Part shown: piece by piece, positions 1 through 62,516 of the stretch | How positions within the stretch are numbered: the first letter of the stretch is position 1 | Layout of the letters: every line of letters begins with the position of its first letter | IMG/VR virus record: IMGVR_UViG_3300019889_000015 | Coordinates: 1 to 62,516 of that record | Source: a virus | Lineage: Duplodnaviria; Caudoviricetes | Reading direction: 5' to 3' (one strand) | DNA: 62,516 bases | Notes under the pieces: model-generated | The model's database searches: none | What the model was told of the DNA's origin: nothing | The model's input: the letters and a program-made list of their open reading frames with translations, nothing else | Translations under genes and position numbers: made by a program

Positions 1-153
1 TGTCGCTCGCATTTCCTACGGGTCTGGTCGGATTAGGGGCCTATATCCCTGCCGGGATAGTAGGAATACCTGCTGACCTGCACGTACACCATTTCAACCC
101 CTCCGGCAGGCCCCGCACGGGGCTGCGCTGGCGATCCCGCACGGGAGGTCACC

Positions 154-621
154 ATGGCAGGCTCCGGACCGGCGCCGAAGGACCCGAACAAGCGAGCGCG
201 GAAGAACTCCGACCCGACCCCACTGCGGCTCATCCAGGCCGAGGCTGTTCAGCAGCCTGAGCTGCCCACCTTCGACGTCCAGGTGTCCGAGGACGGCGAG
301 ATCCAGCACGCCGAGTTCAGGTGGCCGGAGCGCACCCTGGCCTGGTGGCGGATGTGGGGCAACTCCCCGCTCTCGGCCGACTTCACCGACAGCGACTGGG
401 ATTTCCTGCTCGACACGGCCATGCTCCACGCCAAGTTCTGGAACGGTGACATGAAGGTCGCCGCCGAGCTGCGGCTGCGCGTCGCCAAGTTCGGCGCCAC
501 CCCCGAGGACCGCGCCAGGTTGCGGATCGTGTTCGTCAGCGCCGACGAGGCCGAGGAGCGTCACAAGGCGCCAACCCGGCCGTCCGCGAGGGAGCGCCGC
601 CGCCCGGCTGCGGGGGCATAG
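154..621 (+). CDS. terS: terminase small subunit
   Basis: GPAPK N-terminus and ELRLRVAKFGATPEDRARLRI motif typical of actinophage TerS; GGGAGG RBS; abuts terL. Confidence 0.85.
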   Translation: MAGSGPAPKDPNKRARKNSDPTPLRLIQAEAVQQPELPTFDVQVSEDGEIQHAEFRWPERTLAWWRMWGNSPLSADFTDSDWDFLLDTAMLHAKFWNGDMKVAAELRLRVAKFGATPEDRARLRIVFVSADEAEERHKAPTRPSARERRRPAAGA

Positions 622-2322
622 ATGCCCTGGAAGCCCCAGTACGAGGGCGACTTCCCGAGCCTCGGGTACTACCTCATCGACTGGATGATCGAGAACCTCG
701 CGGCACCCGCCCGCTACGAGTACGAGCCGTTCGTCCCGTACAAAGAGCAGGAAGACTTCCTGATCAACTTCTACCGAATTGATCCCACAACGGGACGATT
801 CGTGCATGACCGTGGTCTACTCGGTCGCCCGCGTGGCTGGGGCAAGTCGCCGTTCCTGGGGGCTCTGGCCATCGCCGAGGGCCTGGCCGACGTTCTGTTC
901 GACGGCTGGGACGCCAGCGGCCAGCCGGTCGGCCGACCGTGGCGACTGACGTTCACCCCGCTGATCCACATCGCGGCTGTGTCCGAGGAGCAGACCAAGA
1001 ACACCTGGCAGCCCCTCCAGGAGATGATCCGCGAAGGCCCGGTGATCGATAATTACCCCGGCCTCGAACCGATGGACACCTTCATCAACCTCCCCGGCCG
1101 GGGGTCGAAGATCGTCCAGGTCACGTCGTCGGCTCGCACCATCAAGGGCGCGCCGACCAATTTCGCGGTGCTCGACCAGACCGAGGAGTGGGTGCCGTCC
1201 AACGGTGGGCCGGACCTGTCGCAGAACATCCGCACGAACTGCTCGAAGAACGGCGGGCGGACCGTCGAGAGCCCGAACGCCTACATCCCCGGCGAGCTGT
1301 CCGTCGCCGAGAAGTCGGCCGAGACGCAGCAGCTCATCCTTGAAGGCCGAGCGAGGAACGAAGACCTCCTCTACGACCACCGCGAGGCGCCCGCCAATAC
1401 CGACATGAGCGATCGCGAGTCGCTCATCATCGGTCTGCGGCACTCGTACGGGGATTCGTCCGGTCACCCGGACGGCTGCGTGATCCACACTCCACCGTGC
1501 CCGCCCGGACACGTCGACCTGGAAGCCCAGATCTCCCGAATCTGGGACCCGGCCATGGACACCCAGAAGTCCCGGTCGGACTACCTGAACCAGATCACCC
1601 ACGCGAGCGACTCCTGGGTGTCGAAGATCGAATGGGATGCCCGCCACAAGGACATCGCACTCGATGTCCTCGGTAACCCGATCACGGTCGATCCGATCAT
1701 GCCCGGCGACGTCATCACGATGGGCTTCGACGGCTCCCGTGGCCGCGAGCGTGGCAAGGCCGACGCCACCGCGCTGATCGGCGTACGGGTCCATGACGGG
1801 CACTGGTTCGAGATCGGCGTCTGGGAGCAGCCCAAGCTCGCCAAGAACTGGTCACCACCGGTCAGTCTCATCGAAGCCACCGTCGACGAGGCGTTCCGGA
1901 CGTACAAGGTCGTCGGATTTTTCGCCGACCCATCCGGCTGGACCGGTCAGGTTGCGACCTGGGAGGCCCGGTACGGCAAGCGGCTTCGAGTGAAGGCGTC
2001 CCAGGAGCGACCGATCGCCGCCTGGCCCCGTGGCAGGGACGTACGGATGGTCGAGTGGGTGAAGCGCGCCCACGACGCGATCGTCAACGGCGAAATGACG
2101 CACTCCGGCCAGCCGTCTTTGTCCGAGCACGTGCTGAACGCGCGCAAGCGAGCAGTGCCGCAGGGATACCTGCTCTACAAGGCGTACCCGGATTCGCCGC
2201 AGAAGATCGACGCCGCCTACGCGGGAGTGCTGGCGTGGAAAGCACGTCTTGACGCAGTGACCAAGGGCATCGGACGTGCCCGCGAGCCGAAGAAGCCCAA
2301 GGTGCTGGTCATGGCCGACTAA
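622..2322 (+). CDS. terL: terminase large subunit
   Basis: Walker A RPRGWGKS, Walker B-like AVLDQTE, nuclease motifs GFDGS and KIDAA. Confidence 0.95.
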   Translation: MPWKPQYEGDFPSLGYYLIDWMIENLAAPARYEYEPFVPYKEQEDFLINFYRIDPTTGRFVHDRGLLGRPRGWGKSPFLGALAIAEGLADVLFDGWDASGQPVGRPWRLTFTPLIHIAAVSEEQTKNTWQPLQEMIREGPVIDNYPGLEPMDTFINLPGRGSKIVQVTSSARTIKGAPTNFAVLDQTEEWVPSNGGPDLSQNIRTNCSKNGGRTVESPNAYIPGELSVAEKSAETQQLILEGRARNEDLLYDHREAPANTDMSDRESLIIGLRHSYGDSSGHPDGCVIHTPPCPPGHVDLEAQISRIWDPAMDTQKSRSDYLNQITHASDSWVSKIEWDARHKDIALDVLGNPITVDPIMPGDVITMGFDGSRGRERGKADATALIGVRVHDGHWFEIGVWEQPKLAKNWSPPVSLIEATVDEAFRTYKVVGFFADPSGWTGQVATWEARYGKRLRVKASQERPIAAWPRGRDVRMVEWVKRAHDAIVNGEMTHSGQPSLSEHVLNARKRAVPQGYLLYKAYPDSPQKIDAAYAGVLAWKARLDAVTKGIGRAREPKKPKVLVMAD

Positions 2323-2338
2323 GTGGAGGAGGTACGTA

Positions 2339-3814
2339 GTGGCTATCGCTCCCGCGCTCCTCACGCTCAGTGATCTTTCCGACGAGGAGCGGGCCACGCT
2401 CTCCCGGCTGGAGAACCGTCTCCACCAGAAGAAGATCCGCAACGAGCTGCGCTCGAACTATTACGACGGCAAGCACCGCCTGCACAAGCTGGGCATCTCG
2501 ATCCCGCCGCAGATGCAGGACATCGAGACCGTCATCGGCTGGCCCGCCAAGTCCGTCGACGTGCTGGAGCAGCGACTGAACTTCGAGGGCTTCGTACTGC
2601 CCAACCAGTCGGGCCTGCTCGACGACCTGGCGCTCATCGACGCCGAGAACGACATGACCCTGGAGCGGTCCCAGGCCCACGTCTCGGCCCTCACCCACGG
2701 CACCGCCTTCGCCTTCGTCAGCAACGGCGACGTCAACGCGGGCGATCCCACGGTCGTGGTCTCGATCCGCTCGGCCCGCGAGGCGTCGGCGATCTACAAC
2801 CGCCGCACCCGTCGTCTTGACGCCGCCCTGGAGATCGTTCAGGGCCAGCGCGCCAGTGACCGGACCAAGATCCTGTACCTGCCGATCGTCACCATCACCA
2901 TTCGCCGGGACGACAACGGCCGGATCATCATCGAGCGCAGCCCGAACCCGACCGGCCGCGTGGCCTGTGTGCCCATCCGGCACCGGCCGTTCATCGAGCG
3001 TGAGTTCGGCATGTCCCGGATTACCCGGCCGGTCATGTCGCTCACCGACGTCGCCGTCCGCACGATCCTGCGCACCGAGGTCTCGGCCGAGTTCTACAGC
3101 AGCCCCCAGCGGTATCTGCTGGGCGCTGACGAGACCGCCTTCACTGACAAGGACGGCAACGTCAAGACCGGCTGGGAAGCCATCCTCGGCCGCGTGTGGG
3201 CGATCCCGCACGCCGAGCGTGACGACATCACCGACGAGATGCCGCCGCCCATGCAGGTCGGCCAGTTCCCAGCCGCCTCGATGCAGCCGCACACCGACCA
3301 CCTGCGGTCCACGGCGACGATGTTCGCCGGAGAGACCGCGATCCCGGTCAGCTACCTCGGCATCATCCACGACAACCCGGCGTCAGCCGACGCCATCAAC
3401 GCCACCGAGTCGGAGCTGAACAAGGTCGCCGAACGCGACCACCTGAGCTTCGGCGCCGCGTGGATCAACGTGGGCAAGCTCTCGATCATGATGCGGGACA
3501 AGACCGACGTCCTCCCGCCCGAGCTGGTCCGGCTGCGGGACCGCTGGGCGAACCCGGCGACCCCGACCCGTCAGGCTGCTGCTCAATCGGTCATGTCGCT
3601 GGTCTCGACCGGCGTTCTGCTGGCCGACTCGGAGATCACGTGGGAGCAGCTCGGCTACGACCAGTCGACCATCGACCGGCTGAAGCTTGAGCGGCGCATT
3701 CGTGCCGCCGACATCGCCCGTCAGCAGCTCGTGGAGGCCGCTACGGCGGCGAATCCCCGAGCGGCCGAGCTGACCGCCAGGCCACAACCCGTACCGCCTG
3801 AGAACGCCGCCTGA
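2339..3814 (+). CDS. portal protein (SPP1 Gp6-like)
   Basis: Follows terL; YYDGKH and GWPAKSVD motifs; GTG start after GGAGGAGG. Confidence 0.9.
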   Translation: MAIAPALLTLSDLSDEERATLSRLENRLHQKKIRNELRSNYYDGKHRLHKLGISIPPQMQDIETVIGWPAKSVDVLEQRLNFEGFVLPNQSGLLDDLALIDAENDMTLERSQAHVSALTHGTAFAFVSNGDVNAGDPTVVVSIRSAREASAIYNRRTRRLDAALEIVQGQRASDRTKILYLPIVTITIRRDDNGRIIIERSPNPTGRVACVPIRHRPFIEREFGMSRITRPVMSLTDVAVRTILRTEVSAEFYSSPQRYLLGADETAFTDKDGNVKTGWEAILGRVWAIPHAERDDITDEMPPPMQVGQFPAASMQPHTDHLRSTATMFAGETAIPVSYLGIIHDNPASADAINATESELNKVAERDHLSFGAAWINVGKLSIMMRDKTDVLPPELVRLRDRWANPATPTRQAAAQSVMSLVSTGVLLADSEITWEQLGYDQSTIDRLKLERRIRAADIARQQLVEAATAANPRAAELTARPQPVPPENAA

Positions 3815-4533
3815 TGGCTCCCGTCGACGACATGACGACGGAGTTGGAGGCGCTCCGGCTGCTGGCCATCTCCGCTCTCCTGGCCGCGATGCAGGACAGC
3901 GACATGTCGACCCCTTCCGGAGCGTGGCGGACGCTGCGCGAGATATTCATCGACATCACCATCGTCTACGGCGAGCAGGCCGCGATGTCGGCGATCCGGT
4001 ACCTCGAACTGGACCGCTCGCTGGCGGGCGTCGACGCGCCGCCGATCTCGCTGATCAACACCGTCGAGCTGGAACAGATCGAGCGGTCACTGGGCTGGTC
4101 GCTACGACCACTCGACGAAGGTGACCTGCTGCTGGCCGAGCGTCGAATGGCCGGGGCACTCCAGCGCCTGATCGAGCAGCCGAACCGGGAAACGATCTTC
4201 GAGGCCACCGTCCAGGCAAACACTCGATACGCCCGAGTCCCGAGGCCGGGAGCTTGCGCGTTCTGCGTGATGCTCGCCTCCCGTGGCGGCGTCTACGACG
4301 AGCTGACCGTACTACTCACCACCGGCCGGTCGACCGGGACCAGCGGCCGGTCGGCCGGTCTGCATTACCACGACAACTGCCATTGCACGTCCCAGGAGAT
4401 CCGCGAAGGCGAGGAACTCCAACCGGCCAACCAGCGCGCCGAGAAGGCGTGGGAGGCGTTCTCCGAGAGCGTCCGTGGCGCGGTCACCCTGGGCGGCTTC
4501 GAGGCGTACCTGAAAGATCATCCGTTCGAGTAA
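3814..4533 (+). CDS. head maturation / MuF-like minor head protein
   Basis: ACAFCVMLASRG...HDNCHC motif; lies between portal and scaffold. Confidence 0.75.
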   Translation: MAPVDDMTTELEALRLLAISALLAAMQDSDMSTPSGAWRTLREIFIDITIVYGEQAAMSAIRYLELDRSLAGVDAPPISLINTVELEQIERSLGWSLRPLDEGDLLLAERRMAGALQRLIEQPNRETIFEATVQANTRYARVPRPGACAFCVMLASRGGVYDELTVLLTTGRSTGTSGRSAGLHYHDNCHCTSQEIREGEELQPANQRAEKAWEAFSESVRGAVTLGGFEAYLKDHPFE

Positions 4534-4645
4534 GCCGCGGTTCGCCGGCGACGCTCTGACCTGCGCTTATTCATTCTTCCCCGCGCACGCGGGGTCAACC
4601 CCCATGGCCGCACGGCCACCTTCATCCCGCACGGGAGGAATCCGC

Positions 4646-5326
4646 ATGTCCACACTTCCCACTCACCCTCGGACCGGCCGTCGAGCAGTCGGCTGGCGCA
4701 AGCCTCGCCAAGGCGAGATCGGTGCAAAGCCGATCTGGCCCATCGCCGGAGGTTCCGGCGAGGGCGACCCGCCGCCAGCCCCAGCACCGACACCGCCACC
4801 AGTACCGCCGACGCCACCGACTCCTCCCGAGCCGGATGACAAGACGGACTGGAAGTCCGAGGCGCGCAAGTGGGAACAGCGAGCGAAGGACAACAAGGGC
4901 GCAGCCGACGAAGCCGTCGAGCTGAAGGCTCGTCTCGACAAGTTGTCCCCGCTGGAGAAGCTCGCCGAGGCCCTCGCACCGAACGGTGCCAAGGACCCCT
5001 CCGACCTGGAGAAGCTCACCGAGCGGATCTCCAAGCACGAGGACGAGCTGGCCTCGGAGCGCCTCGCGCGCTACCGAGCCGAGGTTGCCAACGAGAAGGG
5101 CCTGCCGTCCCCGCTGGCTGCACGGCTGACCGGGACGACGCGCGAAGAACTCGCGGCCGACGCGGACGAACTACTGAAGCTCCTGCCATCCACGCCCGAA
5201 AAGGGCCAGCGACCCGGCTATGTCGGTGCCTCCGGTACCGGCGAGCACGCCCCCGCAAAGGGGTCTGTCGCTGCTGGTCGAGAGCTGTTCAAAGCAGCGC
5301 GCCCGAAGGCGCCCGCTCAAATCTGA
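4646..5326 (+). CDS. scaffolding protein
   Basis: Pro-rich linker, WKSEARKWEQRAK and LTGTTREELAADAD motifs; GGGAGG RBS. Confidence 0.8.
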   Translation: MSTLPTHPRTGRRAVGWRKPRQGEIGAKPIWPIAGGSGEGDPPPAPAPTPPPVPPTPPTPPEPDDKTDWKSEARKWEQRAKDNKGAADEAVELKARLDKLSPLEKLAEALAPNGAKDPSDLEKLTERISKHEDELASERLARYRAEVANEKGLPSPLAARLTGTTREELAADADELLKLLPSTPEKGQRPGYVGASGTGEHAPAKGSVAAGRELFKAARPKAPAQI

Positions 5327-5343
5327 TCTGAAAGGACCGAACC

Positions 5344-5736
5344 GTGCCTCGTCGTAGGACTGAGAGCTTCGGGGCGGGAGACCAGCGATGGCTGGGATCG
5401 GCGCACGGCATCTGGAACGCCCAGACCGTGACGCTGGACATCTCCGGCTTCACCGAAGGCACGCATTACCCCGATGGAGTCATTCTCTCGGGCACGCCGC
5501 TGGCTCGTATCGCCAGCGGCCTCGCCGTCCCGTACGTCTCGGGCGGCGCTTCAGGAACAGGCGTCCTCTGGGGCTTCCTGTTCACCGACCAGACCGTGAA
5601 CGGCACTGACGACTTCGCCGCCCCGATGCTGGACCACGGTCGCATCAAGACCGAGTTCCTGCCGGTCGGCTTCGTCATCCCGACTGCGGCCAACAACCGG
5701 ACCACCTGTGTGTTCCTGGCGGGGGCTGGTAGCTGA
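5344..5736 (+). CDS. capsid decoration protein (lambda gpD-like position)
   Basis: 130 aa with SGTPLA motif, directly upstream of the major capsid gene. Confidence 0.7.
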   Translation: MPRRRTESFGAGDQRWLGSAHGIWNAQTVTLDISGFTEGTHYPDGVILSGTPLARIASGLAVPYVSGGASGTGVLWGFLFTDQTVNGTDDFAAPMLDHGRIKTEFLPVGFVIPTAANNRTTCVFLAGAGS

Positions 5737-6770
5737 TGGCTCTCTGGACTGAGGCCGTTGATCCGGCCACTCTCACCGGCTACGCGCGTGAGTCGCTCGC
5801 CGCGTACGAGGCCCGTCAGGGCCGCCTGTCCCTGGTACTGCCGAACCGCGAGGTCGCTGACATCGTGGTCCGGTTTGTCGCCGGGCAGAACGGCGGACTC
5901 GTCGACATCGCCTACTGGCGTGCATTCGACGCCGAGCCCGAGATCGGCCAGCGCGACGTGTCGCAGCGCGTCACCATCGAGCTGCCTGCCGTGGGTCGCA
6001 ACGAGCCGATCACCGAGTACGAGCAGCTCCGTGGGCGTAGTGGCGAAGTCACTGCCGAGCTGGCGCTGACGACCATCCAGCGGGCCACTGACCGCACCGT
6101 GCGAGCGATCGCCGATGCGGTGGAGTATCTGCGGGGCATCGTCATCCACACCGGCAAGGCGACGATCGACCAGTACAACTTCAAGTCCGACGACGACTTC
6201 GGTCGAGACGTGGACCACTCGATCACCGCCCCTGTGCTGTGGTCGAACACCGCTGCTGACCGGCTGACCCAGCTCTCCACCTGGTCGCAGGTCGTCACGG
6301 ATGCGACCGGCTCCGAGCCGGGCGCCATCCTCATGTCGACCCGCGCCTTCCGGGCGCTGGCCAACGGCGACCAGTTCCGGACGATCCTCCAGGGCGGCGC
6401 CACCCGGCCCGCCGTGGCCCAGGACGTCCGGGATCTCGTCATCGGCAACGGACTGCCCCCGATCACGCTGTACGACCGCCGCGTGCGGGTCAACGGCGTG
6501 CTCACCAAGGTGCTGCCGGACGACTCGGTGTACCTGCTTCCCGCGATGACGGAAGACTCCGACGGCACCGATCTCGGTGCCACCTTCTGGGGTCGCACGC
6601 TGTCGTCCACGGTGCCCGGATACGGCATCGAGGCGAGCGAGCAGCCCGGCGTCGTGGTCGGTGTGTACCAGCACGACAAGCCCCCGCACGGGCTGGAGGT
6701 CATCGGCGACGCGATCGCGCTGCCGGTGCTCGCCAACCCCGACCTGAGCTTCGTCGCAAAGGTGCTGTGA
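5736..6770 (+). CDS. major capsid protein (lambda gpE-like)
   Basis: 344 aa, position, C-terminal AIALPVLANPD pattern. Confidence 0.88.
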   Translation: MALWTEAVDPATLTGYARESLAAYEARQGRLSLVLPNREVADIVVRFVAGQNGGLVDIAYWRAFDAEPEIGQRDVSQRVTIELPAVGRNEPITEYEQLRGRSGEVTAELALTTIQRATDRTVRAIADAVEYLRGIVIHTGKATIDQYNFKSDDDFGRDVDHSITAPVLWSNTAADRLTQLSTWSQVVTDATGSEPGAILMSTRAFRALANGDQFRTILQGGATRPAVAQDVRDLVIGNGLPPITLYDRRVRVNGVLTKVLPDDSVYLLPAMTEDSDGTDLGATFWGRTLSSTVPGYGIEASEQPGVVVGVYQHDKPPHGLEVIGDAIALPVLANPDLSFVAKVL

Positions 6771-6771
6771 C

Positions 6772-7086
6772 ATGAGCCGCCGCCTCACTGGCCGGTACGT
6801 CCTCCGTAACCCGAACACCTTCCTTGTGGAGTCGTTCGGGCCGGACGACGAGGTACCGGACTGGGCGGCGGACCTCATCACGGACGAGTCGGCCTGGGCT
6901 TCCGAGGACTCCTCGGAGGCCGGGGCCGACCGGCCGGAGACGTCGCCGCCACCGAAGTACGGCAAGGGCTCAACCGCCGAGGCGTGGTTCGACTACGCCA
7001 CCGCCAACGGCATCGAGGTCTCGCAGGAGATGACCCGCAAGGACGTCATCGACGCACTCGACGAGGCCGGTATCCCGACTGAGTGA
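6772..7086 (+). CDS. small head-associated protein
   Basis: FGPDDEVPDWA N-terminal domain and short helical C-terminal domain, often found after actinophage capsid genes. Confidence 0.6.
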   Translation: MSRRLTGRYVLRNPNTFLVESFGPDDEVPDWAADLITDESAWASEDSSEAGADRPETSPPPKYGKGSTAEAWFDYATANGIEVSQEMTRKDVIDALDEAGIPTE

Positions 7087-7100
7087 CCGGAGGTACCGCC

Positions 7101-7514
7101 ATGGCCTGCACTTCCATCGAGGCGGTCCGGTCCCGTTGGCTGGGCAGCGGGGCGATCCCCGACGACGGCGTTATCGCCACGCTCATCGACGACGCCGAGG
7201 ACACGATTCTCGCCGCCGTCCCCGACCTTCAAGACCGACTGGACGACGGTCGAATCCCCCAGGCTCGACTGGACAAGATCGTCGCCCGAATGGTCATCCG
7301 GCACGTACGCAACCCCGAGGGCTACCGGCAGATCCAGGAGACCACCGGCCCGTTCACCCGAGGCTTCACCCACTCCGGTGACGAGCCCGGCGCGGTCTTC
7401 CTCTCCAGCGCCGAGCGGCGAGAACTGCTCGGCTACCGGAGCGGCCGGGCCTTCCAGATCGAGACCATGCCCGATGTCCCGGCGCGGTCCTATGACGCGG
7501 AACGGTACTGCTGA
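7101..7514 (+). CDS. head-to-tail adaptor
   Basis: MVIRHVRNPEGYRQ..ETTGPF motif; GGAGG RBS. Confidence 0.8.
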   Translation: MACTSIEAVRSRWLGSGAIPDDGVIATLIDDAEDTILAAVPDLQDRLDDGRIPQARLDKIVARMVIRHVRNPEGYRQIQETTGPFTRGFTHSGDEPGAVFLSSAERRELLGYRSGRAFQIETMPDVPARSYDAERYC

Positions 7515-7864
7515 TGGTGTACCCGCCCGTCATGGGACCCGTCCGGGTCCTCCGGGTTCCCGGCCGCGACATGCACGGCGACCCGCAACCGGCCGTCGAG
7601 CACGAGCAGCCCGGCTGCGCATGGGCACCACGCTCGGCGATCGAGGACAGCGACCTCCAGAACACGGCCATCACCGGCTACTGGCTGTTCGCGCCGTACG
7701 ACGCGGACCTCCGGTTCACCGACCAGGTGATCATCCCGGAGATCGTCGACGCCGAGGGCGTCCCGGTCGTGTGGCAGATCGAAGGCGAGCCCGGCCGATG
7801 GAAGTCGCCGTGGACGCAGGAGGAGGTCGGGACGCAGATGGCGCTCCGACGCGCCACCGGATAA
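7514..7864 (+). CDS. head-to-tail stopper
   Basis: RDMHGDP and WQIEGEPGRW..PW motifs; position. Confidence 0.75.
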   Translation: MVYPPVMGPVRVLRVPGRDMHGDPQPAVEHEQPGCAWAPRSAIEDSDLQNTAITGYWLFAPYDADLRFTDQVIIPEIVDAEGVPVVWQIEGEPGRWKSPWTQEEVGTQMALRRATG

Positions 7865-7884
7865 CCCCCCCCAGGAGGTCCGTC

Positions 7885-8100
7885 ATGCACGCTCGTCGCT
7901 TCCAGCTCAACCGCCGGGTCGATCACACCGGCCTCTCCGGTACCGGCACCGTCGCTGACGGCATCGAGTGGCCGGACGGAACCGTTGTTCTGCGCTGGCG
8001 CGGCGACCGCAGCTCCACCGTCTACTGGTCCTCGATCGAGGACGTGGAGGCCATCCACGGTCACGACGGCGACACGGCTGTCGAGTGGGTCGACCAGTGA
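7885..8100 (+). CDS. small conserved phage protein
   Basis: AGGAGG RBS; SGTGTVADG.EWPDG...HGH.G motif. Confidence 0.65.
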   Translation: MHARRFQLNRRVDHTGLSGTGTVADGIEWPDGTVVLRWRGDRSSTVYWSSIEDVEAIHGHDGDTAVEWVDQ

Positions 8101-8417
8101 GGTACCAGGAGAACCACTCCGAGATCGGGCGGATGCTCATCGGCCCCGAGATGCACGCGCTCGTGGACCATTTCGCCGCTGCCGGGAAGCTCTACGCCCA
8201 GTCGATCTCCCCACACGGCGAGACCGGCGACTACCGCCGGTCGTTCCGCGTCGAGCGTGGGCTGAACCTCAACGTCACGCTCCGGCCCGGCAAGCGCGCC
8301 GTGGCCCGCCTGCACAACGACTCCGACCACGCGCTGTCGGTCGAGTACGTCATCGAGCGCGACGGCCAGCGCATCCTCACCCGGACCATGGGCTTCATCG
8401 AAGGTTGGCACCCCTGA
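8097..8417 (+). CDS. neck protein (HK97 gp10-like position)
   Basis: GTGA overlap; SP..ETGDYRRSF and HALSVEY motifs. Confidence 0.65.
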   Translation: MRYQENHSEIGRMLIGPEMHALVDHFAAAGKLYAQSISPHGETGDYRRSFRVERGLNLNVTLRPGKRAVARLHNDSDHALSVEYVIERDGQRILTRTMGFIEGWHP

Positions 8418-8803
8418 TGGCTGATCTGCCCCCGTGGCCTGACCCTCACGATCTGCTGGCCGAGCTGCTCGCCGACCTCACCGTGACCGACGTGGTTGGT
8501 CCGCTCCTATATGCCGAGTTCCAGGACGACATGCCGCTGATCCGAGTCCGCAAGGTGGGCGGGACCAACGACAAGATCACCGACTTCCCCCGGATGGCCG
8601 TCGACGTCTACACGGCCACCTACGCGGAGTCCTACGAACTGGCCGAAGCCATCAGGCAACGGCTGATGTCCTACCCGCACATCACCGCGAGTGCCGGTCG
8701 GCTCGACCGCTGTGAGGTCGAGACAAGTCCGTACGAGGTCCCGTGGCCGGACCCGTCGACGAGATATCTCACGGCCACGTACCGGATCAGCACCCGTCGC
8801 TGA
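8417..8803 (+). CDS. tail terminator
   Basis: PLIRVRKVGG...VDVY motif; precedes the major tail gene. Confidence 0.75.
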   Translation: MADLPPWPDPHDLLAELLADLTVTDVVGPLLYAEFQDDMPLIRVRKVGGTNDKITDFPRMAVDVYTATYAESYELAEAIRQRLMSYPHITASAGRLDRCEVETSPYEVPWPDPSTRYLTATYRISTRR

Positions 8804-8875
8804 CGCCACCCCCCTTCCACAACAAGGCCCCGCGTCGCGGGGTTTCACAACCCCGCACAGAAGGGAAGCGTCGTC

Positions 8876-9529
8876 ATGCCTCTGTTCGACGACATCAACG
8901 TTCGCAACAACGACCTCGTGCGCAAGGGCATGGCGGGTGCGGTTTTTGTCGCCGACCTTGCCACTCCTGCGCTCACCGCCATCACCGACACCACTGGCGC
9001 GCTCGTCGTCGTCCCGGCCGGGTGGTCGCCGTTCGGCTGGATCTCCGAAGATGGCGTGGCCTGGCCGCGCGAGACCGAGGTCTCCGAGATCTACGGCTGG
9101 GGCGGCGCCGAGCCGATCCGGTCCGACATTCGGCGAGCCACCAAGCGGATGACCGTCACCGCGTTGGAGACCAGCCGGACAGTGCTGGAGGAGTTCCTTG
9201 GCCAGGATCTTTCGGCCGTCATCACCGCCAGCGGCGGTGAGGGTAGCTTCGACGAGGCGCCCCTGCCGATCTTCCCGTACCGACGCGTGCTGGTCATCGC
9301 GCGAGACACGGCGGCTGGCGGCGAATACTACCGAGGCCAGATGTTCCTCCGGGCCAAGGTGACGGAAACCGCCGAGCAGACCTGGCAGGACTCCGACACG
9401 CCGGTCACCTACCAGATCACGTACACCGCTTTCCAGGATGCCGACGAGGGCACCGCCGTCAGGCACTTCTTCGGTGGCCCCGGCCGCGTGCCCGAGGACG
9501 AGGGCTTCCCGGCCGACCCCGGCTCCTGA
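8876..9529 (+). CDS. major tail protein
   Basis: GWISEDGV, GWG...PIRSDI and FGGPG motifs. Confidence 0.85.
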   Translation: MPLFDDINVRNNDLVRKGMAGAVFVADLATPALTAITDTTGALVVVPAGWSPFGWISEDGVAWPRETEVSEIYGWGGAEPIRSDIRRATKRMTVTALETSRTVLEEFLGQDLSAVITASGGEGSFDEAPLPIFPYRRVLVIARDTAAGGEYYRGQMFLRAKVTETAEQTWQDSDTPVTYQITYTAFQDADEGTAVRHFFGGPGRVPEDEGFPADPGS

Positions 9530-9535
9530 CAGACG

Positions 9536-9580
9536 GCGCGGAGCGAGGCGCCGCTGGGGGGTGGTCGCCTCGCTCCGTGC
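9536..9580 (+). terminator. GC-rich hairpin after the major tail gene
   Basis: gcgcggagcgaggcg / cgcctcgctccgtgc inverted repeat. Confidence 0.5.
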
Positions 9581-9660
9581 TCCAGCCGAAGAATCTCCCG
9601 TCCGATGGAGATTTTGCCGTCAAGGCACCCCCCAAAACTCCCAGAACATAGGAGATTCTC

Positions 9661-9915
9661 ATGCGCGAGCGCACGTTCATGCGGGGCGACAAGACCGTCT
9701 CGACCCGAGTCCCCGCTGCGGCCACGGATCTGATCGCGCGGGGATACCGCGAGATCGAAGTGCCGACACGGCGACCCCGGCCGCTACTCAGCGAGCCCAT
9801 CGAGCCGCCCGTTGAGGCATCCGCAGAGCCCACCCGAACACGTCGGCCACGGCCGAGTAGGACCGCCGACGTGGCCAGTGCGCCCGTCGTGGAGAACGCA
9901 CCCCCCTCTGAGTAG
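9661..9915 (+). CDS. hypothetical protein
   Basis: AGGAGA RBS; fills the gap before the chaperone. Confidence 0.55.
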   Translation: MRERTFMRGDKTVSTRVPAAATDLIARGYREIEVPTRRPRPLLSEPIEPPVEASAEPTRTRRPRPSRTADVASAPVVENAPPSE

Positions 9916-9927
9916 GAAGGCACCCCC

Positions 9928-10284
9928 ATGCCAGCACCACGTCAGCCCCAGGATCGCCGCACGAAGCGGCCCGTCAAGAACCGTTCGGTCGCCATCGATC
10001 TGGACGCCCTGGAGCGCGACGGCGAAATCAAGCCGCCGTTCGAGTTCAGCCACGGCGGCGAGACTTTCATCCTCGCCGACCCCGCCGACCTCGACCTGAA
10101 GGACATCATCGAGATCGGCGACAACCCGTTCGGCAACCCGGCATTGCTCAGCCGACTGATGGCTGACCAGTACGAGGACGTCATCAAGGCCGGGCGGATG
10201 CCGCAGTGGAAGATCGTTCCGCTGATCGACGCCTGGATGAAGCACTACAACATGGAGACGGTTGCAAAACCCGACGCCTCGTAG
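9928..10284 (+). CDS. tail assembly chaperone (G)
   Basis: Position upstream of tape measure; overlapped by a -1-frame ORF. Confidence 0.75.
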   Translation: MPAPRQPQDRRTKRPVKNRSVAIDLDALERDGEIKPPFEFSHGGETFILADPADLDLKDIIEIGDNPFGNPALLSRLMADQYEDVIKAGRMPQWKIVPLIDAWMKHYNMETVAKPDAS

Positions 10285-10778
10285 CGCTCCTGGAACGGTA
10301 CTGGGACGCGATCGAGGCTGACCTTGCGCTCGGGCCTGGGGGTCACGGAGGCGGTCGCTGGGACCTCGCCGAGCTGGTACGCACACGACGGTTCCGGTTC
10401 CTGCTCAACCTGATCGAGCACCTGCCACGCACGTCGTTCTTCGTCGATGCGATGGCCCAGGACGACGATCTGGTCGAGGAGACGCGGACCGTACCGGTGG
10501 GCGCCTACCGCCCTCGGGTGACCGAGTTCGGCACCACCGAGGAACTGCTGGCCGGTATCCACGACCTCATCGGCCACCTGAACACGAACTTCATCGTCGC
10601 CAACGGGGCGAAATCCCGGCCGCACCCGCCGAAGCCGTTTCCGCGCCCGGAGACGGCCCGTGACCGCGCCCGTAAGCGGTGGGCGGCGACAGATGTCCTC
10701 GACATCGTGTCCGCCGTCACTCCGCATGCCGCTGAGCGAGTCCGAAGATCACTGGGCATTGCGCCCGACGACGAGTAA
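10270..10778 (+). CDS. tail assembly chaperone extension (T), probably reached by -1 frameshift
   Basis: Open -1 frame without an obvious own RBS; WDAIEADL and LIEHLP motifs; GCAAAAC at 10264-10270. Confidence 0.65.
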
Positions 10779-10792
10779 CTGGGGGTGACGCC

Positions 10793-13700
10793 GTGGCCTA
10801 CCGCATCGGCCAGGCGTTCATCGACGTCACCCCCAGCCTCCGAGACTTCAACAACACCGTCCGCAAGGAGCTGGCCAAGGAGCTGCGGCAGGTCGACGTG
10901 CCGCTCACCCCTCGCCTGGACGGCTCGCAGGTCGAGAAGGACTCGGCCAAGATCGGCGACCGTGCCGCCGGACAGTTCGCCAACAGCTTCAAGCGTCGCC
11001 TCGATCGCGCCATCGCCGCGCTGCCCGAGATCGACGTCAACGTCACCCCGACCGTCAACGAGACCCAGATCAACGCGCTGCGTCAGCGGCTGCTTGCCCT
11101 GCGCGATGTGGAGATCGGCGTCGACATCGACGCCGGGGCAGCCCTCATCGAGATCGAGGCAATCCGGCGTGAGCTGGACCGGATCTCCAGCAGCAAGTCC
11201 GCCACGGTGGATGTGCGTGCCAATACCGCCGCCGCCAGGGCGCAGCTCCAGCTCATCGAGGAGCAGGTCAACAGCCTCGACGGGCGACAGGCCAACGTCA
11301 CCGTCGACGTCAACGACCGGGGTGCGGTCAGTTCGGCCCGGTTCCTGTCCACGCAGTTCAACGGGCTGATTCTGCTCGGTGGCCTGATCGGACCCGCTCT
11401 CGTGCCTGGCCTCGGTGCTGCTGCCGTCGCCGCAGGTGGGTTGGCCTCCGCTCTGGCGGGCGCATCGGTCGGAATAGGCGGGCTCATCGCCGCCGTGGTG
11501 CCCTCCATCAGCGCCGTCACCGAGGCTGTGAAGGCCCAGGAGGCTGCCGACAAGTCCGCCGCCACCACGGCCACCCAGAGCGGCATCCAGCGCGTCACAG
11601 CGGCGTACGCCGCCCAGCAAGCCGCCGAGCGGGTCGCCGACGCGCAGCGCAACGTCGGCCGGGTCGCCGAGGAGAACGCTCGCCGGATCGAGCAGGCCGA
11701 GCGCCGCGTTGCCGACGCCGGGCAGGCTGTTGCCCGCGCCCAGGCCGACCAGATCCGTGCTCAAGTTGATCTTGACCGAGCCCGCCAAGATGCCCTCCGG
11801 ACGTTGGAGGACATGCGCGAGCGGCTGTCCGACATCCGCCGAGACGAGCAGAGCGCCGAGATCTCGCTGATCGAGGCCCAGCAGCGCCTCGCCGACGCCA
11901 ATGGCGAGGATGGCAGCAACGCCATCGAAGCGGCCCAGATCAGCCTGGCCGACGCTCGCGCCGCCCTGTCTGCGGTCAACGCCGATGGCACCGCCAGCGA
12001 GCTGGACCGGCGCCGCGCCCTGCTGGCCGTCGCCGAGGCAGAGCAGCGGCTGGAGCAGGCTCAGCGCCGCGCCACCGAGCTGGCCCTGGAGCGGCGCAAG
12101 GCTGCCCTCCAGGTCGAGCAGGCCGAGGACCGGCTGTCCGACACCAAGCGGGACCAGCAGCGCGCCACCGAAGACCTGAACGAGGCCGAGCGCGCCGGTA
12201 TCGACGGCATGGACGCCGTTGTCAGCGCCCAGCAGGCGCTGGAGTCGTCCACCCTCGCCGTCACCCGCGCCGTACAGTCGAGCCAGGACGCCGAAGCCGA
12301 ACTGGCTCAGACCCGCCAGGACGCCGCTATCGCGAGCGCGGACGCCGCCAGGGCCGTCACCGACGCCATGCGGGCACAAGCTCAGCAGGCCCAGGTCGCG
12401 GCCATGCAAACCGCTGCCGGGACGGCGGCGATGCAGAACCTCGCCTACGCCATGGACCAGCTCACCCCGATGCAGCGCGAGCTGATGGAGGGCTGGTATG
12501 ACCTCCGGGACGCCTTCATCGCCTGGTCGCGCGCGCTGGAGCCCGTCACCATCCCCGTACTGCTCGCCGGGATGCAGCTCCTGAAGCAGTTGCTGCCCGC
12601 GCTGACCCCCATCGTCGAGGCCGTCGCAGGTGCCTTCTCCGGCCTGCTCGATTCGGCCGGGGCGGCGCTGGAAAGCCCCTTCTGGCAGGAGTTCTTCGAC
12701 TTCCTGGCGTCGTCGGCTGGACCGAATGCCACCGCGTTCGGCCAGGCACTGGGCAACATCGCCACCGGCTTCGCCGGTCTCCTGATGGCTTTCGGCCCGG
12801 TGTCCGGCGACATCATGAACGGCCTGGTCGACCTCACCGAAGCTTTCGCGAACTGGGGCAAGTCGCTCGACACGAACCAGGGCTTCCAGAATTTCCTCGA
12901 CTACGTGCAGGAGAACTGGCCCAAGGTCCGCGCCATGCTCGGCGCGTTCGTCGGCGCCATCGAGAACATCATCCGTGCCATGGCCCCGCTCGGTGGCCCC
13001 GTCCTCACCGTGCTGACGGCGATCTTCGACGTCATCGGCAACATGGACCCCAGCCTGCTCGCGGCGATCACCGCTGGCATCCTCGGCATCGCCGCCGCCA
13101 CCAAGATCTGGTCCATCGCTCAGGCCGCGATCAACATCGGCCTGAAGGGCAACGTCCTCGTCATCGTCATCACCTTGCTCGCAGGGCTGATCACGTGGCT
13201 GGTGCGGACCTGGCAGACCTCGGAGCGATTCCGCAACGTCGTGTTCGGCGTCCTCGACGCGGTGAAGAACGCTTTCTGGACCTCCCTCAACTTCATCAAG
13301 GACATCGGATCTTCGGTGTTCAACTGGTTCAAGAACAACTGGCCGCTCCTGCTCGCGATCCTGACCGGCCCGATCGGTCTCGCCGTCCTGGCCATCGTCA
13401 AGAACTGGGACACGATCAGGCAGAAGGCCAGCGATGTGAAGGACGCCATCGCCGGATTCTTCTCGAACCTCGGTGAAGTCATCGCCAGCGCCTTCGATGC
13501 TGGGCTGGATGCGCTGAAGACGGGCATCAACTGGCTGATCGGCCTGGTCAACAAGTGGCTGATCGGCGGGCTCAACGTCATCGTCGACGTGATCCCCGGC
13601 ATCCCGAACATCGAAGACATCCCGCTGATCCCGATGCACTCCGGCGGCATCGTCCCCGGCACCGGAGAGACGCCCCGGATGCTGCTCGGTGGCGAGGCCG

Positions 13701-14692
13701 TCCTGAACCCCGACGCCACCCAGCGACTCGGTGAGGACACGATCAACCGGCTCAACTCTGGCGAAGGCATCGGCGGACCGTTCGACGGCTGGAGCTGGGA
13801 CACGATCAAGACCGGTCTCGGCCTCGGCCTCAGCCATGGCCAGAACGCGGACCTGATCAACGACGCGAGCGAACTCCTCCAGAAGGGCGCGAGCTGGCTC
13901 GTCAGCAAGACCCTCGACCCGGCGCTGGAGAAGCTTCTCAATGTCATCCCAGAGAAGCCGTTCTTGCCCAATGGGATGGGTCGAGAGACCGTCCAGTGGG
14001 TCTACGACTCGCTGCTCGGCTGGGCCAAGGACAAGGACGAGACCCGGCCGACGATCGTCGATCTCGGCCTCAGTGGTGTCGGCAAGGAAGGCTTCGTCTT
14101 CCCACTGCTGCCGCTCACCTACCGAGTGGGCGAACCGCCGGGACCGCCGTGGGGCAGCGGCTACACCGGACACACCGGCCAGGACTTTCCGACCGGTGTC
14201 GGCTCGCCCGTCCTTTCATCCATGGCCGGAGTCGTCAACTTCACGAACCTCGGCAACCGCAGCTACGGCAAGTACGCCAGCGTGCAGGGCGCTAACGGCG
14301 TTCGGTCGATCTCGGCCCACCTGTCGGCCTTCGCTGGCAAGACGGGTCGCGTTGTGCTGCCGGGTGAGCTGATCGGCCTGTCCGGCTCGACCGGCAACTC
14401 CAGCGGTCCGCACCTTCACCAGGAGTACCGGGTCAACGGCTCGGTCGTCGACCCGCGTCGGTTCCTGACATACGACTCCGGCGGCTACCTGATGCCCGGC
14501 CTGACGCTGGCCTACAACGGCGGCGTCCGTCCGGAGCGGGTCTTGGACCCGGCCGAGACGCGGGCCTGGGAGTCCGGCGTCGCCGGAGGGACGGTCATCA
14601 ACACGTACGGCTCCCCACGGTCGCTCGTCAGCGAGATGGCCTTCATGTACGAGACCAGGCGGCAGGCCCGGCGGCCAGTAATGAGGGGGTAG
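10793..14692 (+). CDS. tape measure protein with C-terminal M23 peptidase
   Basis: 1299 aa, Ala/Gln-rich helical; HTGQDF...HLS...GPHLHQE M23 motifs. Confidence 0.92.
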   Translation: MAYRIGQAFIDVTPSLRDFNNTVRKELAKELRQVDVPLTPRLDGSQVEKDSAKIGDRAAGQFANSFKRRLDRAIAALPEIDVNVTPTVNETQINALRQRLLALRDVEIGVDIDAGAALIEIEAIRRELDRISSSKSATVDVRANTAAARAQLQLIEEQVNSLDGRQANVTVDVNDRGAVSSARFLSTQFNGLILLGGLIGPALVPGLGAAAVAAGGLASALAGASVGIGGLIAAVVPSISAVTEAVKAQEAADKSAATTATQSGIQRVTAAYAAQQAAERVADAQRNVGRVAEENARRIEQAERRVADAGQAVARAQADQIRAQVDLDRARQDALRTLEDMRERLSDIRRDEQSAEISLIEAQQRLADANGEDGSNAIEAAQISLADARAALSAVNADGTASELDRRRALLAVAEAEQRLEQAQRRATELALERRKAALQVEQAEDRLSDTKRDQQRATEDLNEAERAGIDGMDAVVSAQQALESSTLAVTRAVQSSQDAEAELAQTRQDAAIASADAARAVTDAMRAQAQQAQVAAMQTAAGTAAMQNLAYAMDQLTPMQRELMEGWYDLRDAFIAWSRALEPVTIPVLLAGMQLLKQLLPALTPIVEAVAGAFSGLLDSAGAALESPFWQEFFDFLASSAGPNATAFGQALGNIATGFAGLLMAFGPVSGDIMNGLVDLTEAFANWGKSLDTNQGFQNFLDYVQENWPKVRAMLGAFVGAIENIIRAMAPLGGPVLTVLTAIFDVIGNMDPSLLAAITAGILGIAAATKIWSIAQAAINIGLKGNVLVIVITLLAGLITWLVRTWQTSERFRNVVFGVLDAVKNAFWTSLNFIKDIGSSVFNWFKNNWPLLLAILTGPIGLAVLAIVKNWDTIRQKASDVKDAIAGFFSNLGEVIASAFDAGLDALKTGINWLIGLVNKWLIGGLNVIVDVIPGIPNIEDIPLIPMHSGGIVPGTGETPRMLLGGEAVLNPDATQRLGEDTINRLNSGEGIGGPFDGWSWDTIKTGLGLGLSHGQNADLINDASELLQKGASWLVSKTLDPALEKLLNVIPEKPFLPNGMGRETVQWVYDSLLGWAKDKDETRPTIVDLGLSGVGKEGFVFPLLPLTYRVGEPPGPPWGSGYTGHTGQDFPTGVGSPVLSSMAGVVNFTNLGNRSYGKYASVQGANGVRSISAHLSAFAGKTGRVVLPGELIGLSGSTGNSSGPHLHQEYRVNGSVVDPRRFLTYDSGGYLMPGLTLAYNGGVRPERVLDPAETRAWESGVAGGTVINTYGSPRSLVSEMAFMYETRRQARRPVMRG

Positions 14693-14695
14693 CTC

Positions 14696-15697
14696 GTGGC
14701 GATTCGCTCACTCCTCAATGGCGTCGTTCTCCAGCCGCCGCCGGTCATCGTCGAGCCCAGCCCGCTACCGGCGCCGCCGATGCCGGATTGGCCCTTCGTC
14801 CAGTGGACGCCTGCTGGTGGGTCGACGATCACCCTGTCGCGTCACATCGCCTCGGGCATCATGCTCGGCGGTGTCGACGACGACGCCCGGACCGTCATCG
14901 GGCTCGACATGCCTCCGCAGGAGGAGTTTGACACTCAGCTCCCGGCCGGGGGCGAGTTGCTCAACGGTCGACGGTGGGCAGCCAGACAGATCGGGCTGCC
15001 CGTCGTCATCCATGCCGACACCCTCGACGAGCTGGAGGAGCATCGGCGTGAGCTGATGGGTAGCTTCAACCCGGTCAGGGGCGAAGGCGTGCTCACCGTG
15101 GCCTACCCCAATGGGCGGCGCCGCAGCCTCGACGCGGCCTACTCGTCCGGGCTCGACGTCGCCGAGGTCGGTCGGGCCGGATACCCGTATCGGGACTCCT
15201 TCACGATCATCTTGAAGGCGCGGAATCCGTTTCCGTACGGCCCCGAGCTGTCGGTGCCGTTCGAGCCCCAGCAGAGCTACAGCTTCTACGCACCGCCCGG
15301 CGACCCGGTGGCCGTGTTCTACATCTCCTCGTCGACGACGACCGGCGACAGCACGGTCGAGATCGACGGCGAGGTCGAGGTCTACCCGGTCTGGACGATC
15401 ACCGGACCGGTGGCCACGGCCACGCTGCGCAACCGGGACACCGGCCGGACGCTTCAGCTCACCCCCAACCTGGTCGCTGGGCAGACGCTGACCGTCCGCA
15501 CCGATCCGGCCACGGTGGCGAGCCAGAAGTTCACTCGCGAGACCGGCGCCAACGTCTGGTCGACTGCGGCGGGCGACTGGCCCGTCATGTGGTCCCTGGT
15601 TCCCGGCTCGAACCGGGTCTCCGTGCTGTTCACCGGCACCGTGCCGATGCAGTCGTCCATCGTCATGACCTACCGGCCGAGCTACCTCAGCGCATGA
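14696..15697 (+). CDS. distal tail / minor tail protein
   Basis: Follows tape measure; PVWTITGP and L.PG.N motifs. Confidence 0.75.
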   Translation: MAIRSLLNGVVLQPPPVIVEPSPLPAPPMPDWPFVQWTPAGGSTITLSRHIASGIMLGGVDDDARTVIGLDMPPQEEFDTQLPAGGELLNGRRWAARQIGLPVVIHADTLDELEEHRRELMGSFNPVRGEGVLTVAYPNGRRRSLDAAYSSGLDVAEVGRAGYPYRDSFTIILKARNPFPYGPELSVPFEPQQSYSFYAPPGDPVAVFYISSSTTTGDSTVEIDGEVEVYPVWTITGPVATATLRNRDTGRTLQLTPNLVAGQTLTVRTDPATVASQKFTRETGANVWSTAAGDWPVMWSLVPGSNRVSVLFTGTVPMQSSIVMTYRPSYLSA

Positions 15698-16890
15698 TCG
15701 ACCACGGCATCCAGGTCTACATCCGGGACATCGACCGCAGCATCATCGGCTCGACTTCCACCTGGGCGTCCCTATCCGTGGTGGCGCGACGCAACGACGT
15801 CGGCCAATGGACCCTGGTCATCGCCAGCCCCGAAGACGCCGCACTGCTCACGCCGGTCATCAACTCCCAGGGGAAGATCACCCGCAACCGTGGAATCGTC
15901 CTGCGGCGCGAGAACGTCAACGGCATCCCGGCCACGTTCATGTCCGGCTGGCTGGCCCAGGAGCCGGAGATCGAGCACTCCGGCGGCGAGACCGTCTGGA
16001 CGTTCACCGGATTCGACGACACCCACCTGATGCGGCGCACGTTGTGCTGGCCGAAGCCGAGCGCGGCAGTGACTGCACAGACGGACACACACGACATCCG
16101 GTCCGGCCCGGCCAGCGACCGCATCCGGGGCTACTTCAACGCCAACACCGTCGTTCGTGTCGACTCCGCAGGCAACGGTGGCGCGGTGCTCGGCCTTGGC
16201 CCCAGTGCGATCACCCAGGCCCGCTTCAAGGGCCTGCTGGAGCTGTCCCAGGAGATCGCCGGTCGCGCCGTCAACTTCAAGGTTATGCAGCGCGACTCCG
16301 ACCGGGCGCTCTACCTCTACCAGTGGGCACCGGCCGACAAGCGGCTTGACGTCCAGTTCTCCCCGGCGCTCGGCACCGTGCAGTCCTGGAGCGCGACGTC
16401 GAAGGACTCGACCGGCAACACCGTCATCACCGGGGCCGGTGGGGAGATGGAGCTGCGGGTTTTCCGCCGCTACGCCGACGCCAACGACATCACCGCCTGG
16501 GGTGTCTACGAGGTCTTCAAGGATCGCCGCGATATCTCGCCGACCGACCCCAACCTCGAAGACGTCCTCGCCGTGGACGGCCTGGAGTTCCTCGAAGAGA
16601 ACGTCGCCCGATCCAGCTTCACCGCGAACATCAGCTCCGCACCCGATGCTCGGCCGTTCGTCCACTACGCGCCGGGCGACCTCGTGCGTCGCTACATCGA
16701 CCAGGACGCGAACGGCCAGCCAATCGGCCTGGTCGACGACCTGATCGAAACCGTCGAAGCGAGCTGGTCGGCCGAGGGCGAGACCGGCTCAATCCAGATC
16801 GGCGCCCCGATGGAAAACCTCGACGAACTGATGGCCCGTCAGCTTCGGCTGGCCATGCGACGAATCACAGACCTGGAGACGCGCCGATGA
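15694..16890 (+). CDS. minor tail protein (Gp37-like hub)
   Basis: ATGA overlap; RRNDVGQWTL and GAGGE...R motifs. Confidence 0.75.
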   Translation: MIDHGIQVYIRDIDRSIIGSTSTWASLSVVARRNDVGQWTLVIASPEDAALLTPVINSQGKITRNRGIVLRRENVNGIPATFMSGWLAQEPEIEHSGGETVWTFTGFDDTHLMRRTLCWPKPSAAVTAQTDTHDIRSGPASDRIRGYFNANTVVRVDSAGNGGAVLGLGPSAITQARFKGLLELSQEIAGRAVNFKVMQRDSDRALYLYQWAPADKRLDVQFSPALGTVQSWSATSKDSTGNTVITGAGGEMELRVFRRYADANDITAWGVYEVFKDRRDISPTDPNLEDVLAVDGLEFLEENVARSSFTANISSAPDARPFVHYAPGDLVRRYIDQDANGQPIGLVDDLIETVEASWSAEGETGSIQIGAPMENLDELMARQLRLAMRRITDLETRR

Positions 16891-17936
16891 CCATCGTGAC
16901 CGCTGGCTTCCCCGGCTCCTACGACGACCTGAAGTGGTCCAAGTTCCAGGGCCTGATCGCCAACGACGCGGTAGACAGCATGGTAGTCAGCGCCACGACC
17001 GGCGACCGCAACGTCTCCATCGGCACCGGCACGGCCAACGTCGGCGGCATCTTCACCGAAGTCACCGTCGCCCAGACCTTCCAGTTCCCGTCCAACACGT
17101 CCGGCCTGTCCCGGATTGATCTGCTTGTGCTCGATGCGAACTGGACCACGAAGACCGTCGTTCCGGCGCGGGTGCCGGGCACCCCCAGCTCGAACCCGCA
17201 GGCGCCCTTCAGCGAGGTCATCAGGAATCACGGGACCCGATACCAGTTGCCGATCGCCCAGGTGATCATCGACCACAACCAGGGAGCCCTGGCCTCGGGC
17301 GACCTGACCCGCGTCGCCACGCCACCGCCGACCGACTTCTACTTCATCCCGTCACTCGCGACGGCACCGCATCCAGATCTCGACTCGCTGATGTGGTACT
17401 CGCCACTGCGGTCACTGCGCATCGGCATCAATGGCGCCTACCGGGAGATCGCCCACGCCAGGGGCAAGCACCTACTCCGCAAGAGCGTCACGGCGGGCGG
17501 CAGCGTGCCGAACGCAGTCATCGACTTCATGGGCACCATGGCGATCAACTTCTCCCGTGGCGACGGATGGGACGTCGGCTCGCAGCACTCGTCGCAGTTC
17601 CAGGTGCCGGAAACCGGCTACTACCGCGTCACTGCTCAGTACAACTGGAGCCGCGTCATCAGCGGCCAGCTCGGGTACGTCTACCTGCAACTTCGGGGGA
17701 ACACGACTGCGAACGTTCCCAATAGCGGGTCGCTGCTGCTGGAGTCGACGGAAGCTCTGGTCAACGGCTATCTGCACGGCTCCAACTTCCTCAACGACAT
17801 CCTCCAACTGAACAAGGGCACGCGGTATCACTTCGCGGTCTCGAACGGCACCACCGACACCATCAACGGCGCCGAGTCCTCGGGCCGGTCGTTCTTCTCG
17901 GTGGAGCAAGTCGACAGCATCCCGGCGGCACCCTGA
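16887..17936 (+). CDS. minor tail / receptor-binding protein
   Basis: SRIDLLVL...YQLPIAQV baseplate-type N-terminus and beta-rich C-terminus. Confidence 0.65.
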   Translation: MTIVTAGFPGSYDDLKWSKFQGLIANDAVDSMVVSATTGDRNVSIGTGTANVGGIFTEVTVAQTFQFPSNTSGLSRIDLLVLDANWTTKTVVPARVPGTPSSNPQAPFSEVIRNHGTRYQLPIAQVIIDHNQGALASGDLTRVATPPPTDFYFIPSLATAPHPDLDSLMWYSPLRSLRIGINGAYREIAHARGKHLLRKSVTAGGSVPNAVIDFMGTMAINFSRGDGWDVGSQHSSQFQVPETGYYRVTAQYNWSRVISGQLGYVYLQLRGNTTANVPNSGSLLLESTEALVNGYLHGSNFLNDILQLNKGTRYHFAVSNGTTDTINGAESSGRSFFSVEQVDSIPAAP

Positions 17937-17947
17937 TGGCCCGGTAG

Positions 17948-18967
17948 ATGGCCCGGTATCCCGGCGCCACCTGGCGCCCGGTGGCCCGCTACCAGCCGGG
18001 CCAGCGGAACTGCATCTTGATGGCCGCGTACCGGCGCTACGGCCTGCACACCGCCGTCTCGTCGGCGTCGTCGCTGTACAACTACTTCGCCGTCTCCGGA
18101 CGGGCGACCAGCCACTTCTACATCCCGGCCGATGGGTCGGTCGAGCAGTACATCGACACCAAGTTCCGCTCGACCGCCCACCTGAACGGCAATCACGACA
18201 CGATCACCGTCGAGACCCAGGACATCGGCGGGCCATTCCCGAAGTGGAACACGAACGGCTCCGACGTCCCGGCCTGGACGAAACAGCAGGTCGAGGCGCT
18301 GGCCAAGCTCGGCGCTTGGCTGCACAGAACACACGGCATCCGCCTCCAGTTGTGTCCCAACAGCAAGCCGGGCTCGCTCGGATTCGCGTACCACCGTCAG
18401 GGCATCGATCCGTGGCGCGTCAGCGGCGGCGAGTTCTGGTCGAAGGCTCGCGGCAAGGTCTGCCCCGGCGACCGCCGCGTGGCCCAAATCCCGCAGATCG
18501 TCAACCGCTCCCGACAACTCGTAACGGGCGTAGCAGGAGGGGACACGGACGTGGCACTGACCAAGGCCGACATCCCGATCATCCAAGAGGCTGTCCACGG
18601 GATGAAGCTCGGACGGTCCGACAACACTGGCGGACTCGCTCTTCAGCGCGTTATGACGCTGCCGCAGCGGGCCGACGTCGCAGGCGCCATTCTTGGCGCG
18701 AAGTACAAGGAGTACGTCGATGAGAAGGGCGACGGCACTCGTGACATGCGCACGGTGGCCGACATCCTCTTCTCCACTCACGCCAACGCCCTCCAGGTGA
18801 AAGCACAGCTCGCCGGACTTACCGAGGTACTCAAGACCCTCGCGACGGGCCAGGGACTCGATGCCGATGAGCTGGTGACCCGATTCGGCGCCAAGGTCGA
18901 TGAGGTCTTCCGCGAGTTCGTCGACGAAGCGCGCGTGGAGCTGGTCGTCGACGACACGCAGGGCTAA
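17948..18967 (+). CDS. endolysin, N-acetylmuramoyl-L-alanine amidase
   Basis: LHT, SHF.I..DG...QY, VET, YH and KVCPG amidase_2 motifs. Confidence 0.85.
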   Translation: MARYPGATWRPVARYQPGQRNCILMAAYRRYGLHTAVSSASSLYNYFAVSGRATSHFYIPADGSVEQYIDTKFRSTAHLNGNHDTITVETQDIGGPFPKWNTNGSDVPAWTKQQVEALAKLGAWLHRTHGIRLQLCPNSKPGSLGFAYHRQGIDPWRVSGGEFWSKARGKVCPGDRRVAQIPQIVNRSRQLVTGVAGGDTDVALTKADIPIIQEAVHGMKLGRSDNTGGLALQRVMTLPQRADVAGAILGAKYKEYVDEKGDGTRDMRTVADILFSTHANALQVKAQLAGLTEVLKTLATGQGLDADELVTRFGAKVDEVFREFVDEARVELVVDDTQG

Positions 18968-18971
18968 CCCG

Positions 18972-19286
18972 GTGCCCGATGAGCCGACGATCGGCGAACT
19001 GTCCCGGCGCCTCGATCGCTTCGAGGAGCGATACGGCGCCGAACGTCGATCCGCGGACGCTCGGCATCTCGATGCGCAGGTCTACGTGGCCGAACGAAAC
19101 CATCTCCAGGCACAGCTCATGGACAACGCCGCCGATCTCGCGTCGGCGGTCGAGCGACTGCAAAGGCAGGTCGATGATCTTAAGGGCCGCCTGACGTGGG
19201 CGTGGAGGGCGGCACTCACGGGGCTCGTGTTCCCCATCCTGGTGGCCATCATCGCCGCCGCTGTCATCGCGTATCGGAGCGCCTGA
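18972..19286 (+). CDS. coiled-coil membrane protein of the lysis cassette
   Basis: EPTIGEL.RR start, coiled coil, C-terminal hydrophobic helix. Confidence 0.65.
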
Positions 19287-19990
19287 TGATGTCTCGGATC
19301 TACCGGAACAAGGGCTCCATCGGCTACTGGCTGGCCGTCACGGCGCTCGCTATCGGGTTCGCGGTCGTGATGTTGATCATGGTCGATCTGGCTGGTCGGA
19401 TCAACGACTCGGAGAAGACGTCGGACGCCCGGCAGGAAGCGATCAACCTGCTGGCCGAAGATGTGCGCACGCTCCGACAGCAGGTCACGGACACCGGGGA
19501 GACGCCCGCCGTCCCGGAACCTGAGGAGCGGGTCGACGACCTACCGGACGTCCAGGTGCAGCCTGGACCGCCCGGCGAGCGCGGACCCGCCGGTCCGCCC
19601 GGACTCGTCGGGCTGCCCGGCCAACCGGGCGTCGACGGCGCTCCGGGTCCGATTGGGCCTTCCGGCGAGCCGGGTCTACCAGGCCCCGGTGGAGAGCCGG
19701 GAACCGATGGAGTCGACGGCGAGCCTGGTGCGCCGGGAACTGATGGCGTCGACGGAGAGCCAGGCCCGGCAGGTCCACAAGGCGAACCTGGTCCAGCAGG
19801 ACCGCAGGGCGAGCCCGGACCGCAGGGCGAGCCCGGACCGCAGGGCGAGCCCGGAACAGACGGCGATCCCGGTGTCGACGGTGAACCGCCCGCGTCGTGG
19901 ACCTTCACCTATCTGGCGTTCACCTACGTCTGCGAGCGGACCGAGCCGTTCGATCCAGCCAACCCCACCTACACGTGTTCGGTGGTCTGA
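19286..19990 (+). CDS. membrane-anchored collagen-like protein
   Basis: N-terminal TM helix, coiled coil, long Gly-X-Y run, C-terminal Cys pair. Confidence 0.8.
19799..19852 (+). repeat. 3 x 18-bp tandem repeat within the collagen gene
   Basis: ggaccgcagggcgagccc x3, encoding GPQGEP. Confidence 0.85.
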
Positions 19991-20044
19991 CATGCCTATT
20001 CGCGCGCTCGTCGTCAAACCCGCACCGCCAAGGGAGACACCACC

Positions 20045-20257
20045 ATGCGCAAGTTCATCCGCGCCACCGCGATCCGAGCAATCAAGACGATCGCACAGAC
20101 CGCAATCGCGCTCATCGGCACCACGGCAGTCGTCCTACCCGACGTCGACTGGCAGGTCGTCGGCTCCGGTGCCGGACTCGCCGGAATCCTCTCCGTCCTG
20201 ACGTCGATCGTGGGCGGACTCCCCGAAGCTGAACGACCGGCCGTCACGCCCAACTGA
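20045..20257 (+). CDS. holin (r1t family)
   Basis: RAIKTIAQTAIALIG...VDW...SVLTSI.GLPE signature. Confidence 0.88.
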   Translation: MRKFIRATAIRAIKTIAQTAIALIGTTAVVLPDVDWQVVGSGAGLAGILSVLTSIVGGLPEAERPAVTPN

Positions 20258-20288
20258 CCAAACCGCACGACCATAGGGAGGGCGGCTG

Positions 20289-21140
20289 ATGGCCGACCGT
20301 AGGTATGCAGGCACGCCTGCTGACTTCGCAATGGCCCTCGGGGCCGTCACTGGGCTGGTCGACGAGGCCGGGGACCCGATCGTCGATCCGGAGCCGCCGG
20401 GCGACCCCCTGCTTGGGTGGCCGGTGGTTATCCCGACCCTGCCCCAGGTGTTCGACGTCTACGACATCGACTCCAACCCCCTGGCCGACCTGCTCGATCA
20501 CACCGGCACGCCAGCGACGACGATCTCGTCGTCGTCCGTCTGGGAGACCGCCGGGCAGATATTCACGTTCACGGTCAACGACGCGCCGGACGGCGACGTC
20601 TACATCGTCGGCCAAGGGGGCGTGCCGTTCACCGACCCGACGTTCCGGCTCACCCCGATGTCGGACGAGATCTTCGACCGGCTCGTCGAGCTGGAAGCGT
20701 TCCGGGCACTGTTCGACGAGACCATCTGGCCACCGACCGCTGGCTTCACCTGGATCTGGGACGACGTTGACCTGAAGTTCAAGCCCGCCGACCCCGGCGA
20801 TGCCGTGTCGCCCGTCTCGTCGGTCAATGGCCAAACCGGCGTCGTAGTGCTCACTGCGGCCGACGTGGGCGCCGCACTGGCTGCCCACTCCCACGCGGGC
20901 TCGGCGATCACGTCCGGCACGGTCGACGTCGCCCGGCTGCCGGTGGGCGACGGCTCCTCACAAGTCGCGGCCGGTAACCACACCCACGCCCTAGCCAGCA
21001 TCAGCGGCCTTCAGACCGCGCTGGACGCCAAGGTGAACGTCGCCGACGTCGCAAAAGTGTGGCCGGTCATCGACCACGACGACCCGACGCCGGTCGGCGC
21101 CGTCACCGGGGACATCATCGTGAGGCGACTGGCGCCGTGA
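20289..21140 (+). CDS. tail fibre-like structural protein
   Basis: VSSVNGQTGVVVL.AADVGA and HTH...ISGLQTALDAK fibre repeats. Confidence 0.7.
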   Translation: MADRRYAGTPADFAMALGAVTGLVDEAGDPIVDPEPPGDPLLGWPVVIPTLPQVFDVYDIDSNPLADLLDHTGTPATTISSSSVWETAGQIFTFTVNDAPDGDVYIVGQGGVPFTDPTFRLTPMSDEIFDRLVELEAFRALFDETIWPPTAGFTWIWDDVDLKFKPADPGDAVSPVSSVNGQTGVVVLTAADVGAALAAHSHAGSAITSGTVDVARLPVGDGSSQVAAGNHTHALASISGLQTALDAKVNVADVAKVWPVIDHDDPTPVGAVTGDIIVRRLAP

Positions 21141-22639
21141 CGATCACCCGCTTCGATGGCGTCGCGCTCCCCGCCGGGTGGACAGCCGTCGCGCCGACCG
21201 GCTCCACGGTCACCGTCGCCAACGGGTACTGCGAGCTGGCGATCGCCGCGTCGCAGGACATGGACTCGCTCTCCAGCAGCGTTACCGCGCCGGAGGGGCC
21301 ATACATCTGGACGGCGGTCAGCGGCAATTTCGACTACGCGGTGTCGCTCGCCGAGGAGTCCATCAACCTCACCAACCAGGGCCTCGATCTACTCGGGCTG
21401 AACTCGGGCACGATGCAAGCGGTTCGTGTCGCCTGCTACTGCGCTGATCAGTCCGGGTCGTTCCGTGGCGACCGGAACTTCTTCGCCTTCCATCGCTGGG
21501 GCACCACCAATGTGTCCGGCACGCGGGCCAACGTCACCACCACCGACACTCTGGGCACGGTCCTGTACGGCGGTCCCGGCTGGCTCCGGCTGGCCTACGA
21601 CCAGCCCACCACGACGTACACGTACAAGGCCTCGATGGACGGCCGGACCTGGTTCCAGATCGCCCAGTGGACATCGCTGGCACCTGTCAACAGGTTCGCC
21701 ATCCACGCCACCGCCACCCCATCCGGCGCCGATGGCCGAGTCCAGCGAATCGCGCTCGTCGTCGACATGACCGGTCGTGGCGACGATGCCACCGAAGCGG
21801 CTCCGCCGGTCGGCAGGTCGACCGTCGAGTCGACCGACTTCGCCGCAGGCACGCTCCCGGCGTGGCTGACGACGGAGGTCGCCAACGGCGGTGCCGTAAG
21901 CACCGACGTCACCGGAGTCACGATCTCGCTGGATCGAAGCCAGGTGGGCAGCAAGGCATGGCTGCTCGGCCCCGACACCCTCAGCCCCGACCACGGCATC
22001 TTGATCAAGTATCAGGTGGCCGAGAACGGTTACACGAACGCTTTCTGGGTGCCGACCATCCGAGCCGAGGCCACTACGGACATTGCGGGCGCCCGGACAC
22101 CGGACGACAAGTTCGGCGCCGGGACCTCGATGCTGTTCGAGCTGGCTGCCCGCGACGATGACGTGGCCGGGCAGATCATCCGGCTGCTGCGCCGGTCACC
22201 CATCGCCGAGACCGAGACGCAGACCGGCACCCGCGAGTTCGACGGCTACACGATGCTGATCGAGAACCTGGCCGGAGAGGTCACCACAGTCGGAAAGCCC
22301 GTCACCTGGATGCGCCTGGAAGCCATCGGCGACGTGGTGCGCGGGCGGCTCTGGTACGACGGCAGCCCCGAGCCGTCGTCGTGGCAGTACCAGGTGTCCG
22401 ACGACATGCGGCGGGGCACGCAGGCAGCCTTCACCATCGCCCACAACGACACCGTGACCGGCAGCGGCAGCGCCTCTATGAAGTTGTCCTACATCGAGAT
22501 CTACGAACTCGCCGAGGTCACCGATTCCGAGCCGGTCAACGTCTTCGCCCTCGACGAGGTAGCGGTCGAGGAGCCGGTCGACATGCTCGTCCTCGTCGAC
22601 GGCATCGAGCGTCCGCTGAACGTCTCCGTGGCCACCTGA
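21137..22639 (+). CDS. beta-rich, lectin-like minor structural protein
   Basis: GTGA overlap; WLRL...SMDGRTW and W.DG.PEP..W beta-sandwich patterns. Confidence 0.6.
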   Translation: MTITRFDGVALPAGWTAVAPTGSTVTVANGYCELAIAASQDMDSLSSSVTAPEGPYIWTAVSGNFDYAVSLAEESINLTNQGLDLLGLNSGTMQAVRVACYCADQSGSFRGDRNFFAFHRWGTTNVSGTRANVTTTDTLGTVLYGGPGWLRLAYDQPTTTYTYKASMDGRTWFQIAQWTSLAPVNRFAIHATATPSGADGRVQRIALVVDMTGRGDDATEAAPPVGRSTVESTDFAAGTLPAWLTTEVANGGAVSTDVTGVTISLDRSQVGSKAWLLGPDTLSPDHGILIKYQVAENGYTNAFWVPTIRAEATTDIAGARTPDDKFGAGTSMLFELAARDDDVAGQIIRLLRRSPIAETETQTGTREFDGYTMLIENLAGEVTTVGKPVTWMRLEAIGDVVRGRLWYDGSPEPSSWQYQVSDDMRRGTQAAFTIAHNDTVTGSGSASMKLSYIEIYELAEVTDSEPVNVFALDEVAVEEPVDMLVLVDGIERPLNVSVAT

Positions 22640-22705
22640 GCCTCCTCCTTCTCCGCCCCACCGGCTGGTGGGCGGTGTTCCGCGCGCTCACCGTAAGGAG
22701 CCAGC

Positions 22706-23035
22706 ATGGCCTTCCTCGAAGACGTCATCGACAAGATCACTCCCGACATCGTGTCCATCGGGCTGGCCGATGGACCGACCGCAGGCGACGAGATCACTGG
22801 CGGCAGCTACGCCGCGCTGGCCCCGACCTACGGCGCCGCCGCAGCCGGTGAAGCTGACATCACCGCGACGCTGGAGTTCAGCGGCCCGGCCAATGGTGGA
22901 CCGGTCACTCACCTCATCTGGCGCAAGGCGTCGGGCGTGTGGGTGATCCGGCCCGCCACAGCTCCGGTGAGCTTCAACAGCGACGGTCGCCTGGACCTGA
23001 CGTCCGCGCCCGTCACGGCGGCGTTCCCGGCCTGA
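22706..23035 (+). CDS. small fibre-associated structural protein
   Basis: AAGGAG RBS; EITGGSYA and F..P...VTH motifs. Confidence 0.65.
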   Translation: MAFLEDVIDKITPDIVSIGLADGPTAGDEITGGSYAALAPTYGAAAAGEADITATLEFSGPANGGPVTHLIWRKASGVWVIRPATAPVSFNSDGRLDLTSAPVTAAFPA

Positions 23036-23037
23036 CC

Positions 23038-24189
23038 GTGGCACTGGAGACGTATAACGGGCGAACCGGGGCTGGGCTCGGCCCTGACCAAGCCTGGACG
23101 ACGGCCCAGGCCGGATACGTCACCGGCAGCAACACGGCTGGAATCAACACTGCCAGCGTCGAGGCCGTCGAGCGGATGGAGGTCGATCTCGGTTCGGACG
23201 ACATGTCCGTCGAGATCGTCTTCGCCGATACTCCGTCGGCTGGTTACGGCGACGTTGGTATCTGCATGCGCCAGGCGGCGTCGTCCGTGGTCTCCCCGGC
23301 TCGGTACTGCGTCAAGCGCGGCTCGACCGGCGGGTTCCTCACCGGCTTCTACCAGATCCGGCGATACAACGGTGGCGGCATCAGCGATTTCGTCTACCTC
23401 GTCAACACCACCGCACTAGTGTTCAGCGGCGCGACCGAGGTCTTCCGGGTCGAGGTCGAGGGATCGACCATCAGGGTTTACCAGAACAGCTCGCTGATCA
23501 ACACCATCGTCGACAGCGCTCCTGCGGCGATCACCACTGGTCACTACGCCGGGATCGACGGCTTCCGCTCCAACCTGAACGCGAGCACCACCGTCCGCGT
23601 CGACACGTTCGAGGCCGAACTGATCGGTGGTGGCCCGGCACCGGTCGACGAGATCACCGGCTCGCTGGCCCTGGAGATCGACCTGTCGGGCGCCCTCGAT
23701 GCCCCCACGGCCATCGTGCCGGGCCTGGTCGGAGCGCTGGGGCTTCTCGTAGACCTCGGCGGCATCCTGGACGCCCCGATCGCCTCCGTGCCCTCCGTGA
23801 CGGCAAATCTGCCTCTGAACGTCGACCTCGGAGGCAGTCTCGACCCGCCGACCGCTTCAGTGCCGTCACTGACGGGCGATCTCGCCTTCGAGGTCGACCT
23901 GACCGGCGACGTGTCCGGCCCCGGCGTGACCGTGCCCTCAGTGGCTGGCGCCCTGTCGCTGACGTTGACTCTGGCGGGCGCCCTCGTCGCCCCCACGGCG
24001 ACGGTCGGCGAGCTGTCCGGCGCACTGGCCCTGATCGTCGACCTCGACGGCTTCCTGACCGACCTGGGCGTGATCAGCGCGCCCAACCGGTACATCGTCC
24101 AGCCGGAGACCCGCGCCCTGATCGTGCAACCGGAGAGCCGCGCCGTGAACGTCCCGCCCGAGAGTCATCGCCAGGAGGCCACGTCGTGA
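23038..24189 (+). CDS. fibre-like protein with beta-sandwich domain and C-terminal repeats
   Basis: About five imperfect VDL.G.L..P.A.VP repeats. Confidence 0.6.
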   Translation: MALETYNGRTGAGLGPDQAWTTAQAGYVTGSNTAGINTASVEAVERMEVDLGSDDMSVEIVFADTPSAGYGDVGICMRQAASSVVSPARYCVKRGSTGGFLTGFYQIRRYNGGGISDFVYLVNTTALVFSGATEVFRVEVEGSTIRVYQNSSLINTIVDSAPAAITTGHYAGIDGFRSNLNASTTVRVDTFEAELIGGGPAPVDEITGSLALEIDLSGALDAPTAIVPGLVGALGLLVDLGGILDAPIASVPSVTANLPLNVDLGGSLDPPTASVPSLTGDLAFEVDLTGDVSGPGVTVPSVAGALSLTLTLAGALVAPTATVGELSGALALIVDLDGFLTDLGVISAPNRYIVQPETRALIVQPESRAVNVPPESHRQEATS

Positions 24190-24482
24190 GCACATACGTC
24201 CATGACAGCGATGCCGTCCTGCCGTACGAGTGGGACTGGTCCGAGTGGCTGGCCAACGAAGGCGCCGACACGCTCACGATGGTGGGCGTCACCGTCGTCG
24301 GCAGTCCGGCCGACATCCTCACCATCGGCGCACCGACTCAGCCGGAGCCCGGCGTTGTCCGGGCCATGATCGGCCCGGCGGTCGACGACGAGTGTCGCGA
24401 CGCTCAGATCACCTGCCACATCGAGACGGCCGGTGGTCGCAAGGACGACCGGACGATCGCGATCAAGATCCGTAACAGATGA
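24186..24482 (+). CDS. fibre-tail adaptor-like protein
   Basis: D.DAVL.Y.WDWS.WL...TC.I.T.GGR.DDRTI motif. Confidence 0.7.
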   Translation: MSTYVHDSDAVLPYEWDWSEWLANEGADTLTMVGVTVVGSPADILTIGAPTQPEPGVVRAMIGPAVDDECRDAQITCHIETAGGRKDDRTIAIKIRNR

Positions 24483-24497
24483 GTGTTTCCGTTCGTG

Positions 24498-24527
24498 TTG
24501 CAGTGTCCGATAACCGGCACCTACATT
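24498..24527 (+). promoter_or_regulatory. sigma70-type promoter candidate
   Basis: TTGCAG-N18-TACATT. Confidence 0.5.
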
Positions 24528-24533
24528 CGGAAT

Positions 24534-24769
24534 AGTTCGCCCCCGGACTCCAGCCAGCCCGCCCTAGGGGACGGACACCAGGGAAGCCGGGCGAGCGTCA
24601 AACCCGACATGGCCCCCCGTGTGCAGGGAACGGCGCTCGCCCGGTCACACTCGTGTATGGTTCTGTCTCGACATCTCTTTGCGTCTTGGCTCGTCCTCGC
24701 GCTCGGTTGGGGGATGTCAGAACGGCCCTTCCCGGTATCATTCGATACCAACGGGAAGGGCCGTTTTCT
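24534..24769 (+). ncRNA. candidate structured small RNA
   Basis: Promoter upstream, stems with + strand G-U pairs (24587-24599/24632-24644; 24670-24678/24710-24718), terminator at the end, no convincing ORF. Confidence 0.45.
24721..24769 (+). terminator. intrinsic terminator
   Basis: aacggcccttcccg / cgggaagggccgtt followed by ttct. Confidence 0.7.
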
Positions 24770-24794
24770 GCGTTTATGACCTAGATTGAATTGG

Positions 24795-24841
24795 CCCGGC
24801 CCCAATGACGTCGGGGTGCGCACGACGTCGCTGGGGCCGGG
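24795..24841. terminator. long hairpin, probable end of the leftward unit
   Basis: cccggcccca.tgacgtcg / cgacgtcg.tggggccggg. Confidence 0.45.
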
Positions 24842-24965
24842 TGTCTCATCTTGCGATAGTCCCGAGTACGACCGTTGCCAACATCAGAGCGAATAGGGCG
24901 TAGGTGCTGAAGATCGCATCCCGTCGCTCACTGCGAGTCGGTCTGGGCATCGCTTGCCTCCAGGG

Positions 24966-25322
24966 CTAGACCGACAGGGACTCCATGCGTCGACGCTGAA
25001 TCACGTTGGGCAGTTTGAAGTCCCCATGGGTGCAGCCCCGGAGGAACATCGTCCACTCGTCGGCGTCATAACGAAGATCACCGATCCGGTACCCGTCCGC
25101 CTCCGGGAGGATGTCGTGTGCGGAGTTGCAGAACTGGCGGAACTCCCGCAGAGTGAACCGCTCGACCGGCGAGGCGTCACCGAGCTTGGAGTCAAGCAAC
25201 TCGACAACATCCTGGCGGCGCCGTAGCAGGCCCACGCGCTTGGGCACGTATCGCACGACCACACATTGTGGCTTGTCGGCTGCGCAGAACGACGAGATGG
25301 TCTTCCTGTTGGGCTGAAGCAC
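24966..25322 (-). CDS. DUF397-like protein
   Basis: SSFC....CVVV...V.LLDSK...FT..EF..F, plus a second Y...EW..FL.G...G.F tail; GAGGGG RBS. Confidence 0.6.
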   Translation of the reverse strand: MLQPNRKTISSFCAADKPQCVVVRYVPKRVGLLRRRQDVVELLDSKLGDASPVERFTLREFRQFCNSAHDILPEADGYRIGDLRYDADEWTMFLRGCTHGDFKLPNVIQRRRMESLSV

Positions 25323-25489
25323 TGTTCCATTCCCCTCTAGTTAGTGCCTGGATGGGTAGCGGAGGCGGTGCTGTCGAGTCTCCGATCCCCCTGACGATTG
25401 CTCGCCAGATCGGGGACTCTGGGGTGGCAGCACCGCCGCCACGTACCGATGAACCTACAGCCGACCATGACACCTGTCTAGCAACTCGA

Positions 25490-25855
25490 TCATGTTTTGT
25501 GCGTGTTGGGGTATCCTCCCCCAGATCCTCCCGGCGGATGAAAGAGGAGCGACTGGCCTGGGAAGATGCAATCCACGTCGATATGCAGGATGCCCCGCTC
25601 GATCGGAATTCGTTCGCCATCCTCGTCGACGGCCAGGAACTTGTCCCGATGCGACGTCTCGACCAGCAGAAACGGCTGAACGGTGCCGTCCTCGAATCGA
25701 ACGGTCCCGCGCGTCGGCCGATCGGGTAGTCCTTGCTTGCGTGCTCGTCGGCGAACCCTGCGGGTAGAGAGCCACGGATGGATGATCTTCAGCCACCAGT
25801 AGGTGTAAACCATCCCGCTGAACATCCCCAGGACCCAGGAAAGATTGCTGCTCAT
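25490..25855 (-). CDS. hypothetical membrane protein
   Basis: N-terminal hydrophobic helix; ATGA overlap. Confidence 0.55.
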   Translation of the reverse strand: MSSNLSWVLGMFSGMVYTYWWLKIIHPWLSTRRVRRRARKQGLPDRPTRGTVRFEDGTVQPFLLVETSHRDKFLAVDEDGERIPIERGILHIDVDCIFPGQSLLFHPPGGSGGGYPNTHKT

Positions 25856-26361
25856 GACGCCATGATCTCCTGCCGTTGCGACTTCTCGCGGGCGAATTCC
25901 TTGGGGTGGCGCTTCGCCTTGTGCATGCCGAGCGCCTGTGGCCCCAGCGGTTGGTCGGGGCAGTACGGACACTGCGACCGTTCCGTTGATCTCGTGGCGC
26001 GCGAGGACGCGTGATAGGTCTGCCCGGCAGGAGAGTCCCAGAAATCCGGGTGGACGTCCCGAATGTGGCCCCGGTTCGTCGACACCTGCTTGTACTTGTT
26101 GGGGCACACTGGGCAGTCCAGCATGTTCGGCTTGCCGCCCGTCGAGGTCGGCGCCGCGATGAGCATCGACGACTTGACCCCCGCCTTCCTCAACGCAGCC
26201 ATGAACGGCTCGTACCACCCCGAGTCGCACTGCTTGCAGAGGTCCGTGACGATCTCGATACCACCGATCGTGTCGGTCCTGATCTCGGTGCCCTCGACCT
26301 CCTCGTCGAACTCGACCAGATGCCGTCCGCAGAGGATCTCGAACTTGACGCGGCGCACCAT
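25852..26361 (-). CDS. Lsr2-like N-terminal domain fused to two C2H2 zinc fingers
   Basis: CPVC-x12-HIRDVH and CPYC-x12-HKAKRH; N-terminus resembles the Lsr2 dimerisation domain; AAGGAG RBS. Confidence 0.6.
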   Translation of the reverse strand: MVRRVKFEILCGRHLVEFDEEVEGTEIRTDTIGGIEIVTDLCKQCDSGWYEPFMAALRKAGVKSSMLIAAPTSTGGKPNMLDCPVCPNKYKQVSTNRGHIRDVHPDFWDSPAGQTYHASSRATRSTERSQCPYCPDQPLGPQALGMHKAKRHPKEFAREKSQRQEIMAS

Positions 26362-26777
26362 CACGGCTCCTTGTGGGTCTTGGCGTACTTGCGATCTGCG
26401 GCCTCGATCTGCTTCTCGGTCAGCCCGAACTCCTCGCGGAGCTTCCTGCCGAACAGCACGCCCTTGCCGCGACCACTGATCCGCCCATGACCTACGAGCA
26501 GGTAGTCCGGTGCCTCCGAGTAGTCCAACTCTGTGCGCTCGACCTCGAACGTGGAGCGGTTGTGTTCGCGGTAGCGGATGACGCCACAGGCGCACTGCTT
26601 GCGCACAACGATTGCGCGAAGCTCGGGGTTGTATCCACCCGTGAGCGGCTTGTCATAGCGGTGTCGATCGACGCGGCATTCCAGTTGCTGCTCGTCGATC
26701 TTCTTGGCGAAATCCTCGACGACGCTTAGCGGCGCGACGTACGGGTCGATTGGCTCGGGTTGGGTCTGAACCTTCAC
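26361..26777 (-). CDS. hypothetical Cys/His protein
   Basis: CR..RH...CACG motif; AGGAG RBS before GTG. Confidence 0.6.
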   Translation of the reverse strand: MKVQTQPEPIDPYVAPLSVVEDFAKKIDEQQLECRVDRHRYDKPLTGGYNPELRAIVVRKQCACGVIRYREHNRSTFEVERTELDYSEAPDYLLVGHGRISGRGKGVLFGRKLREEFGLTEKQIEAADRKYAKTHKEP

Positions 26778-27055
26778 GCTGTCGTACTCCTCTCGATAAG
26801 GACTAATCCGTGTTCTGCGAGCTGGTTGATGACCATCTGCATGCTGCCAGGTGGCCAGTCGAAATCTCTGTCTAGCTCCTTCATGGTCGCCTCGTCGAGG
26901 CTCCTCGCCGAGAGCATGTCCACAATGTGTGGCGTCGCCGCCCTGATGAGAACGTCCGCCTGCCACGAGACCATCTGTCGGTACCCTGCGGCGGTCGCGT
27001 CTTCCAGCGCGTCGCACGCTTTCTGGAACGCGATCCGCTCCGCATCAGATGTCAT
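26774..27055 (-). CDS. hypothetical protein
   Basis: Overlapping junctions with both neighbours. Confidence 0.5.
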   Translation of the reverse strand: MTSDAERIAFQKACDALEDATAAGYRQMVSWQADVLIRAATPHIVDMLSARSLDEATMKELDRDFDWPPGSMQMVINQLAEHGLVLIERSTTA

Positions 27056-27188
27056 GGTCACGCTCGCGGTGCTCATCCCACAGCCTCGTCACATCTTCGG
27101 CTGCTTCCGTGTTTCCCGATGCGTCTGCGTCATCACGGTGGGATTGGAAGTCCTCGCACTCATCGCAGTAGATCTCTTCGTACGCCAT
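27045..27188 (-). CDS. small acidic CxxC protein (47 aa)
   Basis: Hand translation MAYEEIYCDECEDF...; below the ORF-track cutoff. Confidence 0.45.
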   Translation of the reverse strand: MAYEEIYCDECEDFQSHRDDADASGNTEAAEDVTRLWDEHRERDHDI

Positions 27189-27719
27189 TCGATATCCCCA
27201 CCCCAAGGACTAATTGTCGGTTCTGTTCTTTTTGTCCATTCGTGCCCTGACACGCAATATCTGGGTGTGCTGAGCGCGAACTATTCGGCGCCACCACGTG
27301 ACTCTACGTCGGGTCGCGTGACGGCCTCTGCGAAGTTGTTGGCGACTCACCGAAACTCCCTGTTATTGTTCGCCCACGGGCTGGTCAACCCTCCGGGGAG
27401 GGTCCTGGCCCCAGACAGCCCTCCGGCTTCCGCCCTGCACGGCCGGAGGGCTGTCGTTCGTCCCGAACGATAACGGAGCGCGACACGCCGTGTACGCAAA
27501 GTTGCGCACTCCGTGATACGCAACCTTCGGCAATCCGCAAACGTGGAGCTACATGTGTCGCCTAGCGTCCGAGCGTGAATGATCGACATCGTTTTCATGT
27601 CCCGTGGCCATGGTGGTTCTGCTGCGGCTTCAGATCGCTATGGTGCATCCTCGACGTGATGACCTGCTGCAAGATCGGTGCGATCTGTCACGCCCACGAC
27701 CGAGCGATCACGAGGCCCT

Positions 27720-27911
27720 ATGAGTGACGAGAAGATTCACTACACCCGGATAGAGGTCGGCGCCGGGAACGATGGCCCGGACGGCCATACAAACGTCGAA
27801 GTTCGTATCGAGATCACGTGGCGCAATGGAATGACGGCGGGTCAGGTCATGCAAGGTGTCGAAATCGCCCGCCACGAGGTCAAGAAGCGCGTGGCCGAGG
27901 AGCTGCTGTGA
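27720..27911 (+). CDS. hypothetical protein
   Basis: GAGG RBS; first gene of a rightward cluster. Confidence 0.5.
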   Translation: MSDEKIHYTRIEVGAGNDGPDGHTNVEVRIEITWRNGMTAGQVMQGVEIARHEVKKRVAEELL

Positions 27912-27952
27912 CTCTGACTGGACCCTACGATCTGACCCCTGGGAGGGCGACG

Positions 27953-28303
27953 ATGACGGATAAGAGCGACTGGTCCGACGATCCCGACGCGAAGAAGTGG
28001 CTCGACCACGCACAGAAGACGTTGCCGCCGATGATGCGCGACTCGGCGATCTGTATGTCCCTAACGCCAGCCAATGGAGTGCCGGACGCCAAGTACGCCG
28101 TCGAGCTGGGCATGATGATCATGATGGACAAGCCGATCATCGTGCTCGTTCAGCCCGGCACCAAGGTGCCCGAGAAGCTCATGCGCGTCGCCGATGGTGT
28201 CGTCGAGGTTGACCTTGCCAAGAAGCCCGAGGAGAGCCAGCAACGCATTAACGCGGCGATCGACGACATCATGAGGCGGCTCGGGCTCCACGAGGAGCTG
28301 TGA
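27953..28303 (+). CDS. hypothetical protein, possible nucleoside deoxyribosyltransferase-like fold
   Basis: AVELGM.IMMDKPIIV motif; GGGAGG RBS. Confidence 0.55.
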   Translation: MTDKSDWSDDPDAKKWLDHAQKTLPPMMRDSAICMSLTPANGVPDAKYAVELGMMIMMDKPIIVLVQPGTKVPEKLMRVADGVVEVDLAKKPEESQQRINAAIDDIMRRLGLHEEL

Positions 28304-28367
28304 GTAAGAACCTGATCAAGGCCGGGCTCGTGATCGGCTTCCTGGTCTACCTGGTCGCGAGGCCGCG

Positions 28368-28595
28368 ATGAACCCGATCAATCACGGCACGAACGCCGGG
28401 TATCACCAGCATCGGCGGTACGGGGTGCCAACGTGCGCCGAGTGCAAGGCCGCCAGCAACGAGTACGACAAGCTCTATGGGCGGGCGAGTTCACGTGCGT
28501 TACGGCGGCTGCGGGACCTCCACCCCGACGAGTACAAGCGCGCGTTCTTCGAGGAGTTGACCATCGCGCGCGAGGAACTGGGGAGGCAGCTTTGA
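28368..28595 (+). CDS. small His/Cys protein
   Basis: HGT..GY..HRR....C..C motif. Confidence 0.6.
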   Translation: MNPINHGTNAGYHQHRRYGVPTCAECKAASNEYDKLYGRASSRALRRLRDLHPDEYKRAFFEELTIAREELGRQL

Positions 28596-28819
28596 CCGTC
28601 CGGCTGATCTACGAGATCGGGGTCGACCCCGGTGACAATGCCGAGATGGCCGAGGCGCTCAAGGTGATCAAGGCGGCCTCGAATCTCACCCCCGAGAAGC
28701 ACGAGCTGTTCGCTAAGTTGCTACTCATGGCAGCTCGCGAGGAGTGGCGAGAAGCTGACCGAATGCGGCATCTCTGGGCTGTCCGACAAAGACAAGAAGC
28801 GAGGAAGAAGGGCAAGTGA
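28592..28819 (+). CDS. hypothetical protein
   Basis: TTG start overlapping the upstream stop; GGAGG RBS. Confidence 0.5.
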   Translation: MTVRLIYEIGVDPGDNAEMAEALKVIKAASNLTPEKHELFAKLLLMAAREEWREADRMRHLWAVRQRQEARKKGK

Positions 28820-29058
28820 CCGATACAGCACGCGTCATCATCGAGGTTCTGGCCGGGCTGAAACCTGGCAAGCCGGAAGATGAGTTCACCCAGCGAATCG
28901 TGATCACGTCCGCCGAGTGGGAGGCTGCCAGCCACAACAAGGATGGCCAGAGGCAATTACTAGCAGCGCGCAACACCCAGGCGAGCCTGTACGCCTCTGG
29001 CCTGATGATGCGGCCGGACCGGCTCAACTGGGTGAAGCTCGAATGGATCCGGCTATGA
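28816..29058 (+). CDS. hypothetical protein, paralogue of 55170-55508
   Basis: Shared ARxIIEVxAG...QRQLL...PDRxNWV..WI. Confidence 0.65.
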   Translation: MTDTARVIIEVLAGLKPGKPEDEFTQRIVITSAEWEAASHNKDGQRQLLAARNTQASLYASGLMMRPDRLNWVKLEWIRL

Positions 29059-29321
29059 CCACGGCCTGGATACCGAAGTGGACACTGCCGCCAGCCGACC
29101 ACCTGCGCGAGTTCGTGGAGCGGTGGGCGGTTCACCCCACGGAGGCGATGGCGTGCGCATCGCTGGCCAAGATCCCCGCCGAGCGGTGGCAGGAACTGCT
29201 CGACGGCACCGGCAAGCCGATGACCCTCCTGGAGGCGTCCGACGTCGGGATGATGCTGGGACCGAACATCGCCTTCTGGCAGAACCTCGTCAAGCAGTAC
29301 AACGACCGGGACGCGGGATGA
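29055..29321 (+). CDS. HigA/VapI-like HTH antitoxin homologue
   Basis: PP.DHLRE...ELLDG...MT..EA......G....FWQNL..QY pattern. Confidence 0.55.
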   Translation: MTTAWIPKWTLPPADHLREFVERWAVHPTEAMACASLAKIPAERWQELLDGTGKPMTLLEASDVGMMLGPNIAFWQNLVKQYNDRDAG

Positions 29322-29509
29322 GCTTGATCATTTGCGACGCGGACTACCCAAGTGTGGAGAACGGCCGCTACCACATCGGCTACATCGAACTGACCAACGG
29401 CTACCGGCACGCCTTCTACGACGAGCGGGTGCGCCATGTCCGCTACTCGCGGAAGCCGGACCACCCCGCCGACCCGCGCTGCCCCGAGTGCAACCGGGAC
29501 GCGGGATGA
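29318..29509 (+). CDS. small Cys/His protein
   Basis: ATGA overlaps at both ends; flanked by a 21-bp direct repeat. Confidence 0.55.
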   Translation: MSLIICDADYPSVENGRYHIGYIELTNGYRHAFYDERVRHVRYSRKPDHPADPRCPECNRDAG

Positions 29510-29733
29510 GCTTCACCTGCCCGGAGTGTGGCCGGTCGAGCCACCATCCCAAGGACGAGGAGTTCGGCTACTGCGGGGCCTGCCACGACTTCACCGGCCG
29601 ACTCATCGAGGAGGTCAACTTGCCGGACGACGCCTTCTGCAAGGAGTGCGGACAGCCGTGGGTCGTCCACACGATCATGATCACCAACGACCGGGCGTGC
29701 CCGGATCTGAGTTGGGCCGGGCCGGAACGATGA
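29506..29733 (+). CDS. zinc-ribbon protein
   Basis: FTCPECGR.S.HP.D...GYCGACH motif. Confidence 0.65.
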   Translation: MSFTCPECGRSSHHPKDEEFGYCGACHDFTGRLIEEVNLPDDAFCKECGQPWVVHTIMITNDRACPDLSWAGPER

Positions 29734-29951
29734 AGGAGTTCGAGCCGCTGCACGGTCGCCCAATGGCCATCAAGCGCGGCCTGGATGAGGTCTGGGGCGT
29801 CGTCGAGGCGATCGAATGGAACGAAGACCAGCTCATCGTCAAGCTGGGGCCGAGTACCGGCGAGATGGGCCTGTCCATCACCATCACCCTGACCCCGGAC
29901 GAGATCGAGCTGCTGCGCCGGGCGCTGGCCGACATCAGTGGAGGATCGTGA
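29730..29951 (+). CDS. hypothetical protein
   Basis: Overlapping junctions. Confidence 0.5.
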   Translation: MKEFEPLHGRPMAIKRGLDEVWGVVEAIEWNEDQLIVKLGPSTGEMGLSITITLTPDEIELLRRALADISGGS

Positions 29952-30118
29952 TGACGGCCATCTTCGAGAATGTCGACAGCAGGATCAAGGTGCATATCCC
30001 GTTCGAGTGCCCCCGATGTGCCGAGTCGGTGCGGTACGGGCAGACCTGCGCGGAAGACTTCAGCGTGACGCTTGCCCCATGTGGGCACAAATTCTTCGCG
30101 CCACCGTTCAAGCTGTAG
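29951..30118 (+). CDS. small zinc-ribbon protein
   Basis: CPRC...CGH; GGAGG RBS. Confidence 0.5.
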   Translation: MTAIFENVDSRIKVHIPFECPRCAESVRYGQTCAEDFSVTLAPCGHKFFAPPFKL

Positions 30119-30128
30119 CGGGGAGAAT

Positions 30129-30389
30129 ATGACCGACGAAGTGCAGTTCGATGGCTGGGTGTGGAGCAACCTCGGCGAGCGCGGCAACCTGCTGGCGGGT
30201 GAGGGCTGGCGGTACGTCAGGGACAAGGGACCTCGGCATCTGTTTGATAACCGGCCGGGGAGGTCGTGGTGCATGTCGCGCTGCGGGATCGAACTGCCCG
30301 ACGAGGAGTGGCGCGGCACCGGGAGCCAGGAAGAATACGAGCGCCTGGCGAGCAGACCGAAGTGCCTCCGCTGCATGAGATCGCTCTGA
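30129..30389 (+). CDS. hypothetical Cys protein
   Basis: GGGGAG RBS; WRGTGSQEEYE....PKC.RC. Confidence 0.55.
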   Translation: MTDEVQFDGWVWSNLGERGNLLAGEGWRYVRDKGPRHLFDNRPGRSWCMSRCGIELPDEEWRGTGSQEEYERLASRPKCLRCMRSL

Positions 30390-30399
30390 ACTGCGACTA

Positions 30400-30455
30400 T
30401 AGGTAGGTCATATCTCGCGTGCGGGCAAGTCCATGCTCCAGATATAACCTACATA
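30400..30455. other. candidate serine-integrase attP
   Basis: GTAGGTCATATCT / AGATATAACCTAC 12-of-13 inverted repeat spanning 50 bp with central AA; non-coding. Confidence 0.45.
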
Positions 30456-30482
30456 ACGATGCAGGTCAAAGACTTGGGCAGC

Positions 30483-30521
30483 AAAACGGCCCTCCCGAAC
30501 CAACTGCGGGAGGGCCGTTTT
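30483..30521. terminator. bidirectional terminator
   Basis: aaaacggccctcccg / cgggagggccgtttt between convergent genes. Confidence 0.8.
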
Positions 30522-30549
30522 CGCGTCCCTTGGGGGCGGTTGGAGCTTA

Positions 30550-31329
30550 TCAGCGGAGCACGACAACGCCCATCGTGTGGACGTCGGCGTACTCGGCTAC
30601 GCGCTCGTGGGAGCGGATCTCCAGCCACGCGCGCTTCATCTCATCGGACCAGTTGATGTCGTCGAACACGAGCATCGCGCCTGGCTTGCACACGTCGACC
30701 AGCGCGCCGAAGTACGCCATGGTCGGACCGAAGTAGTGGTTGCCGTCCACGAACGCGAAATCCGGTGCCGGATCGCCGAGCGCGTCCTTGAAGGTGTCGG
30801 CGAAGTCGCCGACGTGGATGTCCACCTTGCTCTGGTCGGCCCCAGACAGGTCCAGCACCATTCGGGCCGCGCCGACCAGGATCGGCGACAGCTCTAGGGA
30901 CGTCAGGAGCGAGTGCATCGGCAAGCCGTGAGCCTGGTAGGCCGTCGACACTCCGCAGCAGGTGCCCATCTCCAGCGGGGCCGTGGGCTCCTGGTGGAGC
31001 GTCAGCGCGTACAGCAGCCGGGCCTCGTCCGGCCCCTTGGAGGCCCGCTCGGCCATCCGGCCGACCGTGATGTCGGCGGGCTTGTACGGCGCCCCAAGCG
31101 GGCAGGTGTTGGCGATCACCTGGTGGCGGGCGACCTCGATCCGGGCGAAGGTGGTCAGCTCGTCGTCGGACCACTCCTCGTCGGCTGCCTGACGCAGCGC
31201 CCGACTCAGCGGCGTCTCGGTGCCGAGCCGGTTGGACTCGTCCCGGAGCGCGACCCGATAGCGGGTGCTGGAGTCGCCGATGGTGGTTTTGAGATTGAAG
31301 CGGTCGAACAGTCGGTGGAGCAGGTTCAT
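30550..31329 (-). CDS. class I SAM-dependent O-methyltransferase (Methyltransf_24-like)
   Basis: LEMGTCCGVST, FVDGNH and PG..LVFDD motifs. Confidence 0.85.
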   Translation of the reverse strand: MNLLHRLFDRFNLKTTIGDSSTRYRVALRDESNRLGTETPLSRALRQAADEEWSDDELTTFARIEVARHQVIANTCPLGAPYKPADITVGRMAERASKGPDEARLLYALTLHQEPTAPLEMGTCCGVSTAYQAHGLPMHSLLTSLELSPILVGAARMVLDLSGADQSKVDIHVGDFADTFKDALGDPAPDFAFVDGNHYFGPTMAYFGALVDVCKPGAMLVFDDINWSDEMKRAWLEIRSHERVAEYADVHTMGVVVLR

Positions 31330-31360
31330 GTCGTCCTCTTTTTCGGTTGGGTGTTCGGTA

Positions 31361-31945
31361 CTACCAGTCGAGCCAGGCGACGTCCTGAGAGCCGTGGTCG
31401 TGGACCATCACGACCGAGCCCTCGATGACGTCCTCGGGCACGTAAAGCGCGACCATCATGGTGCCGCTGATGACCCCGCCGGGGGCCACGATGCCGGTGT
31501 CGATGTGGTTGCCGGGCCGGATGGCGATGTTCTCCCCGACCTCCACACCATTGCCGCCCATCAGGCCCAGGCTGATGCCATCGGCGAACGACAGGATCTT
31601 GTCCGGTACCTCGCCGATGCGGACGGCCTCGACCTCGGCGATCACGTTCACGAAGCCGGGCTCCGGCACGCCCAGCTCGGCCGTCTCCGGGTCGGGCGGT
31701 TCGGTCGATGCGACGACGCTCTTGACGGTCACTTCCCACGCCGAGAGCGTCAGCACGGTGTCGGTGGGTATTGGCTTGTCCCACGACCCAAAAATTCCTA
31801 CGGGAACCTCAGCCGAGACAGCGGTCGGTTCATCTGGTTCGCTCTGCACTGTTTCCGTCTCTGGTTCTGATTCGCTTTCGTCCGCCGAGCAGGCGGTGGC
31901 GAACAGTAAAAAGGCCAGAATGACGATCCCCCCGTATTTCTTCAT
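31361..31945 (-). CDS. lipoprotein
   Basis: MKKYGGIVILAFLLFATAC signal/lipobox then acidic linker; alternative start 31972. Confidence 0.7.
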   Translation of the reverse strand: MKKYGGIVILAFLLFATACSADESESEPETETVQSEPDEPTAVSAEVPVGIFGSWDKPIPTDTVLTLSAWEVTVKSVVASTEPPDPETAELGVPEPGFVNVIAEVEAVRIGEVPDKILSFADGISLGLMGGNGVEVGENIAIRPGNHIDTGIVAPGGVISGTMMVALYVPEDVIEGSVVMVHDHGSQDVAWLDW

Positions 31946-31971
31946 TGGGTGAGAATATCCGAAATAGGTCA

Positions 31972-32166
31972 TTACGTCTCCTCGTCGTCCTCGGCCGCAG
32001 GAAAGGGCACCGTCTTCGGGTCGATCCGGACGTAGATTCCCGAGTTCGTATGCTTGCCGCAGTGACAGCAGATCTCGTTGGCGCCGACCTCGCGCAGCCG
32101 GTAGGCCGTATGATCAGGGTTGCGCTCATCCCAGCAGACACGACACACGGGCTGGGTCCAGTTCAT
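31972..32166 (-). CDS. zinc-finger protein
   Basis: CRVCW...CCHCG. Confidence 0.6.
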   Translation of the reverse strand: MNWTQPVCRVCWDERNPDHTAYRLREVGANEICCHCGKHTNSGIYVRIDPKTVPFPAAEDDEET

Positions 32167-32612
32167 GGCATCTCCCACACTGTTCGGCGACCGTCGTGGA
32201 TCACCGCGAGCGGGCCAGCCACCTTGAGGTACGTGGACGGCACCACGTGGCCTTGCAACATCATCACTTCCAGCGACTTGCCGTCCTCGGTCACGCGGAC
32301 CAGGGCGCCCCCGCCCGTGGTCAGCACAGTGCCAGGCGAGCACGCCGCCAGCTCGGCCTCCGTCGAGATGACCTTCGAGTCGGCGAGTACCTCGGCGAGC
32401 TGTTCTGGCTCGATCTCGGCCAGTTCGCGGATACGCTTCGCCGCCCACTGGAGCGCGTCAGCCCACGTGATCAGGCTCAGGCCGTACAGGCTGCCGCCAT
32501 GGAGGGCCTCCCGGCTGCGCTTGGTGCGCCGGGCCTGCCGGTCGAAGTACCTCGCGATGCTGACCAGCCGCTGATCGGCGTCTGGTGGCTCGTCGACGGT
32601 TGTCGCGCTCAT
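32163..32612 (-). CDS. hypothetical protein
   Basis: AAGGAG RBS; coupled to neighbours. Confidence 0.55.
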   Translation of the reverse strand: MSATTVDEPPDADQRLVSIARYFDRQARRTKRSREALHGGSLYGLSLITWADALQWAAKRIRELAEIEPEQLAEVLADSKVISTEAELAACSPGTVLTTGGGALVRVTEDGKSLEVMMLQGHVVPSTYLKVAGPLAVIHDGRRTVWEMP

Positions 32613-32617
32613 GGCCG

Positions 32618-33016
32618 TTACTCCTTCTCGATCTGACGTGCCCATACCTCGGCCGGGAAGTCGAAGCAGTCGCAGAGATCGGACTGCTTGCACTCGACGA
32701 TCGTGTCACCGGAGTGTGGGCAGTGTCCCGCCAGCACGCGCGTTGCGTAGTGGTGCAGCCACTTCATCGTGTCCGTGCGCGTCGGATCAGCGGTGTGATC
32801 CGCCAGCCACGTGAACAGCGCCAGTTCCACGTCGCGGTGCCGCTTCGCGAGCTTGCCGACGAACCACTCCGAGCGGAGGATGTCGAACGCGAGCTGCATA
32901 TCGCCGTTGCCGGATTCGTCGGGCGCTGGTCCGACGCCGCCGCCCATCTCGAACCAGGACTGCCGGATCACCTTGTCCAACGCGAGCTGATCCTGGTCTG
33001 GCGTCTCGGCGGTCAT
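32618..33016 (-). CDS. hypothetical protein
   Basis: GGAGGAGG RBS; C-terminal Cys cluster. Confidence 0.55.
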   Translation of the reverse strand: MTAETPDQDQLALDKVIRQSWFEMGGGVGPAPDESGNGDMQLAFDILRSEWFVGKLAKRHRDVELALFTWLADHTADPTRTDTMKWLHHYATRVLAGHCPHSGDTIVECKQSDLCDCFDFPAEVWARQIEKE

Positions 33017-33342
33017 CCCTCCTCCTTCTGCTTGATCGGCTCGTACTCCGACACCCGGCGTCGACACAGGCGCGCGGCCGACGCTGGCAGCACGCTGCGG
33101 GGACCGGCGTAGCTGTGTAGCCACTCGACGGCCTCCTCGCGGGTGACGCCCTTGGCGACGTATCGGTCGAACGGACCGTCGATGTACGTCTTGACCTGGA
33201 CGGCCCACTCCTTGTCCTCGATCTCGGTAAGCCAGTTGATCACAGCGTCGGTGACGTCATTGATCATGTCGGTCACTGCCCGGTGTTCGTTCGCCAGGAT
33301 CGAGCCGTAGATGACTGCTTGAAGATCTGCGCGCTCGGTCAC
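33013..33342 (-). CDS. hypothetical protein
   Basis: GGAGG RBS; overlapping junctions. Confidence 0.55.
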   Translation of the reverse strand: MTERADLQAVIYGSILANEHRAVTDMINDVTDAVINWLTEIEDKEWAVQVKTYIDGPFDRYVAKGVTREEAVEWLHSYAGPRSVLPASAARLCRRRVSEYEPIKQKEEG

Positions 33343-33644
33343 GAGTCGTCCTCCACTCGTTGCAACTGCCATGTCAGCTTCTCCACCCGGCCCGCCCTCC
33401 AGCGAACGACGAATTCATCGCGGAACGACAGCAGGCCCGCGACGATGAGCCAGGTGACGATCGAGATGATCAGTGCCCTGTTCGCCGCCGGGTACAGAAG
33501 GTAGGTGGTCAGCGAGCCCCACATCGCACCGAGGACAAACAGCGTGATGGTGGTGCGCCAACGACGGCGCTTGTCGAGCATCCGGTCGATCGCCTGCATG
33601 AGCAATACGATCTCGCGCTCGATCGCGGCCTCGATCGATTCCAT
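33339..33644 (-). CDS. two-TM membrane protein
   Basis: Two hydrophobic helices; GAGGAG RBS. Confidence 0.6.
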   Translation of the reverse strand: MESIEAAIEREIVLLMQAIDRMLDKRRRWRTTITLFVLGAMWGSLTTYLLYPAANRALIISIVTWLIVAGLLSFRDEFVVRWRAGRVEKLTWQLQRVEDDS

Positions 33645-33646
33645 GA

Positions 33647-33928
33647 TCACTCCTCGACCTCGATGATCACGGTGCTCTCCTTGCTCATCTCTCCACGGCA
33701 CTCAATCCCGCAGGTGGTGCAGATGATGTAGGGCCACTCGTAGGCGCTCACCTTCATCGTGTTGCCGGACAGGCTGAACTGGCCGAGTGGGACCGCCTCC
33801 AGGCGCCACTGGATGGTCAGCGTGAGCGACGAGCACCGTGGGCAGGGGAACTGGGCCACGTACGCCACCAGATTCTCCCTGGTGCCGTCTGTGGGCTCAG
33901 CGAAGCCCTCCTCAGCATGGTCGGTCAT
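33647..33928 (-). CDS. zinc-ribbon protein
   Basis: CPRC...CTTC. Confidence 0.6.
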   Translation of the reverse strand: MTDHAEEGFAEPTDGTRENLVAYVAQFPCPRCSSLTLTIQWRLEAVPLGQFSLSGNTMKVSAYEWPYIICTTCGIECRGEMSKESTVIIEVEE

Positions 33929-34170
33929 CCGACTGCGTTCGCCGCTTCAACGGCCAGCAGGGCCTTGATCGCCAGGCGCTCCTTGCCGTCGCCGTAGCGG
34001 TGCTCCACGGTGTCGATCAACGGGCCGACCGTGTTACGGGGCGTGATCTCCCGGATCTCGTAGTGGTTGTTGTCATCAACCCCCACTAAGCCATTCACGT
34101 TCGTGACCCGCTTGATCTCGTAGTCGGCCAGCGTGCTCGCCGTGTCGGCGATCGTCACGCGCAACGCCAT
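33925..34170 (-). CDS. hypothetical protein
   Basis: MALRVTI...HRYGDG...LA motif; AAGGA RBS. Confidence 0.6.
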   Translation of the reverse strand: MALRVTIADTASTLADYEIKRVTNVNGLVGVDDNNHYEIREITPRNTVGPLIDTVEHRYGDGKERLAIKALLAVEAANAVG

Positions 34171-34171
34171 C

Positions 34172-34576
34172 TCATTCCTTCTTGTCGTCCGGGGGCTGCT
34201 GTCCCATCGCTTTCAGCTCCTCATCATCGAACAGCGCCACCGCCTGGCGCAGCGTCTCGACGATCAGCTCGTGCTCGCGACGGGCCTCATCCTCGGTGGA
34301 GTGCCGCGTGGTGAACTCCTCGAACTCGGGGTGATCGGCGATCACCTTGTTGATGAGTGCGATGTACCTGTCCCGAGGCGGCTCGAAGACCATCGTCTCG
34401 AAGATCAACGGCGGGCCGTCGCCGTAGCGGTGGTCGGTGCCAAGCCAGGCAGTCGATACCTCGTATGGCCCGACCTTGGTGAACACGACGCGCCGGTAAT
34501 CAAGATCCTCGTAGAGCCTGCCCAGCTCCACCAAGCTGATCGGGTCGCCTTCGCGGTTGTAGTGACGGATCGTCAT
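34172..34576 (-). CDS. conserved phage protein
   Basis: VSTAWLGTDH.....PLIFETMVF motif. Confidence 0.7.
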   Translation of the reverse strand: MTIRHYNREGDPISLVELGRLYEDLDYRRVVFTKVGPYEVSTAWLGTDHRYGDGPPLIFETMVFEPPRDRYIALINKVIADHPEFEEFTTRHSTEDEARREHELIVETLRQAVALFDDEELKAMGQQPPDDKKE

Positions 34577-34920
34577 CGGACCAGCCTCTCCTCGTCCTGC
34601 TCGTATTTCACCGCACGAAGCTCGGCGATCCGCTTGGCGTGCCGTTCTCGCTCGGCCCGCAGTTCGAGCTTGTGCGGGGCGCACAGGGCCAGCGCGCCCC
34701 GCCCTGGCCGTTCGCCGTCCAGCCACTCGGCGCCGTACGATCCGCAGCGGTTGCAGCGGACGTTCCAGCCCCAGAGCCCGCCCTTCTTGGCCTGCTCCAT
34801 CGTCACCGGCCCGGCCAGGAATCCCTCCCGACACCAGCCGCAGACGCATTTCTTGTCGGCGCCCGCATTGTGGGCGGAAACCCCATGGCCGCACCGGAAG
34901 CAGTGCTTACCCAAAAGCAT
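34573..34920 (-). CDS. Cys-rich protein
   Basis: Several CxxC motifs; AGGGGG RBS. Confidence 0.55.
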   Translation of the reverse strand: MLLGKHCFRCGHGVSAHNAGADKKCVCGWCREGFLAGPVTMEQAKKGGLWGWNVRCNRCGSYGAEWLDGERPGRGALALCAPHKLELRAERERHAKRIAELRAVKYEQDEERLVR

Positions 34921-35110
34921 CGAATAACCCCCTGAAACGTAAGCAGGCGCCGCGCGAGAGTAAGAGGAGGATCACCCCCGCGCGGCGCCCGTGATGTGTT
35001 CGCCGATATCCGATTTGGACGCCGAGCCCGCCAAGGCTTCGAGCGCCGCGATCAGCGCAACATCGGTGATGCTAGTGGCTCGAATTTGGGCTTGTCCGGA
35101 GAATCATAGA

Positions 35111-35166
35111 AAAAAGCACCCCTCCCGCCGGAGACAGGAGTATCCAGGCGCGGAGGGGTGCTTTTT
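35111..35166. terminator. intrinsic terminator (bidirectional type)
   Basis: aaaaagcacccctcc / ggaggggtgcttttt. Confidence 0.75.
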
Positions 35167-35193
35167 CTTACATCGTCAGCGAGAGATGACCTC

Positions 35194-36126
35194 TTAGTTC
35201 AGCACTCGCCGACGAAGCACCGCTGCCGCGCCACCGGCCATGAGCAGACCAAGGCCGATGATGATGCCCATGCTGCTCGATCCGCCAGTGTCCGGCAGGT
35301 CGTCGCCGTCCTCGGTCCCGTCGTCGTCACCGTCCGGCGGCGTCGTCGGGTCCGGAGTCGGCTCCGTGGTCGGCTCCGGCTCCGGATCTAGCGTGGGGTC
35401 CGGGTCCGGCGTGGGGTCCGGGTCCGGGTCCGGCGTCGGGTCCGGGTCCGGGGCGCAGTCCTCCTCGCTGGGCGAGGGGTTGACCGTCAATGGCCACGTG
35501 GCCTTCGGGTGCTGATTCAGCCACGCCTGGACGGCGTAGTCACCGGCTTCGATGTCGTGATCTCCGGCCTCGATCGACTGACCTTCGACATCATCCTGGA
35601 GCTTGTTCGTGTAGGACCACTTGTCCGACTCCGGGATGGTCAGGGTAGCGATCGGGTCTTCGCAGGTGGGCTGCGTCACCGTGGGCGCACTGGGGGAACA
35701 GTCGCTGTCCGGGACATCGATCGTCCACCACTGCTCGGGGTCGTACAGGTCGGATTCGGCGCCACGTGCCCAGCGGTAGCTGATGGTGTGTTCGCCGGAG
35801 TCCTCGGGCAGGGGGATGGTGACGACCTGCTCGTGGACCTCCTCGCGACCATCCACGGTCACGGTGTGCCAGAGGTCACCGAACTCGTCTGTCGACAGCG
35901 GGGCTTCGTCGTCGATCTTGTAGTCGCCGACAAAGAGCCACGGTGTCGGGTTCTCGAACTTCAGGACGGCGGTCCCACACTTCTCGAACGTCTTGATGTT
36001 CAGTTCTTCCTTCGGCGGGTGATCGCCGCCCGTGAGGGGCGTGACCTCCACGATCGCGGTGGCCGGTGCCAGGCCCGTCAGCATCAGGGCTGGTGCGGCA
36101 ACCAGCGCGAGAAGAATCTTGCGCAC
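35194..36126 (-). CDS. LPXTG sortase-anchored surface protein
   Basis: Signal peptide, PD/PT stalk, LPDTG plus TM helix plus RRR tail; GAAAGGA RBS. Confidence 0.85.
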   Translation of the reverse strand: MRKILLALVAAPALMLTGLAPATAIVEVTPLTGGDHPPKEELNIKTFEKCGTAVLKFENPTPWLFVGDYKIDDEAPLSTDEFGDLWHTVTVDGREEVHEQVVTIPLPEDSGEHTISYRWARGAESDLYDPEQWWTIDVPDSDCSPSAPTVTQPTCEDPIATLTIPESDKWSYTNKLQDDVEGQSIEAGDHDIEAGDYAVQAWLNQHPKATWPLTVNPSPSEEDCAPDPDPTPDPDPDPTPDPDPTLDPEPEPTTEPTPDPTTPPDGDDDGTEDGDDLPDTGGSSSMGIIIGLGLLMAGGAAAVLRRRVLN

Positions 36127-36226
36127 GGTTGGTCCTTTCAACAGGGTCAATTAACACGAACAAAACGAGCAACGGCGTGGACATTACCTCATCGAATGTC
36201 GTCGTGGGGCACGAACTGGAACTTTT

Positions 36227-36274
36227 TAGGTAGGTTACAGTTTACCAACGAGGTTGCGGCCCATACCCTACCTA
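36227..36274. promoter_or_regulatory. 48-bp inverted-repeat site over the putative int promoter (att-like site or operator)
   Basis: TAGGTAGG / CCTACCTA arms enclosing TTTACC-N17-TACCCT. Confidence 0.4.
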
Positions 36275-36329
36275 CGCTACGGTCCAGGGAATCCCCAACC
36301 GGGACGACAACCGAGAGGACGCGAACGCC

Positions 36330-36509
36330 ATGATCGCCATCCCCCTGACCCGTGGCCGAGTGGCCCACCGAGGCAGATATCGCGCCAGCGACAGACGCTC
36401 CGACGACCGCATCCTCACGCCCGGCGAGGGCCTTCTGCTCTGCCTCGTCGTCATGATCGCCCTGTACTTTGCCGTTTGGGCTGGCTGGAAGGCGGTGTTC
36501 GGTGGCTAA
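36330..36509 (+). CDS. small membrane protein (59 aa)
   Basis: Hand translation; C-terminal TM helix; GAGAGGA upstream. Confidence 0.5.
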   Translation: MIAIPLTRGRVAHRGRYRASDRRSDDRILTPGEGLLLCLVVMIALYFAVWAGWKAVFGG

Positions 36510-36669
36510 CCTGGCGACGTTACTCCCGGAGATCAAGTCGCTGGGCGACACTCCGCTGGAGCGGAGCATCCGCGACCACGCAATGGCGCGGGTCAAAACG
36601 GCACACGCGGTGGCCATAGGGCAGCCGCTGTTCATCTTCATCGAGACCACCTGGCCGACGAGGCCGGGA

Positions 36670-38169
36670 ATGCCTCAGAACGCGATCATCCTCGGCCGGA
36701 TCTCCGACGCCGACGACGACGAGACGGCCGGTGTCGAGGACCAGATCGAGGACCAGCTCGATCAGTGCCGCCGCAACGGGTGGGGCGTCGGCGCCATCGC
36801 GATTGAGAACGACACGTCGGCCTACAAGACCAAGAAGTTCCACCTGCCGAACGGCCGGATCGAGTTGCGCACCGACCGACCGAAGTTCCGCGCGATCGTC
36901 GACCGGCTCTACAACCGCCAGAACGATGGCCTGATTGCCCACGACCTCGACCGCTCCGTCCGTGACATGCGCGACCTGATGGACCTGATCGACGTCGTAC
37001 AGATGTCGAGCCCCCGGATCAAGGTCAGCTCCGTCACCGGCTCCCTGCGGCTGGAGAACGACGCCGACATCGCCATGGCCCAGGTGCTGACGGCGATGAA
37101 CAACAAGTCGTCGAAGGACACCGCGCGCCGCGTCTCGCGGGCTGCTCGCCGTCGCGCTCAAGAGGGCAAGTTCCACGGTGGCAGCCGGAGGTTTGGGTTC
37201 GGCCTCCCCACGGGCGAGGTGGACGAGACCAAGGAGCCGATCATCGACCAGACCAAGCTCGTCCCCGAGGAGGCCCGAGAGATCAAGACCTGGGCCAAGG
37301 CCATCCTCTCGGGCGCCTCACTGGCGTCGGTCGTGCGCGACCTGAACGACAGGGGCGTAAGGCCCATACGCAGCGATAAGTGGACAAGCCGTACAGTAAA
37401 GGAAATTCTGCTCCGGCCGAGCATCGCGGGACTCCGGGACTACAGGGGTCAGGTTCTCGAAGGAGTGAAGGCCGAGTGGCCGGAGATTGTGACCAGAGAG
37501 ACGTGGGAGGCGCTCGTGGCAAAACTGGGTGACTCCAGACGCAACTCGTCACCGACCAATCAGCCGGTGTGGCTGGTGTCGTGCATCGCGATGTGCGGAC
37601 ACGTGAACTGCAAGGGCCAGCACCACAAGATGGTCGTCAGCGGGTCCGTCAGTGCTCGGAACAACTACCGCTCGTATCGGTGCGCGTTCGGGAAGCACAA
37701 CAAGATCCGCGCCGACTCGTTGGAGAAGTTCGTCCGTGACCTGATCGTCGAGAGGATGGCCCGGCCCGACGCGGGTGCGCTAATCCGGCCGGTGGCAACC
37801 ATCGACGTCGAGGCTCTGGCCATGCAGGCGAACGAGCTGCGGGTGAAACTTCGCAAGATCCGCGACCTCTACGAGGAGGAGACGGACATGTCGATCGGCG
37901 AGTACCGCGAACGCCGGGACTCGATCAAGGGTCGGCTCGATGTCGTCGAACGGCACCTCGTCGATGCCTCGTCGATCGACCCGCTCTCGGTCCTCGTCGG
38001 CCAGGAGGACGTCGGCGCCCGCTGGGACGGCCTCGACATCGGACGGCGCCGGGCCATCGTCGAGCGGATGATGTCGATCACGATCCTGTCCAGCGAGAGG
38101 CGCGGCGGTCGCCAGCCGGACGGTACCTACTTCGACAAAAGCCGGGTCGTCATCCGGTGGCACGTCTAA
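36670..38169 (+). CDS. int: large serine integrase
   Basis: GRISD catalytic Ser, DLDR..R, FGF recombinase domain, Cys zinc ribbon, coiled coil; possible longer start at GTG 36502. Confidence 0.92.
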   Translation: MPQNAIILGRISDADDDETAGVEDQIEDQLDQCRRNGWGVGAIAIENDTSAYKTKKFHLPNGRIELRTDRPKFRAIVDRLYNRQNDGLIAHDLDRSVRDMRDLMDLIDVVQMSSPRIKVSSVTGSLRLENDADIAMAQVLTAMNNKSSKDTARRVSRAARRRAQEGKFHGGSRRFGFGLPTGEVDETKEPIIDQTKLVPEEAREIKTWAKAILSGASLASVVRDLNDRGVRPIRSDKWTSRTVKEILLRPSIAGLRDYRGQVLEGVKAEWPEIVTRETWEALVAKLGDSRRNSSPTNQPVWLVSCIAMCGHVNCKGQHHKMVVSGSVSARNNYRSYRCAFGKHNKIRADSLEKFVRDLIVERMARPDAGALIRPVATIDVEALAMQANELRVKLRKIRDLYEEETDMSIGEYRERRDSIKGRLDVVERHLVDASSIDPLSVLVGQEDVGARWDGLDIGRRRAIVERMMSITILSSERRGGRQPDGTYFDKSRVVIRWHV

Positions 38170-38329
38170 GATCTTCCTGGGCTGTTAAACGAACCGCTCT
38201 CCGCGACATAGATCGGAGGGCCGTTCGGCCGTTCGGGTGGCCGGTCGAACTGACGGTCATGTAGCGTTCGTGGAGTCAGAGCCGATTCGCTTGGCGACGT
38301 TCTCTGTTCGGTTGGTTGGGCTGGGTCAA

Positions 38330-38373
38330 GAAGGCGCGTTTCCCCCGCGAGGGGGGACGCGCCTTCGACCTTT
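38330..38373 (+). terminator. hairpin downstream of int
   Basis: gaaggcgcgt..ccccc GCGA gggggg acgcgccttc followed by gaccttt. Confidence 0.5.
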
Positions 38374-38391
38374 CGGAGCGATGGGGGGCCG

Positions 38392-38541
38392 ATGATCCGG
38401 CAATGGCTGTTTTTCCTGCTCGTGATCTTCAGCGGCTTCATACTCGCCGTCGCCACCGGCTACTGGTGGATCACATCGATCATGGTCTTTTCGCTCGGTA
38501 GACAGGTCGCCGACGTTTACTACGGGCGCCTCGATCACTGA
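38392..38541 (+). CDS. 49-aa hydrophobic peptide
   Basis: Hand translation MIRQWLFFLLVIFSGFILAVATGYWWITSIMVFSLGRQ... Confidence 0.45.
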   Translation: MIRQWLFFLLVIFSGFILAVATGYWWITSIMVFSLGRQVADVYYGRLDH

Positions 38542-38545
38542 CCGT

Positions 38546-38728
38546 TCACCACCAGCCGAACCGTTGCCTGCCGGGGTAGTCCCAGTCGCTGGTTCCCGAG
38601 CAGTCACCGCTCGCCGTTGTCGGCACGCCCAGCGCGTCGCCGAGCTCGCCGCCCGCCTCGGACGCAGCTCGACCGGCCGTCCACTCCAGGGTGAACGACC
38701 GGCCGAGGATCTCGATCGAGAGCTTCAC
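38546..38728 (-). CDS. hypothetical protein
   Basis: MKLSIEILGRSFTLEW...FGWW. Confidence 0.45.
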   Translation of the reverse strand: MKLSIEILGRSFTLEWTAGRAASEAGGELGDALGVPTTASGDCSGTSDWDYPGRQRFGWW

Positions 38729-38877
38729 GACGACACGTTACGCCGAGCGTCAGCAGCACATGTCCGGCCCGAAGAAGAACGCGGTCGCCATGATCACCGC
38801 GTGGGGGCCGAGCGGCAGGGCGGCGGCGAACACGATGAGGTAGAGAAACCACGCCACCAGAACGCGCTCGATGATGG

Positions 38878-39150
38878 TCACGGCTCGACCTTATCGGGCA
38901 TGTCGATCGACTCGGAGGCGCCGGACAGGGGCTCGTCATCGACCCCGGCTCGGTTCTTTAGATAGTCGTATGCCGCCCAGTAGACGTCGGTCTCCGGCCC
39001 CTTGGCGATCTCAGCCATCCGCTCCTTGACGGCCTCCCAGTCGTTCTCCCCGATCTCGTCGTACATGCCCCACTCGACGTCCTCAGCAGCTCGCGCCAGA
39101 GCATTGCGGGCCACGGTGTCAATCGCCTCGTCGAGGCGGTTGTCAGCCAT
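38878..39150 (-). CDS. acidic hypothetical protein
   Basis: N-terminus shared with 54913-55170. Confidence 0.6.
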   Translation of the reverse strand: MADNRLDEAIDTVARNALARAAEDVEWGMYDEIGENDWEAVKERMAEIAKGPETDVYWAAYDYLKNRAGVDDEPLSGASESIDMPDKVEP

Positions 39151-39394
39151 CCTGCTTCCCTTCCAGGTAGTTGGTGACGTGCTCGCGCAGCCGGTCGGCG
39201 ATCACGTTGACGTCGCTATTCATGTCGGCCCGCGCTGGCTCGTACCGGATGACCAGCTCGTGGAGAGCGGCCTGGGGCAAGATGCCGCAGCCGACACACA
39301 CCGGCTGTGGTGGGTCGGTCAGGCAGATCGAGCCGTCGCGGACGATGCACGGCGTCATGGAGGACTTCTCGCGCGGGCACACGATGTCGGTCAC
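39143..39394 (-). CDS. Cys-rich hypothetical protein
   Basis: CPRE.S.MTPC..RDG...CVGCG; AAGGAG RBS. Confidence 0.6.
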   Translation of the reverse strand: MTDIVCPREKSSMTPCIVRDGSICLTDPPQPVCVGCGILPQAALHELVIRYEPARADMNSDVNVIADRLREHVTNYLEGKQDG

Positions 39395-39876
39395 TGCGTC
39401 AGCTCCTTCGGTATCGGTGCCGAGATCAGCCGGAGATCGGCGATGGCCGTGATGTCCCAGATGCACCCCGAGGCACAGTCCCAGCCGTAGTACCAGAAGA
39501 ACTCATCGTGAAGCCGGAGCTTCCACTGGTACGGCGTGATCAGGATGCCCTGGCACTTCTCGACGAGACGCGGCCAGTCGATGTAGCTGCTGTAGGGACG
39601 GCTGTTGGCCAGGCGATATGTCTGATTGAAGTCCCACAGCTCGTCGAGGGTGGTCAGCGTGAGGACGTTGCCATCGTCGGCCAGCACGACCTCGTACTGG
39701 TATTGGAGATTTTCGATGGAGAACTCCTCGCCCTCGCACCACGACTTCCAGCCGTGATCGTCCTCGTCGGAGATCCAGAACCCGAACGGCTTGTCGAGCC
39801 TGCGGCGACCCTCGGGCGGCTCGCCGATCGGTCGCAAGGTCGTGATCGGTCCAGGGCTGAAGTGCCTCAGCTTCAC
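39391..39876 (-). CDS. Trp-rich conserved phage protein
   Basis: KPFGFWIS...IDW...YGWDCASGCIWD. Confidence 0.65.
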   Translation of the reverse strand: MKLRHFSPGPITTLRPIGEPPEGRRRLDKPFGFWISDEDDHGWKSWCEGEEFSIENLQYQYEVVLADDGNVLTLTTLDELWDFNQTYRLANSRPYSSYIDWPRLVEKCQGILITPYQWKLRLHDEFFWYYGWDCASGCIWDITAIADLRLISAPIPKELTQ

Positions 39877-40445
39877 GCAGCCAACTCCAATCCGTCGAGC
39901 CACTCCACGACGTGGTATTCGGGCACCGGGGCGAAGCGCCAGGCATCGACGCCGACGTGAAGCTGGTGACCGTCCTTCCGGTACGTCTTGTGGACGTGTC
40001 CGTGGATCAGGGGCAGGCCCTGATCGGGGAAACGGTACTGGGCGAAGCGCGGCTTGTCCGTGTGATCGGCCGAGTACGGGAAGTGCGACAGCAGGACGCG
40101 CCGCTTGTTGATCGTTCTCGTGGCGTGCGTCACGATCTCGTCGAAGCCCGCGTCGCGGTACTTCGGCATGGCCTTGATCCAATTGGCGTGCATGGGGTGG
40201 CACTGGTCATGGTTCCCGGCGACGAGGATCTTCCGGCCGTTGAGCAGGCTGACCCACCGAAGACCACTCAGCCCGCCGCCGGTCACGTCGCCGAGCACGT
40301 ACACGGTGTCGTCGTCCTTCACGACCCTGTTCCAGTTCTCGACGATCGTCGAGTTCATCATGAACACCGACTCGAACGGCCGCCCACAGAACGGGATGAT
40401 GTTGACGTGATCGAAGTGGAGGTCGGACGTGTAGAAGACGCTCAC
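39873..40445 (-). CDS. calcineurin-like metallophosphoesterase
   Basis: SDLHFDH, LGD, GNHD and HGHVH motifs. Confidence 0.9.
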   Translation of the reverse strand: MSVFYTSDLHFDHVNIIPFCGRPFESVFMMNSTIVENWNRVVKDDDTVYVLGDVTGGGLSGLRWVSLLNGRKILVAGNHDQCHPMHANWIKAMPKYRDAGFDEIVTHATRTINKRRVLLSHFPYSADHTDKPRFAQYRFPDQGLPLIHGHVHKTYRKDGHQLHVGVDAWRFAPVPEYHVVEWLDGLELAA

Positions 40446-40681
40446 GTATCCAGTTCCTGACCCAGGCGAGACAGCTCGTCGGCAACCTTCGCGGCGCGCC
40501 GGTAGCGGAGGTCGATCCACTCACGAGCCTCGCGCATCGTCTCGAAATGGTTGCGCCGTGGCTCGTCGCTGTCGATCTTCCAGGACCGCTTGTGCTGCCG
40601 GGTGATGACGAAGCCCCGGTACTCGTACTGGGTGTCGTTGATCGCCGACCAGGGATGCTCAGCCCTCCGCTGGTGAGTCAT
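40442..40681 (-). CDS. hypothetical protein
   Basis: YEYRGF.I...W...F.T.REA..WID; GGGAGG RBS. Confidence 0.6.
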   Translation of the reverse strand: MTHQRRAEHPWSAINDTQYEYRGFVITRQHKRSWKIDSDEPRRNHFETMREAREWIDLRYRRAAKVADELSRLGQELDT

Positions 40682-40892
40682 CCATCCTCCCGAGGTTGTA
40701 GTACCGCTGCACCGCCTTGTCGGCCTCGTCCTCGGCGTAATTCAAGGTGCGGTGGACTTCCCACTGCTTCGCCTCGGGTAGGACCGATACCCGGATCTGG
40801 ACCGTGACCAGCGACTGGCCGTCCTCGGTCGTTCGTCGCGTGATCACTTCCGCGACGACCTCACGGCCGAGCGGCGGTTCTTGTGGGCTCAC
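40659..40892 (-). CDS. hypothetical protein
   Basis: Overlapping junctions. Confidence 0.45.
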   Translation of the reverse strand: MSPQEPPLGREVVAEVITRRTTEDGQSLVTVQIRVSVLPEAKQWEVHRTLNYAEDEADKAVQRYYNLGRMDDSPAEG

Positions 40893-41221
40893 CCTAAATC
40901 CAGGAGATCGTCCATGTATTGATTTGCGGGAAGTCGGTCGTCCGGCGGTGGGTCGACCAATTCCGAGGCCCGGCGCTTGCGGGCATGTTTCCTTTCGCTT
41001 CGCATGCCCGCTTGGAACCCATATGCAAAAACAATCCCCATGGGCCAATCGCTCAAAAGGCGTCTAATTCCGGCGTATATGAGAATACCGATCGAAAGCG
41101 TCCACAATTGGACAGCATCTCGGATGAATTCGACGTCCCAATAGATCAACGCAAGTCCCAGCATGGCAATGCCGCCCAAAGCTGGCAAAGCGATCAAAAC
41201 CGGAAACAGCACACGACGCAT
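40889..41221 (-). CDS. membrane protein, visibly lower GC
   Basis: Two or three hydrophobic segments; directly downstream of the repressor. Confidence 0.55.
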   Translation of the reverse strand: MRRVLFPVLIALPALGGIAMLGLALIYWDVEFIRDAVQLWTLSIGILIYAGIRRLLSDWPMGIVFAYGFQAGMRSERKHARKRRASELVDPPPDDRLPANQYMDDLLDLG

Positions 41222-41333
41222 CGCTATCCCTTCATCCCGCCCCAAAACACCCGTCATGATCACCCCCCGGTTACTTCCTCGCGAAGGGATTCACGAGAAA
41301 GAAGCGATCTGACCGGCCTACTTTGTCGCGACT

Positions 41334-41834
41334 TTACCCTTGTCGCCGCTCTGCGGCGCGGATTCGGTCGAGGACGCGCTGAGCGTGTGGAATGCCGTTC
41401 GTCACGGCGTCCTCGAACACCTTCACGTGGACGTGTAGTGCCACCGCAGCGGCCCCCCACAGCGCCGGGAGGGCGTCTCCTTCGAGGAGTCGGTCCACCA
41501 GCTCGCGCTCGACGAACATGGCCTCGGCCAGGTCATCGGCATCCATTCCACGTATCGTCATCAGGCGTTTCGTGACCACACCCACCACCGGGAACAGCGG
41601 CCCTTCGCCGACCAGCTTCAGGGCCTGGCGCAGCATCGCATCCTGTGTGGTGCCCAGGGCTTCGCAGACTTGGGCGAACTTTCGAGTCGAACGCACATGT
41701 CCGTTCTCGATGTTGATGATCGTCGCTCGGTCGACGCCCGCACGTTGCGCGCAATCTTTCTGCGATAACCCGATCTTGTTTCGGCGCTGTCTAAGTAGCG
41801 CGGCCAGCGCCGATGTCAGTCCGTCGTCATCCAT
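41334..41834 (-). CDS. immunity repressor (XRE HTH)
   Basis: LRQRR..IGLSQKDCAQRAGVDRATIINIENG; divergent from Cro. Confidence 0.8.
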   Translation of the reverse strand: MDDDGLTSALAALLRQRRNKIGLSQKDCAQRAGVDRATIINIENGHVRSTRKFAQVCEALGTTQDAMLRQALKLVGEGPLFPVVGVVTKRLMTIRGMDADDLAEAMFVERELVDRLLEGDALPALWGAAAVALHVHVKVFEDAVTNGIPHAQRVLDRIRAAERRQG

Positions 41835-41908
41835 GTGTAGAACTGTACAACACGCAATCTTTCTGACCTGCGTAGACACGCGGACGCGATGCGCCTAACT
41901 TCATGGCC
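41835..41908. promoter_or_regulatory. divergent repressor/Cro promoter region
   Basis: Minus -10 TACAGT (41842-41847); plus TAGACA-N17-TAACTT; each -10 lies 7 nt from an ATG. Confidence 0.6.
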
Positions 41909-42166
41909 ATGACACGCCACGCAACATTGGCGCGTCGCATCCGAGCGGATGGCGAGAAGATTCAGCAGATCCGCCGAACCCGATTCACAGCCGAGGGACA
42001 ACCCTGGACTCAGGCGTTTCTTGCTGCCCGTGTCGGCATTGCGACGCGCACCCTCCAGTACATCGAGGCCGGTAAGCGTCAGACAAATCGGTCGACAATA
42101 GAGCGAATTGCCGCTGAATTGGCGTGCAGCGTCGACTCGATCACCAAAGGAAGTGACGAGGAATGA
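41909..42166 (+). CDS. Cro-like HTH protein
   Basis: WTQAFLAARVGIATRTLQYIEAG. Confidence 0.8.
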   Translation: MTRHATLARRIRADGEKIQQIRRTRFTAEGQPWTQAFLAARVGIATRTLQYIEAGKRQTNRSTIERIAAELACSVDSITKGSDEE

Positions 42167-42330
42167 CACGCCACGTCGCCATTGATGGGATTTGCGCCAC
42201 CGATCACGAGCCTTGGCCCTGTTACGACGAGTACGTCAAACGCATCGTCGACGAGGCCCCCCCGTTCAGCCCCGAGCAGCGTGCCGCGCTCGTCGTGCTG
42301 TTCCAGCCCTCTTACGCCGTCCCGGCGTAG
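42163..42330 (+). CDS. putative recombination directionality factor (phiRv1 Rv1584c-like)
   Basis: Hand translation ...EYVKRIVDEAPPFSPEQRAALVVLF; coupled to cro. Confidence 0.55.
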   Translation: MTRHVAIDGICATDHEPWPCYDEYVKRIVDEAPPFSPEQRAALVVLFQPSYAVPA

Positions 42331-42357
42331 ACCCCCCACACCCCGAAGGACTGAACC

Positions 42358-42732
42358 ATGGGTAATTGGCCTGCCTGGAGCGCGATGCTCGGCCTTCTGC
42401 TGGGAGCCGCAGCCGGTGGACTGCTGGTCTGGCTCCGACAGAACGAGCACAGCGTCGCCAGCCTCGAAAAGGAGATGTACGACCTCGGCACGGTCATGCT
42501 GGACCTGGGCGAGACGATGACCGCCGCAGCAGCCTCGATCGAGGGCTCGATGCGCCACCCGGCCACCACCGTGAACTACACGGCGCCCGCGTCGCCGGAT
42601 CTGGTCGCGGACGTGTCCCGGTCCCTCAAGGATCACCACCGCGTGATCGTTTCATCGTTCGTGCCGCCGAAGCCGGACGACTCTCGGGACGAATCGGACG
42701 ACCTGCTCGACGTCGCGCGGGACGCGAAGTGA
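42358..42732 (+). CDS. membrane protein
   Basis: N-terminal TM helix; AAGGA RBS. Confidence 0.55.
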   Translation: MGNWPAWSAMLGLLLGAAAGGLLVWLRQNEHSVASLEKEMYDLGTVMLDLGETMTAAAASIEGSMRHPATTVNYTAPASPDLVADVSRSLKDHHRVIVSSFVPPKPDDSRDESDDLLDVARDAK

Positions 42733-43013
42733 CCGCGACCATCGAGCGGTCGGACGTCGACCTGGACCTCGAAGCCTGGCTCGACCATGAGATCGAGATC
42801 GGCTGCGAGGTCTTGGAGCCGTACAGCGACAACGCCTGCGGGCGACCGTCGAACTGGCTGCTGATAGGTGATTGCGGCACGGCCGGACATACCAGCCAGG
42901 CATTCGCCTGCGACCCGTGCAAGGGGATTTTCACCCAGCACCACATGGTCTGCTCTCAATGCAACTGCTTCGCCGCCCCACGACTCGTCGAGCGCGTCCG
43001 GGAGGGCCGATGA
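42729..43013 (+). CDS. Cys-rich protein
   Basis: Multiple Cys pairs; overlapping junctions. Confidence 0.55.
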   Translation: MTATIERSDVDLDLEAWLDHEIEIGCEVLEPYSDNACGRPSNWLLIGDCGTAGHTSQAFACDPCKGIFTQHHMVCSQCNCFAAPRLVERVREGR

Positions 43014-43564
43014 TCGTCGCCGGGATCGACCCGTCGCTCACGTCGACCGGCATAGCCCTCATCAACACCGACACCGGCTCCGTGGAGCTGCACACGGTCA
43101 AGTCCAAGGGCTTGGCCACCGACCCGGTGATGACGCGCTGGGAGCGGCTGAAGAAGATCTCCATCGAGGTCCGCCGGATCATCTACGGCTCCGCGCTCGT
43201 CGTGATCGAGGGGCCGTCGATGGCGTCTCGCCACGGCAGCAAGCACGACCGCTCCGGGCTCTGGTGGATGATCGTCGCCCACGCACGGGCCATCGACGCC
43301 GCCGTGACCGAGGTCCCGCCCACCGTGCGCGCCAAGTACGCCACCGGGAAGGGCAACGCGAATAAGGACGACGTGCTGCTGGCCGTCGATCGCCGGTACG
43401 GCTCGCTGGTCAGGATCGGCGGCAACGACCAGGCCGACGCGCTCGTGTTCGCCGCAATGGGTGCCCGGTCGCTCGGCTACGGGATCGAGGACTCGCTGCC
43501 GAAGGTGAACATCGCCGCCATGCAGACGGTCGTCTGGCCGTGGGTCTACGAGGTTGAGCTGTGA
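43010..43564 (+). CDS. ruvC: RuvC-like Holliday junction resolvase
   Basis: GIDPSLTSTG, VVIEG, ATGKGNA.K and ADA motifs. Confidence 0.85.
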   Translation: MIVAGIDPSLTSTGIALINTDTGSVELHTVKSKGLATDPVMTRWERLKKISIEVRRIIYGSALVVIEGPSMASRHGSKHDRSGLWWMIVAHARAIDAAVTEVPPTVRAKYATGKGNANKDDVLLAVDRRYGSLVRIGGNDQADALVFAAMGARSLGYGIEDSLPKVNIAAMQTVVWPWVYEVEL

Positions 43565-43830
43565 CCGCCGCCTCGCCGCTGTCGGTGCTCGACGAGGCAG
43601 CCCAGATCATCAACGGCCAGCGGCAGCTCGACTACGGCACGCCAGCGGAGTCGTTCGGCCGCATCGCGAACCTGTGGTCGGACTACCTGGGCATCGAGGT
43701 CACCCCGCCCGACGTGGCCAACCTCATGATCTTGCTCAAGGTGTCGAGGGCCAAGCAGGGATTCCACCGCGACTCGTACGTCGACATCGCCGGGTACGCG
43801 GGCTGCGCCGAGCTGCTGGAGTCGTCATGA
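43561..43830 (+). CDS. DUF6378-like protein
   Basis: R..DYG.P.ESF.RIA.LWS...LK.SR...DS.VD.AGY. Confidence 0.75.
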   Translation: MTAASPLSVLDEAAQIINGQRQLDYGTPAESFGRIANLWSDYLGIEVTPPDVANLMILLKVSRAKQGFHRDSYVDIAGYAGCAELLESS

Positions 43831-44060
43831 GAGTCCTCCTGATCCTGCTGCCCGGCCTGGCGATCGCCGGGCTGGCCACCATTCTCGCCCGCGCCTGGAT
43901 CGCAGCCACCACGAACCGGCTCCGCAGGGAAAGCCAGCGCCTGCACATGTTGCTGGCCGAGGTCGACCAGCTCGCCTACGAACACCGCGACGTCTCGCCC
44001 GAGCTGTCGTACCTGATCACGGACACGATCCGCCTCCGACGCAAGGAGATCCCCCAGTGA
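43827..44060 (+). CDS. membrane protein
   Basis: N-terminal TM helix; upstream of the SPFH gene. Confidence 0.6.
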   Translation: MRVLLILLPGLAIAGLATILARAWIAATTNRLRRESQRLHMLLAEVDQLAYEHRDVSPELSYLITDTIRLRRKEIPQ

Positions 44061-44938
44061 AGAAGATCATCGCCACCGCCCTCGTCGTGACGGCCGGTGC
44101 CGCCCTCGTCGGCTGCACGTCCGGCACCGCAGGCCCCGACCAGCGTGGCCTGCACTACGACGCCGGACCCATCGCCGGGGCCGCTGACTTCGAGGCGTGC
44201 TACGGCCCGTCGAGCCGCAGTATCGACGACTTCGCCGACAAGCACTTCGAGTACCCGTTCGGTCAGCGGACCTTCGACTTCTCCACCGCCGAGGAGGCCG
44301 ACTCCGGCGCGATCAGCGTGGTGTCGAAAGACAACGTGACGATGACCGTCTCCGGGGTGGCCACGTTCGCCCTCAACCCCACCTGCGACGTGCTCCAGGA
44401 GTTCCACGAGCGGATCGGGCTGAAGTACGGCGCCTGGGAGGAAGGCGGCTGGATCTCGTTCCTGAACGTCTACCTGAAGCAGCCGCTGGACAAGGCGATG
44501 GATGCCGTGTCGAAGGAGTACGGCTATCGGGATCTCTACTCCAACCCCGAGGTCAAAGAGGAGTGGGAGGCCAAGGTCGGCGCCCTGGTGGCCCGTGAGG
44601 TCGAGTCGCTGGCCGGTGCCCCCTACCTGTGCTCGGCGAGCTTCGTCGGCGCCGAGAGCCAGTCGTGTGGCGACCTGTCACTGACCATTCAGACGCCGCA
44701 GCCGCCGGAGAACATCGTCAACGCGCTCGCGTCCGAGCAGCAGGCCGTCGCCGAGAACGAGGCCCAGAAGCAGCGCAACGCCACCGTCGTGACCGAGCTG
44801 GAGTCCACGAGGCTCCTCGTCGACGTGCTCGGCCCCGAGGCGTACGTCCTCCTGAAGGCCATCGAGGACGGCCGGATCACCGTGTTCCCGGTGCCCGGTG
44901 GCTCGAACATCAACCTCGCCCCGCCAGCCGCCCAGTGA
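44057..44938 (+). CDS. SPFH/band-7-like lipoprotein
   Basis: Lipobox LVGC, VVSKD.V...V.G segment, C-terminal coiled coil. Confidence 0.7.
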   Translation: MKKIIATALVVTAGAALVGCTSGTAGPDQRGLHYDAGPIAGAADFEACYGPSSRSIDDFADKHFEYPFGQRTFDFSTAEEADSGAISVVSKDNVTMTVSGVATFALNPTCDVLQEFHERIGLKYGAWEEGGWISFLNVYLKQPLDKAMDAVSKEYGYRDLYSNPEVKEEWEAKVGALVAREVESLAGAPYLCSASFVGAESQSCGDLSLTIQTPQPPENIVNALASEQQAVAENEAQKQRNATVVTELESTRLLVDVLGPEAYVLLKAIEDGRITVFPVPGGSNINLAPPAAQ

Positions 44939-44945
44939 GAGAGCC

Positions 44946-45071
44946 ATGAGGACATTCCGAGCTAGCTACTTCGGCCGATGCCTGGCCTGTGACGACACGA
45001 TCGAGCCGGGCGATGAGGTCGGCTATGCCGACGACGAGTTGATCCACGCCGACTGCGACGAGGACGACTGA
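44946..45071 (+). CDS. small zinc-binding protein (41 aa)
   Basis: Hand translation A.Y.GRC..C...I.PGD...H..C. Confidence 0.55.
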   Translation: MRTFRASYFGRCLACDDTIEPGDEVGYADDELIHADCDEDD

Positions 45072-45382
45072 TGGTCAACGCCGACGACCCGGCAATGAAG
45101 CGGATCAGGAAGAAGTTTGAAGACCTCGAACAAGACGGACTATTCGAGATCGAACAAACGGCGAAGCAGTCCGGGGAATTGAACCGCAAAGCCGCCAAGC
45201 CAAAGACCATTCGTTCGGAGAAGTGCGACCTCTGCAATAAGGAAAAGGTCGGAGTCATTCGGGTTCTGGATGACGAACACCGACCGCACTTCATTCTGAA
45301 GGACCACGAAGTGAAGTTTGGCCGAGCGAATTATAGGAAGTGCAAGGGCTCAGGAGTGGAGGTCGGCGAACATGCCAACTGA
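45071..45382 (+). CDS. hypothetical Cys/His protein
   Basis: CDLC...H...CKGSG. Confidence 0.55.
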   Translation: MVNADDPAMKRIRKKFEDLEQDGLFEIEQTAKQSGELNRKAAKPKTIRSEKCDLCNKEKVGVIRVLDDEHRPHFILKDHEVKFGRANYRKCKGSGVEVGEHAN

Positions 45383-45578
45383 CCACGGTAACTGCGGCAG
45401 CGGCTACGTCTACAACAACCACGTGCCGGACATTCCGAAAATGCCCGCGTGCGAGGCGATGATGCCGGTGCCGCAGAAAGAGAAGAAATACGGATTCGAC
45501 TGGCCGGGCATCGGCCCGCCGCCCAGGGCCGAAAACAGGATCGCTTTCACCGAGCGTCTCCGGAAAGCAAATGGATAG
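45372..45578 (+). CDS. hypothetical protein
   Basis: GGAGG RBS. Confidence 0.45.
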   Translation: MPTDHGNCGSGYVYNNHVPDIPKMPACEAMMPVPQKEKKYGFDWPGIGPPPRAENRIAFTERLRKANG

Positions 45579-45590
45579 GAGAAGCGCCTA

Positions 45591-45911
45591 ATGACCAATA
45601 GCAAAAAGCCCAGCGCGTTCGCCGATATCGGCATCACCGATGAGGCGTTCGTCGCGGCCGGGATGGAGTGGGCCAAGCGGATGGGCGACGAGGCCCTGGT
45701 GGAGTGGCAGGCGCACCACGGGCTCATACCCAGGGAGGTCCACGAGGTCGCTCTGTTCGGTGCGACCGGCGGCGCCACCTACGCCTTCCGCACCCTGTCG
45801 GCGATCGGCGCCCTCTGGTACCCGCCGTTCCTGCTCCACCTGGGCTTCGCGATCCCCGAGCAGTACATGCCCGCCGATCTGCGGGCGCCCGATGGCCCCC
45901 CGCAGGACTGA
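45591..45911 (+). CDS. hypothetical protein
   Basis: AGGAG RBS. Confidence 0.5.
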   Translation: MTNSKKPSAFADIGITDEAFVAAGMEWAKRMGDEALVEWQAHHGLIPREVHEVALFGATGGATYAFRTLSAIGALWYPPFLLHLGFAIPEQYMPADLRAPDGPPQD

Positions 45912-46131
45912 GCCCAAGCAGATCCTCGTCGACCACGTGAGCCGCCGCGACCGCTTCGTCTCGGCGTTCGTGGTCACCCCGGACGGAACCCAGCACCGGA
46001 TCGGCTACCTGGCCAGCGAGGGGTGGTTCTGCTGCGCCGAGGAATGCCCCGGCGGCAAGCGGTGCAAGCAGATCAAGACCATCCAGAAGATCGTCCCCCC
46101 GATGGAACCACCGAAAGGAGCGACCCCGTGA
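45892..46131 (+). CDS. small Cys protein (SWIM-like)
   Basis: WFCC...C....C. Confidence 0.45.
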   Translation: MAPRRTEPKQILVDHVSRRDRFVSAFVVTPDGTQHRIGYLASEGWFCCAEECPGGKRCKQIKTIQKIVPPMEPPKGATP

Positions 46132-47222
46132 CGGAGCCGCCCACTCAGGGTGCGGTGATCCTGCCGTTCATCCAGCCCAAGGTCCACGTCCACCGGGACC
46201 GCTACAAGAAGCCGATCATCCAGACTGGCGAGTTGCGGGCGGACGGAAAACCCCGAGCGCACACCTGCACGTCGTGCGACAAGTCCGTCCCCGGCATCCC
46301 GTACCGGCGCGCCACTACGTACATCGACGTGCTGGAGGACCGCTACAAGCTGGAGAAGTGGAAGCAGCGCGGCGTAGCCGTGGGCCTGGCCAAGGTGCCC
46401 GCGCTGCTGACGGCGGTGTCGGCGGCGATCAACAACGACCGGGAGCTGGACCGGCTCTGTGACGAGGCCCTGGAGCGGGCCGGGACCAGCGACAAGGCCA
46501 CCCACGGCACGGCGGTTCACGCCCTGGCCGAGCAGCTCGACGCGGGCCAGCGCCCGCTCGTGCCGCCGCACGTGCAGCCGGACATCGACGCCTACGCGGC
46601 AGCCACCAAGGGCATGAACATGCTCGACATCGAGACCTTCGTCGTGGTCGACGACCTCCAGGTGGCCGGGACCTTCGACCGGTTGATCGAGTACGACGGC
46701 CAGCGCTACATCGGCGACCTGAAGACCGGCTCGATCGAGTACGGCCTACCCAAGATCACGATGCAGCTCGCGATGTACGCCAAGGGCAAGCGCTATGACC
46801 CGCTCACCGGCATACGGAACGATCTCGACGTCGACCAGGACTACGGCATCGTCATCCACCTGCCCGCCGGTCAGGCCCGGTGCGAGATCAAGTGGGTGGA
46901 CCTGAGCAAGGGCCGTAACGGTATCGAGCGGGCGCTGGCCGTCTGGGACTGGCGCAAGGCCGACGGCCGAGACTTCATCGTCGCCGCCCCCGCCTTCGAC
47001 CTGCTCGGGATGATCTCGCTCTGCGGCGACGTGGACAGCCTCACCCGGTTGTGGTCGGCCTACAGGCACCTGTGGAACGACGAGGCCCAGGCCGCAGCCG
47101 TCGCGCGTAAGGCCGAGATCATCGCGGCCGGTGGCGCGGGCACCAGCGTCAACACCGTCGTCCGGCTACTCGCCGAGGGCGCAGCTCGTGCCGAGGCCCA
47201 GTTGCCGGAGGCGTGGCGATGA
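46128..47222 (+). CDS. PD-(D/E)XK exonuclease (RecB/Cas4-like)
   Basis: GTAVHALAE, AGTFDR, GDLKTG and QLAMYA motifs; AAAGGAG RBS. Confidence 0.85.
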   Translation: MTEPPTQGAVILPFIQPKVHVHRDRYKKPIIQTGELRADGKPRAHTCTSCDKSVPGIPYRRATTYIDVLEDRYKLEKWKQRGVAVGLAKVPALLTAVSAAINNDRELDRLCDEALERAGTSDKATHGTAVHALAEQLDAGQRPLVPPHVQPDIDAYAAATKGMNMLDIETFVVVDDLQVAGTFDRLIEYDGQRYIGDLKTGSIEYGLPKITMQLAMYAKGKRYDPLTGIRNDLDVDQDYGIVIHLPAGQARCEIKWVDLSKGRNGIERALAVWDWRKADGRDFIVAAPAFDLLGMISLCGDVDSLTRLWSAYRHLWNDEAQAAAVARKAEIIAAGGAGTSVNTVVRLLAEGAARAEAQLPEAWR

Positions 47223-47377
47223 GGTTCTTCGGAGCTGCGAACGTCGACGAGCTGCTCGACGACGCCCGCCGGATCGTGATCCAGACCGATACGTGCACGT
47301 GCGCCGACGATCCACACCAGAACGCTCTGCACGACCTGGCCCACGACGTGGTGGACATGTTCGGCGGTACTCAATGA
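47219..47377 (+). CDS. hypothetical protein (52 aa)
   Basis: Hand translation; GGAGG RBS; ATGA overlaps. Confidence 0.45.
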   Translation: MRFFGAANVDELLDDARRIVIQTDTCTCADDPHQNALHDLAHDVVDMFGGTQ

Positions 47378-47604
47378 CCGGCTGGCTGATCCTCGCGATC
47401 TACCTGGTCGGGGTCGTCGTCACCTATCGGAGGGCGGTGCGATTCACCGTCGCCAACATCGACCACAGCGACCAGGAGGAGGCCCTGATCGCGGTCGTGC
47501 TGGCGACCGTCGCCGCCCTCATCTGGCCGGTCATCGTGCCGATCTGGCTGCTGTGGCGCTTCGCCAGCCCCAAGAAGACCAAAAACCCACCCAAGGAGGA
47601 GTAA
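47374..47604 (+). CDS. two-TM membrane protein
   Basis: Hydrophobic helices with WP motif. Confidence 0.6.
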   Translation: MTGWLILAIYLVGVVVTYRRAVRFTVANIDHSDQEEALIAVVLATVAALIWPVIVPIWLLWRFASPKKTKNPPKEE

Positions 47605-47610
47605 CCCCCC

Positions 47611-47988
47611 ATGCCCTTCACCCGCAAGCAACAGACGCGGATCGACGCGCTGAGCAAGGCCAGGGACCACCTGGCCCGGTGCCACGAGGTCAGCGCCACC
47701 GAGCTGATCGGCGTCGCCACATGGATCTTGGACGGCGAGATCCGACCGGCCATCGACGGCGGCTGCCGACTCGGCCACGGCTGGATCGCGATGGGCGCCC
47801 TCGACGGCACCAAGGAGGACCCGCTGCCCAGCGAGTTCGTCGAGCAGGTGACCGGACGCCCGCTCGACGACTGGCAGCGCGAGCTGGTCGATCACAACCG
47901 CCTCGAACGCGAAGAACCGGCGTTCAGCCAACCCCCCGAAGTCGACCTCGATCCCGAGGCCGACGACACCCAGGAAGGAAACAACTGA
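47611..47988 (+). CDS. hypothetical protein
   Basis: AAGGAGG RBS. Confidence 0.55.
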   Translation: MPFTRKQQTRIDALSKARDHLARCHEVSATELIGVATWILDGEIRPAIDGGCRLGHGWIAMGALDGTKEDPLPSEFVEQVTGRPLDDWQRELVDHNRLEREEPAFSQPPEVDLDPEADDTQEGNN

Positions 47989-48215
47989 TGGCCCCCATGG
48001 CCCCCAACGGCTACTACGAGCCCGCCGACGAGGCGCACGTCGTCGTGACGCCGCTATTCACCCCCGAGCAGACGGCGAGGCTGCGCGTCATCGACGGCGT
48101 GACCACGGCCCTGTCTCGGGTCCGGCCCCCGGACGGCGAGGGCTTCCACGCCCAGGACGTCATCGACCTCGCCGACTACGTGCTCGGCACCACCCAGGAA
48201 GGAAGCAACGCATGA
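47988..48215 (+). CDS. hypothetical protein
   Basis: TGATG coupling. Confidence 0.5.
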   Translation: MAPMAPNGYYEPADEAHVVVTPLFTPEQTARLRVIDGVTTALSRVRPPDGEGFHAQDVIDLADYVLGTTQEGSNA

Positions 48216-48841
48216 CCGCACCCATGGAGTTCGACCAGCCACGCGCCGCCGGGATCGGAGGCGGCGAGAAGATCGACTGGCCCGCCCGGATCGGGCAGCT
48301 CGTGCTCATCGAGCCGAAGTCGATCCAGCGCGGGGTGCAGACCGCCCAGGGTGACGCCGACGCGGTACAGGCCGACGTCGCGTTCATCCTCGGGCCGAAC
48401 GGCCAGCCCTACGAGGAGTTCCCGGACGCGCTCATCTTCACGACCGTGGTCTTCGCCCAGACCGAGAACGTGATCGGCGGGGTGGTGCTCGGCGTCGTGC
48501 AGCAGTACGTCGCCAAGTCCGGCCGGACCACCGTGCAGATCGGCCCGCACGAGGACATGCACAAGGTCGCAGCTCGGGCCTACGTCGCGGACCGGAACAC
48601 CCGGCGGACAGCCGGTGCGTTCGGCCAGCCCGGCGGGCAGGCTCCCCAGCAACAAGGGTGGGGCGCACCGCCTCCGCAGCAGCAGGCCCCGGTTCAGCAG
48701 GCCCCCCAGCAGCAGGCCCCGGCCCAGCAGGCATGGGGAGCCCCGCCGCCCCAACAGCAGACGCCTCCTCCGGCCCAGCAGCCGCCCGCCCAGGGTGGAT
48801 GGGGTGGCCAGCCTCCGGCCCAGGAAACCCCGCCGTTCTGA
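48212..48841 (+). CDS. ssDNA-binding / annealing-type protein
   Basis: Beta-rich core plus Gln/Pro/Gly tail ending ETPPF. Confidence 0.6.
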   Translation: MTAPMEFDQPRAAGIGGGEKIDWPARIGQLVLIEPKSIQRGVQTAQGDADAVQADVAFILGPNGQPYEEFPDALIFTTVVFAQTENVIGGVVLGVVQQYVAKSGRTTVQIGPHEDMHKVAARAYVADRNTRRTAGAFGQPGGQAPQQQGWGAPPPQQQAPVQQAPQQQAPAQQAWGAPPPQQQTPPPAQQPPAQGGWGGQPPAQETPPF

Positions 48842-49026
48842 TGAGGGTCTCGTTCAAGTACGTCGGCTTCGAGGACGAGATCGCCTTCGACGATGCCGTC
48901 ATCGAGATGCCGGGCGCTCCCCGTGTCGGCGAGCACGTCGTGCTGCACGACGTGTCCTACACGGTGAAGGTCGTCTATTGGGACCCGCACCACGCCGACC
49001 ACGACGTCATGGTCCGCCTGATCTAA
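48841..49026 (+). CDS. hypothetical protein
   Basis: PRVGEHV....Y.V..V.W motif. Confidence 0.55.
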   Translation: MRVSFKYVGFEDEIAFDDAVIEMPGAPRVGEHVVLHDVSYTVKVVYWDPHHADHDVMVRLI

Positions 49027-49113
49027 CCCCCAGCCTCGCCCCGCAGGTGGGCAGCCCGTTCGAGCCGGGCCGAGGCACGCAACCAGCACAAGATCAAAGG
49101 AGGGGGTGCCGTC

Positions 49114-49308
49114 ATGGCATATGAACGCGAGCCACGACCGATCGATCAGAGGCTCACCACTCCGTTCGCACAGTGTGGCGACTGTCTGTGGAGCCACGCC
49201 AGGGAGGAGCCGAACATCCGGGTGGCGGTCAAGAGACACGTCGCCGACACCGGCCACGTGGTCGACGTCATCCGGGAGACGATCATGGTGTGGGGGCTGG
49301 GCGAGTGA
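49114..49308 (+). CDS. C2H2-type small protein
   Basis: CGDC.W...H...TGH.V. Confidence 0.55.
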   Translation: MAYEREPRPIDQRLTTPFAQCGDCLWSHAREEPNIRVAVKRHVADTGHVVDVIRETIMVWGLGE

Positions 49309-49919
49309 AAGCGATCGAGACGGTCTACGCGGGGTGTCGATTCCGCAGCCGCCTGGAGGCCCGGTGGGCGGTGTTCTTCGACACGCTCGGCATGGAATGG
49401 CAGTACGAGCCGCAGGGGTTCGAGCTGGAGAACGGCACGCGGTACCTGCCGGACTTCTGGCTACCGGAGTGCAACACCTGGTTCGAGGTCAAGGGAGTCC
49501 CGCCGACCGATCGGGAGCAGGCGACCTTGATCCAGTTCGCTCGCGAGCTACCAGGACCAGGCATGCCCGAAGCCTGGTCAACCGACGGTCTACGGGCTTC
49601 CGAGTACCTCAAGGTCGCCGTGGGCGACATCCCGGAGCATCCGGCGTCGCTGACGTATGTGCCCAGGTCGCTCTGGACCCCCGGCTACATCTGGCGCGTC
49701 CTCGTAGAGGGTTCCTGGGTCAACATCGCGCCACGGTGCTGGCAGTGCTGCCCCAGCGATCACCGGTACGTCGGGTGGGGCTGGTGCTGGCGGTGCGCCA
49801 TCGGCGACGAGGAAGACGGTATGCAGGGGGCTCATGCCGCCCCCCGGCCCAGCATCCTGGCCGCTCACGGCGCCGCCAGATCCGCTCGGTTCGAGCACGG
49901 AGAGCGGGGCGCGCGATGA
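49305..49919 (+). CDS. PD-(D/E)XK endonuclease
   Basis: FRSRLEARWAVFFD...YEP...YLPDF...EVKG. Confidence 0.8.
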   Translation: MKAIETVYAGCRFRSRLEARWAVFFDTLGMEWQYEPQGFELENGTRYLPDFWLPECNTWFEVKGVPPTDREQATLIQFARELPGPGMPEAWSTDGLRASEYLKVAVGDIPEHPASLTYVPRSLWTPGYIWRVLVEGSWVNIAPRCWQCCPSDHRYVGWGWCWRCAIGDEEDGMQGAHAAPRPSILAAHGAARSARFEHGERGAR

Positions 49920-50515
49920 GCAAGGGATTCCACTCCCTCGATGCCGTGTGCGTGGCGGCTTATGCACGCGGCGACATGACCGAAGGCGAACGCCTGGAGG
50001 CTGTGCTGGATCAGCTCGACGACATCCTCGCCGACGACGAAGGCGTCACTGCGGCCCGAGCGAACATCGCTGGCGTCTCGGCGTGGTACGCCAGTCGCGG
50101 GATGCCGGTGTTCCCGCTGTCGGCCAACAGCAAGGTGCCGATGAAGGGCACCCACGGGTTGCTTGACGCCACCGTCGACCCGGCGATTGCCCGGCGCATG
50201 ATCCCGGACGGCTACCGGGCCAACCTCGCGGTGGCGACCGGCCACACGCACGACGTGATCGACGTCGACGGGCCAGAGGGGCATCACAGCGTCATCCGGC
50301 AACTCAAGGCCGACCCCGACTTCCCGCGCGTCTTCGGCATCGGACTGACGCCACGGGGGATGCACTTCTGGGTCGCGCCCACCGGACGCGGCAACACCAC
50401 GGCCATGCTGCCGAGCGTGGACTACCGGGGCATGGGCGGCTACGTGGTCGTTCCCCCATCCGTCGTCGACGACTCGCCGTACCGGTGGCTGATGCCGCCC
50501 GGGACGACGGCCTGA
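49916..50515 (+). CDS. bifunctional primase/polymerase (Prim-Pol) domain protein
   Basis: VFPL...KVP, DAT.D, IDVDG, TPRG.H and GGYVVVPPS motifs. Confidence 0.88.
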   Translation: MSKGFHSLDAVCVAAYARGDMTEGERLEAVLDQLDDILADDEGVTAARANIAGVSAWYASRGMPVFPLSANSKVPMKGTHGLLDATVDPAIARRMIPDGYRANLAVATGHTHDVIDVDGPEGHHSVIRQLKADPDFPRVFGIGLTPRGMHFWVAPTGRGNTTAMLPSVDYRGMGGYVVVPPSVVDDSPYRWLMPPGTTA

Positions 50516-52008
50516 TGGGGTTCTATGACCAGTGGGATGCCCGAAGTGGCGGCGAGGCCCGGTCCACGTCGCCACTGACCGACTCGTCGACCACTCCGTA
50601 TGGTGCGCGGGGGCTCGCCGACGAGCTGGCCCGGCTCCACCTGGCCCGGTCCGGGACACGTAACGACACCCTCAACGAGGTCGCGTTCGCGATCTTCCAG
50701 CTCGTGTACGCCGGGCATGTCGATCTTCGCGACGCCGAACAGGCGATCGGTACGGCCGGGCACGGGATCGGACTATCCGCGCAAGAGATCGCCAAGACAC
50801 TGGGCTCGGCTCGCGAGGGTGCCGCGCGCAAGCCCCGGACCAACGTCCCGGACCCATCCGAGACGGGCACACGGCCCCTGCTGCCGGACGTTCGCTGGGA
50901 TCCCGGCATGCCGGTGGTGCCGAAGCTCGTGGTGGGCGTCAGCGGACCACCAGAGCCGCTGGCGACTCCGGTCGTCGACGCCGATCTGGCCGAGGGACCC
51001 AGCCCCTATGACGCGCTCTACATCCCGCGCTCGGGGCTGGCCTCGCTGCCGCGTGGGGAACCCCTGATCGAGGACTGGATCGACCGGCACACCTACTTCG
51101 TGCTCGTCGGCCGGGACCAGACCTACAAGTCGTTCCTCGCGATCGACTGGCTGCTCTGCCTCGCGACCGGGCGCCCGTGGATGGGCAAAGACACGGTGCT
51201 GTCGCGGGTGCTGTACGTGATCGGCGAGGGCGCCTTCGGCCTCGACGACCGGGTGACGGCGTGGGAGCGGCGACGCAACGGCGGCAAGCAGGTCGACGAC
51301 GAGATGTTCACGACTCGGCGCGCTCCGGTCAATCTTTTCCGCCAAACGAGCGAGTTCTTCGACCTTTTGGAGCGAATCGAGCGCGAAAAGTACGAAGTCG
51401 TGGTCTTCGACACCCTCCAGCGCATGGCCCGTGGCGCGAACCAGGACAAGGCATCGGACGCCGCGATCGTCGTCGGGGCCGTGGATCTGGTCCGGGAGGC
51501 GTCCGGCGGCACGGTCGGGTTCGTCGCCCACTCGGGCAAGTCCGACGAGGATCTCCGGGGCTCGTCGGCGTACGAGGACGACGCCGACATCGTGGTCAGG
51601 ACCAAGCGCGACGAGGACGAAGAGGGCGTGCGCGTCACCCAGACAAAGCGCAAGGACGGCCCTGACGGAACCACGATGATCCTCTACCCCGAAAGGGTGG
51701 CCGGAACCGGCAGTTTGATCTTGTCACCGCACCAGGCGAAGCTGCCCGACAACCCCGACGCGCTCCGGAAGTGGGCCATCCCATTCATGAAAGAACTGGC
51801 TCGGATATCAGTGGGAGAGACCGGTCTCAATAGAAACGACCTGCTCACACGGACCGGTTGTTCGGGCAGAGGGACCGCTGACAACACCCTAGATGACCTG
51901 ATTTCTACTGGGTTTGTCCTGAAATTAGGGACCGTTTCGCGTCCGCGCTATGTGATCACCAATCTCGGACGGACCGTTTTGGAAGACGTGGGGGTGGAAA
52001 CGCGATGA
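50515..52008 (+). CDS. AAA (RepA/AAA_25-like) replicative helicase
   Basis: GTRNDTLN N-domain, Walker A variant GRDQTYKS, VVFDT, HSGK...RGSSA. Confidence 0.85.
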   Translation: MGFYDQWDARSGGEARSTSPLTDSSTTPYGARGLADELARLHLARSGTRNDTLNEVAFAIFQLVYAGHVDLRDAEQAIGTAGHGIGLSAQEIAKTLGSAREGAARKPRTNVPDPSETGTRPLLPDVRWDPGMPVVPKLVVGVSGPPEPLATPVVDADLAEGPSPYDALYIPRSGLASLPRGEPLIEDWIDRHTYFVLVGRDQTYKSFLAIDWLLCLATGRPWMGKDTVLSRVLYVIGEGAFGLDDRVTAWERRRNGGKQVDDEMFTTRRAPVNLFRQTSEFFDLLERIEREKYEVVVFDTLQRMARGANQDKASDAAIVVGAVDLVREASGGTVGFVAHSGKSDEDLRGSSAYEDDADIVVRTKRDEDEEGVRVTQTKRKDGPDGTTMILYPERVAGTGSLILSPHQAKLPDNPDALRKWAIPFMKELARISVGETGLNRNDLLTRTGCSGRGTADNTLDDLISTGFVLKLGTVSRPRYVITNLGRTVLEDVGVETR

Positions 52009-52038
52009 CCAGCAATTACATAGTGCATTCCTCGAAAA

Positions 52039-52113
52039 GGGACCGGTTGGGACCGGTGAGGGACCGGTTGGGACCGGTCGGACCCCCTTTAGGGAACCGA
52101 GGGGGGTCCGACC
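52039..52113. repeat. GGGACCGGT x4 iterons plus inverted repeat; candidate replication origin
   Basis: Copies at 52039, 52049, 52060, 52070; ggtcggaccccc / gggggtccgacc. Confidence 0.6.
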
Positions 52114-52159
52114 TACCGGGCTCCGTTCGGCTTGCATCAAACCGATTCGGAGGATTAGC

Positions 52160-52915
52160 GTGACGACCGATGAGCCCACGAAGCTCCTGTGCCAGTCGAC
52201 GAACTGCCGCCCCACCGACCGTGGTGGCCCGAGGGAAGTCGAACCGTCCCGGCCGCTCTGCCGGAACTGCGCCGACTGGTTCGGCCGGAACCTGACGCAG
52301 ATCGCCGAGATGCTGCCGGACCTCCGTGGCCGGTTGGGCGTCGAGGGCAAGGCGGGCGAGAAGCTCACCGGGACGAAGCTGCCGGGCATCGTGATCAACG
52401 AGGAAGTGTCCGACCTCCTGGCCGAGCTGACCGAGTGGGCGCGCTACCTGGCCAAGCAGGTTCGCCGGTACCACAAGCTCACCCAGCCGCCGCAGTCGTT
52501 CGACGTCGACACCCTCCTGGTGTGGCTGGCCAAATACCACGCCTGGCGCCTGGCCCACCACGACGACCGCGAGCTGGCCGTGTACGTGGTCGACTGCGCG
52601 GCCTGGTACCGGTCGGAGATCCAGCGGATGGCCTACCCGTCAGGCTCCCGGCGCTTCGACATCCCCGGCGGTGTGTGCCGCGTGATGGTGGTCCCCGACG
52701 ACGCGATCGACGGACATCCCGGCTACCCGTGCGTTGGTCAGCTCTACGCCATCGTCCGTGACGGGGCGTCGTTGCTGCCTTCGGAGATCGTCTGCGACAG
52801 GAACGCCGACCACCGGATACCCTCTGGTCAGTGGGTTCAGTACGCGCGACAACTGGAAAAGGCGGGTCATGCCAGCGGTAGCGATTCTGGAGCGGGAGTT
52901 CCTGACGGCGGCTGA
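52160..52915 (+). CDS. zinc-finger protein, putative late transcription regulator
   Basis: LCRNC and further Cys; position between replication and late genes. Confidence 0.55.
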   Translation: MTTDEPTKLLCQSTNCRPTDRGGPREVEPSRPLCRNCADWFGRNLTQIAEMLPDLRGRLGVEGKAGEKLTGTKLPGIVINEEVSDLLAELTEWARYLAKQVRRYHKLTQPPQSFDVDTLLVWLAKYHAWRLAHHDDRELAVYVVDCAAWYRSEIQRMAYPSGSRRFDIPGGVCRVMVVPDDAIDGHPGYPCVGQLYAIVRDGASLLPSEIVCDRNADHRIPSGQWVQYARQLEKAGHASGSDSGAGVPDGG

Positions 52916-53042
52916 AATTGCGGACATAACGGGATGGACTCTCCCGTATATCTACAATTTGGCCTCGGCCGAGGGATGGTCGAGGACCAGATCCCGTCCG
53001 GTTCGATACAATCCCCGGTGTGTTGTTCGGAGTTGTGCTTGA
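52869..53042 (+). CDS. small HTH protein
   Basis: LTAAEIADITGW....IYNLAS..GW. Confidence 0.6.
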   Translation: MPAVAILEREFLTAAEIADITGWTLPYIYNLASAEGWSRTRSRPVRYNPRCVVRSCA

Positions 53043-53068
53043 CAGCTTTGACCAGGCCATGTGATATT
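53039..53068 (+). promoter_or_regulatory. late promoter candidate
   Basis: TTGACA-N18-GATATT with TGn extension. Confidence 0.5.
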
Positions 53069-53219
53069 AGCTCTGATGGTGGGGGGATTACACCCAGTCA
53101 CCGTCTCCGAAGCCTCCGGCGCTCGTGATTTCATCCCCGTGATCATGAGTTCTTCGGGGGCTTCGCCATGTCCGGGATTCCCTCACTCTCCGCGTCCCCC
53201 CGACCCTCCTGGAGCCCCT

Positions 53220-54137
53220 GTGCGCGTGCTGAACATTCCCGGCGGGGCCGACACGGGCGGCAACGGGTGGCGGACCAAGGATGCGTTCGACAGGTACCTC
53301 CCCGAGTGGACGTACAACCTGTGCGTCTCCAGCCCCAAGTACATGCTCTACCCGGTCGACCGGCCGTGGAGCGAGGCCCGGCAGCTCTGGGAAGCCGCCG
53401 ACGTCGTTCACGTCCGCAACAACTACGAGATCGAGCGGGTCCTGGGCGTGCAGCCCCGGCCCACCGTGATCCAGCACCACGGCACCCACTTCCGCACCGA
53501 GCACAACCAGCTCCGGCGGATAGCGGCGGCCCGTCGCTCGATCCAGATCGCCTCGACGCTTGACCTTTGGCTGATCGCCCCCGACGAGACCGAGTGGCTT
53601 CCGTCCCCGTACGACCTCGACTGGCTCCACGGCTTCCGCCTGCCGGACGAGGTACGCCCCGACGACGGCGTGTTCCGCATCGCCCACGCGCCCACCGATC
53701 GGCGAGTGAAGTCGACCGAACGGTTGATCGCCGCCGTCGAACGGCTGAGGAACTACGTGCCCGTCGAGCTGGACCTGATCGAGAACGCCTCGTGGCAGGA
53801 CTGCCTGCGGCGCAAGGGCCGGGCCGACGTCTACTTCGATCAGGTGATCCTGGGCTACGGCAACAACGCGATCGAGTCCTGGGGTATGGGCGTCCCCGTC
53901 ATCGCCGGGGCCGCCGACGCCACACTCGACGAGATGACGCGCCGGTTCGGCTCGCTGCCGTTCTACCCGGCCGACCAGACCACGATCTTTGACGCACTGA
54001 TGGCCCTCGCCGATCCTGAGACGAGGGCCACCTGGGCGAAGCGGGGCGAGGAGCACGTGTGGGAATTCCACGACGAGGCCGCCGTGGTCCCCCAGCTCCA
54101 GGACATGTACCAGCGGGCGTACGACGCCGGGGCTTAG
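53220..54137 (+). CDS. GT-B glycosyltransferase
   Basis: IAHAPT.R..KST, ADVYFDQ...GYG..AIESW.MG.PVI motifs; GGAG RBS. Confidence 0.8.
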   Translation: MRVLNIPGGADTGGNGWRTKDAFDRYLPEWTYNLCVSSPKYMLYPVDRPWSEARQLWEAADVVHVRNNYEIERVLGVQPRPTVIQHHGTHFRTEHNQLRRIAAARRSIQIASTLDLWLIAPDETEWLPSPYDLDWLHGFRLPDEVRPDDGVFRIAHAPTDRRVKSTERLIAAVERLRNYVPVELDLIENASWQDCLRRKGRADVYFDQVILGYGNNAIESWGMGVPVIAGAADATLDEMTRRFGSLPFYPADQTTIFDALMALADPETRATWAKRGEEHVWEFHDEAAVVPQLQDMYQRAYDAGA

Positions 54138-54280
54138 CTGGCGGGCCGGTTGAAATCCTCGTGCCGCCCGGAGCCGTTGCAGATCCTCCCTCTGGGGCGC
54201 GTGGAGTGCTGGGCGAGGAACCCGTTGGGGTCCACGCGTACGCCCTCCCGGCCGCACTCGTGGCATGTCGTGATCTTCAT
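54134..54280 (-). CDS. small Cys/His protein (48 aa)
   Basis: Hand translation CHEC...H...CNGSG. Confidence 0.5.
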   Translation of the reverse strand: MKITTCHECGREGVRVDPNGFLAQHSTRPRGRICNGSGRHEDFNRPAS

Positions 54281-54456
54281 GTCCGCCTCTCCCTCTCCAG
54301 CCGCAGCAGGATCTCCAGCGCGCCAGAGGCCTCGCGGATCAGCTTGGCCAGTTCCTCGGTTCCCAGCTCGATGTTGGCTATGCGGCCACCGGTGCCGACA
54401 TGTTGCGAGACGCGGCTACTCAGCTCGGCCCGAGTGACGCATTCCTTTTCCGGCAT
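54277..54456 (-). CDS. hypothetical protein (59 aa)
   Basis: Hand translation; ATGA overlap. Confidence 0.45.
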   Translation of the reverse strand: MPEKECVTRAELSSRVSQHVGTGGRIANIELGTEELAKLIREASGALEILLRLERERRT

Positions 54457-54465
54457 TTGCCCCCC

Positions 54466-54684
54466 CTAGAGTTTCCGGCCGGTACCCCGGCTTGCTCGAA
54501 GTCGATCTTCTAGATCGTCACACCCGGCGTCGTTGCCGACCGGGCCGTACTGATTGACGAGCAGGAACCACGGGCACCGATACCCGTCGTCCTGCCGCGT
54601 CCAGAGCTTGCGACCTCGCGCCCACAACTCGCCCTCCTGGTCCCGGACGACGGCGTACATGCGCTTCGGCTCGTCCATGATCAT
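54466..54684 (-). CDS. hypothetical protein
   Basis: VRD.EG..W.R...W...W..L...YGP motif. Confidence 0.6.
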   Translation of the reverse strand: MIMDEPKRMYAVVRDQEGELWARGRKLWTRQDDGYRCPWFLLVNQYGPVGNDAGCDDLEDRLRASRGTGRKL

Positions 54685-54716
54685 TCCTCTCTAGGCCAGT
54701 GTCAGCCAGAACCAGA

Positions 54717-54935
54717 TCATGCGGTGGTCTCCAGCTCGAACCGGCTCGCATGCCATGGCCCTGGCTCTGCTGCCCCGTCGAACTGGACAGTCACCCAGCG
54801 GTGGTTTTCAGAGTCCACGGTCACGGTGCCGATGGTCCCGACCGGGAACGGGAGGACCCGCGCCCTGGTCGGTAGCACGCTCGGCAACGTGTTGTTGATC
54901 AACCGCACGCGGTCACCCTTTTTGAACATTTTCAT
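54717..54935 (-). CDS. SH3-like small protein
   Basis: FKKGDRVRL...GTIGTV...V.FD. Confidence 0.6.
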   Translation of the reverse strand: MKMFKKGDRVRLINNTLPSVLPTRARVLPFPVGTIGTVTVDSENHRWVTVQFDGAAEPGPWHASRFELETTA

Positions 54936-55170
54936 CGCCGGTCACCCTCTTTCGCGGCTCCTCGATCCTGTGGGTCTCCAGGTATCGGCGAGCGGCCCTG
55001 TAGTCCTCGTGACGGGGGGGATCGGTCAGCTCCAGCACACGGTCCACGAACGCTTGCCACTGCGACTGACTGAGGAATATGTAAGCCGTGGGGGACGGTT
55101 TACGCGCCCTCTTGAAGATGTGTTCGCGGGCGATGATGTCGATGGCCTCGGCGAGACGATTGTCGGCCAT
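54913..55170 (-). CDS. hypothetical protein
   Basis: TGATG coupling; MADNRL N-terminus. Confidence 0.55.
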   Translation of the reverse strand: MADNRLAEAIDIIAREHIFKRARKPSPTAYIFLSQSQWQAFVDRVLELTDPPRHEDYRAARRYLETHRIEEPRKRVTGDENVQKG

Positions 55171-55508
55171 CAGGGCCAGATCCAGTCGACTCGAACCCAG
55201 TTGAACCTGTCAGGTTGCAACATCCTCACCGTGGCATAGGCCATAGCGTCGGTGACCGTCTGCATCAGCAGTTGTCGTTGGTCATCGGCCTGTTGCCATG
55301 CCGACGACGTGATCGTGAATCGTCGGGTGTGTTCAGGCATCGGCCGGAGTGGGATCACCCCGGCCACGACCTCGATGATGAGGCGCGCACCGTCGGCTTG
55401 CGGGGGCTGGCTTGCGGCCTGCGTTTGCTGGATCGCATCGATCAATTCCTGGGGCATCGGCATCTCGTAGCTACCGGGCGGCAGGATGTTGCTGGGCTCG
55501 TTGGTCAT
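55170..55508 (-). CDS. hypothetical protein, paralogue of 28816-29058
   Basis: Visible alignment; GAGGAG RBS. Confidence 0.65.
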   Translation of the reverse strand: MTNEPSNILPPGSYEMPMPQELIDAIQQTQAASQPPQADGARLIIEVVAGVIPLRPMPEHTRRFTITSSAWQQADDQRQLLMQTVTDAMAYATVRMLQPDRFNWVRVDWIWP

Positions 55509-55816
55509 GAATTCTCCTCTGGCGCGGGGAACGCCGGGACGGGCTGCGCTAGGGCGGCGTCGGCAATCGCCTTGAGTAGGTTCTGCTCGTTGAACACCGC
55601 CGTGCGGACGGTCTTCCCGGTCTCCTTGTCCTTGATCCAGAGCTTTATCCCCAGGGGGATGATCCGTACCCAGGTCAGCTCATACTTGTCGCTCTCGCCC
55701 GAGGCGAGAACCTGCGTCAGGTTCATCGGCGAGTAGCCCTCGTGGATCTCTAGCGGCAGGCCCGGCAGGGTGACCGTGGTTGGTTCCGGGTGGGTGTGCG
55801 ACTCAGTGATCTTCAT
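55505..55816 (-). CDS. hypothetical protein
   Basis: AGAGGA RBS. Confidence 0.6.
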   Translation of the reverse strand: MKITESHTHPEPTTVTLPGLPLEIHEGYSPMNLTQVLASGESDKYELTWVRIIPLGIKLWIKDKETGKTVRTAVFNEQNLLKAIADAALAQPVPAFPAPEENS

Positions 55817-55828
55817 CGTTTTTCCTCT

Positions 55829-56068
55829 CTAGGCCAGTGCAGCGGACATCGACCAGAAACTGACGAACAAGATCACGACCGAACCCCCGGCCGGACCGTA
55901 GACCGGGATCTTGGCGTGCCACCCCTCGCGGCCCCAGACGGCCACTGGGATGACCAGACAGAGCCCCATGGCAGCCAGTCCCGCGAGGATGCCCACGGCG
56001 CTCCCACGGGGCGCCAGACGCGGCACGAAGGCCAGCACGAGCGCCGCGACGACCATCGCGCGGATCAC
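55829..56068 (-). CDS. three-TM membrane protein
   Basis: Hydrophobic throughout. Confidence 0.55.
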   Translation of the reverse strand: MIRAMVVAALVLAFVPRLAPRGSAVGILAGLAAMGLCLVIPVAVWGREGWHAKIPVYGPAGGSVVILFVSFWSMSAALA

Positions 56069-56484
56069 TGGCGCGTCTCCCGGTCGGCCTTGGCGCGACG
56101 GATGCGGGCCGAATACGCCTCGCGCGTCTGGTCGGCTATAGCCGTCAGGATCTTGTCGGTCATTTCCCCCAGGTGATCACGGTCGTCGTGGTCGACGGGG
56201 GTAGCGCCCTGCCCCAGCTCGCCTTCCCGGTGGGCGTGACGCTCCGGCACGGTCAGCGACGCCAACGGGCTGCCGTCCTCCCTGAGTCGGTTACGGGTCG
56301 TCGCGCGGAACGCGGGAACAGTGAACGTCCCCAGACTGTCCGACAGCTCGCGCGCCCTCTGCAAGATCATGTCCGGGATCATCCCGATCACGTCGTCTTC
56401 TACCTCGGCCGGGTCTAGCCCGTACTCATTGGCCCACGCTTTCAGGTCGACATCGACACGTAGTGTCAGGGTCAATCTGGCCAT
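56065..56484 (-). CDS. cassette gene, hypothetical
   Basis: ATG directly follows element copy 1. Confidence 0.7.
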   Translation of the reverse strand: MARLTLTLRVDVDLKAWANEYGLDPAEVEDDVIGMIPDMILQRARELSDSLGTFTVPAFRATTRNRLREDGSPLASLTVPERHAHREGELGQGATPVDHDDRDHLGEMTDKILTAIADQTREAYSARIRRAKADRETRQ

Positions 56485-56574
56485 GATCGTTCTCCTCGCT
56501 CGGTTGTGAGGTCGTCCGGTCGGACGTGGCACGCGACAGCTCCCCGGCGGCTGTCACGCACCATGCGCGACCGG
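56485..56574 (-). repeat. intergenic structured element, copy 1
   Basis: Long stem plus cgtcc-GACC-ggacg hairpin plus CAACCGAGCGAGGAGAACGATC. Confidence 0.9.
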
Positions 56575-56814
56575 TCAGCGCCCGGACCCTACCGGGGTCA
56601 CCCGGATGATCTTGTCCCCCCGCGTCGTGATCTCGACGGGCACGCCGATGTTCTCGGAGTTGGTGATGCCGTAATTCACGGCCCCGTCCGCATCGGTCAG
56701 CATCGAACCGATGTCGCCCGCGAAGAACACCTGGTGTCGCGGGTTGCCGTTGTTGGTGTTCGCCCCGACGCGTTCCACGCTCGCGATGGTGGCGACGAAA
56801 GTGTGCTTGGTCAT
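56575..56814 (-). CDS. cassette gene, hypothetical
   Basis: NTNNGNPR motif; stop abuts element. Confidence 0.7.
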   Translation of the reverse strand: MTKHTFVATIASVERVGANTNNGNPRHQVFFAGDIGSMLTDADGAVNYGITNSENIGVPVEITTRGDKIIRVTPVGSGR

Positions 56815-57149
56815 GATCGTTTGCTCCTGTTCACTCTGATGTACTCCCACGTGCCGTCCCATGTACCGTCGTCCCACGACTCGCCGACTGGTCCCCAGCC
56901 GTGCTCGCGCAGCAGGCGTAGGACCAGCTCCCGGCCCGGCCCGGTGTCGAGGTTCGGGCACTGGTACTCGGGTTCCAGGTCGGTCTGGTCGTGCTCGTCG
57001 TCGAAATAGTTCGCGTCGAACACGTCGACCTGGGAGCCCTCATCATCGACGACATGGACCGGCACCGAGTAGCAGAATCGGCCGTTGACGTGTCCGACTG
57101 CCGCTTCACCGCCCGGCCCGTCAACGTTGTTCAGTTTCGCCGTGAACAT
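56811..57149 (-). CDS. acidic hypothetical protein
   Basis: GGAGGGG RBS. Confidence 0.55.
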   Translation of the reverse strand: MFTAKLNNVDGPGGEAAVGHVNGRFCYSVPVHVVDDEGSQVDVFDANYFDDEHDQTDLEPEYQCPNLDTGPGRELVLRLLREHGWGPVGESWDDGTWDGTWEYIRVNRSKRS

Positions 57150-57546
57150 GGCCCCTCCCCCCGGTCTTCTTGGTCTTCTTGGCAGGCTTGCGCGGTGTGC
57201 CCAGCCATGCGGATACCGTGCGCCAGTCGCGCCCGACAAGGCGCGCGGCAGCGAGCTTGGACGCTCCTTGGGCGATTTCCATGGTGACGATCTGCCGTAG
57301 TCCGGCCAGTGCCTCGGCTTCGGCCTGACGGGCTTGGGCGAGCTTGAGATTCAGCCGTGCGACCTCCCGGTCGCGCTCCCCGGCGAGATGCTTATACGCC
57401 GCTATGCGCGCGTCGGTGCGCTCCCCGTCCCGGTCGGCCGGGTACCGCTCGTTGATCTCGTCGAACAGGACGGCCAGCTCTCGCGCCCGCTCGTCGGGCA
57501 CGTCTTCGTCGAGCCACATACGGATCTCGTCGAGACTCGTCGCCAT
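57121..57546 (-). CDS. C-terminal HTH protein
   Basis: GASKLAAARLVGRDWRTVSAWLG; preceded by a truncated element (57547-57574). Confidence 0.7.
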   Translation of the reverse strand: MATSLDEIRMWLDEDVPDERARELAVLFDEINERYPADRDGERTDARIAAYKHLAGERDREVARLNLKLAQARQAEAEALAGLRQIVTMEIAQGASKLAAARLVGRDWRTVSAWLGTPRKPAKKTKKTGGRGHVHGETEQR

Positions 57547-57574
57547 GATCGTTTCTCCCCTTGCTATTGGTCGG

Positions 57575-58042
57575 TCAGTTGCTCGCGTCGGCCCGCGTAC
57601 GAACGATAGTGATCGTGCCGCCCCGCGCGAGATGCGTTCGATAGTTTTCGTGGTCGCGTCGGAACGAGACCGTCCCATCCTTGAGCGTGCGCACGCTGAC
57701 AACCGCGTGAGTGCCGCCCCAGATGTCGAACACAAGGTCCCCGGCGCGTAGCTCGGTCACGGGAACCTTGGTCGCGTCCGGCCGCACGTCGGCGATGTCG
57801 ACGATTGCCACGACCGGGGGTGCGTCATCCCCGGCGATACCGGCGATACGGTCGGCCGCGTGCTGGCAGGCGAGCAACTCGGCCGCTCCCCGGTCACCAG
57901 CGCCCCCTAGGCGCTCCCCGGCGAACCGGACCACCCACTCTTGCCCCGGCCTGAGTGCCGGGTCGTCAGCGGGCTCGTAGCGCCCCGCATACTCGATCTC
58001 GACGGAGTAACGGCTGTCGCGCGTCCCATCTCGGTGAAACAT
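57575..58042 (-). CDS. cassette gene, hypothetical
   Basis: ATG follows element copy 2. Confidence 0.7.
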   Translation of the reverse strand: MFHRDGTRDSRYSVEIEYAGRYEPADDPALRPGQEWVVRFAGERLGGAGDRGAAELLACQHAADRIAGIAGDDAPPVVAIVDIADVRPDATKVPVTELRAGDLVFDIWGGTHAVVSVRTLKDGTVSFRRDHENYRTHLARGGTITIVRTRADASN

Positions 58043-58133
58043 GGTCGTTCTCCTCGCTCGGTTGTGAGGTTGCCCGGTCGGGCACGACACGCGACAGCTC
58101 CCCGGTAACTGTCGCGCATCGTGCGCGGTCGGG
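58043..58133 (-). repeat. intergenic structured element, copy 2
   Basis: Near-identical to copies 3 and 4. Confidence 0.9.
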
Positions 58134-58352
58134 TCAGTGCTCGCGCTCGTACGGGTCGATGCCTAGCCGTACCCTGACGGTCTCGTCGAGCTTGCACGGT
58201 TCGATCGTCAGCGTCCCATCAGCCTTGAGCGCGAAGACGATCAGCCCGCTCCCGTTGGGCGACTCGAATCGGATCGTCCGCTCGTTTGGGTAGTCACGGC
58301 GCGTCAACGGCGGTTCGGTGTCCACCATGATCCGGCTACGCGTGTTGCACAT
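58134..58352 (-). CDS. cassette gene, hypothetical
   Basis: Exactly fills the space between copies 2 and 3. Confidence 0.7.
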   Translation of the reverse strand: MCNTRSRIMVDTEPPLTRRDYPNERTIRFESPNGSGLIVFALKADGTLTIEPCKLDETVRVRLGIDPYEREH

Positions 58353-58442
58353 GATCGTTCTCCTCGCTCGGTTGTGAGGTTGCCCGGTCGGGCACGACAC
58401 GCGGCAGCTCCCCGGTAGCTGTCGCGCATCGTGTGCGGTCGG
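58353..58442 (-). repeat. intergenic structured element, copy 3
   Basis: tgccc-GACC-gggca variant. Confidence 0.9.
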
Positions 58443-58610
58443 TTAGAAACCCTCCGGTAATTCGTAGGGACGCCACACGCGGGCGATGTGCGCCCGGTAC
58501 CGGTCCGCCCCGTTGCCGACGTGACTCCCGCATCGACAGTTCCCCCATGGGCTCACGACGTGCGCCTTTACGACTTGTTGGAAATGTTCGGGCGATCCGT
58601 GCACGATCAT
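58443..58610 (-). CDS. cassette gene, small Cys/His protein
   Basis: H...CRCG...H; exactly fills the space between copies 3 and 4. Confidence 0.7.
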   Translation of the reverse strand: MIVHGSPEHFQQVVKAHVVSPWGNCRCGSHVGNGADRYRAHIARVWRPYELPEGF

Positions 58611-58701
58611 GATCGTTCTCCTCGCTCGGTTGGTGAGGTTGCCCGGTCGGGCACGACACGCGACAGCTCCCCGGTAGCTGTCGCGCATCGTGCGCGGTCG
58701 G
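58611..58701 (-). repeat. intergenic structured element, copy 4
   Basis: gcacgatgcgcgacagct / agctgtcgcgtgtcgtgc stem. Confidence 0.9.
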
Positions 58702-59301
58702 TCAGCCGTCCGCTTTGGCCTTGTGGATCATGCGCAAGATCTTCTTGGCAAGGTCCGGCGACAGGTCCCGCGCGACGATCGTCACGGCGGTTCCTTGGTA
58801 GTTGGATTCGGCTTTCAGCTCGTAGCCCCAGCTAACCTCTGTGCCGTGACCACGCTCGCCGACGTGCGCCCCCGGTGCGAGCTTGCTCAACGACTCGCCC
58901 AGCTTGGCGCGCCCCACTTCCGCCTCGTCGCGCTTGCGTAGCGCGGCCTGTGCCCTTGCCAGTTCCGCTCGGTATTCGGGCAGTACGCGCGTCGCTATGG
59001 CCTTTGCTATGGCCTTAGCGCCCCGCTCGGTCGCCACGGTCGCCCTGACGTTCGCGAGGCCGGGGTAGACCTCGCTGTACGCGCCGAGGGGGTAGTTCCC
59101 GCTAGCCTCGATGCGTGACGCGTCGTCATAGCTATTGCGGCCGCTTGCGGCTAGGTGGATCCGCGCCCCGTCCGGTCCGGCCAGCATGCAGTCATGATCA
59201 TATTTCGATGCCTCGACTACCCACGACTGGCCATCGGCAGCCGTCAGCTCGCGTGCGACGTCGGGCGCGATAGCCCGTATCGTCTCGGTGCCCTTGTTCA
59301 T
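58702..59301 (-). CDS. cassette gene, hypothetical
   Basis: Exactly fills the space between copies 4 and 5. Confidence 0.75.
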   Translation of the reverse strand: MNKGTETIRAIAPDVARELTAADGQSWVVEASKYDHDCMLAGPDGARIHLAASGRNSYDDASRIEASGNYPLGAYSEVYPGLANVRATVATERGAKAIAKAIATRVLPEYRAELARAQAALRKRDEAEVGRAKLGESLSKLAPGAHVGERGHGTEVSWGYELKAESNYQGTAVTIVARDLSPDLAKKILRMIHKAKADG

Positions 59302-59398
59302 GATCGTTCTCCTCGCTCGGTTGTGAGGTCGTCCGGTCGGACGTGGCGCGCGGACAGTTACCCCGGTCGGGTCGCTGTCGCGCACCATGCGCGGTCGG
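59302..59398 (-). repeat. intergenic structured element, copy 5
   Basis: Variant with enlarged apical loop. Confidence 0.9.
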
Positions 59399-59929
59399 TC
59401 AGGGGCGCCTGTAACCGTCGGTACCGTCGAGCTTGTCGGCGAGACTTTCGATCTCGGCGCGCGCGTCGTCGGTCAGCGGCTCAACGAGCCACCGCGACCC
59501 CCACCGATACCCGGTCTCCGGGCACTGTGGCGTGTTGTCGAGCCGGTATCTGCTGCGCTTGTCCCACGACACGTTGTCGGGCACCGTGACGGCCGTTTGA
59601 TGCGCGCAACCCGCGCGCATGTCGTTGAGATGCCAGCGCTCCCACGCGCGACGTAGCGCCCCGATCTCGTCGAGCGTCCACCCCGGCGCCGGGGTCGTGA
59701 TCTCGTTGAGAATGTCGACGATCTGCCCGGCGCCGTCGCTGTCGCGACGACGCGACCTCTCGCGGAACGTGTGACCCATCATCGACACGCGCTCGTGTGC
59801 CCTGATGCCGTGGTGGTCGATTGTCTCGGCGGGCACGCTTTCGCTTTCCCACGCCTGCCATGCGATCGTGATCTCGACGTAGACACTCTCGCCATCGCCG
59901 GTCTTGCCGATGAATCCTTGCCGTTCCAT
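59399..59929 (-). CDS. cassette gene, conserved phage protein
   Basis: GQI...W.RWHLNDMRAGC.HQ...GYRWGS.WL.EPL motif. Confidence 0.8.
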   Translation of the reverse strand: MERQGFIGKTGDGESVYVEITIAWQAWESESVPAETIDHHGIRAHERVSMMGHTFRERSRRRDSDGAGQIVDILNEITTPAPGWTLDEIGALRRAWERWHLNDMRAGCAHQTAVTVPDNVSWDKRSRYRLDNTPQCPETGYRWGSRWLVEPLTDDARAEIESLADKLDGTDGYRRP

Positions 59930-60028
59930 GGTCGTTCTCCTCGCTCGGTCGTTGCTCGGTCGTCCGGTCGGACGTGGCACGCGGACAGTTACCCGGTCGG
60001 GTCGCTGTCGCGCACCATGCGCGGTCGG
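59930..60028 (-). repeat. intergenic structured element, copy 6
   Basis: Most similar to copy 5. Confidence 0.9.
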
Positions 60029-60259
60029 TCAGGCTTCCGGGTTAACGTGCACGTCGAATTCAGCCGTGTGGAAGCCGATCACGGCCAGCACGCGGAAGCC
60101 TTGATGTGTCACGAGCGAGTCAGCGTGCCCGGCATTCGCAGCCCCCTTGACCGTGATCACTTCCGATCGAACGCGCGTGAGCGTTACCTCGGGGTAACCG
60201 TGCACGGTCGTCTGTGCGAATGTCAGCGTCTCGCCGACGATAAAGTCAGGTCGAATCAT
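60029..60259 (-). CDS. cassette gene, hypothetical
   Basis: Exactly fills the space between copies 6 and 7. Confidence 0.7.
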   Translation of the reverse strand: MIRPDFIVGETLTFAQTTVHGYPEVTLTRVRSEVITVKGAANAGHADSLVTHQGFRVLAVIGFHTAEFDVHVNPEA

Positions 60260-60347
60260 GGTTGATCTCCTCGCTCGGTTGGGTCGTCCGGCCGGACGTG
60301 GCACGCGACAGGTTCCCCCGTCGCTGTCGCGCATCACGCTCGGTCGG
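60260..60347 (-). repeat. intergenic structured element, copy 7
   Basis: cgtcc-GGCC-ggacg variant. Confidence 0.9.
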
Positions 60348-60659
60348 TCAGCCGTGAGAGACGCGTACGCCACCGCGCGGACCGAACTCGACAAGCCGGT
60401 CAGGGTAAGGGTCGGACGTCTCGCGAGGGTCGGACAGATACAGACTCATGCTCGCGCGATCGTCGACGCTCGGAGTCAGCGTTGTGTCGGTCCTGCCGTT
60501 CGCGTAGGTGAACGTCTGAGGCTGCCAGTAGCCAATGTTCGCGCGGTCCGCGAATGCCTCGCGCGCGGCAGCCATGCTCGGGAACGTCTCCAGGTGATCG
60601 TCAAGGTAGGACGGCCCGTAGCTACTGCCACCGTTCCAAAGTGCGAATAGCGTCATCAT
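60348..60659 (-). CDS. cassette gene, conserved actinophage protein
   Basis: W.GGSSY...E.F.S...A...YPD....GPRGGV motif. Confidence 0.75.
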   Translation of the reverse strand: MMTLFALWNGGSSYGPSYLDDHLETFPSMAAAREAFADRANIGYWQPQTFTYANGRTDTTLTPSVDDRASMSLYLSDPRETSDPYPDRLVEFGPRGGVRVSHG

Positions 60660-60705
60660 GATCGTTTCTCCTCGCTCGGTCGTGCTCGGTCGGTCGTCCG
60701 GTCGG
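60660..60705 (-). repeat. intergenic element, copy 8 (large hairpin deleted)
   Basis: Keeps ccgaccggacgacc and the RBS half only. Confidence 0.8.
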
Positions 60706-60882
60706 TCAGGCTACGTCGAGAGTCGCGCTGGCCCCGCTGGTCTCGCGATCCTCAACGGCGTGCCGATAACCGCGCGCAAACGCGATCGAGTAGCCCGTTA
60801 GCTCCGCGTAAGTGAGCGTGCGAGACGTGCCTACGTCGTAGCCCGCTAGGTAGTCTTTGTCGCGCTGCTGTTGTCGCGTCAT
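60706..60882 (-). CDS. cassette gene (58 aa)
   Basis: Hand translation MTRQQQRDKDYLAGYDVG...; ATG and TGA abut elements. Confidence 0.7.
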   Translation of the reverse strand: MTRQQQRDKDYLAGYDVGTSRTLTYAELTGYSIAFARGYRHAVEDRETSGASATLDVA

Positions 60883-60980
60883 GATCGTTGCTCCTCGCTC
60901 GGTCGTGCTCGGTTGGTTGTCCGGTCGGACATGGCACGCGACAGGTTCCCCCGTCGCTGTCGCGCACCACGCTCGGCCGG
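60883..60980 (-). repeat. intergenic structured element, copy 9
   Basis: tgtcc-GACC-ggaca variant. Confidence 0.9.
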
Positions 60981-62012
60981 TCAGTGCCGGTCAGCGTTGC
61001 CGGTCAGTTCGTCCGTGTCGATCCCCTCGCTGTCGGCCCAGTCGTTGAACCCGCAGCGGTAGGCCGTGGGGTCGATCTCGCGCAGCACGCGCGACGGCTG
61101 ATAGGTCAGCTCGCCGATAGTGACCGGCCCGTCGATCTCGTCGATCATGTCGTCATAACGCTCATAAACCTCATCCCACGACAGCGGCTCGTCGTCGTCG
61201 TCATCGTCGTCGGTCTCGGCGTCGTCGGTCTCGGCGACGCTGACCGAGTAGGAGAGGCCTAGGTCGTGGTCGCCGTCATATCCGGGCGTCGCGCCGTGAA
61301 CAGTGCCCGTACCGTCGGCCGCTAGGCCATGTTCGGCCAACCATTCGGACATCTCGCCCTGCCAATGCGCGGCCGTCCCCAGTACGGCGAGCGTTTCACG
61401 CGTGGCCGTGTATTCGCCGGACCAATTGCCGTCCACCCACTCTGGGGAGTTATCCTCGCCCCGTTCGCGCTCGTCCGCGAGGTATTCCCATGCCTCTTGC
61501 GCGCTGTCAAAAACGGCGGGCTCGTCGCCGCCCGTGGGCAGGTATCCGGGCACGTTGATCGTTGCGACGTAGCGCGTTGCGGGCTCGGTCGTCGGCGACT
61601 TGATCTCGTAGAGATCGACTGACCAGACGGGCCGCACGCCATACTCGGCCGACATCCACACGTTGTAGTTGACGACGTACGGGTGACCGTCGAGACCGAC
61701 AAACACACTGTCGCGGTCGGACACAGCCATGCCGTTGAAATCGGCCATGTCGTCGAACACGACGAGACCGTCATCGGCCACGTTGGACACGCTGATCTCA
61801 GTGGGCAGGTAGTCAGGCACACCGTGGAAGATCACAAACGTGTTGCCGTAGTAGTCAGTTTGGATCAGCGAACCGTCGCGTGCGACGTAATCCGGGCGGA
61901 TCACCAACGGCAGTCCGGGGATGCGGTCAGATGCGGCCGTTGGCCAGACCACATGGTGCCCGCCTTGCGCGTTGCTGGTGCTGGGGATGGTCGTCATGTT
62001 GTTGTCAGTCAT
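60981..62012 (-). CDS. acidic multi-domain protein, first gene of the array
   Basis: 343 aa; poly-Asp linker; C-terminal EIDPTAYRCGFNDWAD domain. Confidence 0.75.
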   Translation of the reverse strand: MTDNNMTTIPSTSNAQGGHHVVWPTAASDRIPGLPLVIRPDYVARDGSLIQTDYYGNTFVIFHGVPDYLPTEISVSNVADDGLVVFDDMADFNGMAVSDRDSVFVGLDGHPYVVNYNVWMSAEYGVRPVWSVDLYEIKSPTTEPATRYVATINVPGYLPTGGDEPAVFDSAQEAWEYLADERERGEDNSPEWVDGNWSGEYTATRETLAVLGTAAHWQGEMSEWLAEHGLAADGTGTVHGATPGYDGDHDLGLSYSVSVAETDDAETDDDDDDDEPLSWDEVYERYDDMIDEIDGPVTIGELTYQPSRVLREIDPTAYRCGFNDWADSEGIDTDELTGNADRH

Positions 62013-62048
62013 GGTCGGCGCCTCTCGTGTGCTCGGTTGGTAGGTCGA

Positions 62049-62100
62049 ACACTACGGCCGTTCTACGTACGGCACAACGTATGGCACAACGTACGGCATA
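62049..62100 (-). promoter_or_regulatory. leftward promoter with 12-bp tandem repeats
   Basis: TTGTGC-N17-TAGTGT on the minus strand; cgta(c/t)ggcacaa x2.9. Confidence 0.6.
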
Positions 62101-62147
62101 TTGTTACAACATCGTTATACGCACCTATGGCACAAGGTGATCTTGAT

Positions 62148-62450
62148 ATGCCTAGTCAGCCATGGTCACAGGGCTATAAGGGCTTTCCTACTGCCATGCG
62201 TAGGCGCATATTGCGGGAGGAGAAGCATTGCCGGGTGTGTGGGGAGATAGCCACGGTGGCGGATCACATCGTGGGGCATGCCGATGGTGTGGCCATGGGT
62301 TGGACGTTGACCAGGATTCACAGCAGAGCCAATGGTCAGGCGTTGTGTGATGACTGCCACGATGCGAAGACAGAAGCGGAAAAGAAACGCGGTCGTGAAC
62401 GTAGATCGATCAAGCGTCGGCCAGAGTCGCATCCTGGCCTGATGGGTTGA
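62148..62450 (+). CDS. HNH endonuclease (terminase-associated)
   Basis: CRVC...DHI...N.QALC..CH..KT; upstream of terS on the circular map. Confidence 0.88.
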   Translation: MPSQPWSQGYKGFPTAMRRRILREEKHCRVCGEIATVADHIVGHADGVAMGWTLTRIHSRANGQALCDDCHDAKTEAEKKRGRERRSIKRRPESHPGLMG

Positions 62451-62516
62451 GGATCATTCTCACCTGGTGGGTACCGGGGGTGGGTATACCCTCCCCGTCC
62501 CGCCAGGCGGCGGCGG

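Follow-up and report, generated by a model that had tools for sequence, protein, structure and literature searches.

A structured non-coding element behind the late operon of a soil actinobacterial phage and its complementarity to a repeated early-gene leader

What does a strongly folded stretch of DNA do when it lies directly behind the late operon of a phage and carries, within one hairpin, a near-complement of a leader that is repeated before nine genes 32 kb away? The stretch belongs to a soil actinobacterial phage, and the window analysed here is the whole of its virus record, IMGVR_UViG_3300019889_000015 (62,516 bases, 66% G+C, estimated to be 80% complete). The phage is known from metagenomes only. 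A 65-kb contig that was binned with a Pseudonocardia MAG carries the region of the element in identical form, which hints weakly at the host. A first-pass annotation had described a candidate trans-acting small RNA behind a promoter-like site; its loop would cover the Shine-Dalgarno sequence of most genes of the array. We put the probability that positions 24483-24769 are a functional non-coding RNA element of the + strand at about 0.75. The element is probably either a small RNA or the structured 3' tail of the late operon. Our preferred reading, to which we give slightly less than even odds, is that it acts in trans by pairing, as a base-pairing regulator with exposed C-rich parts; that the array leaders are its true target seems unlikely.

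Setting and anatomy of the element

Gene blocks along the window were drawn from a GC3 map together with Pfam, and the ORFs that were kept have GC3 values of 0.75-0.96 (Table 1). The product of the 98-aa gene that ends the late block has 55% identity to its counterpart protein in a related viral contig, G001, and relatives with less than 60% identity occur in 46 Mycobacterium phage records, some of them annotated as minor tail protein. Contigs from a second soil sample are identical to the window across 23671-26098 and therefore provide no variants for comparison.

Table 1. Features of the element, its surroundings and the proposed target regions
Feature	Position	Strand	Basis or remark
Structural (late) genes, rightward	154-24482	+	GC3 map and Pfam
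Final gene of the rightward late block, 98 aa	24186-24482	+	GC3 0.85; element begins directly past its stop codon
Promoter-like site: TTGCAG (24498-24503), 18-nt spacer, TACATT (24522-24527)	24498-24527	+	Sequence
Candidate RNA, ~235 nt	24533-24769	+	Fold, non-coding; putatively free or 3' tail of late transcript
C-rich, weakly structured 5' stretch	24539-24564	+	5' domain z +0.38, no better than shuffles
Long hairpin 2, all-C apical loop CCCC (24613-24616) in six-C run 24613-24618	24586-24645	+	Fold
Hairpin 3, stem GACAUCUCU (24670-24678) paired with GGGGAUGUC (24710-24718)	24670-24718	+	Sequence and fold
Anti-leader segment UCGUCCUCGCGCUCGGUUG within hairpin 3	24691-24709	+	Complement of CAACCGAGCGAGGA with 2 extra bases
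Intrinsic terminator of rightward transcripts (hairpin 24720-24766)	24720-24769	+	Fold and U tract
Terminator-like hairpin closing the leftward gene block	24795-24841	-	-39.2 kcal/mol, z -5.0
Leftward block	~24846-36150	-	GC3 map and Pfam
Leader-like CAACCGAGAGGACG before the 59-aa ORF preceding the serine integrase gene	36308-36321	+	8 nt before ATG 36330
Rightward block, headed by the 59-aa ORF and serine recombinase (36330-38169)	up to 54137	+	GC3 map, Pfam
Site complementary to the RNA 5' stretch, start region of the serine integrase ORF	36478-36489	+	Perfect 12-mer
Leftward block holding the array	62012 down to 54134	-	GC3 map, Pfam
Nine leader copies CAACCGAGCGAGGA, proposed targets	56493-60905	-	Each ~11 nt before ATG

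The sequence features of the first-pass annotation (promoter boxes, stem, anti-leader segment and terminator) are all present where it had placed them, and the signs for its promoter are mixed. Both boxes are there and are kept in G001, and the pattern TTGCRG-N16-19-TACAKT has a single match in the window against 0.02 expected; but the -35-like TTGCAG is a weak box that agrees with the TTGACA consensus at three of six positions, and a simple consensus scanner called neither the promoter at 24498-24527 nor the terminator at 24720-24769.

The description of this stretch as non-coding, strongly folded on the + strand and closed by a terminator is borne out. The candidate RNA has a minimum free energy of -117.7 kcal/mol (z -4.66), which none of 200 shuffles equals, and the - strand of the element departs less from its own shuffles (z -3.17). 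Hairpin 2 contributes -41.8 kcal/mol (z -5.2). Hairpin 3 is modest by itself (z -2.4, with 4 of 200 shuffles folding equally well), but the fold of the whole RNA recovers the same stem, and the two G-U pairs within it are, as had been noted, possible on the + strand only. The terminator hairpin reaches -37.0 kcal/mol on the + strand (z -8.0) and is followed by UUUUCU (UUUUCUGCGUUU); on the - strand the same hairpin (-36.8 kcal/mol) is followed by UUCUGACAUCC, the U tract being confined to the + strand. With a G+C-rich hairpin and a U tract, past the last gene and on the transcribed strand, it has the make-up of an intrinsic terminator of the late operon.

This arrangement bears on the direction of transcription. 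Past the stop codon at 24482 the first terminator hairpin is that at 24720-24769, so late transcripts must traverse the element. Expression of the + strand is also the likelier because two hairpins stop leftward transcripts short of the leader-like copy. The antisense character of 24691-24709 depends on such + strand transcription, since the copy on the - strand lies in the same sense as the array leaders.

Several other identities were considered for the element. A coding gene was rejected: no credible ORF was found in the element, the candidate ORFs having GC3 values of 0.52-0.69, crossing the terminator and lacking a counterpart in G001. A conserved leaderless start was likewise rejected, as the GTG found at the predicted start in G001 is absent from the window. 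No tRNA or tmRNA was found in the element, and a search of the whole window against Rfam at gathering thresholds gave no matches; with E values up to 10 the element itself drew one match, its terminator hairpin scoring 27 bits against a microRNA model for which 82 are needed. An attP site is unlikely, as the sole integrase found is a serine recombinase 12 kb off. Among 50,697 phage records there was no DNA match to the element.

The counterpart in a related phage

The sole useful relative is G001, a 34.8-kb viral contig found by searches anchored on the upstream 98-aa protein, whose structural and tail genes have 70-85% DNA identity to the window. The gaps that follow the 98-aa gene in the two phages have no BLAST similarity to each other, between flanks that are ~80% identical. 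In G001 the stop codon is followed by TTGCGG-N17-TACAGT, ~210 nt of folded sequence (z -7.64), a terminator with a U tract and then leftward genes, and the distance of ~240 nt from stop codon to terminator is kept in both phages despite the drift in sequence. Each of the two promoter-like hexamers has its counterpart in G001, as has the start region, but the spacer varies (N18 here, N17 in G001). The top local alignment between the gaps takes in the -10 box and the presumed start of the RNA (CGGCAnnTACAnTCnGAAnnGTTCGCC; 21 of 27 positions agree), with a score that 12 of 300 shuffles also attain, and the second-best covers the 5' arm of hairpin 2. The G001 counterpart of this hairpin (z -5.0) has a CCCCC loop, and a run of six C is present in both phages.

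Hairpin 3 behaves differently. No counterpart of it was found in G001, and the G001 RNA pairs poorly with the nine leaders of this phage (mean -2.15 kcal/mol); the G001 contig itself stops at the equivalent of position 55264 of the window, short of any array. From the sequence comparison the unit looks like a conserved module of promoter, hairpin and terminator, to which the anti-leader hairpin was added in this lineage only.

Wider searches added little to this pair. The pattern of the conserved 5' block matched seven stretches, one of which was genuine (G001), and other loci with more distant homologues of the 98-aa protein have different genes downstream. The leader pattern occurs in viral contigs as a single copy in each of the best 80 of 94 stretches, and no shared-leader arrays of this kind were found in distant phages with homologues of array-side genes. 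Among 401 genomes of the family to which the MAG belongs (including the unpublished G040), the full element was matched in the MAG itself only; 39 further genomes gave marginal matches of 23-54 nt (E 1e-4 to 1e-2), the majority of them in the leftward terminator, which is rich in G+C. None of our claims depends on this tally. No RNA sequencing run was found to contain the stretch.

Pairing with the array leaders and readings of the element

The leader copies of the array start at 56493, 58051, 58361, 58619, 59310, 59938, 60268, 60669 and 60892. Six are exact and three have one mismatch, and 11 matches at up to two mismatches compare with 1.1 expected. Each leader forms the end of a ~94-nt repeat with inverted repeats, and the similarity of the leader-like copy in the element to the array is confined to 14-16 nt. 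The complementarity of 24691-24709 to the leader, with its 2-nt bulge, agrees with the first-pass annotation, and its part CGCUCGGUUG (24700-24709) can pair with the CAACCGAGCG of the leaders without a mismatch. That this segment forms an open loop is not supported by the modelled fold: 24694-24709 is partly paired and costs 8.8 kcal/mol to open, per-base unpaired probabilities range from 0.04 to 0.75, and the segment is mostly open at 24700-24704 only, so that no exposure in an open loop or single strand is predicted.

Pairing was scored in the manner of IntaRNA, by adding to the best duplex of 24 x 26 nt what it costs to open the RNA and the message; a full-length duplex search was dropped, as it returned unrealistic whole-molecule duplexes. 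For all nine leaders the best partner is 24683-24719, in hairpin 3, with net energies of -11.6 to -16.0 kcal/mol. The pairing core is a perfect 10 nt (12 nt for the copy at 60268), joined by UCCUC opposite GAGGA. To open the RNA takes 9-12 kcal/mol and to open the message 4-10 kcal/mol, leaving a modest predicted net of about -12 kcal/mol.

Three kinds of control were applied, and they disagree. With the leaders fixed (mean over three), the candidate scores -11.96 kcal/mol against -5.43 ± 1.93 for 206 dinucleotide shuffles, none of which reaches it. Native 235-nt segments of the genome (466 of 471 scored) average -5.12 ± 2.01 kcal/mol, and one of the 466 is better, placing the candidate second of 467; the segment that outscores it, 38306-38540, is coding and overlaps a small ORF. 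Plain sequence matches, in contrast, are at chance level. Outside the array, on either strand, five loci lie within edit distance 2 of the 14-mer against 3.38 ± 1.91 in 200 dinucleotide shuffles, and the exact complements of the RNA in phage sense strands number 41 against 32.7 ± 9.5 for 10-mers and 4 against 2.6 ± 2.0 for 12-mers. When the RNA is fixed, 71 of 1034 overlapping 114-nt sense-strand windows equal or surpass the mean pairing of the leaders. Windows that hold leaders rank from 8 to 154 of the 1034, and nine of these 14 fall within the top 71, though they are copies of one sequence and non-independent. A plain duplex scan with 40-nt windows placed the candidate 13th overall and fourth outside the antisense strand of the array, and is non-discriminating in a G+C-rich genome.

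The strongest predicted partners of the RNA lie elsewhere, and the predicted pairing with the leaders is not its best interaction: the top-ranked target windows use its 5' stretch, not hairpin 3. Positions 24549-24560 of this C-rich stretch are the perfect 12-nt complement of the site at 36478-36489, which falls between the first possible start of the integrase ORF (TTG 36469) and an in-frame GTG at 36502; the predicted net energy is -20.2 kcal/mol, rank 2 of the 1034 windows. Two of the four perfect 12-nt complements thus lie in translation start regions, that of leader copy 60268 and that of the integrase, which is suggestive but was recognised post hoc. The leader-like CAACCGAGAGGACG that had been proposed as a second target, upstream of the integrase operon, is indeed present at 36308-36321, but its window ranks 318 of 1034 and the best site in that window is elsewhere than the leader.

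In our reading, had RNA and leader both been named in advance, their fit would be unusual, at about the 0.2-0.5% level under this pairing model; the pair was, however, spotted post hoc in a G+C-rich genome in which about one other segment equals it. Taken across the three kinds of test, the pairing with the leaders is only moderately above chance. The refuting conditions that the first-pass annotation had named thus give a split outcome: the pairing stands out from controls in whole-RNA scores (0 of 206 shuffles, 1 of 466 segments) but not in sequence matches, nor among target windows, where 71 of 1034 do as well.

On the reading that we prefer, late transcripts would run through the element into the terminator at 24720-24769, and the element's own promoter at 24498-24527 would probably yield a free RNA of ~235 nt. 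This RNA would cover purine-rich ribosome-binding regions of phage messages, the parts exposed for pairing being the 5' stretch and the C loop of hairpin 2, and hairpin 3 would add, in this lineage only, a segment that fits the shared leader of nine early-block genes. The analysis establishes the layout, the non-coding character, the fold, a partial conservation and the complementary matches; transcription, release as a free RNA and any effect on translation are what we infer. Counted in favour are the layout shared with G001, the all-C loops, the unique promoter pattern, the non-coding status and the + strand fold, together with the convergence of nine leaders on one site, the two 12-mers at start regions and the precedent of the B11/6C RNA discussed below. 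Counted against are the weak -35 box, the chance-level complementarity, the many windows that pair as well and the cost of opening the anti-leader segment, as well as the absence of hairpin 3 from G001, C loops of only 4-5 nt and the fact that just two lineages are known. Moreover, since the gaps have diverged beyond BLAST detection between flanks of ~80% identity, a loosely constrained spacer would fit too.

We favour a base-pairing regulator over its closest rival, a purely cis-acting 3' end, which is a serious possibility that we nevertheless doubt on balance. The element would then be no more than an untranslated, structured tail behind the late genes, with hairpin 2 serving as a processing or stability element, such as a double-strand RNase site or an exonuclease block, ahead of the terminator; the fits to leader and integrase would be chance at 66% G+C. 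It abuts the last late gene with no terminator between, and hairpin 2 and the terminator are its most stable and sole conserved structures. The chance-level leader matches (5 vs 3.4) and exact complements, the 71 windows that match the leaders' pairing, the coding segment that outpairs the candidate and the lack of hairpin 3 in G001 all sit easily with such a tail. It fits less well that a gap of ~240 nt is kept in both phages though its sequence drifts, that the best-conserved block is promoter-shaped, with hexamers and start kept around a variable spacer, and that pairing with fixed leaders beats all 206 shuffles.

A dedicated anti-leader RNA, in which hairpin 3 would mask the Shine-Dalgarno sequence of most array genes in the lysogen or late in infection, we regard as unlikely. 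The perfect core, longest at copy 60268, with its UCCUC/GAGGA extension argues for it, as do the choice of one site by nine of nine leaders, rank 2 of 467, the 0 of 206 shuffles and, with the caution that they are copies of one sequence, the nine of 14 leader windows in the top 71. Carriage on the late transcript would provide a natural early-to-late switch, and a parallel exists in phage Adephagia, where a lone reversed motif copy lies in a hairpin loop, in the non-coding gap where the accessible text of PMC11373665 reports the late start. Yet the net energy after opening costs is modest, the leaders are not the best targets (ranks 8-154), pairing to the integrase leader is unsupported (rank 318), and hairpin 3 is weak alone and missing in G001. 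Nor was a second phage with this leader found, the best 80 of 94 stretches each holding one chance copy, and the Adephagia parallel is missing from the right ends of four other Cluster K subclusters.

The least probable of these rivals is that the leader-like 16-mer CAACCGAGCGCGAGGA on the - strand is a decayed copy of the array leader, a recombination relic or an extra factor site with no antisense role: it shares its strand with the nine array copies, and the Cluster K authors allowed protein or RNA binding for their motifs (PMC3203893, accessible text), but the similarity stops beyond 14-16 nt, the 2-nt insertion would disrupt a protein site, there is no start codon at the right distance (the nearest ATG opens nine codons) and two hairpins bar leftward transcription into the copy.

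Should the pairing be due to chance, what remains is an ordinary structured 3' end. The base-pairing RNA that we prefer would, if real, be a further regulatory RNA carried by a phage in Actinobacteria, and would tie the late operon to the control of early genes or the integrase. To our knowledge, few phage-borne regulatory RNAs are known in Actinobacteria.

Comparison with known systems

Regulatory RNAs that are carried on the 3' ends of messages or cut from them, and the sib element of lambda, offer one comparison: a structured 3' element shares the terminator and acts in trans or controls decay. The lambda sib hairpin lies behind int and acts on int in cis, whereas the integrase gene is 12 kb from the present element. 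The c4 RNA of P1 and P7 and the CI RNA of P4 are structured phage RNAs whose exposed segments pair with short sites, including a ribosome-binding region; they are processed from the operon that they control, have a role in immunity and act on one or two targets. The likeness lies in a phage-encoded structured RNA with proposed pairing to other phage transcripts, but the element is proposed to act on nine copies of one leader, 32 kb off, and no sequence or Rfam relation of c4 or CI to the element was found. Such one-to-many control of a shared leader would, if shown, be new among phage-encoded regulatory RNAs.

The B11/6C RNA of Actinobacteria represses translation through C-rich loops that pair with G-rich ribosome-binding sites (PMC10470900, accessible text). 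Hairpin 2, conserved between this phage and G001, resembles that description in its apical loop, which consists of C alone and belongs to a run of six C. The element differs in lacking an Rfam 6C match even at E values up to 10, in having one C loop of 4-5 nt where B11/6C has two larger ones, and in being phage-borne and joined to a late operon.

The array itself is best compared with the motifs of Cluster K mycobacteriophages (SAS/ESAS), described in 2011 as a short asymmetric motif with a Shine-Dalgarno core before many ATGs (PMC3203893). As far as the accessible text of that paper allows, the two are alike in a motif of one orientation that precedes the ATG of many non-structural genes by a few bases, often with an inverted repeat upstream, and in one odd copy away from gene starts, as in the Cluster K1 phages (PMC3203893). 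They differ in the motif, CAACCGAGCGAGGA here against the consensus GGGATAGGAGCCC there, and the phages are unrelated save for distant tail-protein similarity. Judged by sequence, the array thus appears to have SAS-type architecture without the Cluster K consensus or kinship. A 2-nt insertion sets the odd copy here apart, and it sits after the late operon, whereas that of Adephagia sits before it.

In Adephagia (JF704105) the only reversed copy of the motif, with one mismatch, lies at 58682-58694 of the record, in a 430-nt gap between genes 92 and 93. When the + strand is folded, this copy becomes the apical loop CCUCCUAUCC, 10 nt long, of a 53-nt hairpin, and the surrounding 186 nt have a z of -6.56. 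Late transcription of Adephagia apparently starts between these same genes, according to the accessible text of an expression study that still calls the role of the motif unknown (PMC11373665). Within the last ~5 kb of Pixie, ZoeJ and Unicorn no reversed copy with up to three mismatches was found, and in Kratio a three-mismatch match lies inside a gene. With no comparable copy in the right ends of these four other Cluster K subclusters, the parallel is confined to one subcluster.

The 2011 authors considered that the motif may bind phage or host RNA or protein; for the inverted repeats that lie upstream, they leaned towards DNA-binding proteins (PMC3203893, accessible text). In the accessible texts of 2011, 2024 and 2025 the SAS motifs are left without an assigned role (PMC3203893, PMC11373665, PMC12699233). 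No proposal of an antisense RNA for them was found in the main texts covered, to which supplements may add reversed sites; the accessible text of PMC12699233 contains none of the terms 'opposite orientation', 'reverse', 'sRNA' and 'non-coding', and that of PMC11373665 neither 'non-coding' nor 'noncoding'.

By analogy between the two phages, SAS-type leaders might be what an RNA switch acts on, with their complement carried by late transcripts in an untranslated hairpin, a generalisation to which we give long odds. The complement would lie in the 3' tail here and, in Adephagia, in the hairpin loop within the gap of the reported late start, and late RNA would, as it accumulates, cover many early ribosome-binding sites at once. 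If true, this would give a function to a phage motif left undefined, in the texts cited above, 13-14 years after its description, and would explain why some actinobacteriophages carry the same start-region motif on many unrelated early genes. Because the reversed motif copy of Adephagia sits in a hairpin loop, the general model can be tested in a laboratory phage.

Predicted pairing partners of the candidate RNA

In the candidate RNA (the folded non-coding + strand stretch of about 235 nt that follows the late genes), a 12-nt segment of the open, C-rich 5' stretch, 24549-24560, is perfectly complementary to 36478-36489, a site where the ORF of the serine recombinase has its start region. This pairing has a predicted net energy of -20.2 kcal/mol and ranks second among 1034 windows; the overall number of 12-mer complements of the candidate RNA is at chance level. 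In predicted pairing with the leaders of the array, the leftward early-block genes that share a leader, the candidate RNA is outdone by a single native segment, 38306-38540, which overlaps the small ORF encoding a hydrophobic product. Each of the two convergent blocks has its own terminator-like hairpin, because a separate hairpin closes the leftward block.

Coordinates of hairpins, small ORFs and repeats in the window and in Adephagia
Feature	Position	Strand	Remarks
In-frame 18-nt repeats GGACCGCAGGGCGAGCCC	19565-19870		Tail-region gene; collagen-like by eye
Leftward-block end hairpin	24795-24841	-	-39 kcal/mol, z -5.0; separate, strong
Possible membrane ORF, 34 aa	24846-24950		Adjoins hairpin 24795-24841, which comes just after the ORF
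12/18-nt repeats	35335-35460		Gene of 318-aa protein
GC hairpin	within 38325-38540		3' of recombinase gene
Small ORF, hydrophobic product	about 38393-38540		Downstream of post-recombinase GC hairpin
Repeat of about 94 nt	56400-61000	-	Common to nine early-block genes
Adephagia loop hairpin	JF704105, about 58661-58713 (record L114, 13662-13714)		Gene 92-93 gap

The repeat-containing 318-aa protein has a weak match to an LPXTG anchor.

Strain variation and possible host

Over the tail-fibre region (22500-23678), runs X3 and X4 from the second soil sample revealed a diverged strain that differs from the window by numerous substitutions and by the replacement of one segment, 22557-22706. The same sample also contains contigs that match the window exactly from position 23671 on, and a loose end at 24239 resembles the version of the 98-aa gene, the last late gene, found in the related phage contig G001. 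The phage region recurs without any difference on a contig of 65,365 bases (G002 contig 889, L004) that was binned with a Pseudonocardia MAG and exceeds the window by about 2.8 kb; this contig is the only pointer to the host, and we regard it as a weak hint.

Unrelated viral contigs carry dispersed short repeats of their own (L153 5973-7490, L154 3602-7500 and L145 1214-7300), with 4-6 copies of CAGAAAGGATAGAG and 7-8 of TTGTTTGAAGTCTG; these are possibly motifs common to start regions or promoters.

The array repeat and Cluster K motifs

In the Cluster K mycobacteriophage Adephagia, a strong hairpin in the gap between genes 92 and 93 has as its apical loop, CCUCCUAUCC, the phage's single reversed start-associated sequence, and late transcription reportedly starts within this gap (PMC11373665). 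Four further subclusters of Cluster K showed no reversed-motif hairpin of this type in their right ends. Within the array repeat, an inverted repeat (GCGCGACAG ... CTGTCGCG) is accompanied by a small GC hairpin, after which comes CAACCGAGCGAGGAGAACGATCATG; inspection by eye revealed no evident sigma-A-type -10 box within it. The array repeat belongs to the same type of motif as the start-associated SAS/ESAS motifs of Cluster K mycobacteriophages but differs from them in sequence.

Follow-up and report, generated by a model that had tools for sequence, protein, structure and literature searches.

Stop-to-start hairpin units in a fast-changing array of small genes of a soil actinophage

Promoter-early stem-loop (PeSL) cassettes have been described in the T4-type phages RB49 and phi1 as repeated intergenic units that run from an upstream stop codon to a downstream Shine-Dalgarno (SD) sequence and start codon, with a strong sigma-70 promoter, an AT-rich tract and a stem-loop that contains G-T pairs and was shown to terminate transcription (PMC2839356). 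According to the same report, they lie in hyperplastic regions, the genes downstream are mostly ORFans, and recombination between copies accounts for indels between close relatives (PMC2839356). The start-associated sequence (SAS) of Cluster K mycobacteriophages is conserved, contains an SD sequence and lies a few nucleotides before the ATG, in one orientation and confined to the non-structural arm; its function is described as unproven (PMC3203893, PMC12699233). Just upstream of the SAS, in about half of the cases, stands an ESAS, a 17-bp imperfect inverted repeat with a variable spacer (PMC3203893), whose arms are reported with SigA-like hexamers and without support for RNA pairing (PMC3203893, PMC11373665). 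As for T7, its early mRNA is made by the host RNA polymerase, and RNase III is reported to cleave it at five places, irregular hairpins of ~20 bp between the cistrons of a polycistronic mRNA, a processing that yields optimally translated mono- or dicistronic mRNAs (PMC4858673).

The stretch of DNA analysed here (the window, 62,516 nt) belongs to a soil actinophage and carries a ~90-nt unit on the minus strand at 56485-60980, in eight full copies and a ninth that lacks the hairpin. The array is a hyperplastic ORFan region with what is probably a new RNA punctuation element, and its layout is PeSL- or ESAS-like rather than integron-like. Like the PeSL, the unit joins an upstream stop to a downstream start, but it contains neither promoter nor U-tract, its hairpin is longer and has a conserved wobble box, and the sequences are unrelated. 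Like the ESAS, the inverted repeat stands just upstream of an SD-containing start-associated sequence in a single orientation. In contrast with the scattered ESAS, the units form a gap-free array, their hairpins are strongly supported as RNA pairing, and the hexamers are absent. The SAS consensus GGGATAGGAGCCC is absent from the window (one match at two mismatches, not above chance), and the hairpin model gave no significant hit in the right arm of TM4. The resemblance to the T7 sites lies in the irregular hairpins between cistrons; those of the window may likewise be cleavage sites.

Anatomy of the unit and of the array

Nine copies were recovered, by a repeat search and by reading the minus strand, where an earlier note on this DNA had placed them, and the two remnants that it listed are real partial matches (Table 1). 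The 12-mer CCGAGCGAGGAG occurs nine times exactly in the window, always on the minus strand and within the array; at one mismatch or fewer there are 11 matches against a shuffle mean of 1.3, a number that none of 100 shuffles reaches. All intergenic bases between 58043 and 60980 fall within elements, in the order stop, element, ATG, and in all nine window copies the unit spans exactly from stop to start in a single orientation, which bears out the earlier description of a standard expression module with no spare bases around it.

Table 1. Positions of the units, genes and flanking features in the window
Feature	Position	Strand	Remarks
Element e1	56485-56574	minus	
Element e2	58043-58133	minus	
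Element e3	58353-58442	minus	
Element e4	58611-58701	minus	covariance model R2, 84.1 bits
Element e5	59302-59398	minus	
Element e6	59930-60028	minus	
Element e7	60260-60347	minus	
Element e8	60660-60705	minus	46 nt, without hairpin; covariance model, 33 bits
Element e9	60883-60980	minus	hairpin, spacer and start-associated sequence; R2, 80.9 bits
Remnant	57547-57574	minus	CCGACC...GGGGAGAAACGATC-ATG: CCGACC and SD/start-associated part, without hairpin; covariance model R1, 18 bits at 57544-57644
Remnant	62013-62040	minus	partial match CCAACCGAGCAC...
Gene A	60981..62012	minus	343 aa; first gene of the proposed leftward operon
Gene B	60706..60882	minus	58 aa; no family match
Gene C	60348..60659	minus	103 aa; no family match
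Gene D	60029..60259	minus	76 aa
Gene E	59399..59929	minus	176 aa; belongs to a family without annotation
Gene F	58702..59301	minus	199 aa; strict ORFan
Gene G	58443..58610	minus	55 aa
Gene H	58134..58352	minus	72 aa
Gene I	57575..58042	minus	155 aa
Genes J, K, L	56575..57546	minus	overlap or abut, no hairpin between them
Genes M, N, O, P, Q, R, S and more small ORFs	54134..56484	minus	distal block, without hairpins
Divergent intergenic region	62013..62165	minus	between gene A (minus) and an HNH gene (plus)
Putative leftward promoter	62077-62072 (-35); 62054-62049 (-10)		TTGTGC, 17 nt, TAGTGT
Operator-like repeats	62065-62138		four 16-nt repeats, ACGTAYGGCACAACGT
Large serine integrase	36469-38169		
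RuvC-like gene	42872-43564		
Exonuclease	46023-47222		

The unit is made of a hairpin of 18-27 bp, an A/C-rich spacer and a fixed SD/start-associated sequence. In all 23 hairpin copies, the hairpin begins 0-5 nt past the stop codon or its stem pairs with up to three stop-codon bases, and the upstream stop is TGA in 21 of them. The spacer between hairpin and SD (24-37 nt) is U-poor and unstructured, and the distance from hairpin to ribosome-binding site is short and fixed. The start module, an SD plus a fixed spacer, is genome-specific and reads GAGGAGAACGATC-ATG in the window phage. GGAG..GATC-ATG precedes nine minus-strand genes of the proposed operon, one instance being at 54678 in the distal part of the leftward block, and no plus-strand start. 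Element e8 corresponds to e9 minus the stretch separating the two CCGRCCG repeats, with the hairpin and one repeat copy gone.

The array ORFs (55-199 aa) all have coding-type GC3 periodicity, most had no match in family searches (the earlier note had taken them for candidate early host-takeover or anti-defence genes), and, as had been noticed, they lack mutual similarity (blastp among 19 window ORFs, E<0.01). Only the C-terminal ~60 aa of gene A match a family, phrog_9294, of unknown function, and gene J is an HTH protein (phrog_2311). Gene E has 72 metagenomic homologues and homologues at 79 viral loci; its structure is predicted with confidence (pLDDT 89.5), and its model found no fold match in the PDB at E<=0.001. 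Among 1633 candidates, gene F has no homologue at E<=0.001 besides itself.

The hairpin pairs as sense-strand RNA

All eight full window copies fold as one long hairpin, with z-scores from -1.8 to -4.9. The stem base is a conserved box, 5' UGGUG and 3' UGCCA, with tandem U.G/G.U wobbles and CCGRCC flanks; it is conserved in sequence across lineages, as are its flanks, whereas the apical stem varies in sequence and keeps its pairing. Among 20 hairpins from three phages, 92.3% of cells are paired against 77.6% in shuffles, both-sided (compensatory) changes affect 11 of 20 pairs, and the covariation score is 0.447 against 0.184; none of 500 shuffles reaches the values for pairing or covariation, although these controls overstate significance because the sequences are related. 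Slid-alignment controls pair at most 41% of cells. Of the two adjacent wobbles, U.G is present in 20/20 copies and G.U in 19/20, and such pairs exist only in the sense RNA, which supports the reading of the hairpin on that strand.

The variant phage described below makes the same point: the sense fold is better than the antisense one in all eight of its hairpins (sums of -289.5 and -198.5 kcal/mol), each has three to six G.U pairs, and the arms are ~70% complementary as DNA, yet fully paired as sense RNA. Covariance-model scores are likewise far higher on the sense strand. For the eight copies of the window the energy asymmetry is weak, the sense strand being clearly better in four and the antisense strand better or equal in the other four, so energy alone would also accommodate a DNA-level inverted repeat in this genome. 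Taken with the wobbles and the covariation, the hairpin works as sense-strand RNA.

Occurrence in other genomes and turnover of the genes

Covariance models were built and searched, and the hairpin family was found in five lineages, one of which is an otherwise unrelated phage; it has no Rfam entry and did not occur in 50,697 phage records. The variant phage has nine units, eight of them with a hairpin, in the same architecture as the window. Phage G002 has four hairpin copies, L219 and L220 two each, and a Pseudonocardiaceae genome one. Throughout, all 23 copies point the same way with respect to the genes. G002 and the window have in common merely a weakly matching integrase fragment and gene L, the sole array protein found in both. 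Bacterial REP/BIME palindromes are also repeated and extragenic; they lie between cistrons of operons, just past stop codons, where they slow the decay of the mRNA as barriers. Those are host chromosomal families, whereas the present one occurs in none of 136 further genomes from the genus of the MAG and in only one further genome among 150 others sampled from the family.

Almost all array genes differ between the variant phage and the window, even though the adjacent 6.9 kb are 99.8% identical and a second variant contig, further left, is 97.1% identical. Among the first 12 genes of the variant array, no more than four (vg5, vg8, vg10 and vg11) are clearly homologous to window genes, at 30-52%. 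Their counterparts are I and M, in rearranged order; I is split, its halves matching two separate genes (vg5, 45%; vg10, 52%), and M is duplicated. A weak match links vg7 to F (28%, E 3e-4), and gene L is missing from the variant's array.

Within the window, neighbouring copies are most alike in their hairpin part, as first observed in the earlier note (e2/e3/e4 94-97%, e5/e6 97%, e7/e9 92%), but the start modules follow another pattern. They are 75% alike between e5 and e6 and 56% between e9 and e7, and e1, e3 and e5, which have three different types of hairpin, share an identical start module. One copy of the variant phage is chimeric. This reassortment of modules, together with the chimeric copy, makes recombination inside the elements plausible, as with T4 PeSLs, and such recombination may be what drives the gene turnover. 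The genes themselves are not carried along with the elements: at the 79 viral loci with gene E homologues, the hairpin family is present in two alone and never beside E, and the G002 homologue of L has no adjoining hairpin. The sole visible recent breakpoint falls within gene O and not at an element, the cassette remnant and the fused gene attest imprecise events, and contigs of four runs show no joint left by a cassette deletion in the window form, which is weak evidence as these are assembled contigs. The idea of a gene-shuffling platform is supported in part, by the variable ORFan region and the reassorted modules, and is not supported as regards genes that travel with elements. Of the proposed kinship with PeSLs, the layout and the plausible recombination stand, and a promoter in the element does not.

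Proposed role of the unit in a putative leftward operon

The account that we lean towards, at slightly better than an even chance, takes the unit as RNA punctuation between the cistrons of a long operon that reads leftward and consists of small accessory genes. A single polycistronic mRNA would start at the right end of the genome, at a promoter under repressor control, where the divergent intergenic region holds operator-like repeats and putative promoter hexamers; the latter were read by eye and not called by the consensus scan, and their counterparts in the variant phage are TTGCAT-17-TAGTGT (L037:400-428). Every unit would then be read as part of the sense transcript, and the hairpin would most likely act post-transcriptionally, marking a processing or decay-barrier site, which host ribonucleases would either cut or fail to degrade, on the model of RNase III processing in T7 early mRNA. 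The T7 sites are not known to be near-identical repeats or to be tied to a uniform ribosome-binding site. The hairpin might also insulate the cistrons, so that the downstream standard ribosome-binding site stays open whatever gene follows. Since many dispensable genes are separated by the same ~90-nt sequence, always in one orientation, the units would offer portable homology: recombination within them, between hairpin and start module, could reshuffle, delete or duplicate genes as a by-product, with no dedicated recombination system.

GC-rich hairpins of -30 to -52 kcal/mol immediately past stop codons could also be attenuators or terminators, each stopping part of the RNA polymerase so that expression falls in a graded manner, as might be expected from the PeSL stem-loops, reported to terminate transcription (PMC2839356). 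We find this doubtful: a U-tract follows none of the 23 hairpins (longest T run 1-4 nt), the terminator scan placed no terminator at any element, and mycobacterial RNA polymerase is reported to need a U-tract, failing to terminate at hairpins that lack one (PMC3993855). Moreover, a consensus scan found no sigma-70-type promoter within any element for a restart, so eight consecutive efficient terminators would shut off the distal genes. The conserved stem base and flanks beside a merely covarying apical stem, with the ribosome-binding site so close, would suit an mRNA site at which a sequence-specific RNA-binding protein, of phage or host origin, co-regulates translation of the array, its determinant being the UGGUG/UGCCA box and CCGRCC flanks. 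Such a protein is unlikely, since the window and G002 have no common candidate phage factor save L and the weak integrase match, and the variant's array lacks L; a host factor could play this part.

Three DNA-level readings fare worse. A selfish MITE- or REP-like element inserting at CCGRCCG between genes and spreading among phages, its arms being terminal inverted repeats, would account for the 7-nt direct repeat on both sides of the hairpin, for the hairpin-less units e8 and Vc as empty sites and for the presence of the element in otherwise unrelated phages. It is nevertheless improbable given the single orientation of all 23 copies and the strong sense-strand G.U bias of the arm mismatches, not expected of DNA-level repeats; in addition, the flanking repeat belongs to the outer stem, and a non-exhaustive look revealed no transposase or RAYT-like gene. 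Operator and promoter sites, with a dimeric regulator on the inverted repeat and a promoter for each gene, have been proposed for the similarly laid out ESAS and SAS of Cluster K (PMC3203893, PMC11373665), and the window copies fold about equally on both strands. We consider this very improbable: scan and reading of the sequence gave no TANNNT and no -35/-10 pair in the elements, the variant arms pair fully only as sense RNA, and apical stems that differ among copies of one genome and still pair fit RNA better than one repressor specificity. The integron analogy of the earlier note, in which the hairpins would be attC-like folded sites for capture and excision of ORFs by a recombinase, is largely refuted. 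Promoterless ORFs in one orientation, each followed by an imperfect 60-70 nt hairpin, and variable gene content do recall an attC array, and the hairpins are homogeneous within the genome, as they are in chromosomal integrons. The phage also encodes a large serine integrase, which the note had missed, beside the exonuclease and RuvC that it had rightly listed. However, it was also right that no tyrosine recombinase is encoded (no PF00589 match in the window, with the positive control matched in 14/14 genomes), IntI is lacking, and the attC core-site pattern occurs in merely one of 23 copies. The homologous genes without hairpins elsewhere and the imprecise events speak against it too, as do the wobble bias, which marks the transcribed sense strand as RNA, and, weakly, the lack of excision joints in the contigs of the four runs.

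The punctuation account itself faces a difficulty: a plain stabiliser explains neither the strict adjacency of stop and hairpin nor the sequence conservation of the stem base, which counts against it and suggests that a specific factor is involved or that the hairpin is coupled to translation termination. The hairpin recurs in otherwise unrelated phages, which suggests that this fast-changing region contains a new kind of RNA signal between cistrons.

Architecture and setting of the repeated units

The nine copies of the element, e1 to e9, lie where the earlier note had placed them, as a repeat search and a reading of the minus strand confirmed, and its claim that no base is spare also holds: from 58043 to 60980, all sequence between a stop and the next ATG is element. 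The core 12-mer is exact in nine of nine copies, on the minus strand only, and is absent elsewhere in the window (the mean over shuffles is 1.3 matches). A full unit runs from the stop codon through CCGRCCG and a long imperfect hairpin to an A/C-rich spacer, and then to CCGAGCGAGGAG-AACGATC-ATG. Copy e8 equals e9 less the segment between two CCGRCCG repeats, so that its hairpin is missing. The start-associated GGAG..GATC-ATG is also present upstream of genes J and L and of the gene at 54678, and upstream of no plus-strand start. Folding predicts one hairpin in each of the eight full copies, with z-scores of -1.8 to -4.9. Among 23 hairpins from five lineages, the stems comprise 18-27 bp and include wobble pairs and bulges, the outer stem being interrupted, and the hairpin begins 0-5 nt past the stop or pairs with up to three stop-codon bases. 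That stop is TGA in 21 of the 23, and the spacers are U-poor and 24-37 nt long, with one of 58 nt. Masking of the SD by CCUC/GAGG pairing was rejected, as this pairing involves 4 bp only and is missing in other lineages.

The window phage is a high-GC actinophage with a terminase that shares 64% identity with the terminases of Gordonia phage Apricot and Mycobacterium phage Cornie. A MAG titled Pseudonocardia sp. includes a contig of 65,365 bp that contains the window sequence and links position 62516 to position 1 through 10 extra bases (G001:C889 7952-7963), for a closed genome of about 62,526 bp. The genome is therefore essentially complete, and the array is at its right end. The host assignment is based on the MAG bin and one family-level genome match. 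The presence of a large serine integrase, which the earlier note had overlooked, indicates that the phage is probably temperate.

Between gene A, the first of the leftward operon, and the divergent HNH gene, a 16-nt unit, ACGTAYGGCACAACGT, occurs four times, three of them at 12-nt spacing. These repeats look like iterated operator sites over a putative leftward promoter. TTGTGC-17-TAGTGT was read by eye upstream of gene A, and its counterpart is TTGCAT-17-TAGTGT in the variant phage, a relative 97-99.8% identical next to the array. This region is likely the promoter/operator of the operon. TCAAGATCA, also tried as an operator motif, is enriched in the window (35 vs 8 with one mismatch), yet scattered through coding DNA. 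A sigma-70 consensus scan of 54000-62516 yielded a single site and none within any element, and TANNNT does not occur in the element sequences.

Positions of the features of the window phage and of the loci compared with it
Feature	Position	Direction	Remark
Structural genes	0.6 to 24 kb	rightward	
Weak R1 match in structural arm	9527-9616	plus strand	22 bits, E 0.0015
Large serine integrase	36469-38169		phrog_95, E 7e-65
Recombination and replication genes	42-54 kb		
Block of about 25 small genes	62012 to about 54134	leftward	
Sigma-70 consensus site	54705-54677		
Stretch missing in variant phage	54968-55543		577 nt
Gene I	57575-58042		
Gene E	59399-59929		
Divergent region, gene A/HNH gene	150-nt region directly upstream of A		holds putative leftward promoter/operator
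Repeats of the 16-nt unit	62065-62138		four copies
Frame change in vg4	L037, about 2150-2180		
Non-coding region and start motifs of G002	L195, 6300-7500 and 11940-12800		
Leader preceding ATG	L217, 406-3842		five copies
Inverted repeat followed by TATGGT	L219, 1739, 3242 and 5737		
Intergenic repeats	L221, 4477-6009		three copies

An RNA hairpin in five lineages

Judging from the sequences, it is the relatives that settle whether the hairpin is a matter of RNA or of DNA, the window copies alone being even: the sense and antisense folds of its eight copies are about equally stable (4 vs 4). All eight hairpins of the variant phage are far more stable as sense RNA (sums of -289.5 vs -198.5 kcal/mol), and each contains three to six G.U pairs, which on the opposite strand or in a DNA cruciform would be A.C mismatches. 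When 20 hairpins from three phages are considered together, pairing is found in 92.3% of cells vs 77.6% in shuffles, and 11 of 20 pairs have changes on both sides. The covariation score of 0.447 vs 0.184 is reached by none of 500 shuffles, a control that is generous since the 20 hairpins are related by descent. Controls with slid registers pair at most 41% of cells. The same set shows a tandem wobble, with U.G in 20/20 copies and the adjacent G.U in 19. The apical stem varies between and within genomes with pairing kept, and what is conserved in sequence is the UGGUG/UGCCA base of the stem together with the flanking CCGRCC. In all copies the hairpin has the orientation of the surrounding genes. 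Given the fold asymmetry in the variant, the covariation, the tandem wobble and this shared orientation, we take the hairpin to be a structure of the sense-strand RNA.

The earlier note had proposed a covariance model, and one of the whole unit, R1, was built from the eight full window copies. Above 22 bits, its scan of the window detected only e8 and antisense echoes in addition to those eight. The weak match of R1 in the structural arm is absent with R2, a model of the hairpin only. R2 finds the family in at least five lineages, namely the window phage, the variant, a third phage (G002), the viral contigs L219 and L220, and one Pseudonocardiaceae genome. The variant's array, whole on the 5.7-kb metagenome contig L037, comprises nine units, eight of which bear hairpins. 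The complete genome of G002 (63,309 bp) has four copies, and L219 and L220, which both carry an E homologue, have two each. In L219, TGA is followed by the hairpin, a spacer and a uniform SD-ATG of its own, the same grammar as in the window. Three times in this contig, TATGGT stands behind a 10-bp inverted repeat, a promoter- or operator-like combination that precedes hairpin units. The Pseudonocardiaceae genome harbours a single copy between two small ORFs; these neighbours match no family and have no protein in common with the window. Gene L (48%) and a weak integrase match are all that G002 and the window have in common, and e9 is 78% identical over 72 nt to Pa, one of the G002 hairpins. 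The G002 locus, L195, also has a 1.2-kb non-coding region rich in the short repeats CATGACAAC and GATGTCC upstream of its hairpin array and, downstream of that region, CAAGATCA(A/T)C motifs that recur 20-40 nt ahead of several starts.

Beyond these lineages, matches were rare. Comparison with Rfam by cmscan gave a chance miRNA match only for window 55000-62516 (E<=1) and nothing for L037 and L195 (E<=0.1). Among 50,697 phage records, neither the array (megablast and blastn-distant) nor the single elements e9 and Pc (blastn-distant) had a match, and exact start-motif scans of viral contigs found none. R2 scored 13 bits or less on the right arm of TM4 and had no match in those of Apricot and Cornie, the nearest cultured phages by terminase, whose right arms consist entirely of plus-strand, overlapping genes with no array. 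On the host side, R2 was run on genomes other than the MAG itself: 136 of its genus and a sample of 150 from the class yielded nothing, and a sample of 150 from the family yielded one match; 34-37 candidates were scored per host genome, so that weak copies may be missed. A metagenome pattern scan returned at least 118 stretches, and among the matches listed only L037 is genuine by R1. Viral pattern scans gave 52 stretches, L148 being the sole genuine one, and in the last such scan 100 of at least 119 stretches were scored with R2, with only a weak match among them (L387, 31.7 bits). Eight single matches in genome contigs were set aside as chance. Two leads to further relatives were also abandoned: gene A, as its domain match covers 43 residues only, and L010, which encodes a distant homologue of the 53061-54137 protein and runs nearly straight into terminase with no array. 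The literature searched, with most subscription journals outside its reach, contains no account of the element or of intergenic stem-loop repeats in actinobacteriophages. We regard the hairpin as a candidate new RNA family for Rfam.

Turnover of the array genes

Of 25 array proteins from the two phages, Pfam and PHROGs gave a name to just three: J and vg9, both HTH proteins, and vg6, which is ParB-C-terminal-like; a few others fall in unnamed PHROG families with weak or moderate scores. Gene E is a member of an unannotated viral family that is widespread, with 72 metagenomic homologues, 79 viral loci and three invariant Cys/His residues (C108, H110 and C136). Its predicted model is confident (pLDDT 89.5), and comparison with the PDB gave no fold match (best E 0.26). 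No homologue of gene F was found in 5.8 billion protein clusters. Two loci of the E family have repeats of other kinds. In L217, a CA-rich leader, ACAAACACACAAAC..AAGGG..ATG, occurs five times. L221 has three intergenic repeats of about 85 nt after stops, in which a GGTTCGA motif resembles a T-arm and a 7-bp stem resembles an acceptor. ARAGORN calls none of them a tRNA, and they may represent intercistronic punctuation of another kind.

The MAG contig includes the window phage and, at its end, a stretch of a second, co-occurring phage, 99.8% identical to window 48056-54967, and is thus an assembly chimera of the two. After this stretch the variant skips 577 nt, matches 247 nt at 96.8% and then becomes unalignable with the window. 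The missing stretch holds gene P and most of Q, and the variant's vg13 consists of O joined to the final 18 residues of Q; forms with and without it are present in both soil samples. The earlier note viewed the array as a gene-shuffling platform and suggested comparing ORF content and order between relatives. Gene order does differ between the two arrays, and only four of the variant's first 12 genes have clear window homologues, at 30-52% identity, which marks the arrays as old. One half of I corresponds to vg5 and the other to vg10, and both vg8 and vg11 resemble M; vg7 resembles F weakly (28%, E 3e-4), J and vg9 have only a PHROG in common, and vg13-vg15 are 92-100% identical to O, R and S. 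Two domains are fused in gene I; the variant encodes them separately, in vg5 and vg10, four genes apart. The variant's M is duplicated along with the 3' half of the upstream element: the units Vg and Vi share their 3' arms, and Vg is a chimera whose 5' part makes its own hairpin. The vg4 gene undergoes a frame change (+1 by GC3 periodicity) and afterwards stops precisely at the following element. A frameshift, a pseudogene or faulty assembly may be the cause.

The window copies are reassorted with respect to types of hairpin and of start module: e5 and e6 are 97% alike in the hairpin vs 75% in the start module, e9 and e7 92% vs 56%, and e1, e3 and e5 combine identical start modules with three hairpin types. 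The data do not support the idea that genes travel with the elements. The sole recent junction between window and variant is inside gene O, hairpin-family matches occur at just two of the 79 viral loci of the E family and adjoin E at neither, and no hairpin adjoins the L homologue of G002. Imprecise events have also left traces, namely the remnant of a cassette that follows vg8 and the fusion seen in gene I. In favour of a shuffling platform are the same architecture, the near-total gene turnover and the module reassortment; a dedicated cassette mechanism is not supported. Turnover and reassortment, set against genes untied from elements and imprecise events, make homology-driven recombination within the elements plausible, as a by-product. 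In contigs of four runs, from the two soil samples in which both phages co-occur, no cassette-deletion or circle joint was found; these contigs are broken at elements and drop rare variants, so this absence says little. The joint 54966->55544 corresponds to the variant's 577-nt difference, and 55790->60284 was rejected as a deletion, its shorter side of 22 letters being a cross-match between element copies.

Known systems and a possible role of the unit

The analogy with integrons drawn in the earlier note fails. As the note stated, no tyrosine recombinase is encoded: PF00589 has no match in the window, with a positive control in 14/14 genomes. The sole recombinase seen is the serine integrase, about 20 kb from the array. 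A regular-expression scan for attC inverse core sites (RYYYAAC / GTTRRRY) detected them in 1/23 elements (e7), and an integron gene moves as a unit with its attC, whereas E and L homologues occur elsewhere without an adjoining hairpin. The likeness to T4-type PeSLs, also proposed, is sound as regards layout, the closest that we found: PeSLs are described as stem-loops that run from the upstream stop to the downstream SD and start in hyperplastic ORFan regions (PMC2839356). However, each PeSL has a sigma-70-like early promoter, and the window elements have none. In Cluster K mycobacteriophages, a start-associated sequence (SAS) is described with a 17-bp imperfect inverted repeat, the extended form being ESAS (PMC3203893). 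The resemblance, an imperfect inverted repeat and a variable spacer just upstream of a start-associated sequence, is by layout only, as the window unit differs in sequence and its RNA pairing is supported. The 13-bp SAS consensus GGGATAGGAGCCC, allowed two mismatches before starts, has one chance-level match in the window (34193, two mismatches). The SigA-like -35/-10 reported for the ESAS extended motif (PMC11373665) is also lacking in the window elements. We would file the unit as a kind of phage intergenic regulatory cassette.

The reading that we favour, with moderate confidence, is that the unit is an RNA element that punctuates the cistrons of a polycistronic transcript made from the right-end promoter. 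The hairpin would then be a site of processing or a barrier to decay, for which the T7 early region offers a functional precedent, with RNase III cutting at five intercistronic sites (PMC4858673). Both are irregular intercistronic hairpins, of about two helical turns at T7-type RNase III sites, the polycistronic mRNA being inferred in our case. The hairpin would also insulate a standard ribosome-binding site. Alternatively, hairpins placed right after stops could be intrinsic terminators, and they do have the GC-rich stem. Nevertheless, the immediate U-tract is absent: T runs 3' of the hairpin are of 1-4 nt in 23/23 copies, and none of six terminator-like sites given by a terminator scan is at an element. 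As actinobacterial (mycobacterial) RNA polymerase is reported to require a U-tract (PMC3993855), and no internal promoter would restart transcription, termination is unlikely. The processing or decay-barrier model does not account for the strict adjacency of stop and hairpin, or for the fact that unrelated phages keep the sequence of the wobble box; together these features hint at a specific reader or at a link with translation termination. It is tempting to go further, although we consider this improbable, and to see in the unit a portable expression socket that brings its own stop (the TGA at the hairpin foot in 21/23) and its own start (SD, fixed spacer and ATG). Any DNA landing between two units with its frame open would become an expressed, insulated cistron. 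Recombination between hairpins and start modules would move, duplicate, split and fuse genes within and between unrelated actinophages, and a hypothetical factor reading the UGGUG/UGCCA tandem-wobble box would connect stop-codon termination with either processing or re-initiation. If so, the array would be a breeding ground for ORFans, F among them, and the unit a new class of phage RNA signal.

Phage 'ORFanage' regions are places where new genes, including anti-defence ones, arise and turn over. To our knowledge, only T4-type PeSLs offer a detailed picture of the expression and reshuffling of such regions, and we know of no explanation for the SAS/ESAS motifs since 2011. High-GC actinophages appear to have a different solution, a structured RNA with unusually clear covariation, an invariant wobble box and gap-free repeats, common to phages that otherwise share almost nothing. 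It provides a testable handle on the post-transcriptional organisation of actinophage operons, and synthetic operons in actinobacteria could use it as a compact, naturally occurring part that combines insulator and RBS.

Follow-up and report, generated by a model that had tools for sequence, protein, structure and literature searches.

The intercistronic repeat described here is a cassette that extends from the stop codon of one small gene to the ATG of the next. It combines a long hairpin with a fixed translation leader and occurs in a leftward operon of an uncultured, actinophage-like soil phage (the window is the whole 62.5-kb IMG/VR record, with ~70% G+C). Our tentative interpretation, with a probability of roughly 40%, is that the cassette acts on mRNA, as an intercistronic processing or stabilising hairpin joined to a standardised translation leader.

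There are eight full copies (94-105 nt), one hairpin-less copy and two remnants, all on the minus strand (Table 1). In all full copies, the similarity spans stop codon to ATG in the orientation of the genes. The original prediction placed the hairpins, linker and ribosome-binding site in the repeat, whose limits are the stop and start codons, slightly past the hairpins. Pairwise identity of the cassettes is 76-96%, compared to 48-61% for the adjoining 95 nt of coding sequence. The repeat families of the window are D1 (5 x 94 nt), D2 (7 x 41 nt) and D3. The core CCGAGCGAGGAG has nine exact occurrences, exclusively on the minus strand (56492 to 60902). With up to one mismatch, there are 11 matches versus 1.3 expected, a number reached by 0 of 100 shuffles; this search found no copy on the other strand and none outside intercistronic positions. 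ATG is the start codon of all 13 operon genes mapped between 62012 and 56065, for which no Pfam family was found above cut-off. As these ORFs are mutually unrelated (best non-self E-value 0.028), gene duplication does not account for the repeat.

Table 1. Features of the operon and its cassettes. Coordinates of full copies are taken from the T of the stop codon to the G of the ATG.
Feature	Position	Strand	Remarks
Leftward operon, small genes	54134..62012	-	Gene context; right end of the 62.5-kb record
Promoter-like region, 47% A+T	62013..62165	-	Upstream of the operon's first gene
Cassette A, full	60880..60983	-	Stop TGA, long hairpin, ATG
A, outer-helix strand CCGGCCG	60974-60980	-	
A, small hairpin	60918-60931	-	
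A, core CCGAGCGAGGAG	60891-60902	-	In leader with duplicated ACCGAGC
Cassette B, no hairpin	60657..60708	-	TGA-CCGACCGG-ACGACC, then leader, ATG
Cassette C, full	60257..60350	-	Stem base with one A.C
C, small hairpin	60285-60298	-	Loop GGCC
Cassette D, full	59927..60031	-	Extra CCCGACCGGG mini-hairpin at apex; one C bulged in 3' arm
D, small hairpin	59961-59974	-	
Cassette E, full	59299..59401	-	92% identical to D; one tandem G-U changed to G-C
E, small hairpin	59330-59343	-	
Cassette F, reference copy	58608..58704	-	Stop 58702-58704; ATG 58608-58610
F, outer-helix 5' strand	58695-58701	-	
F, long stem	58676-58690 (5' arm); 58669-58675 (loop); 58654-58668 (3' arm)	-	
F, small hairpin	58640-58653	-	
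F, A/C-rich leader	58611-58639	-	Core 58618-58629
Cassette G, full	58350..58445	-	96% identical to F; upstream stop TAA; one A.C in inner stem
Cassette H, full	58040..58136	-	96% identical to F; extra C after stop; extra U-G beside loop
Remnant I, no hairpin	57544..57577	-	TGACCGACC then GGGGAGAAACGATCATG; precedes HTH-protein gene
Start context only (GGAGCAAACGATCATG)	56812..56826	-	Within end of upstream gene
Cassette K, full	56482..56577	-	5' flank CCGGTCG; one extra U-G in stem
K, small hairpin	56513-56526	-	

On the minus strand, a model with two hairpins yields standard pairs in 111 of 112 cells, and four pairs (13 cells) are altered on both sides. Neither its pairing score nor its covariation score was reached by any of 500 shuffles, and slid controls pair in only 17-57%. 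At the stem base, F, G and H have cga/ucg, while A, D, E and K have ugg/cca, and C has uga/cca with one A.C. The small stem reads ugccc/gggca in F, G and H, cgucc/ggacg in C, D, E and K, and ugucc/ggaca in A. The compensatory changes that had been listed for both stems proved correct in the eight full copies. The covariation stems from about three sequence subfamilies, so that few independent events underlie it.

The two-hairpin fold is not the predicted optimum. In all eight copies, the lowest predicted energy is that of an extended single hairpin, by 1-10 kcal/mol, which would form an imperfect duplex of ~23-26 bp in each. Its parts are a 7-bp outer helix, an extension of 3 bp and the 15-bp stem with tandem U-G/G-U pairs. 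The outer helix, which the original prediction lacked, has its base on the stop codon. In it, CCGACCG, directly after that codon, pairs with CGACCGG, a stretch made up of the small hairpin's loop and 3' arm; this helix and the small hairpin are mutually exclusive. The inner arms (CGCGACAG / CTGTCGCG) hardly vary, and the tandem pairs are kept in 8/8 (U-G) and 7/8 (G-U) copies. The apical loop had been described as varying freely. It measures 11-17 nt between the arms, but a GGG.A core is common to all eight copies. That the element is a nucleic-acid hairpin and not a protein-recognised duplex site is supported by the compensatory changes, by the variable spacer, which is ill suited to a rigid protein dimer on duplex DNA, and by hairpins of other sequence at the same place in relatives.

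The element had also been considered strand-specific, which the eight copies do not show. The tandem U-G/G-U is indeed restricted to the minus strand (it becomes A.C on the plus strand, where 85.7% of cells are paired). The two mismatches of the outer helix, however, behave the opposite way (A.C on minus, G.U on plus), and the folding energy of the hairpin region is the same whichever strand is folded (means -38.4 and -38.3 kcal/mol). Independent one-sided changes are evenly split: two (H, K) give G-U in the sense strand, and two (C, G) give A.C there.

The last third of the cassette is an A/C-rich leader without structure, in which a fixed, strong Shine-Dalgarno block (GAGGAG) is followed by 7-8 nt and the ATG. 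The hairpin lies 25-35 nt upstream of this block and does not occlude it. None of the 10 cassettes contains a TANNNT hexamer, and a sigma-70-type scan had no match in them. U-tracts are equally absent, with no TTT anywhere in the 10 cassettes, which agrees with the original view that this is not a canonical intrinsic terminator. Given that both a -10-like hexamer and a U-tract are lacking, the cassettes are probably transcribed through, and they are predicted not to be efficient terminators. A two-way hairpin of canonical type, with runs of A and of T, is present elsewhere in this phage genome (30483-30521). Among the 11 intergenic segments of the operon that were examined, TANNNT hexamers (three) occur only in the 153-nt promoter-like region. 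The same region carries a variant leader, AACCGAGCACACGAGAGGCGCCGACCATG, along with direct repeats of 12 bp (CCGTACGTTGTG) and, at 62077, a loose -35/-10 match (TTGTGC-N17-TAGTGT).

The order of stop codon, long hairpin, A/C-rich linker and fixed Shine-Dalgarno leader recurs in at least two other uncultured phage lineages, with different hairpin sequences. One lineage (L472/L473) has two cassettes that run from TGA-CCGGGCCGG through a 17-bp stem, in which three or four pairs are G-U, to AAGGGACCAACCATG; they score 23.6 and 18.4 bits (E ~0.006 and 0.11) with a covariance model built here. In these cassettes, folding favours the sense over the antisense strand by 5.5-8 kcal/mol. In a second lineage (L540), two cassettes combine mutually unrelated long hairpins on the stop codon with one common leader; here, the antisense strand folds better (-66.7 vs -61.1 and -82.7 vs -72.2 kcal/mol). 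The leader is constrained: that of an orthologous 176-aa gene in L472 has AACCGAGCGAGG in common with the window phage despite only 45% protein identity. Those leaders of the relatives that do carry a -10-like hexamer (TATGGT, TACGAT) differ in appearance from the hairpin cassettes; these too have a small hairpin before the A/C-rich part.

We propose that each cassette lies inside one long leftward transcript, where its first two-thirds would fold into a long imperfect hairpin with its base on the upstream stop codon. With the strand beside the stop codon occupied, a 15-bp stem plus a 5-bp hairpin would form as the alternative fold. The hairpin would act after transcription, either as a substrate of an RNase III-type double-strand-specific nuclease or by protecting 3' ends, and the cistrons would thereby be separated and stabilised; a processing or stabilising role was among those suggested originally. 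The small hairpin may serve as a cap at the 5' end of the message downstream. The fixed leader would provide each downstream ORF with the same translation start, irrespective of the upstream sequence. A duplex of ~23-26 bp has the length needed by a double-strand-specific nuclease such as RNase III. Sequence does not allow RNase III sites to be predicted. Such sites separate the early genes of phage T7. They resemble the cassettes in being imperfect hairpins, alike among themselves, that recur between the cistrons of one long early transcript, span about two helical turns and have neither promoter nor terminator function. They differ in that the cassettes have no sequence likeness to them and fuse the hairpin to a fixed translation leader; cleavage at the cassettes is what we infer. 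The hairpin is dispensable at some junctions of the operon, as it is missing from B, I and the start at 56812. The identity of the copies exceeds what a purely structural role would need, which suggests that they were copied recently, undergo gene conversion or are recognised by their sequence. As ready substrates for homologous recombination, such similar copies may allow small ORFs to be added, deleted or swapped.

The original statement that it was not recognised as a named family is half right: the cassette does not match any Rfam entry, but its architecture matches two described systems minus their promoter, SAS/ESAS of cluster K mycobacteriophages and PeSL of T4-like phages. SAS/ESAS (start-associated and extended start-associated sequences) are also reported from cluster EF Microbacterium phages, and have the following similarities (PMC3203893, PMC7302621, PMC11373665, PMC12699233): a conserved block, asymmetric and only a few bases ahead of the start codon, at the ribosome-binding site, a strong preference for ATG, a single orientation, a restriction to non-structural genes of unrelated families, and a subset behind imperfect inverted repeats of ~15-17 bp with variable spacer. 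SAS/ESAS have no sequence likeness to the cassettes, and the SAS sequence GGGATAGGAGCCC has one match in the window at up to two mismatches (2.0 expected), outside the repeats. ESAS of cluster K phages overlap SigA-like promoters, and the -35/-10 hexamers of the Adephagia ESAS (PMC11373665) are absent from the cassettes. The cassette arms covary as a hairpin, while Pope et al. report little pairing support (PMC3203893). Further differences are the position of the cassette hairpin on the upstream stop codon and the possible second, mutually exclusive helix.

PeSL (promoter-early stem-loop) elements are also composite intergenic cassettes with an upstream stop, a stem-loop with G-T pairs, a Shine-Dalgarno sequence and a start codon (PMC2839356, PMC4122927). 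Many copies are grouped among small ORFs of unassigned function, and their high identity permits recombination, which for the cassettes we infer. PeSL have a strong sigma-70 promoter and A/T-rich tracts, in contrast to the ~70% G+C and missing promoter signal found here.

The hairpins could instead be leaky tail-less terminators or attenuators that stop or pause a fraction of the polymerases, which we consider unlikely. A ribosome at the adjoining stop codon would melt the hairpin base and favour read-through, so that expression would be graded along the operon and depend on translation of the upstream ORF. The geometry fits: the hairpin base lies 0-1 nt past the stop codon in all eight copies, the stop codon is paired in three of the eight minimum-energy folds, and it lies within the outer helix in copy a of L540. 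Tail-less stem-loop terminators were reportedly described by Ingham et al. in 1995 from the early region of phiC31, also an actinophage with G+C-rich intergenic hairpins lacking a U-tract, a likeness drawn from the title of that study. PeSL stem-loops were demonstrated to terminate (PMC2839356). The absent U-tract argues against termination, since recombinant, purified mycobacterial RNA polymerase required one to terminate in vitro (PMC3993855). Moreover, eight such elements in series, with no internal promoter signal, would silence the distal genes even at moderate termination. Stems of 23-26 bp are also far longer than those of usual terminators.

A more doubtful alternative places the function in DNA mechanics: a palindromic insert or recombination-copied cassette would have spread between ORFs and been kept as a recombination linker, with little or no regulatory role besides supplying the ribosome-binding site. 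Accordingly, identity is highest between neighbours (F/G/H 94-96%, D/E 92%), and copies are mosaics of one another's parts. The direct repeat CCGACCG flanks the long hairpin, and cassette B, which has a single CCGACCGG and corresponds to A or D lacking the long hairpin and one copy of CCGACCG, resembles a site that is empty or has undergone deletion. Compensated arms could arise from template switching within quasi-palindromes, with no selection on RNA; the CCGGTCG flank of K, an AC-to-GT double change, renders the outer helix perfectly complementary, as expected from this process. Shuffling of this kind is mediated by PeSL cassettes (PMC2839356, PMC4122927). However, the direct repeat is itself nearly palindromic and is absent from L540, no copy is found off intercistronic positions or on the opposite strand, and the leader is kept across phages with 45% identical proteins. 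In the contigs of two soil samples, where rare variants would be hidden, neither deletion nor joint variants appear. The attC arrays of integrons, for example the Vibrio cholerae repeats, are comparable in that small, unrelated, promoterless ORFs are separated by highly similar one-way imperfect palindromes. The attC core GTTRRRY, however, is found in only one of 10 cassettes (chance level), the repeat here contains a ribosome-binding site, and no integrase was found except a serine recombinase 20 kb away.

It is improbable that the palindromes are duplex-DNA operators at which a phage regulator shuts down or times the operon. An HTH protein is encoded within the operon (57121-57546; phrog_2311, E-value 3e-8), the inner arms are nearly invariant, and promoter-type palindromes exist in L472. 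For ESAS, Pope et al. preferred an interpretation as DNA-binding sites (PMC3203893), and the Adephagia ESAS combine -35/-10 hexamers with a 15-bp inverted repeat (PMC11373665). The half-site spacing of 11-17 nt and the 0/10 cassettes with a -10-like hexamer speak against operators, as do compensatory arm changes within one genome, which are unexpected under a single protein specificity, and the retention of the hairpin but not its sequence in relatives.

An RNA operator, by which a sequence-specific RNA-binding protein or small RNA would switch translation of all cassette genes together, is given an equally low probability. It would account for the unusually high identity of the cassettes, the tandem U-G/G-U (present again in L472), the invariant loop core, the fixed leader block and the consistent ATG starts. 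No candidate RNA-binding protein was identified; furthermore, the hairpin leaves the Shine-Dalgarno block free, and L540 pairs two unrelated hairpins with one leader. The originally proposed put-like antitermination RNA is an ill fit to an element repeated at eight consecutive gene junctions.

The repeated cassette is real and well defined. It belongs to an operon of 13 small genes, all with an ATG start, and a full cassette of 94-105 nt occupies 8 of the 12 operon junctions (copies A, C, D, E, F, G, H and K). Junction B has a 52-nt copy without the hairpin, junction I a 34-nt remnant, and one further gene start retains only the final nine bases of the cassette. Similarity between copies runs from the stop codon (TGAC in seven full copies, TAAC in G) to the ATG. 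Full copies are 76-96% identical, compared to 48-61% for the adjacent 95 nt of coding sequence in the same alignment. The core CCGAGCGAGGAG has nine exact occurrences in the window, all in operon cassettes and on the minus strand, and in eight of the nine core-bearing leaders, hairpin arms (15-18 nt) lie 7-17 nt apart. On the 3' side of the hairpins, there is a leader of 25-35 nt (68-72% A+C, at most two U); its GAGGAG end is located 7-8 nt before the ATG in core-bearing leaders. The start context ACGAYCATG is matched 13 times (1.3 expected), with 10 matches at operon gene starts. All copies share the minus-strand orientation within this right-end operon.

Stop-codon read-through, a selenocysteine signal and in-frame fusion were rejected, because the stop-to-ATG distances occupy all three frames (remainders 2, 1, 1, 0, 1, 1, 0, 1, 1, 0) and similarity starts at the stop codon. 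Gene duplication was rejected as the source of the repeat because the flanking ORFs are unrelated; mutual similarity of the 13 operon ORFs is undetectable by BLASTP (best non-self E-value 0.028). None of the 13 genes matches a Pfam family above the cut-off, and one matches an HTH DNA-binding PHROG. Positions are listed in the table.

Positions of the cassette operon and of other features in the record; the last row refers to the related locus L472
Feature	Position	Strand	Remark
Mapped stretch of cassette operon	62012-56065	minus	13 genes
Region with direct repeats over candidate promoter	62040-62165	minus	12 bp; CCGTACGTTGTG, CCATACGTTGTG, CCGTACGTAG
Frame end resembling a small Cys/His nuclease	about 62208-62450	plus	CRVCG ... 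HIVGH ... CDDCH; divergent from operon
176-aa ORF	59399-59929	minus	operon gene
Cassette remnant at junction I	57544-57577	minus	34 nt
Match to HTH DNA-binding PHROG	57121-57546	minus	operon gene
Start-context remnant	56812-56820	minus	final nine bases of cassette
89-aa protein	43561-43830	plus	DUF6378 (E-value 2.4e-32)
Replication genes	42-54 kb
Large serine recombinase	36.5 kb
Hairpin of 20 pairs	34944-34991	minus	3' of gene 35194-36150; weak T-rich tail
Match to SAS/ESAS consensus	34193		outside the repeats
Perfect 15-bp inverted repeat	30483-30521		9-nt spacer, AAAA on one side, TTTT on the other; AAAACGGCCCTCCCG ... CGGGAGGGCCGTTTT
Palindromes in L472	3739-3777, 5242-5280, 7737-7775		12-bp stem; GCGCGGCTACAC ... 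GTGTAGCCGCGC, then TATGGT directly

The virus record (62,516 bases) has an estimated completeness of about 80%. Terminase, portal, major head and tape-measure genes lie on the left side (plus strand), and G+C is 61-69% across the window. Among 1,775 matching phage records, identity to the portal protein does not exceed 44.5%, and the top matches are from Arthrobacter, Mycobacterium and Rhodococcus phages. No DNA-level match to the cassette region or to one cassette was found in phage records. Judged from these comparisons, the window is thus an actinophage-like siphovirus without a close cultured relative. Searches via the helicase-primase and the portal protein did not reveal near relatives, and a 343-aa protein led to one unrelated A/T-rich contig (L220). 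tblastn searches against phages with the 199-aa and 155-aa operon ORFs gave no matches. The PHROG families matching the 89-aa DUF6378 protein are labelled "phosphofructokinase", which seems an improbable name for a protein of this size. For the Cys/His frame, which may be read as HNH-like, Pfam gave only a sub-threshold zinc-finger match, with a longer frame.

The original prediction described a long stem next to a 5-bp small hairpin, and its base-pair statements are all correct. Pairs were counted in a MAFFT alignment of the eight full copies, covering the nine outermost long-stem pairs and the 5-bp hairpin. For this two-hairpin model, the minus strand has standard pairs in 111 of 112 cells. 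Four pairs (13 cells) show double-sided changes, two at the stem base (U-A/C-G and G-C/A-U) and two in the small hairpin (C-G/U-A and U-A/C-G). The observed pairing or covariation score was reached by none of 500 shuffles, a test in which kinship among sequences alone can outscore shuffles without structure. When partners were slid as a control, pairing fell to 17-57%. The copies group into about three subfamilies (A/C, D/E/K and F/G/H), and the independent events are therefore few, namely no fewer than four double changes spread over two or more branches.

An outer helix had been overlooked. CCGACCG, just 3' of the stop codon, is complementary to CGACCGG, which consists of the small-hairpin loop and the first bases of the 3' arm. 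Together with a 3-bp stem extension and the long stem, the outer helix forms an extended, imperfect hairpin of about 23-26 pairs. This is the predicted minimum-energy fold in all eight copies, 1-10 kcal/mol ahead of the two-hairpin fold. The outer helix has two central mismatches, both A.C on the minus strand; on the plus strand, they would become G.U, which mirrors the tandem U-G/G-U of the long stem. Changes at these mismatched pairs are found in copy A (A to G), in C (A to G on the other side) and in K (AC to GT), and all four base changes raise complementarity. At two positions that are contested between the small hairpin and the stem extension, the former pairs in all eight copies, the latter in five and seven. 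Since the small hairpin has pairing support of its own and the extended hairpin is the minimum-energy fold, both folds are plausible as models, and they are mutually exclusive. The two-hairpin fold captures the structure only in part.

The motif had also been considered strand-specific, which the eight copies do not bear out. In the two-hairpin model, pairing is 99.1% on the sense (minus) strand versus 85.7% on the other strand, an advantage that stems almost wholly from the inherited tandem G-U pairs. In the extended model, the values are 88.8% and 85.5%. Hairpin-region energies are equal (means of -38.4 kcal/mol for sense and -38.3 kcal/mol for antisense), and four independent one-sided changes split 2:2 (sense G-U in H and K, sense A.C in C and G). 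The argument for a role at the RNA level thus rests on position and context.

The cassettes are devoid of promoter signals. A TANNNT hexamer occurs in none of the 10 cassettes and remnants, and a sigma-70-type scan gave no match in the cassettes, so that a function as promoter was rejected. The 153-nt region upstream of the first operon gene has 47% A+T, three TANNNT and a loose -35/-10 pair. For these reasons, the operon is most simply read as one transcript, which would start at about 62.1 kb and traverse all eight hairpins. The 12-bp direct repeats over the candidate promoter could be an operator. A U-tract or TTT is absent from all 10 cassettes, and no terminator-like site was detected in them. 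A canonical intrinsic terminator was rejected, in line with the original prediction; the G+C-rich hairpin is present, but the directly adjoining U-tract (7-9 nt in such terminators) is not. The only clear intrinsic terminator seen in the genome is elsewhere: the perfect 15-bp inverted repeat listed in the table looks like a classical two-way terminator.

The same repeat was not found in a second genome among the matches listed from pattern scans (a 14-mer, a stem pattern and a 17-mer in IMG/VR; the 17-mer in genome and metagenome contigs). A script detected the hairpin in none of 248 pattern matches and two copies at no foreign locus. The 176-aa ORF has 73 homologues in metagenomes, and an alignment of 27 led to 52 IMG/VR loci. 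This unnamed family lacks a Pfam domain and has the invariant residues H39, W96, C108, H110, C136, Y141 and W147; a gene annotated as "restriction alleviation protein lar" overlies or adjoins the match in three records of uncultured phages. Two cassettes with the layout found in the window are present in the loci L472 and L473 (67% G+C). In these, TGA-CCGGGCCGG is followed by a 17-bp stem, in which three or four pairs are G-U, by what may be a small hairpin, and by an A/C-rich leader and AAGGGACCAACCATG. With a covariance model derived from the eight copies of the window, their scores are 23.6 and 18.4 bits (rough E-values of about 0.006 and 0.11 in 546 kb). Their sense strand is more stable than the antisense strand by 5.5-8 kcal/mol, and the optimum is again the extended hairpin, its outer helix being perfect and placed on the stop codon. 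The leader of the 176-aa gene shares AACCGAGCGAGG with that of its L472 orthologue.

A third lineage, represented by L540, has two cassettes, whose long hairpins show no sequence relationship with one another or with those of the window. The outer helix takes in the stop codon in one copy, and the same leader is found 3' of the hairpins; here, the antisense strand folds better than the sense strand. Across relatives, each record has one to three leader copies in a single orientation, and a reversed-pattern control gave none. Some leaders from L472 and L540 have a -10-like hexamer (TATGGT, TACGAT); these look different, with a palindrome or a -35 element, a small hairpin and the same A/C-rich leader, in this order. 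As judged by these comparisons, the lineages have in common the leader and a long hairpin that sits on the stop codon. They do not share the sequence of this hairpin, and the small hairpin is sometimes absent.

We consider the cassette to be an intercistronic mRNA processing or stabilizing hairpin that is coupled to a standardized translation leader, with a probability of about 0.4. A role in mRNA is suggested by what is kept: a fold rather than a sequence, a variable spacer, compensated arms and the stop-start position, with neither promoter nor U-tract. RNase III-type enzymes cut duplexes of two helical turns between cistrons of the long early transcript in phage T7. By analogy, the predicted two-turn duplex may be cut between cistrons, or the hairpin may simply block 3' exonucleases. 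The likeness to the early T7 sites, which have about 20 bp or more, extends to the predicted imperfect duplex of about 23-26 pairs between cistrons and a single promoter-like region upstream. After such a cut, the downstream message would begin with the small hairpin; in the promoter-type leaders of the relatives, a hairpin has the same position. The fixed leader would then standardize downstream translation.

Among the alternatives, a leaky attenuator, tail-less and coupled to the terminating ribosome, is unlikely; it would fit a G+C-rich hairpin seated on a stop codon, but recombinant mycobacterial RNA polymerase did not terminate without a U-tract (PMC3993855). That the cassette is mostly a mechanical or selfish recombination linker is rather improbable as its sole explanation; a linker role can be combined with any other reading. 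CCGACCG flanks the long hairpin and is single in B, as might be the case for a MITE-like element with terminal inverted repeats, a target-site duplication and empty sites; the motif is, however, close to a palindrome in its own right and makes up the outer helix, and a target-site duplication is absent from the L540 cassettes. The window sequence is identical in soil metagenome runs of two studies, without a differing letter where pieces were compared (56000-62000), and none of the runs listed with this sequence is an RNA run. Soil-run contigs break at the cassettes, as repeats would predict. Contigs from three runs of two soil studies, in which rare variants are lost, show neither DNA joints nor sequence differences.

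It is tempting to speculate that the cassette is an RNA switch that senses translation and at the same time serves as a gene-cassette linker, even if we regard this as quite improbable. As outer helix and small hairpin are mutually exclusive, the ribosome ending the upstream ORF would flip the long duplex into a stem and a 5' hairpin, and the fold state would decide if the junction is cut, stabilized or read on. A near-identical stop-to-start module would allow soil actinophages to add and express new ORFs without an integrase. The switch is consistent with a small hairpin that is perfect in all eight copies, with two covarying pairs, with changes in A, C and K that each increase outer-helix complementarity, and with the fact that the same two alternative folds can be drawn in L472. 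Equally doubtful are two operator readings. A duplex operator is disfavoured by the compensatory changes, which speak for a nucleic acid that folds and not for a duplex bound by protein. An operator in the RNA, recognized by a factor acting in trans, would be at odds with L540, where two unrelated hairpins come with one leader.

Since 2011, hundreds of actinobacteriophage genomes have been found to contain repeated start-associated motifs, with inverted repeats on their upstream side. The cassette shares with these SAS/ESAS elements an asymmetric conserved motif over the ribosome-binding site, present in many copies (the SAS criterion is 3-9 nt from the start). The single orientation, the association with non-structural genes and the preference for ATG also agree. 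As in ESAS, an imperfect inverted repeat (about 17 bp in ESAS) with a variable spacer is found directly upstream of a subset. There are also differences. [quoted passage not shown] The Adephagia ESAS has SigA-like -35/-10 elements (PMC11373665), which are absent from the window cassettes. The arms of the window copies covary, while Pope et al. found little support for pairing (PMC3203893). The function of SAS/ESAS, both in mycobacteriophages of cluster K and in Microbacterium phages of cluster EF, is described as undefined (PMC3203893, PMC7302621, PMC11373665, PMC12699233). PeSL from T4-like phages have the same order of stop codon, stem-loop, Shine-Dalgarno and start among ORFs of unknown function, but have a strong sigma-70-like early promoter (PMC2839356); none was found in the window cassettes. 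PeSL are also associated with insertions, deletions or mini-circles whose break points fall within the cassettes; the layout of copy B is compatible with a deletion.

Other known systems fit less well. The put RNA of HK022 is a two-stem RNA that occurs once downstream of each early promoter and acts on polymerase before it reaches terminators. A put-like antitermination RNA had been suggested, but the eight copies are at consecutive junctions, none is beside the promoter-like region, and the two-stem fold is not the optimum. Integron attC sites, which are marked by R'/R'' cores (GTTRRRY) and have a tyrosine recombinase of the IntI type next to them, were rejected: GTTRRRY occurs in 1 of 10 cassettes and, among the ORFs scanned, the integrase is a serine recombinase (Resolvase and Recombinase domains). 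N4-type hairpin promoters for a giant virion polymerase were rejected because the window has no ORF of such size. Rfam has no match at gathering score in the whole window; in E-value mode (56400-61100), there was one chance-level miRNA match, outside the repeats. The original prediction saw no named family in the motif, which holds for Rfam cmscan but not for the architecture, which is that of SAS/ESAS and PeSL. The element is thus of the start-associated, stem-loop cassette kind and not categorically new.

As a mechanism for this class of phage elements has been lacking since 2011, the cassettes are a clean test case, with eight copies in one operon and no confounding promoter signal. In their counterparts from other uncultured phages of soil, fold and leader are retained, whereas the hairpin sequence is not. 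Should the cassettes prove to be modules for processing and insulation, they would also be of use in the construction of operons for high-G+C bacteria.

The three L472 palindromes (see table), each directly followed by TATGGT, look like an operator plus a -10 element, as in the Adephagia ESAS. A similar element is present in L532. Several contigs with members of the 176-aa family (L490, L495/L501, L510 and L518) have multi-copy intergenic motifs of their own; for instance, L510 has 14 copies of TCTAGTCACTAGAA, and L495 and L501 have six copies of ATAAATGCTTGACA each.
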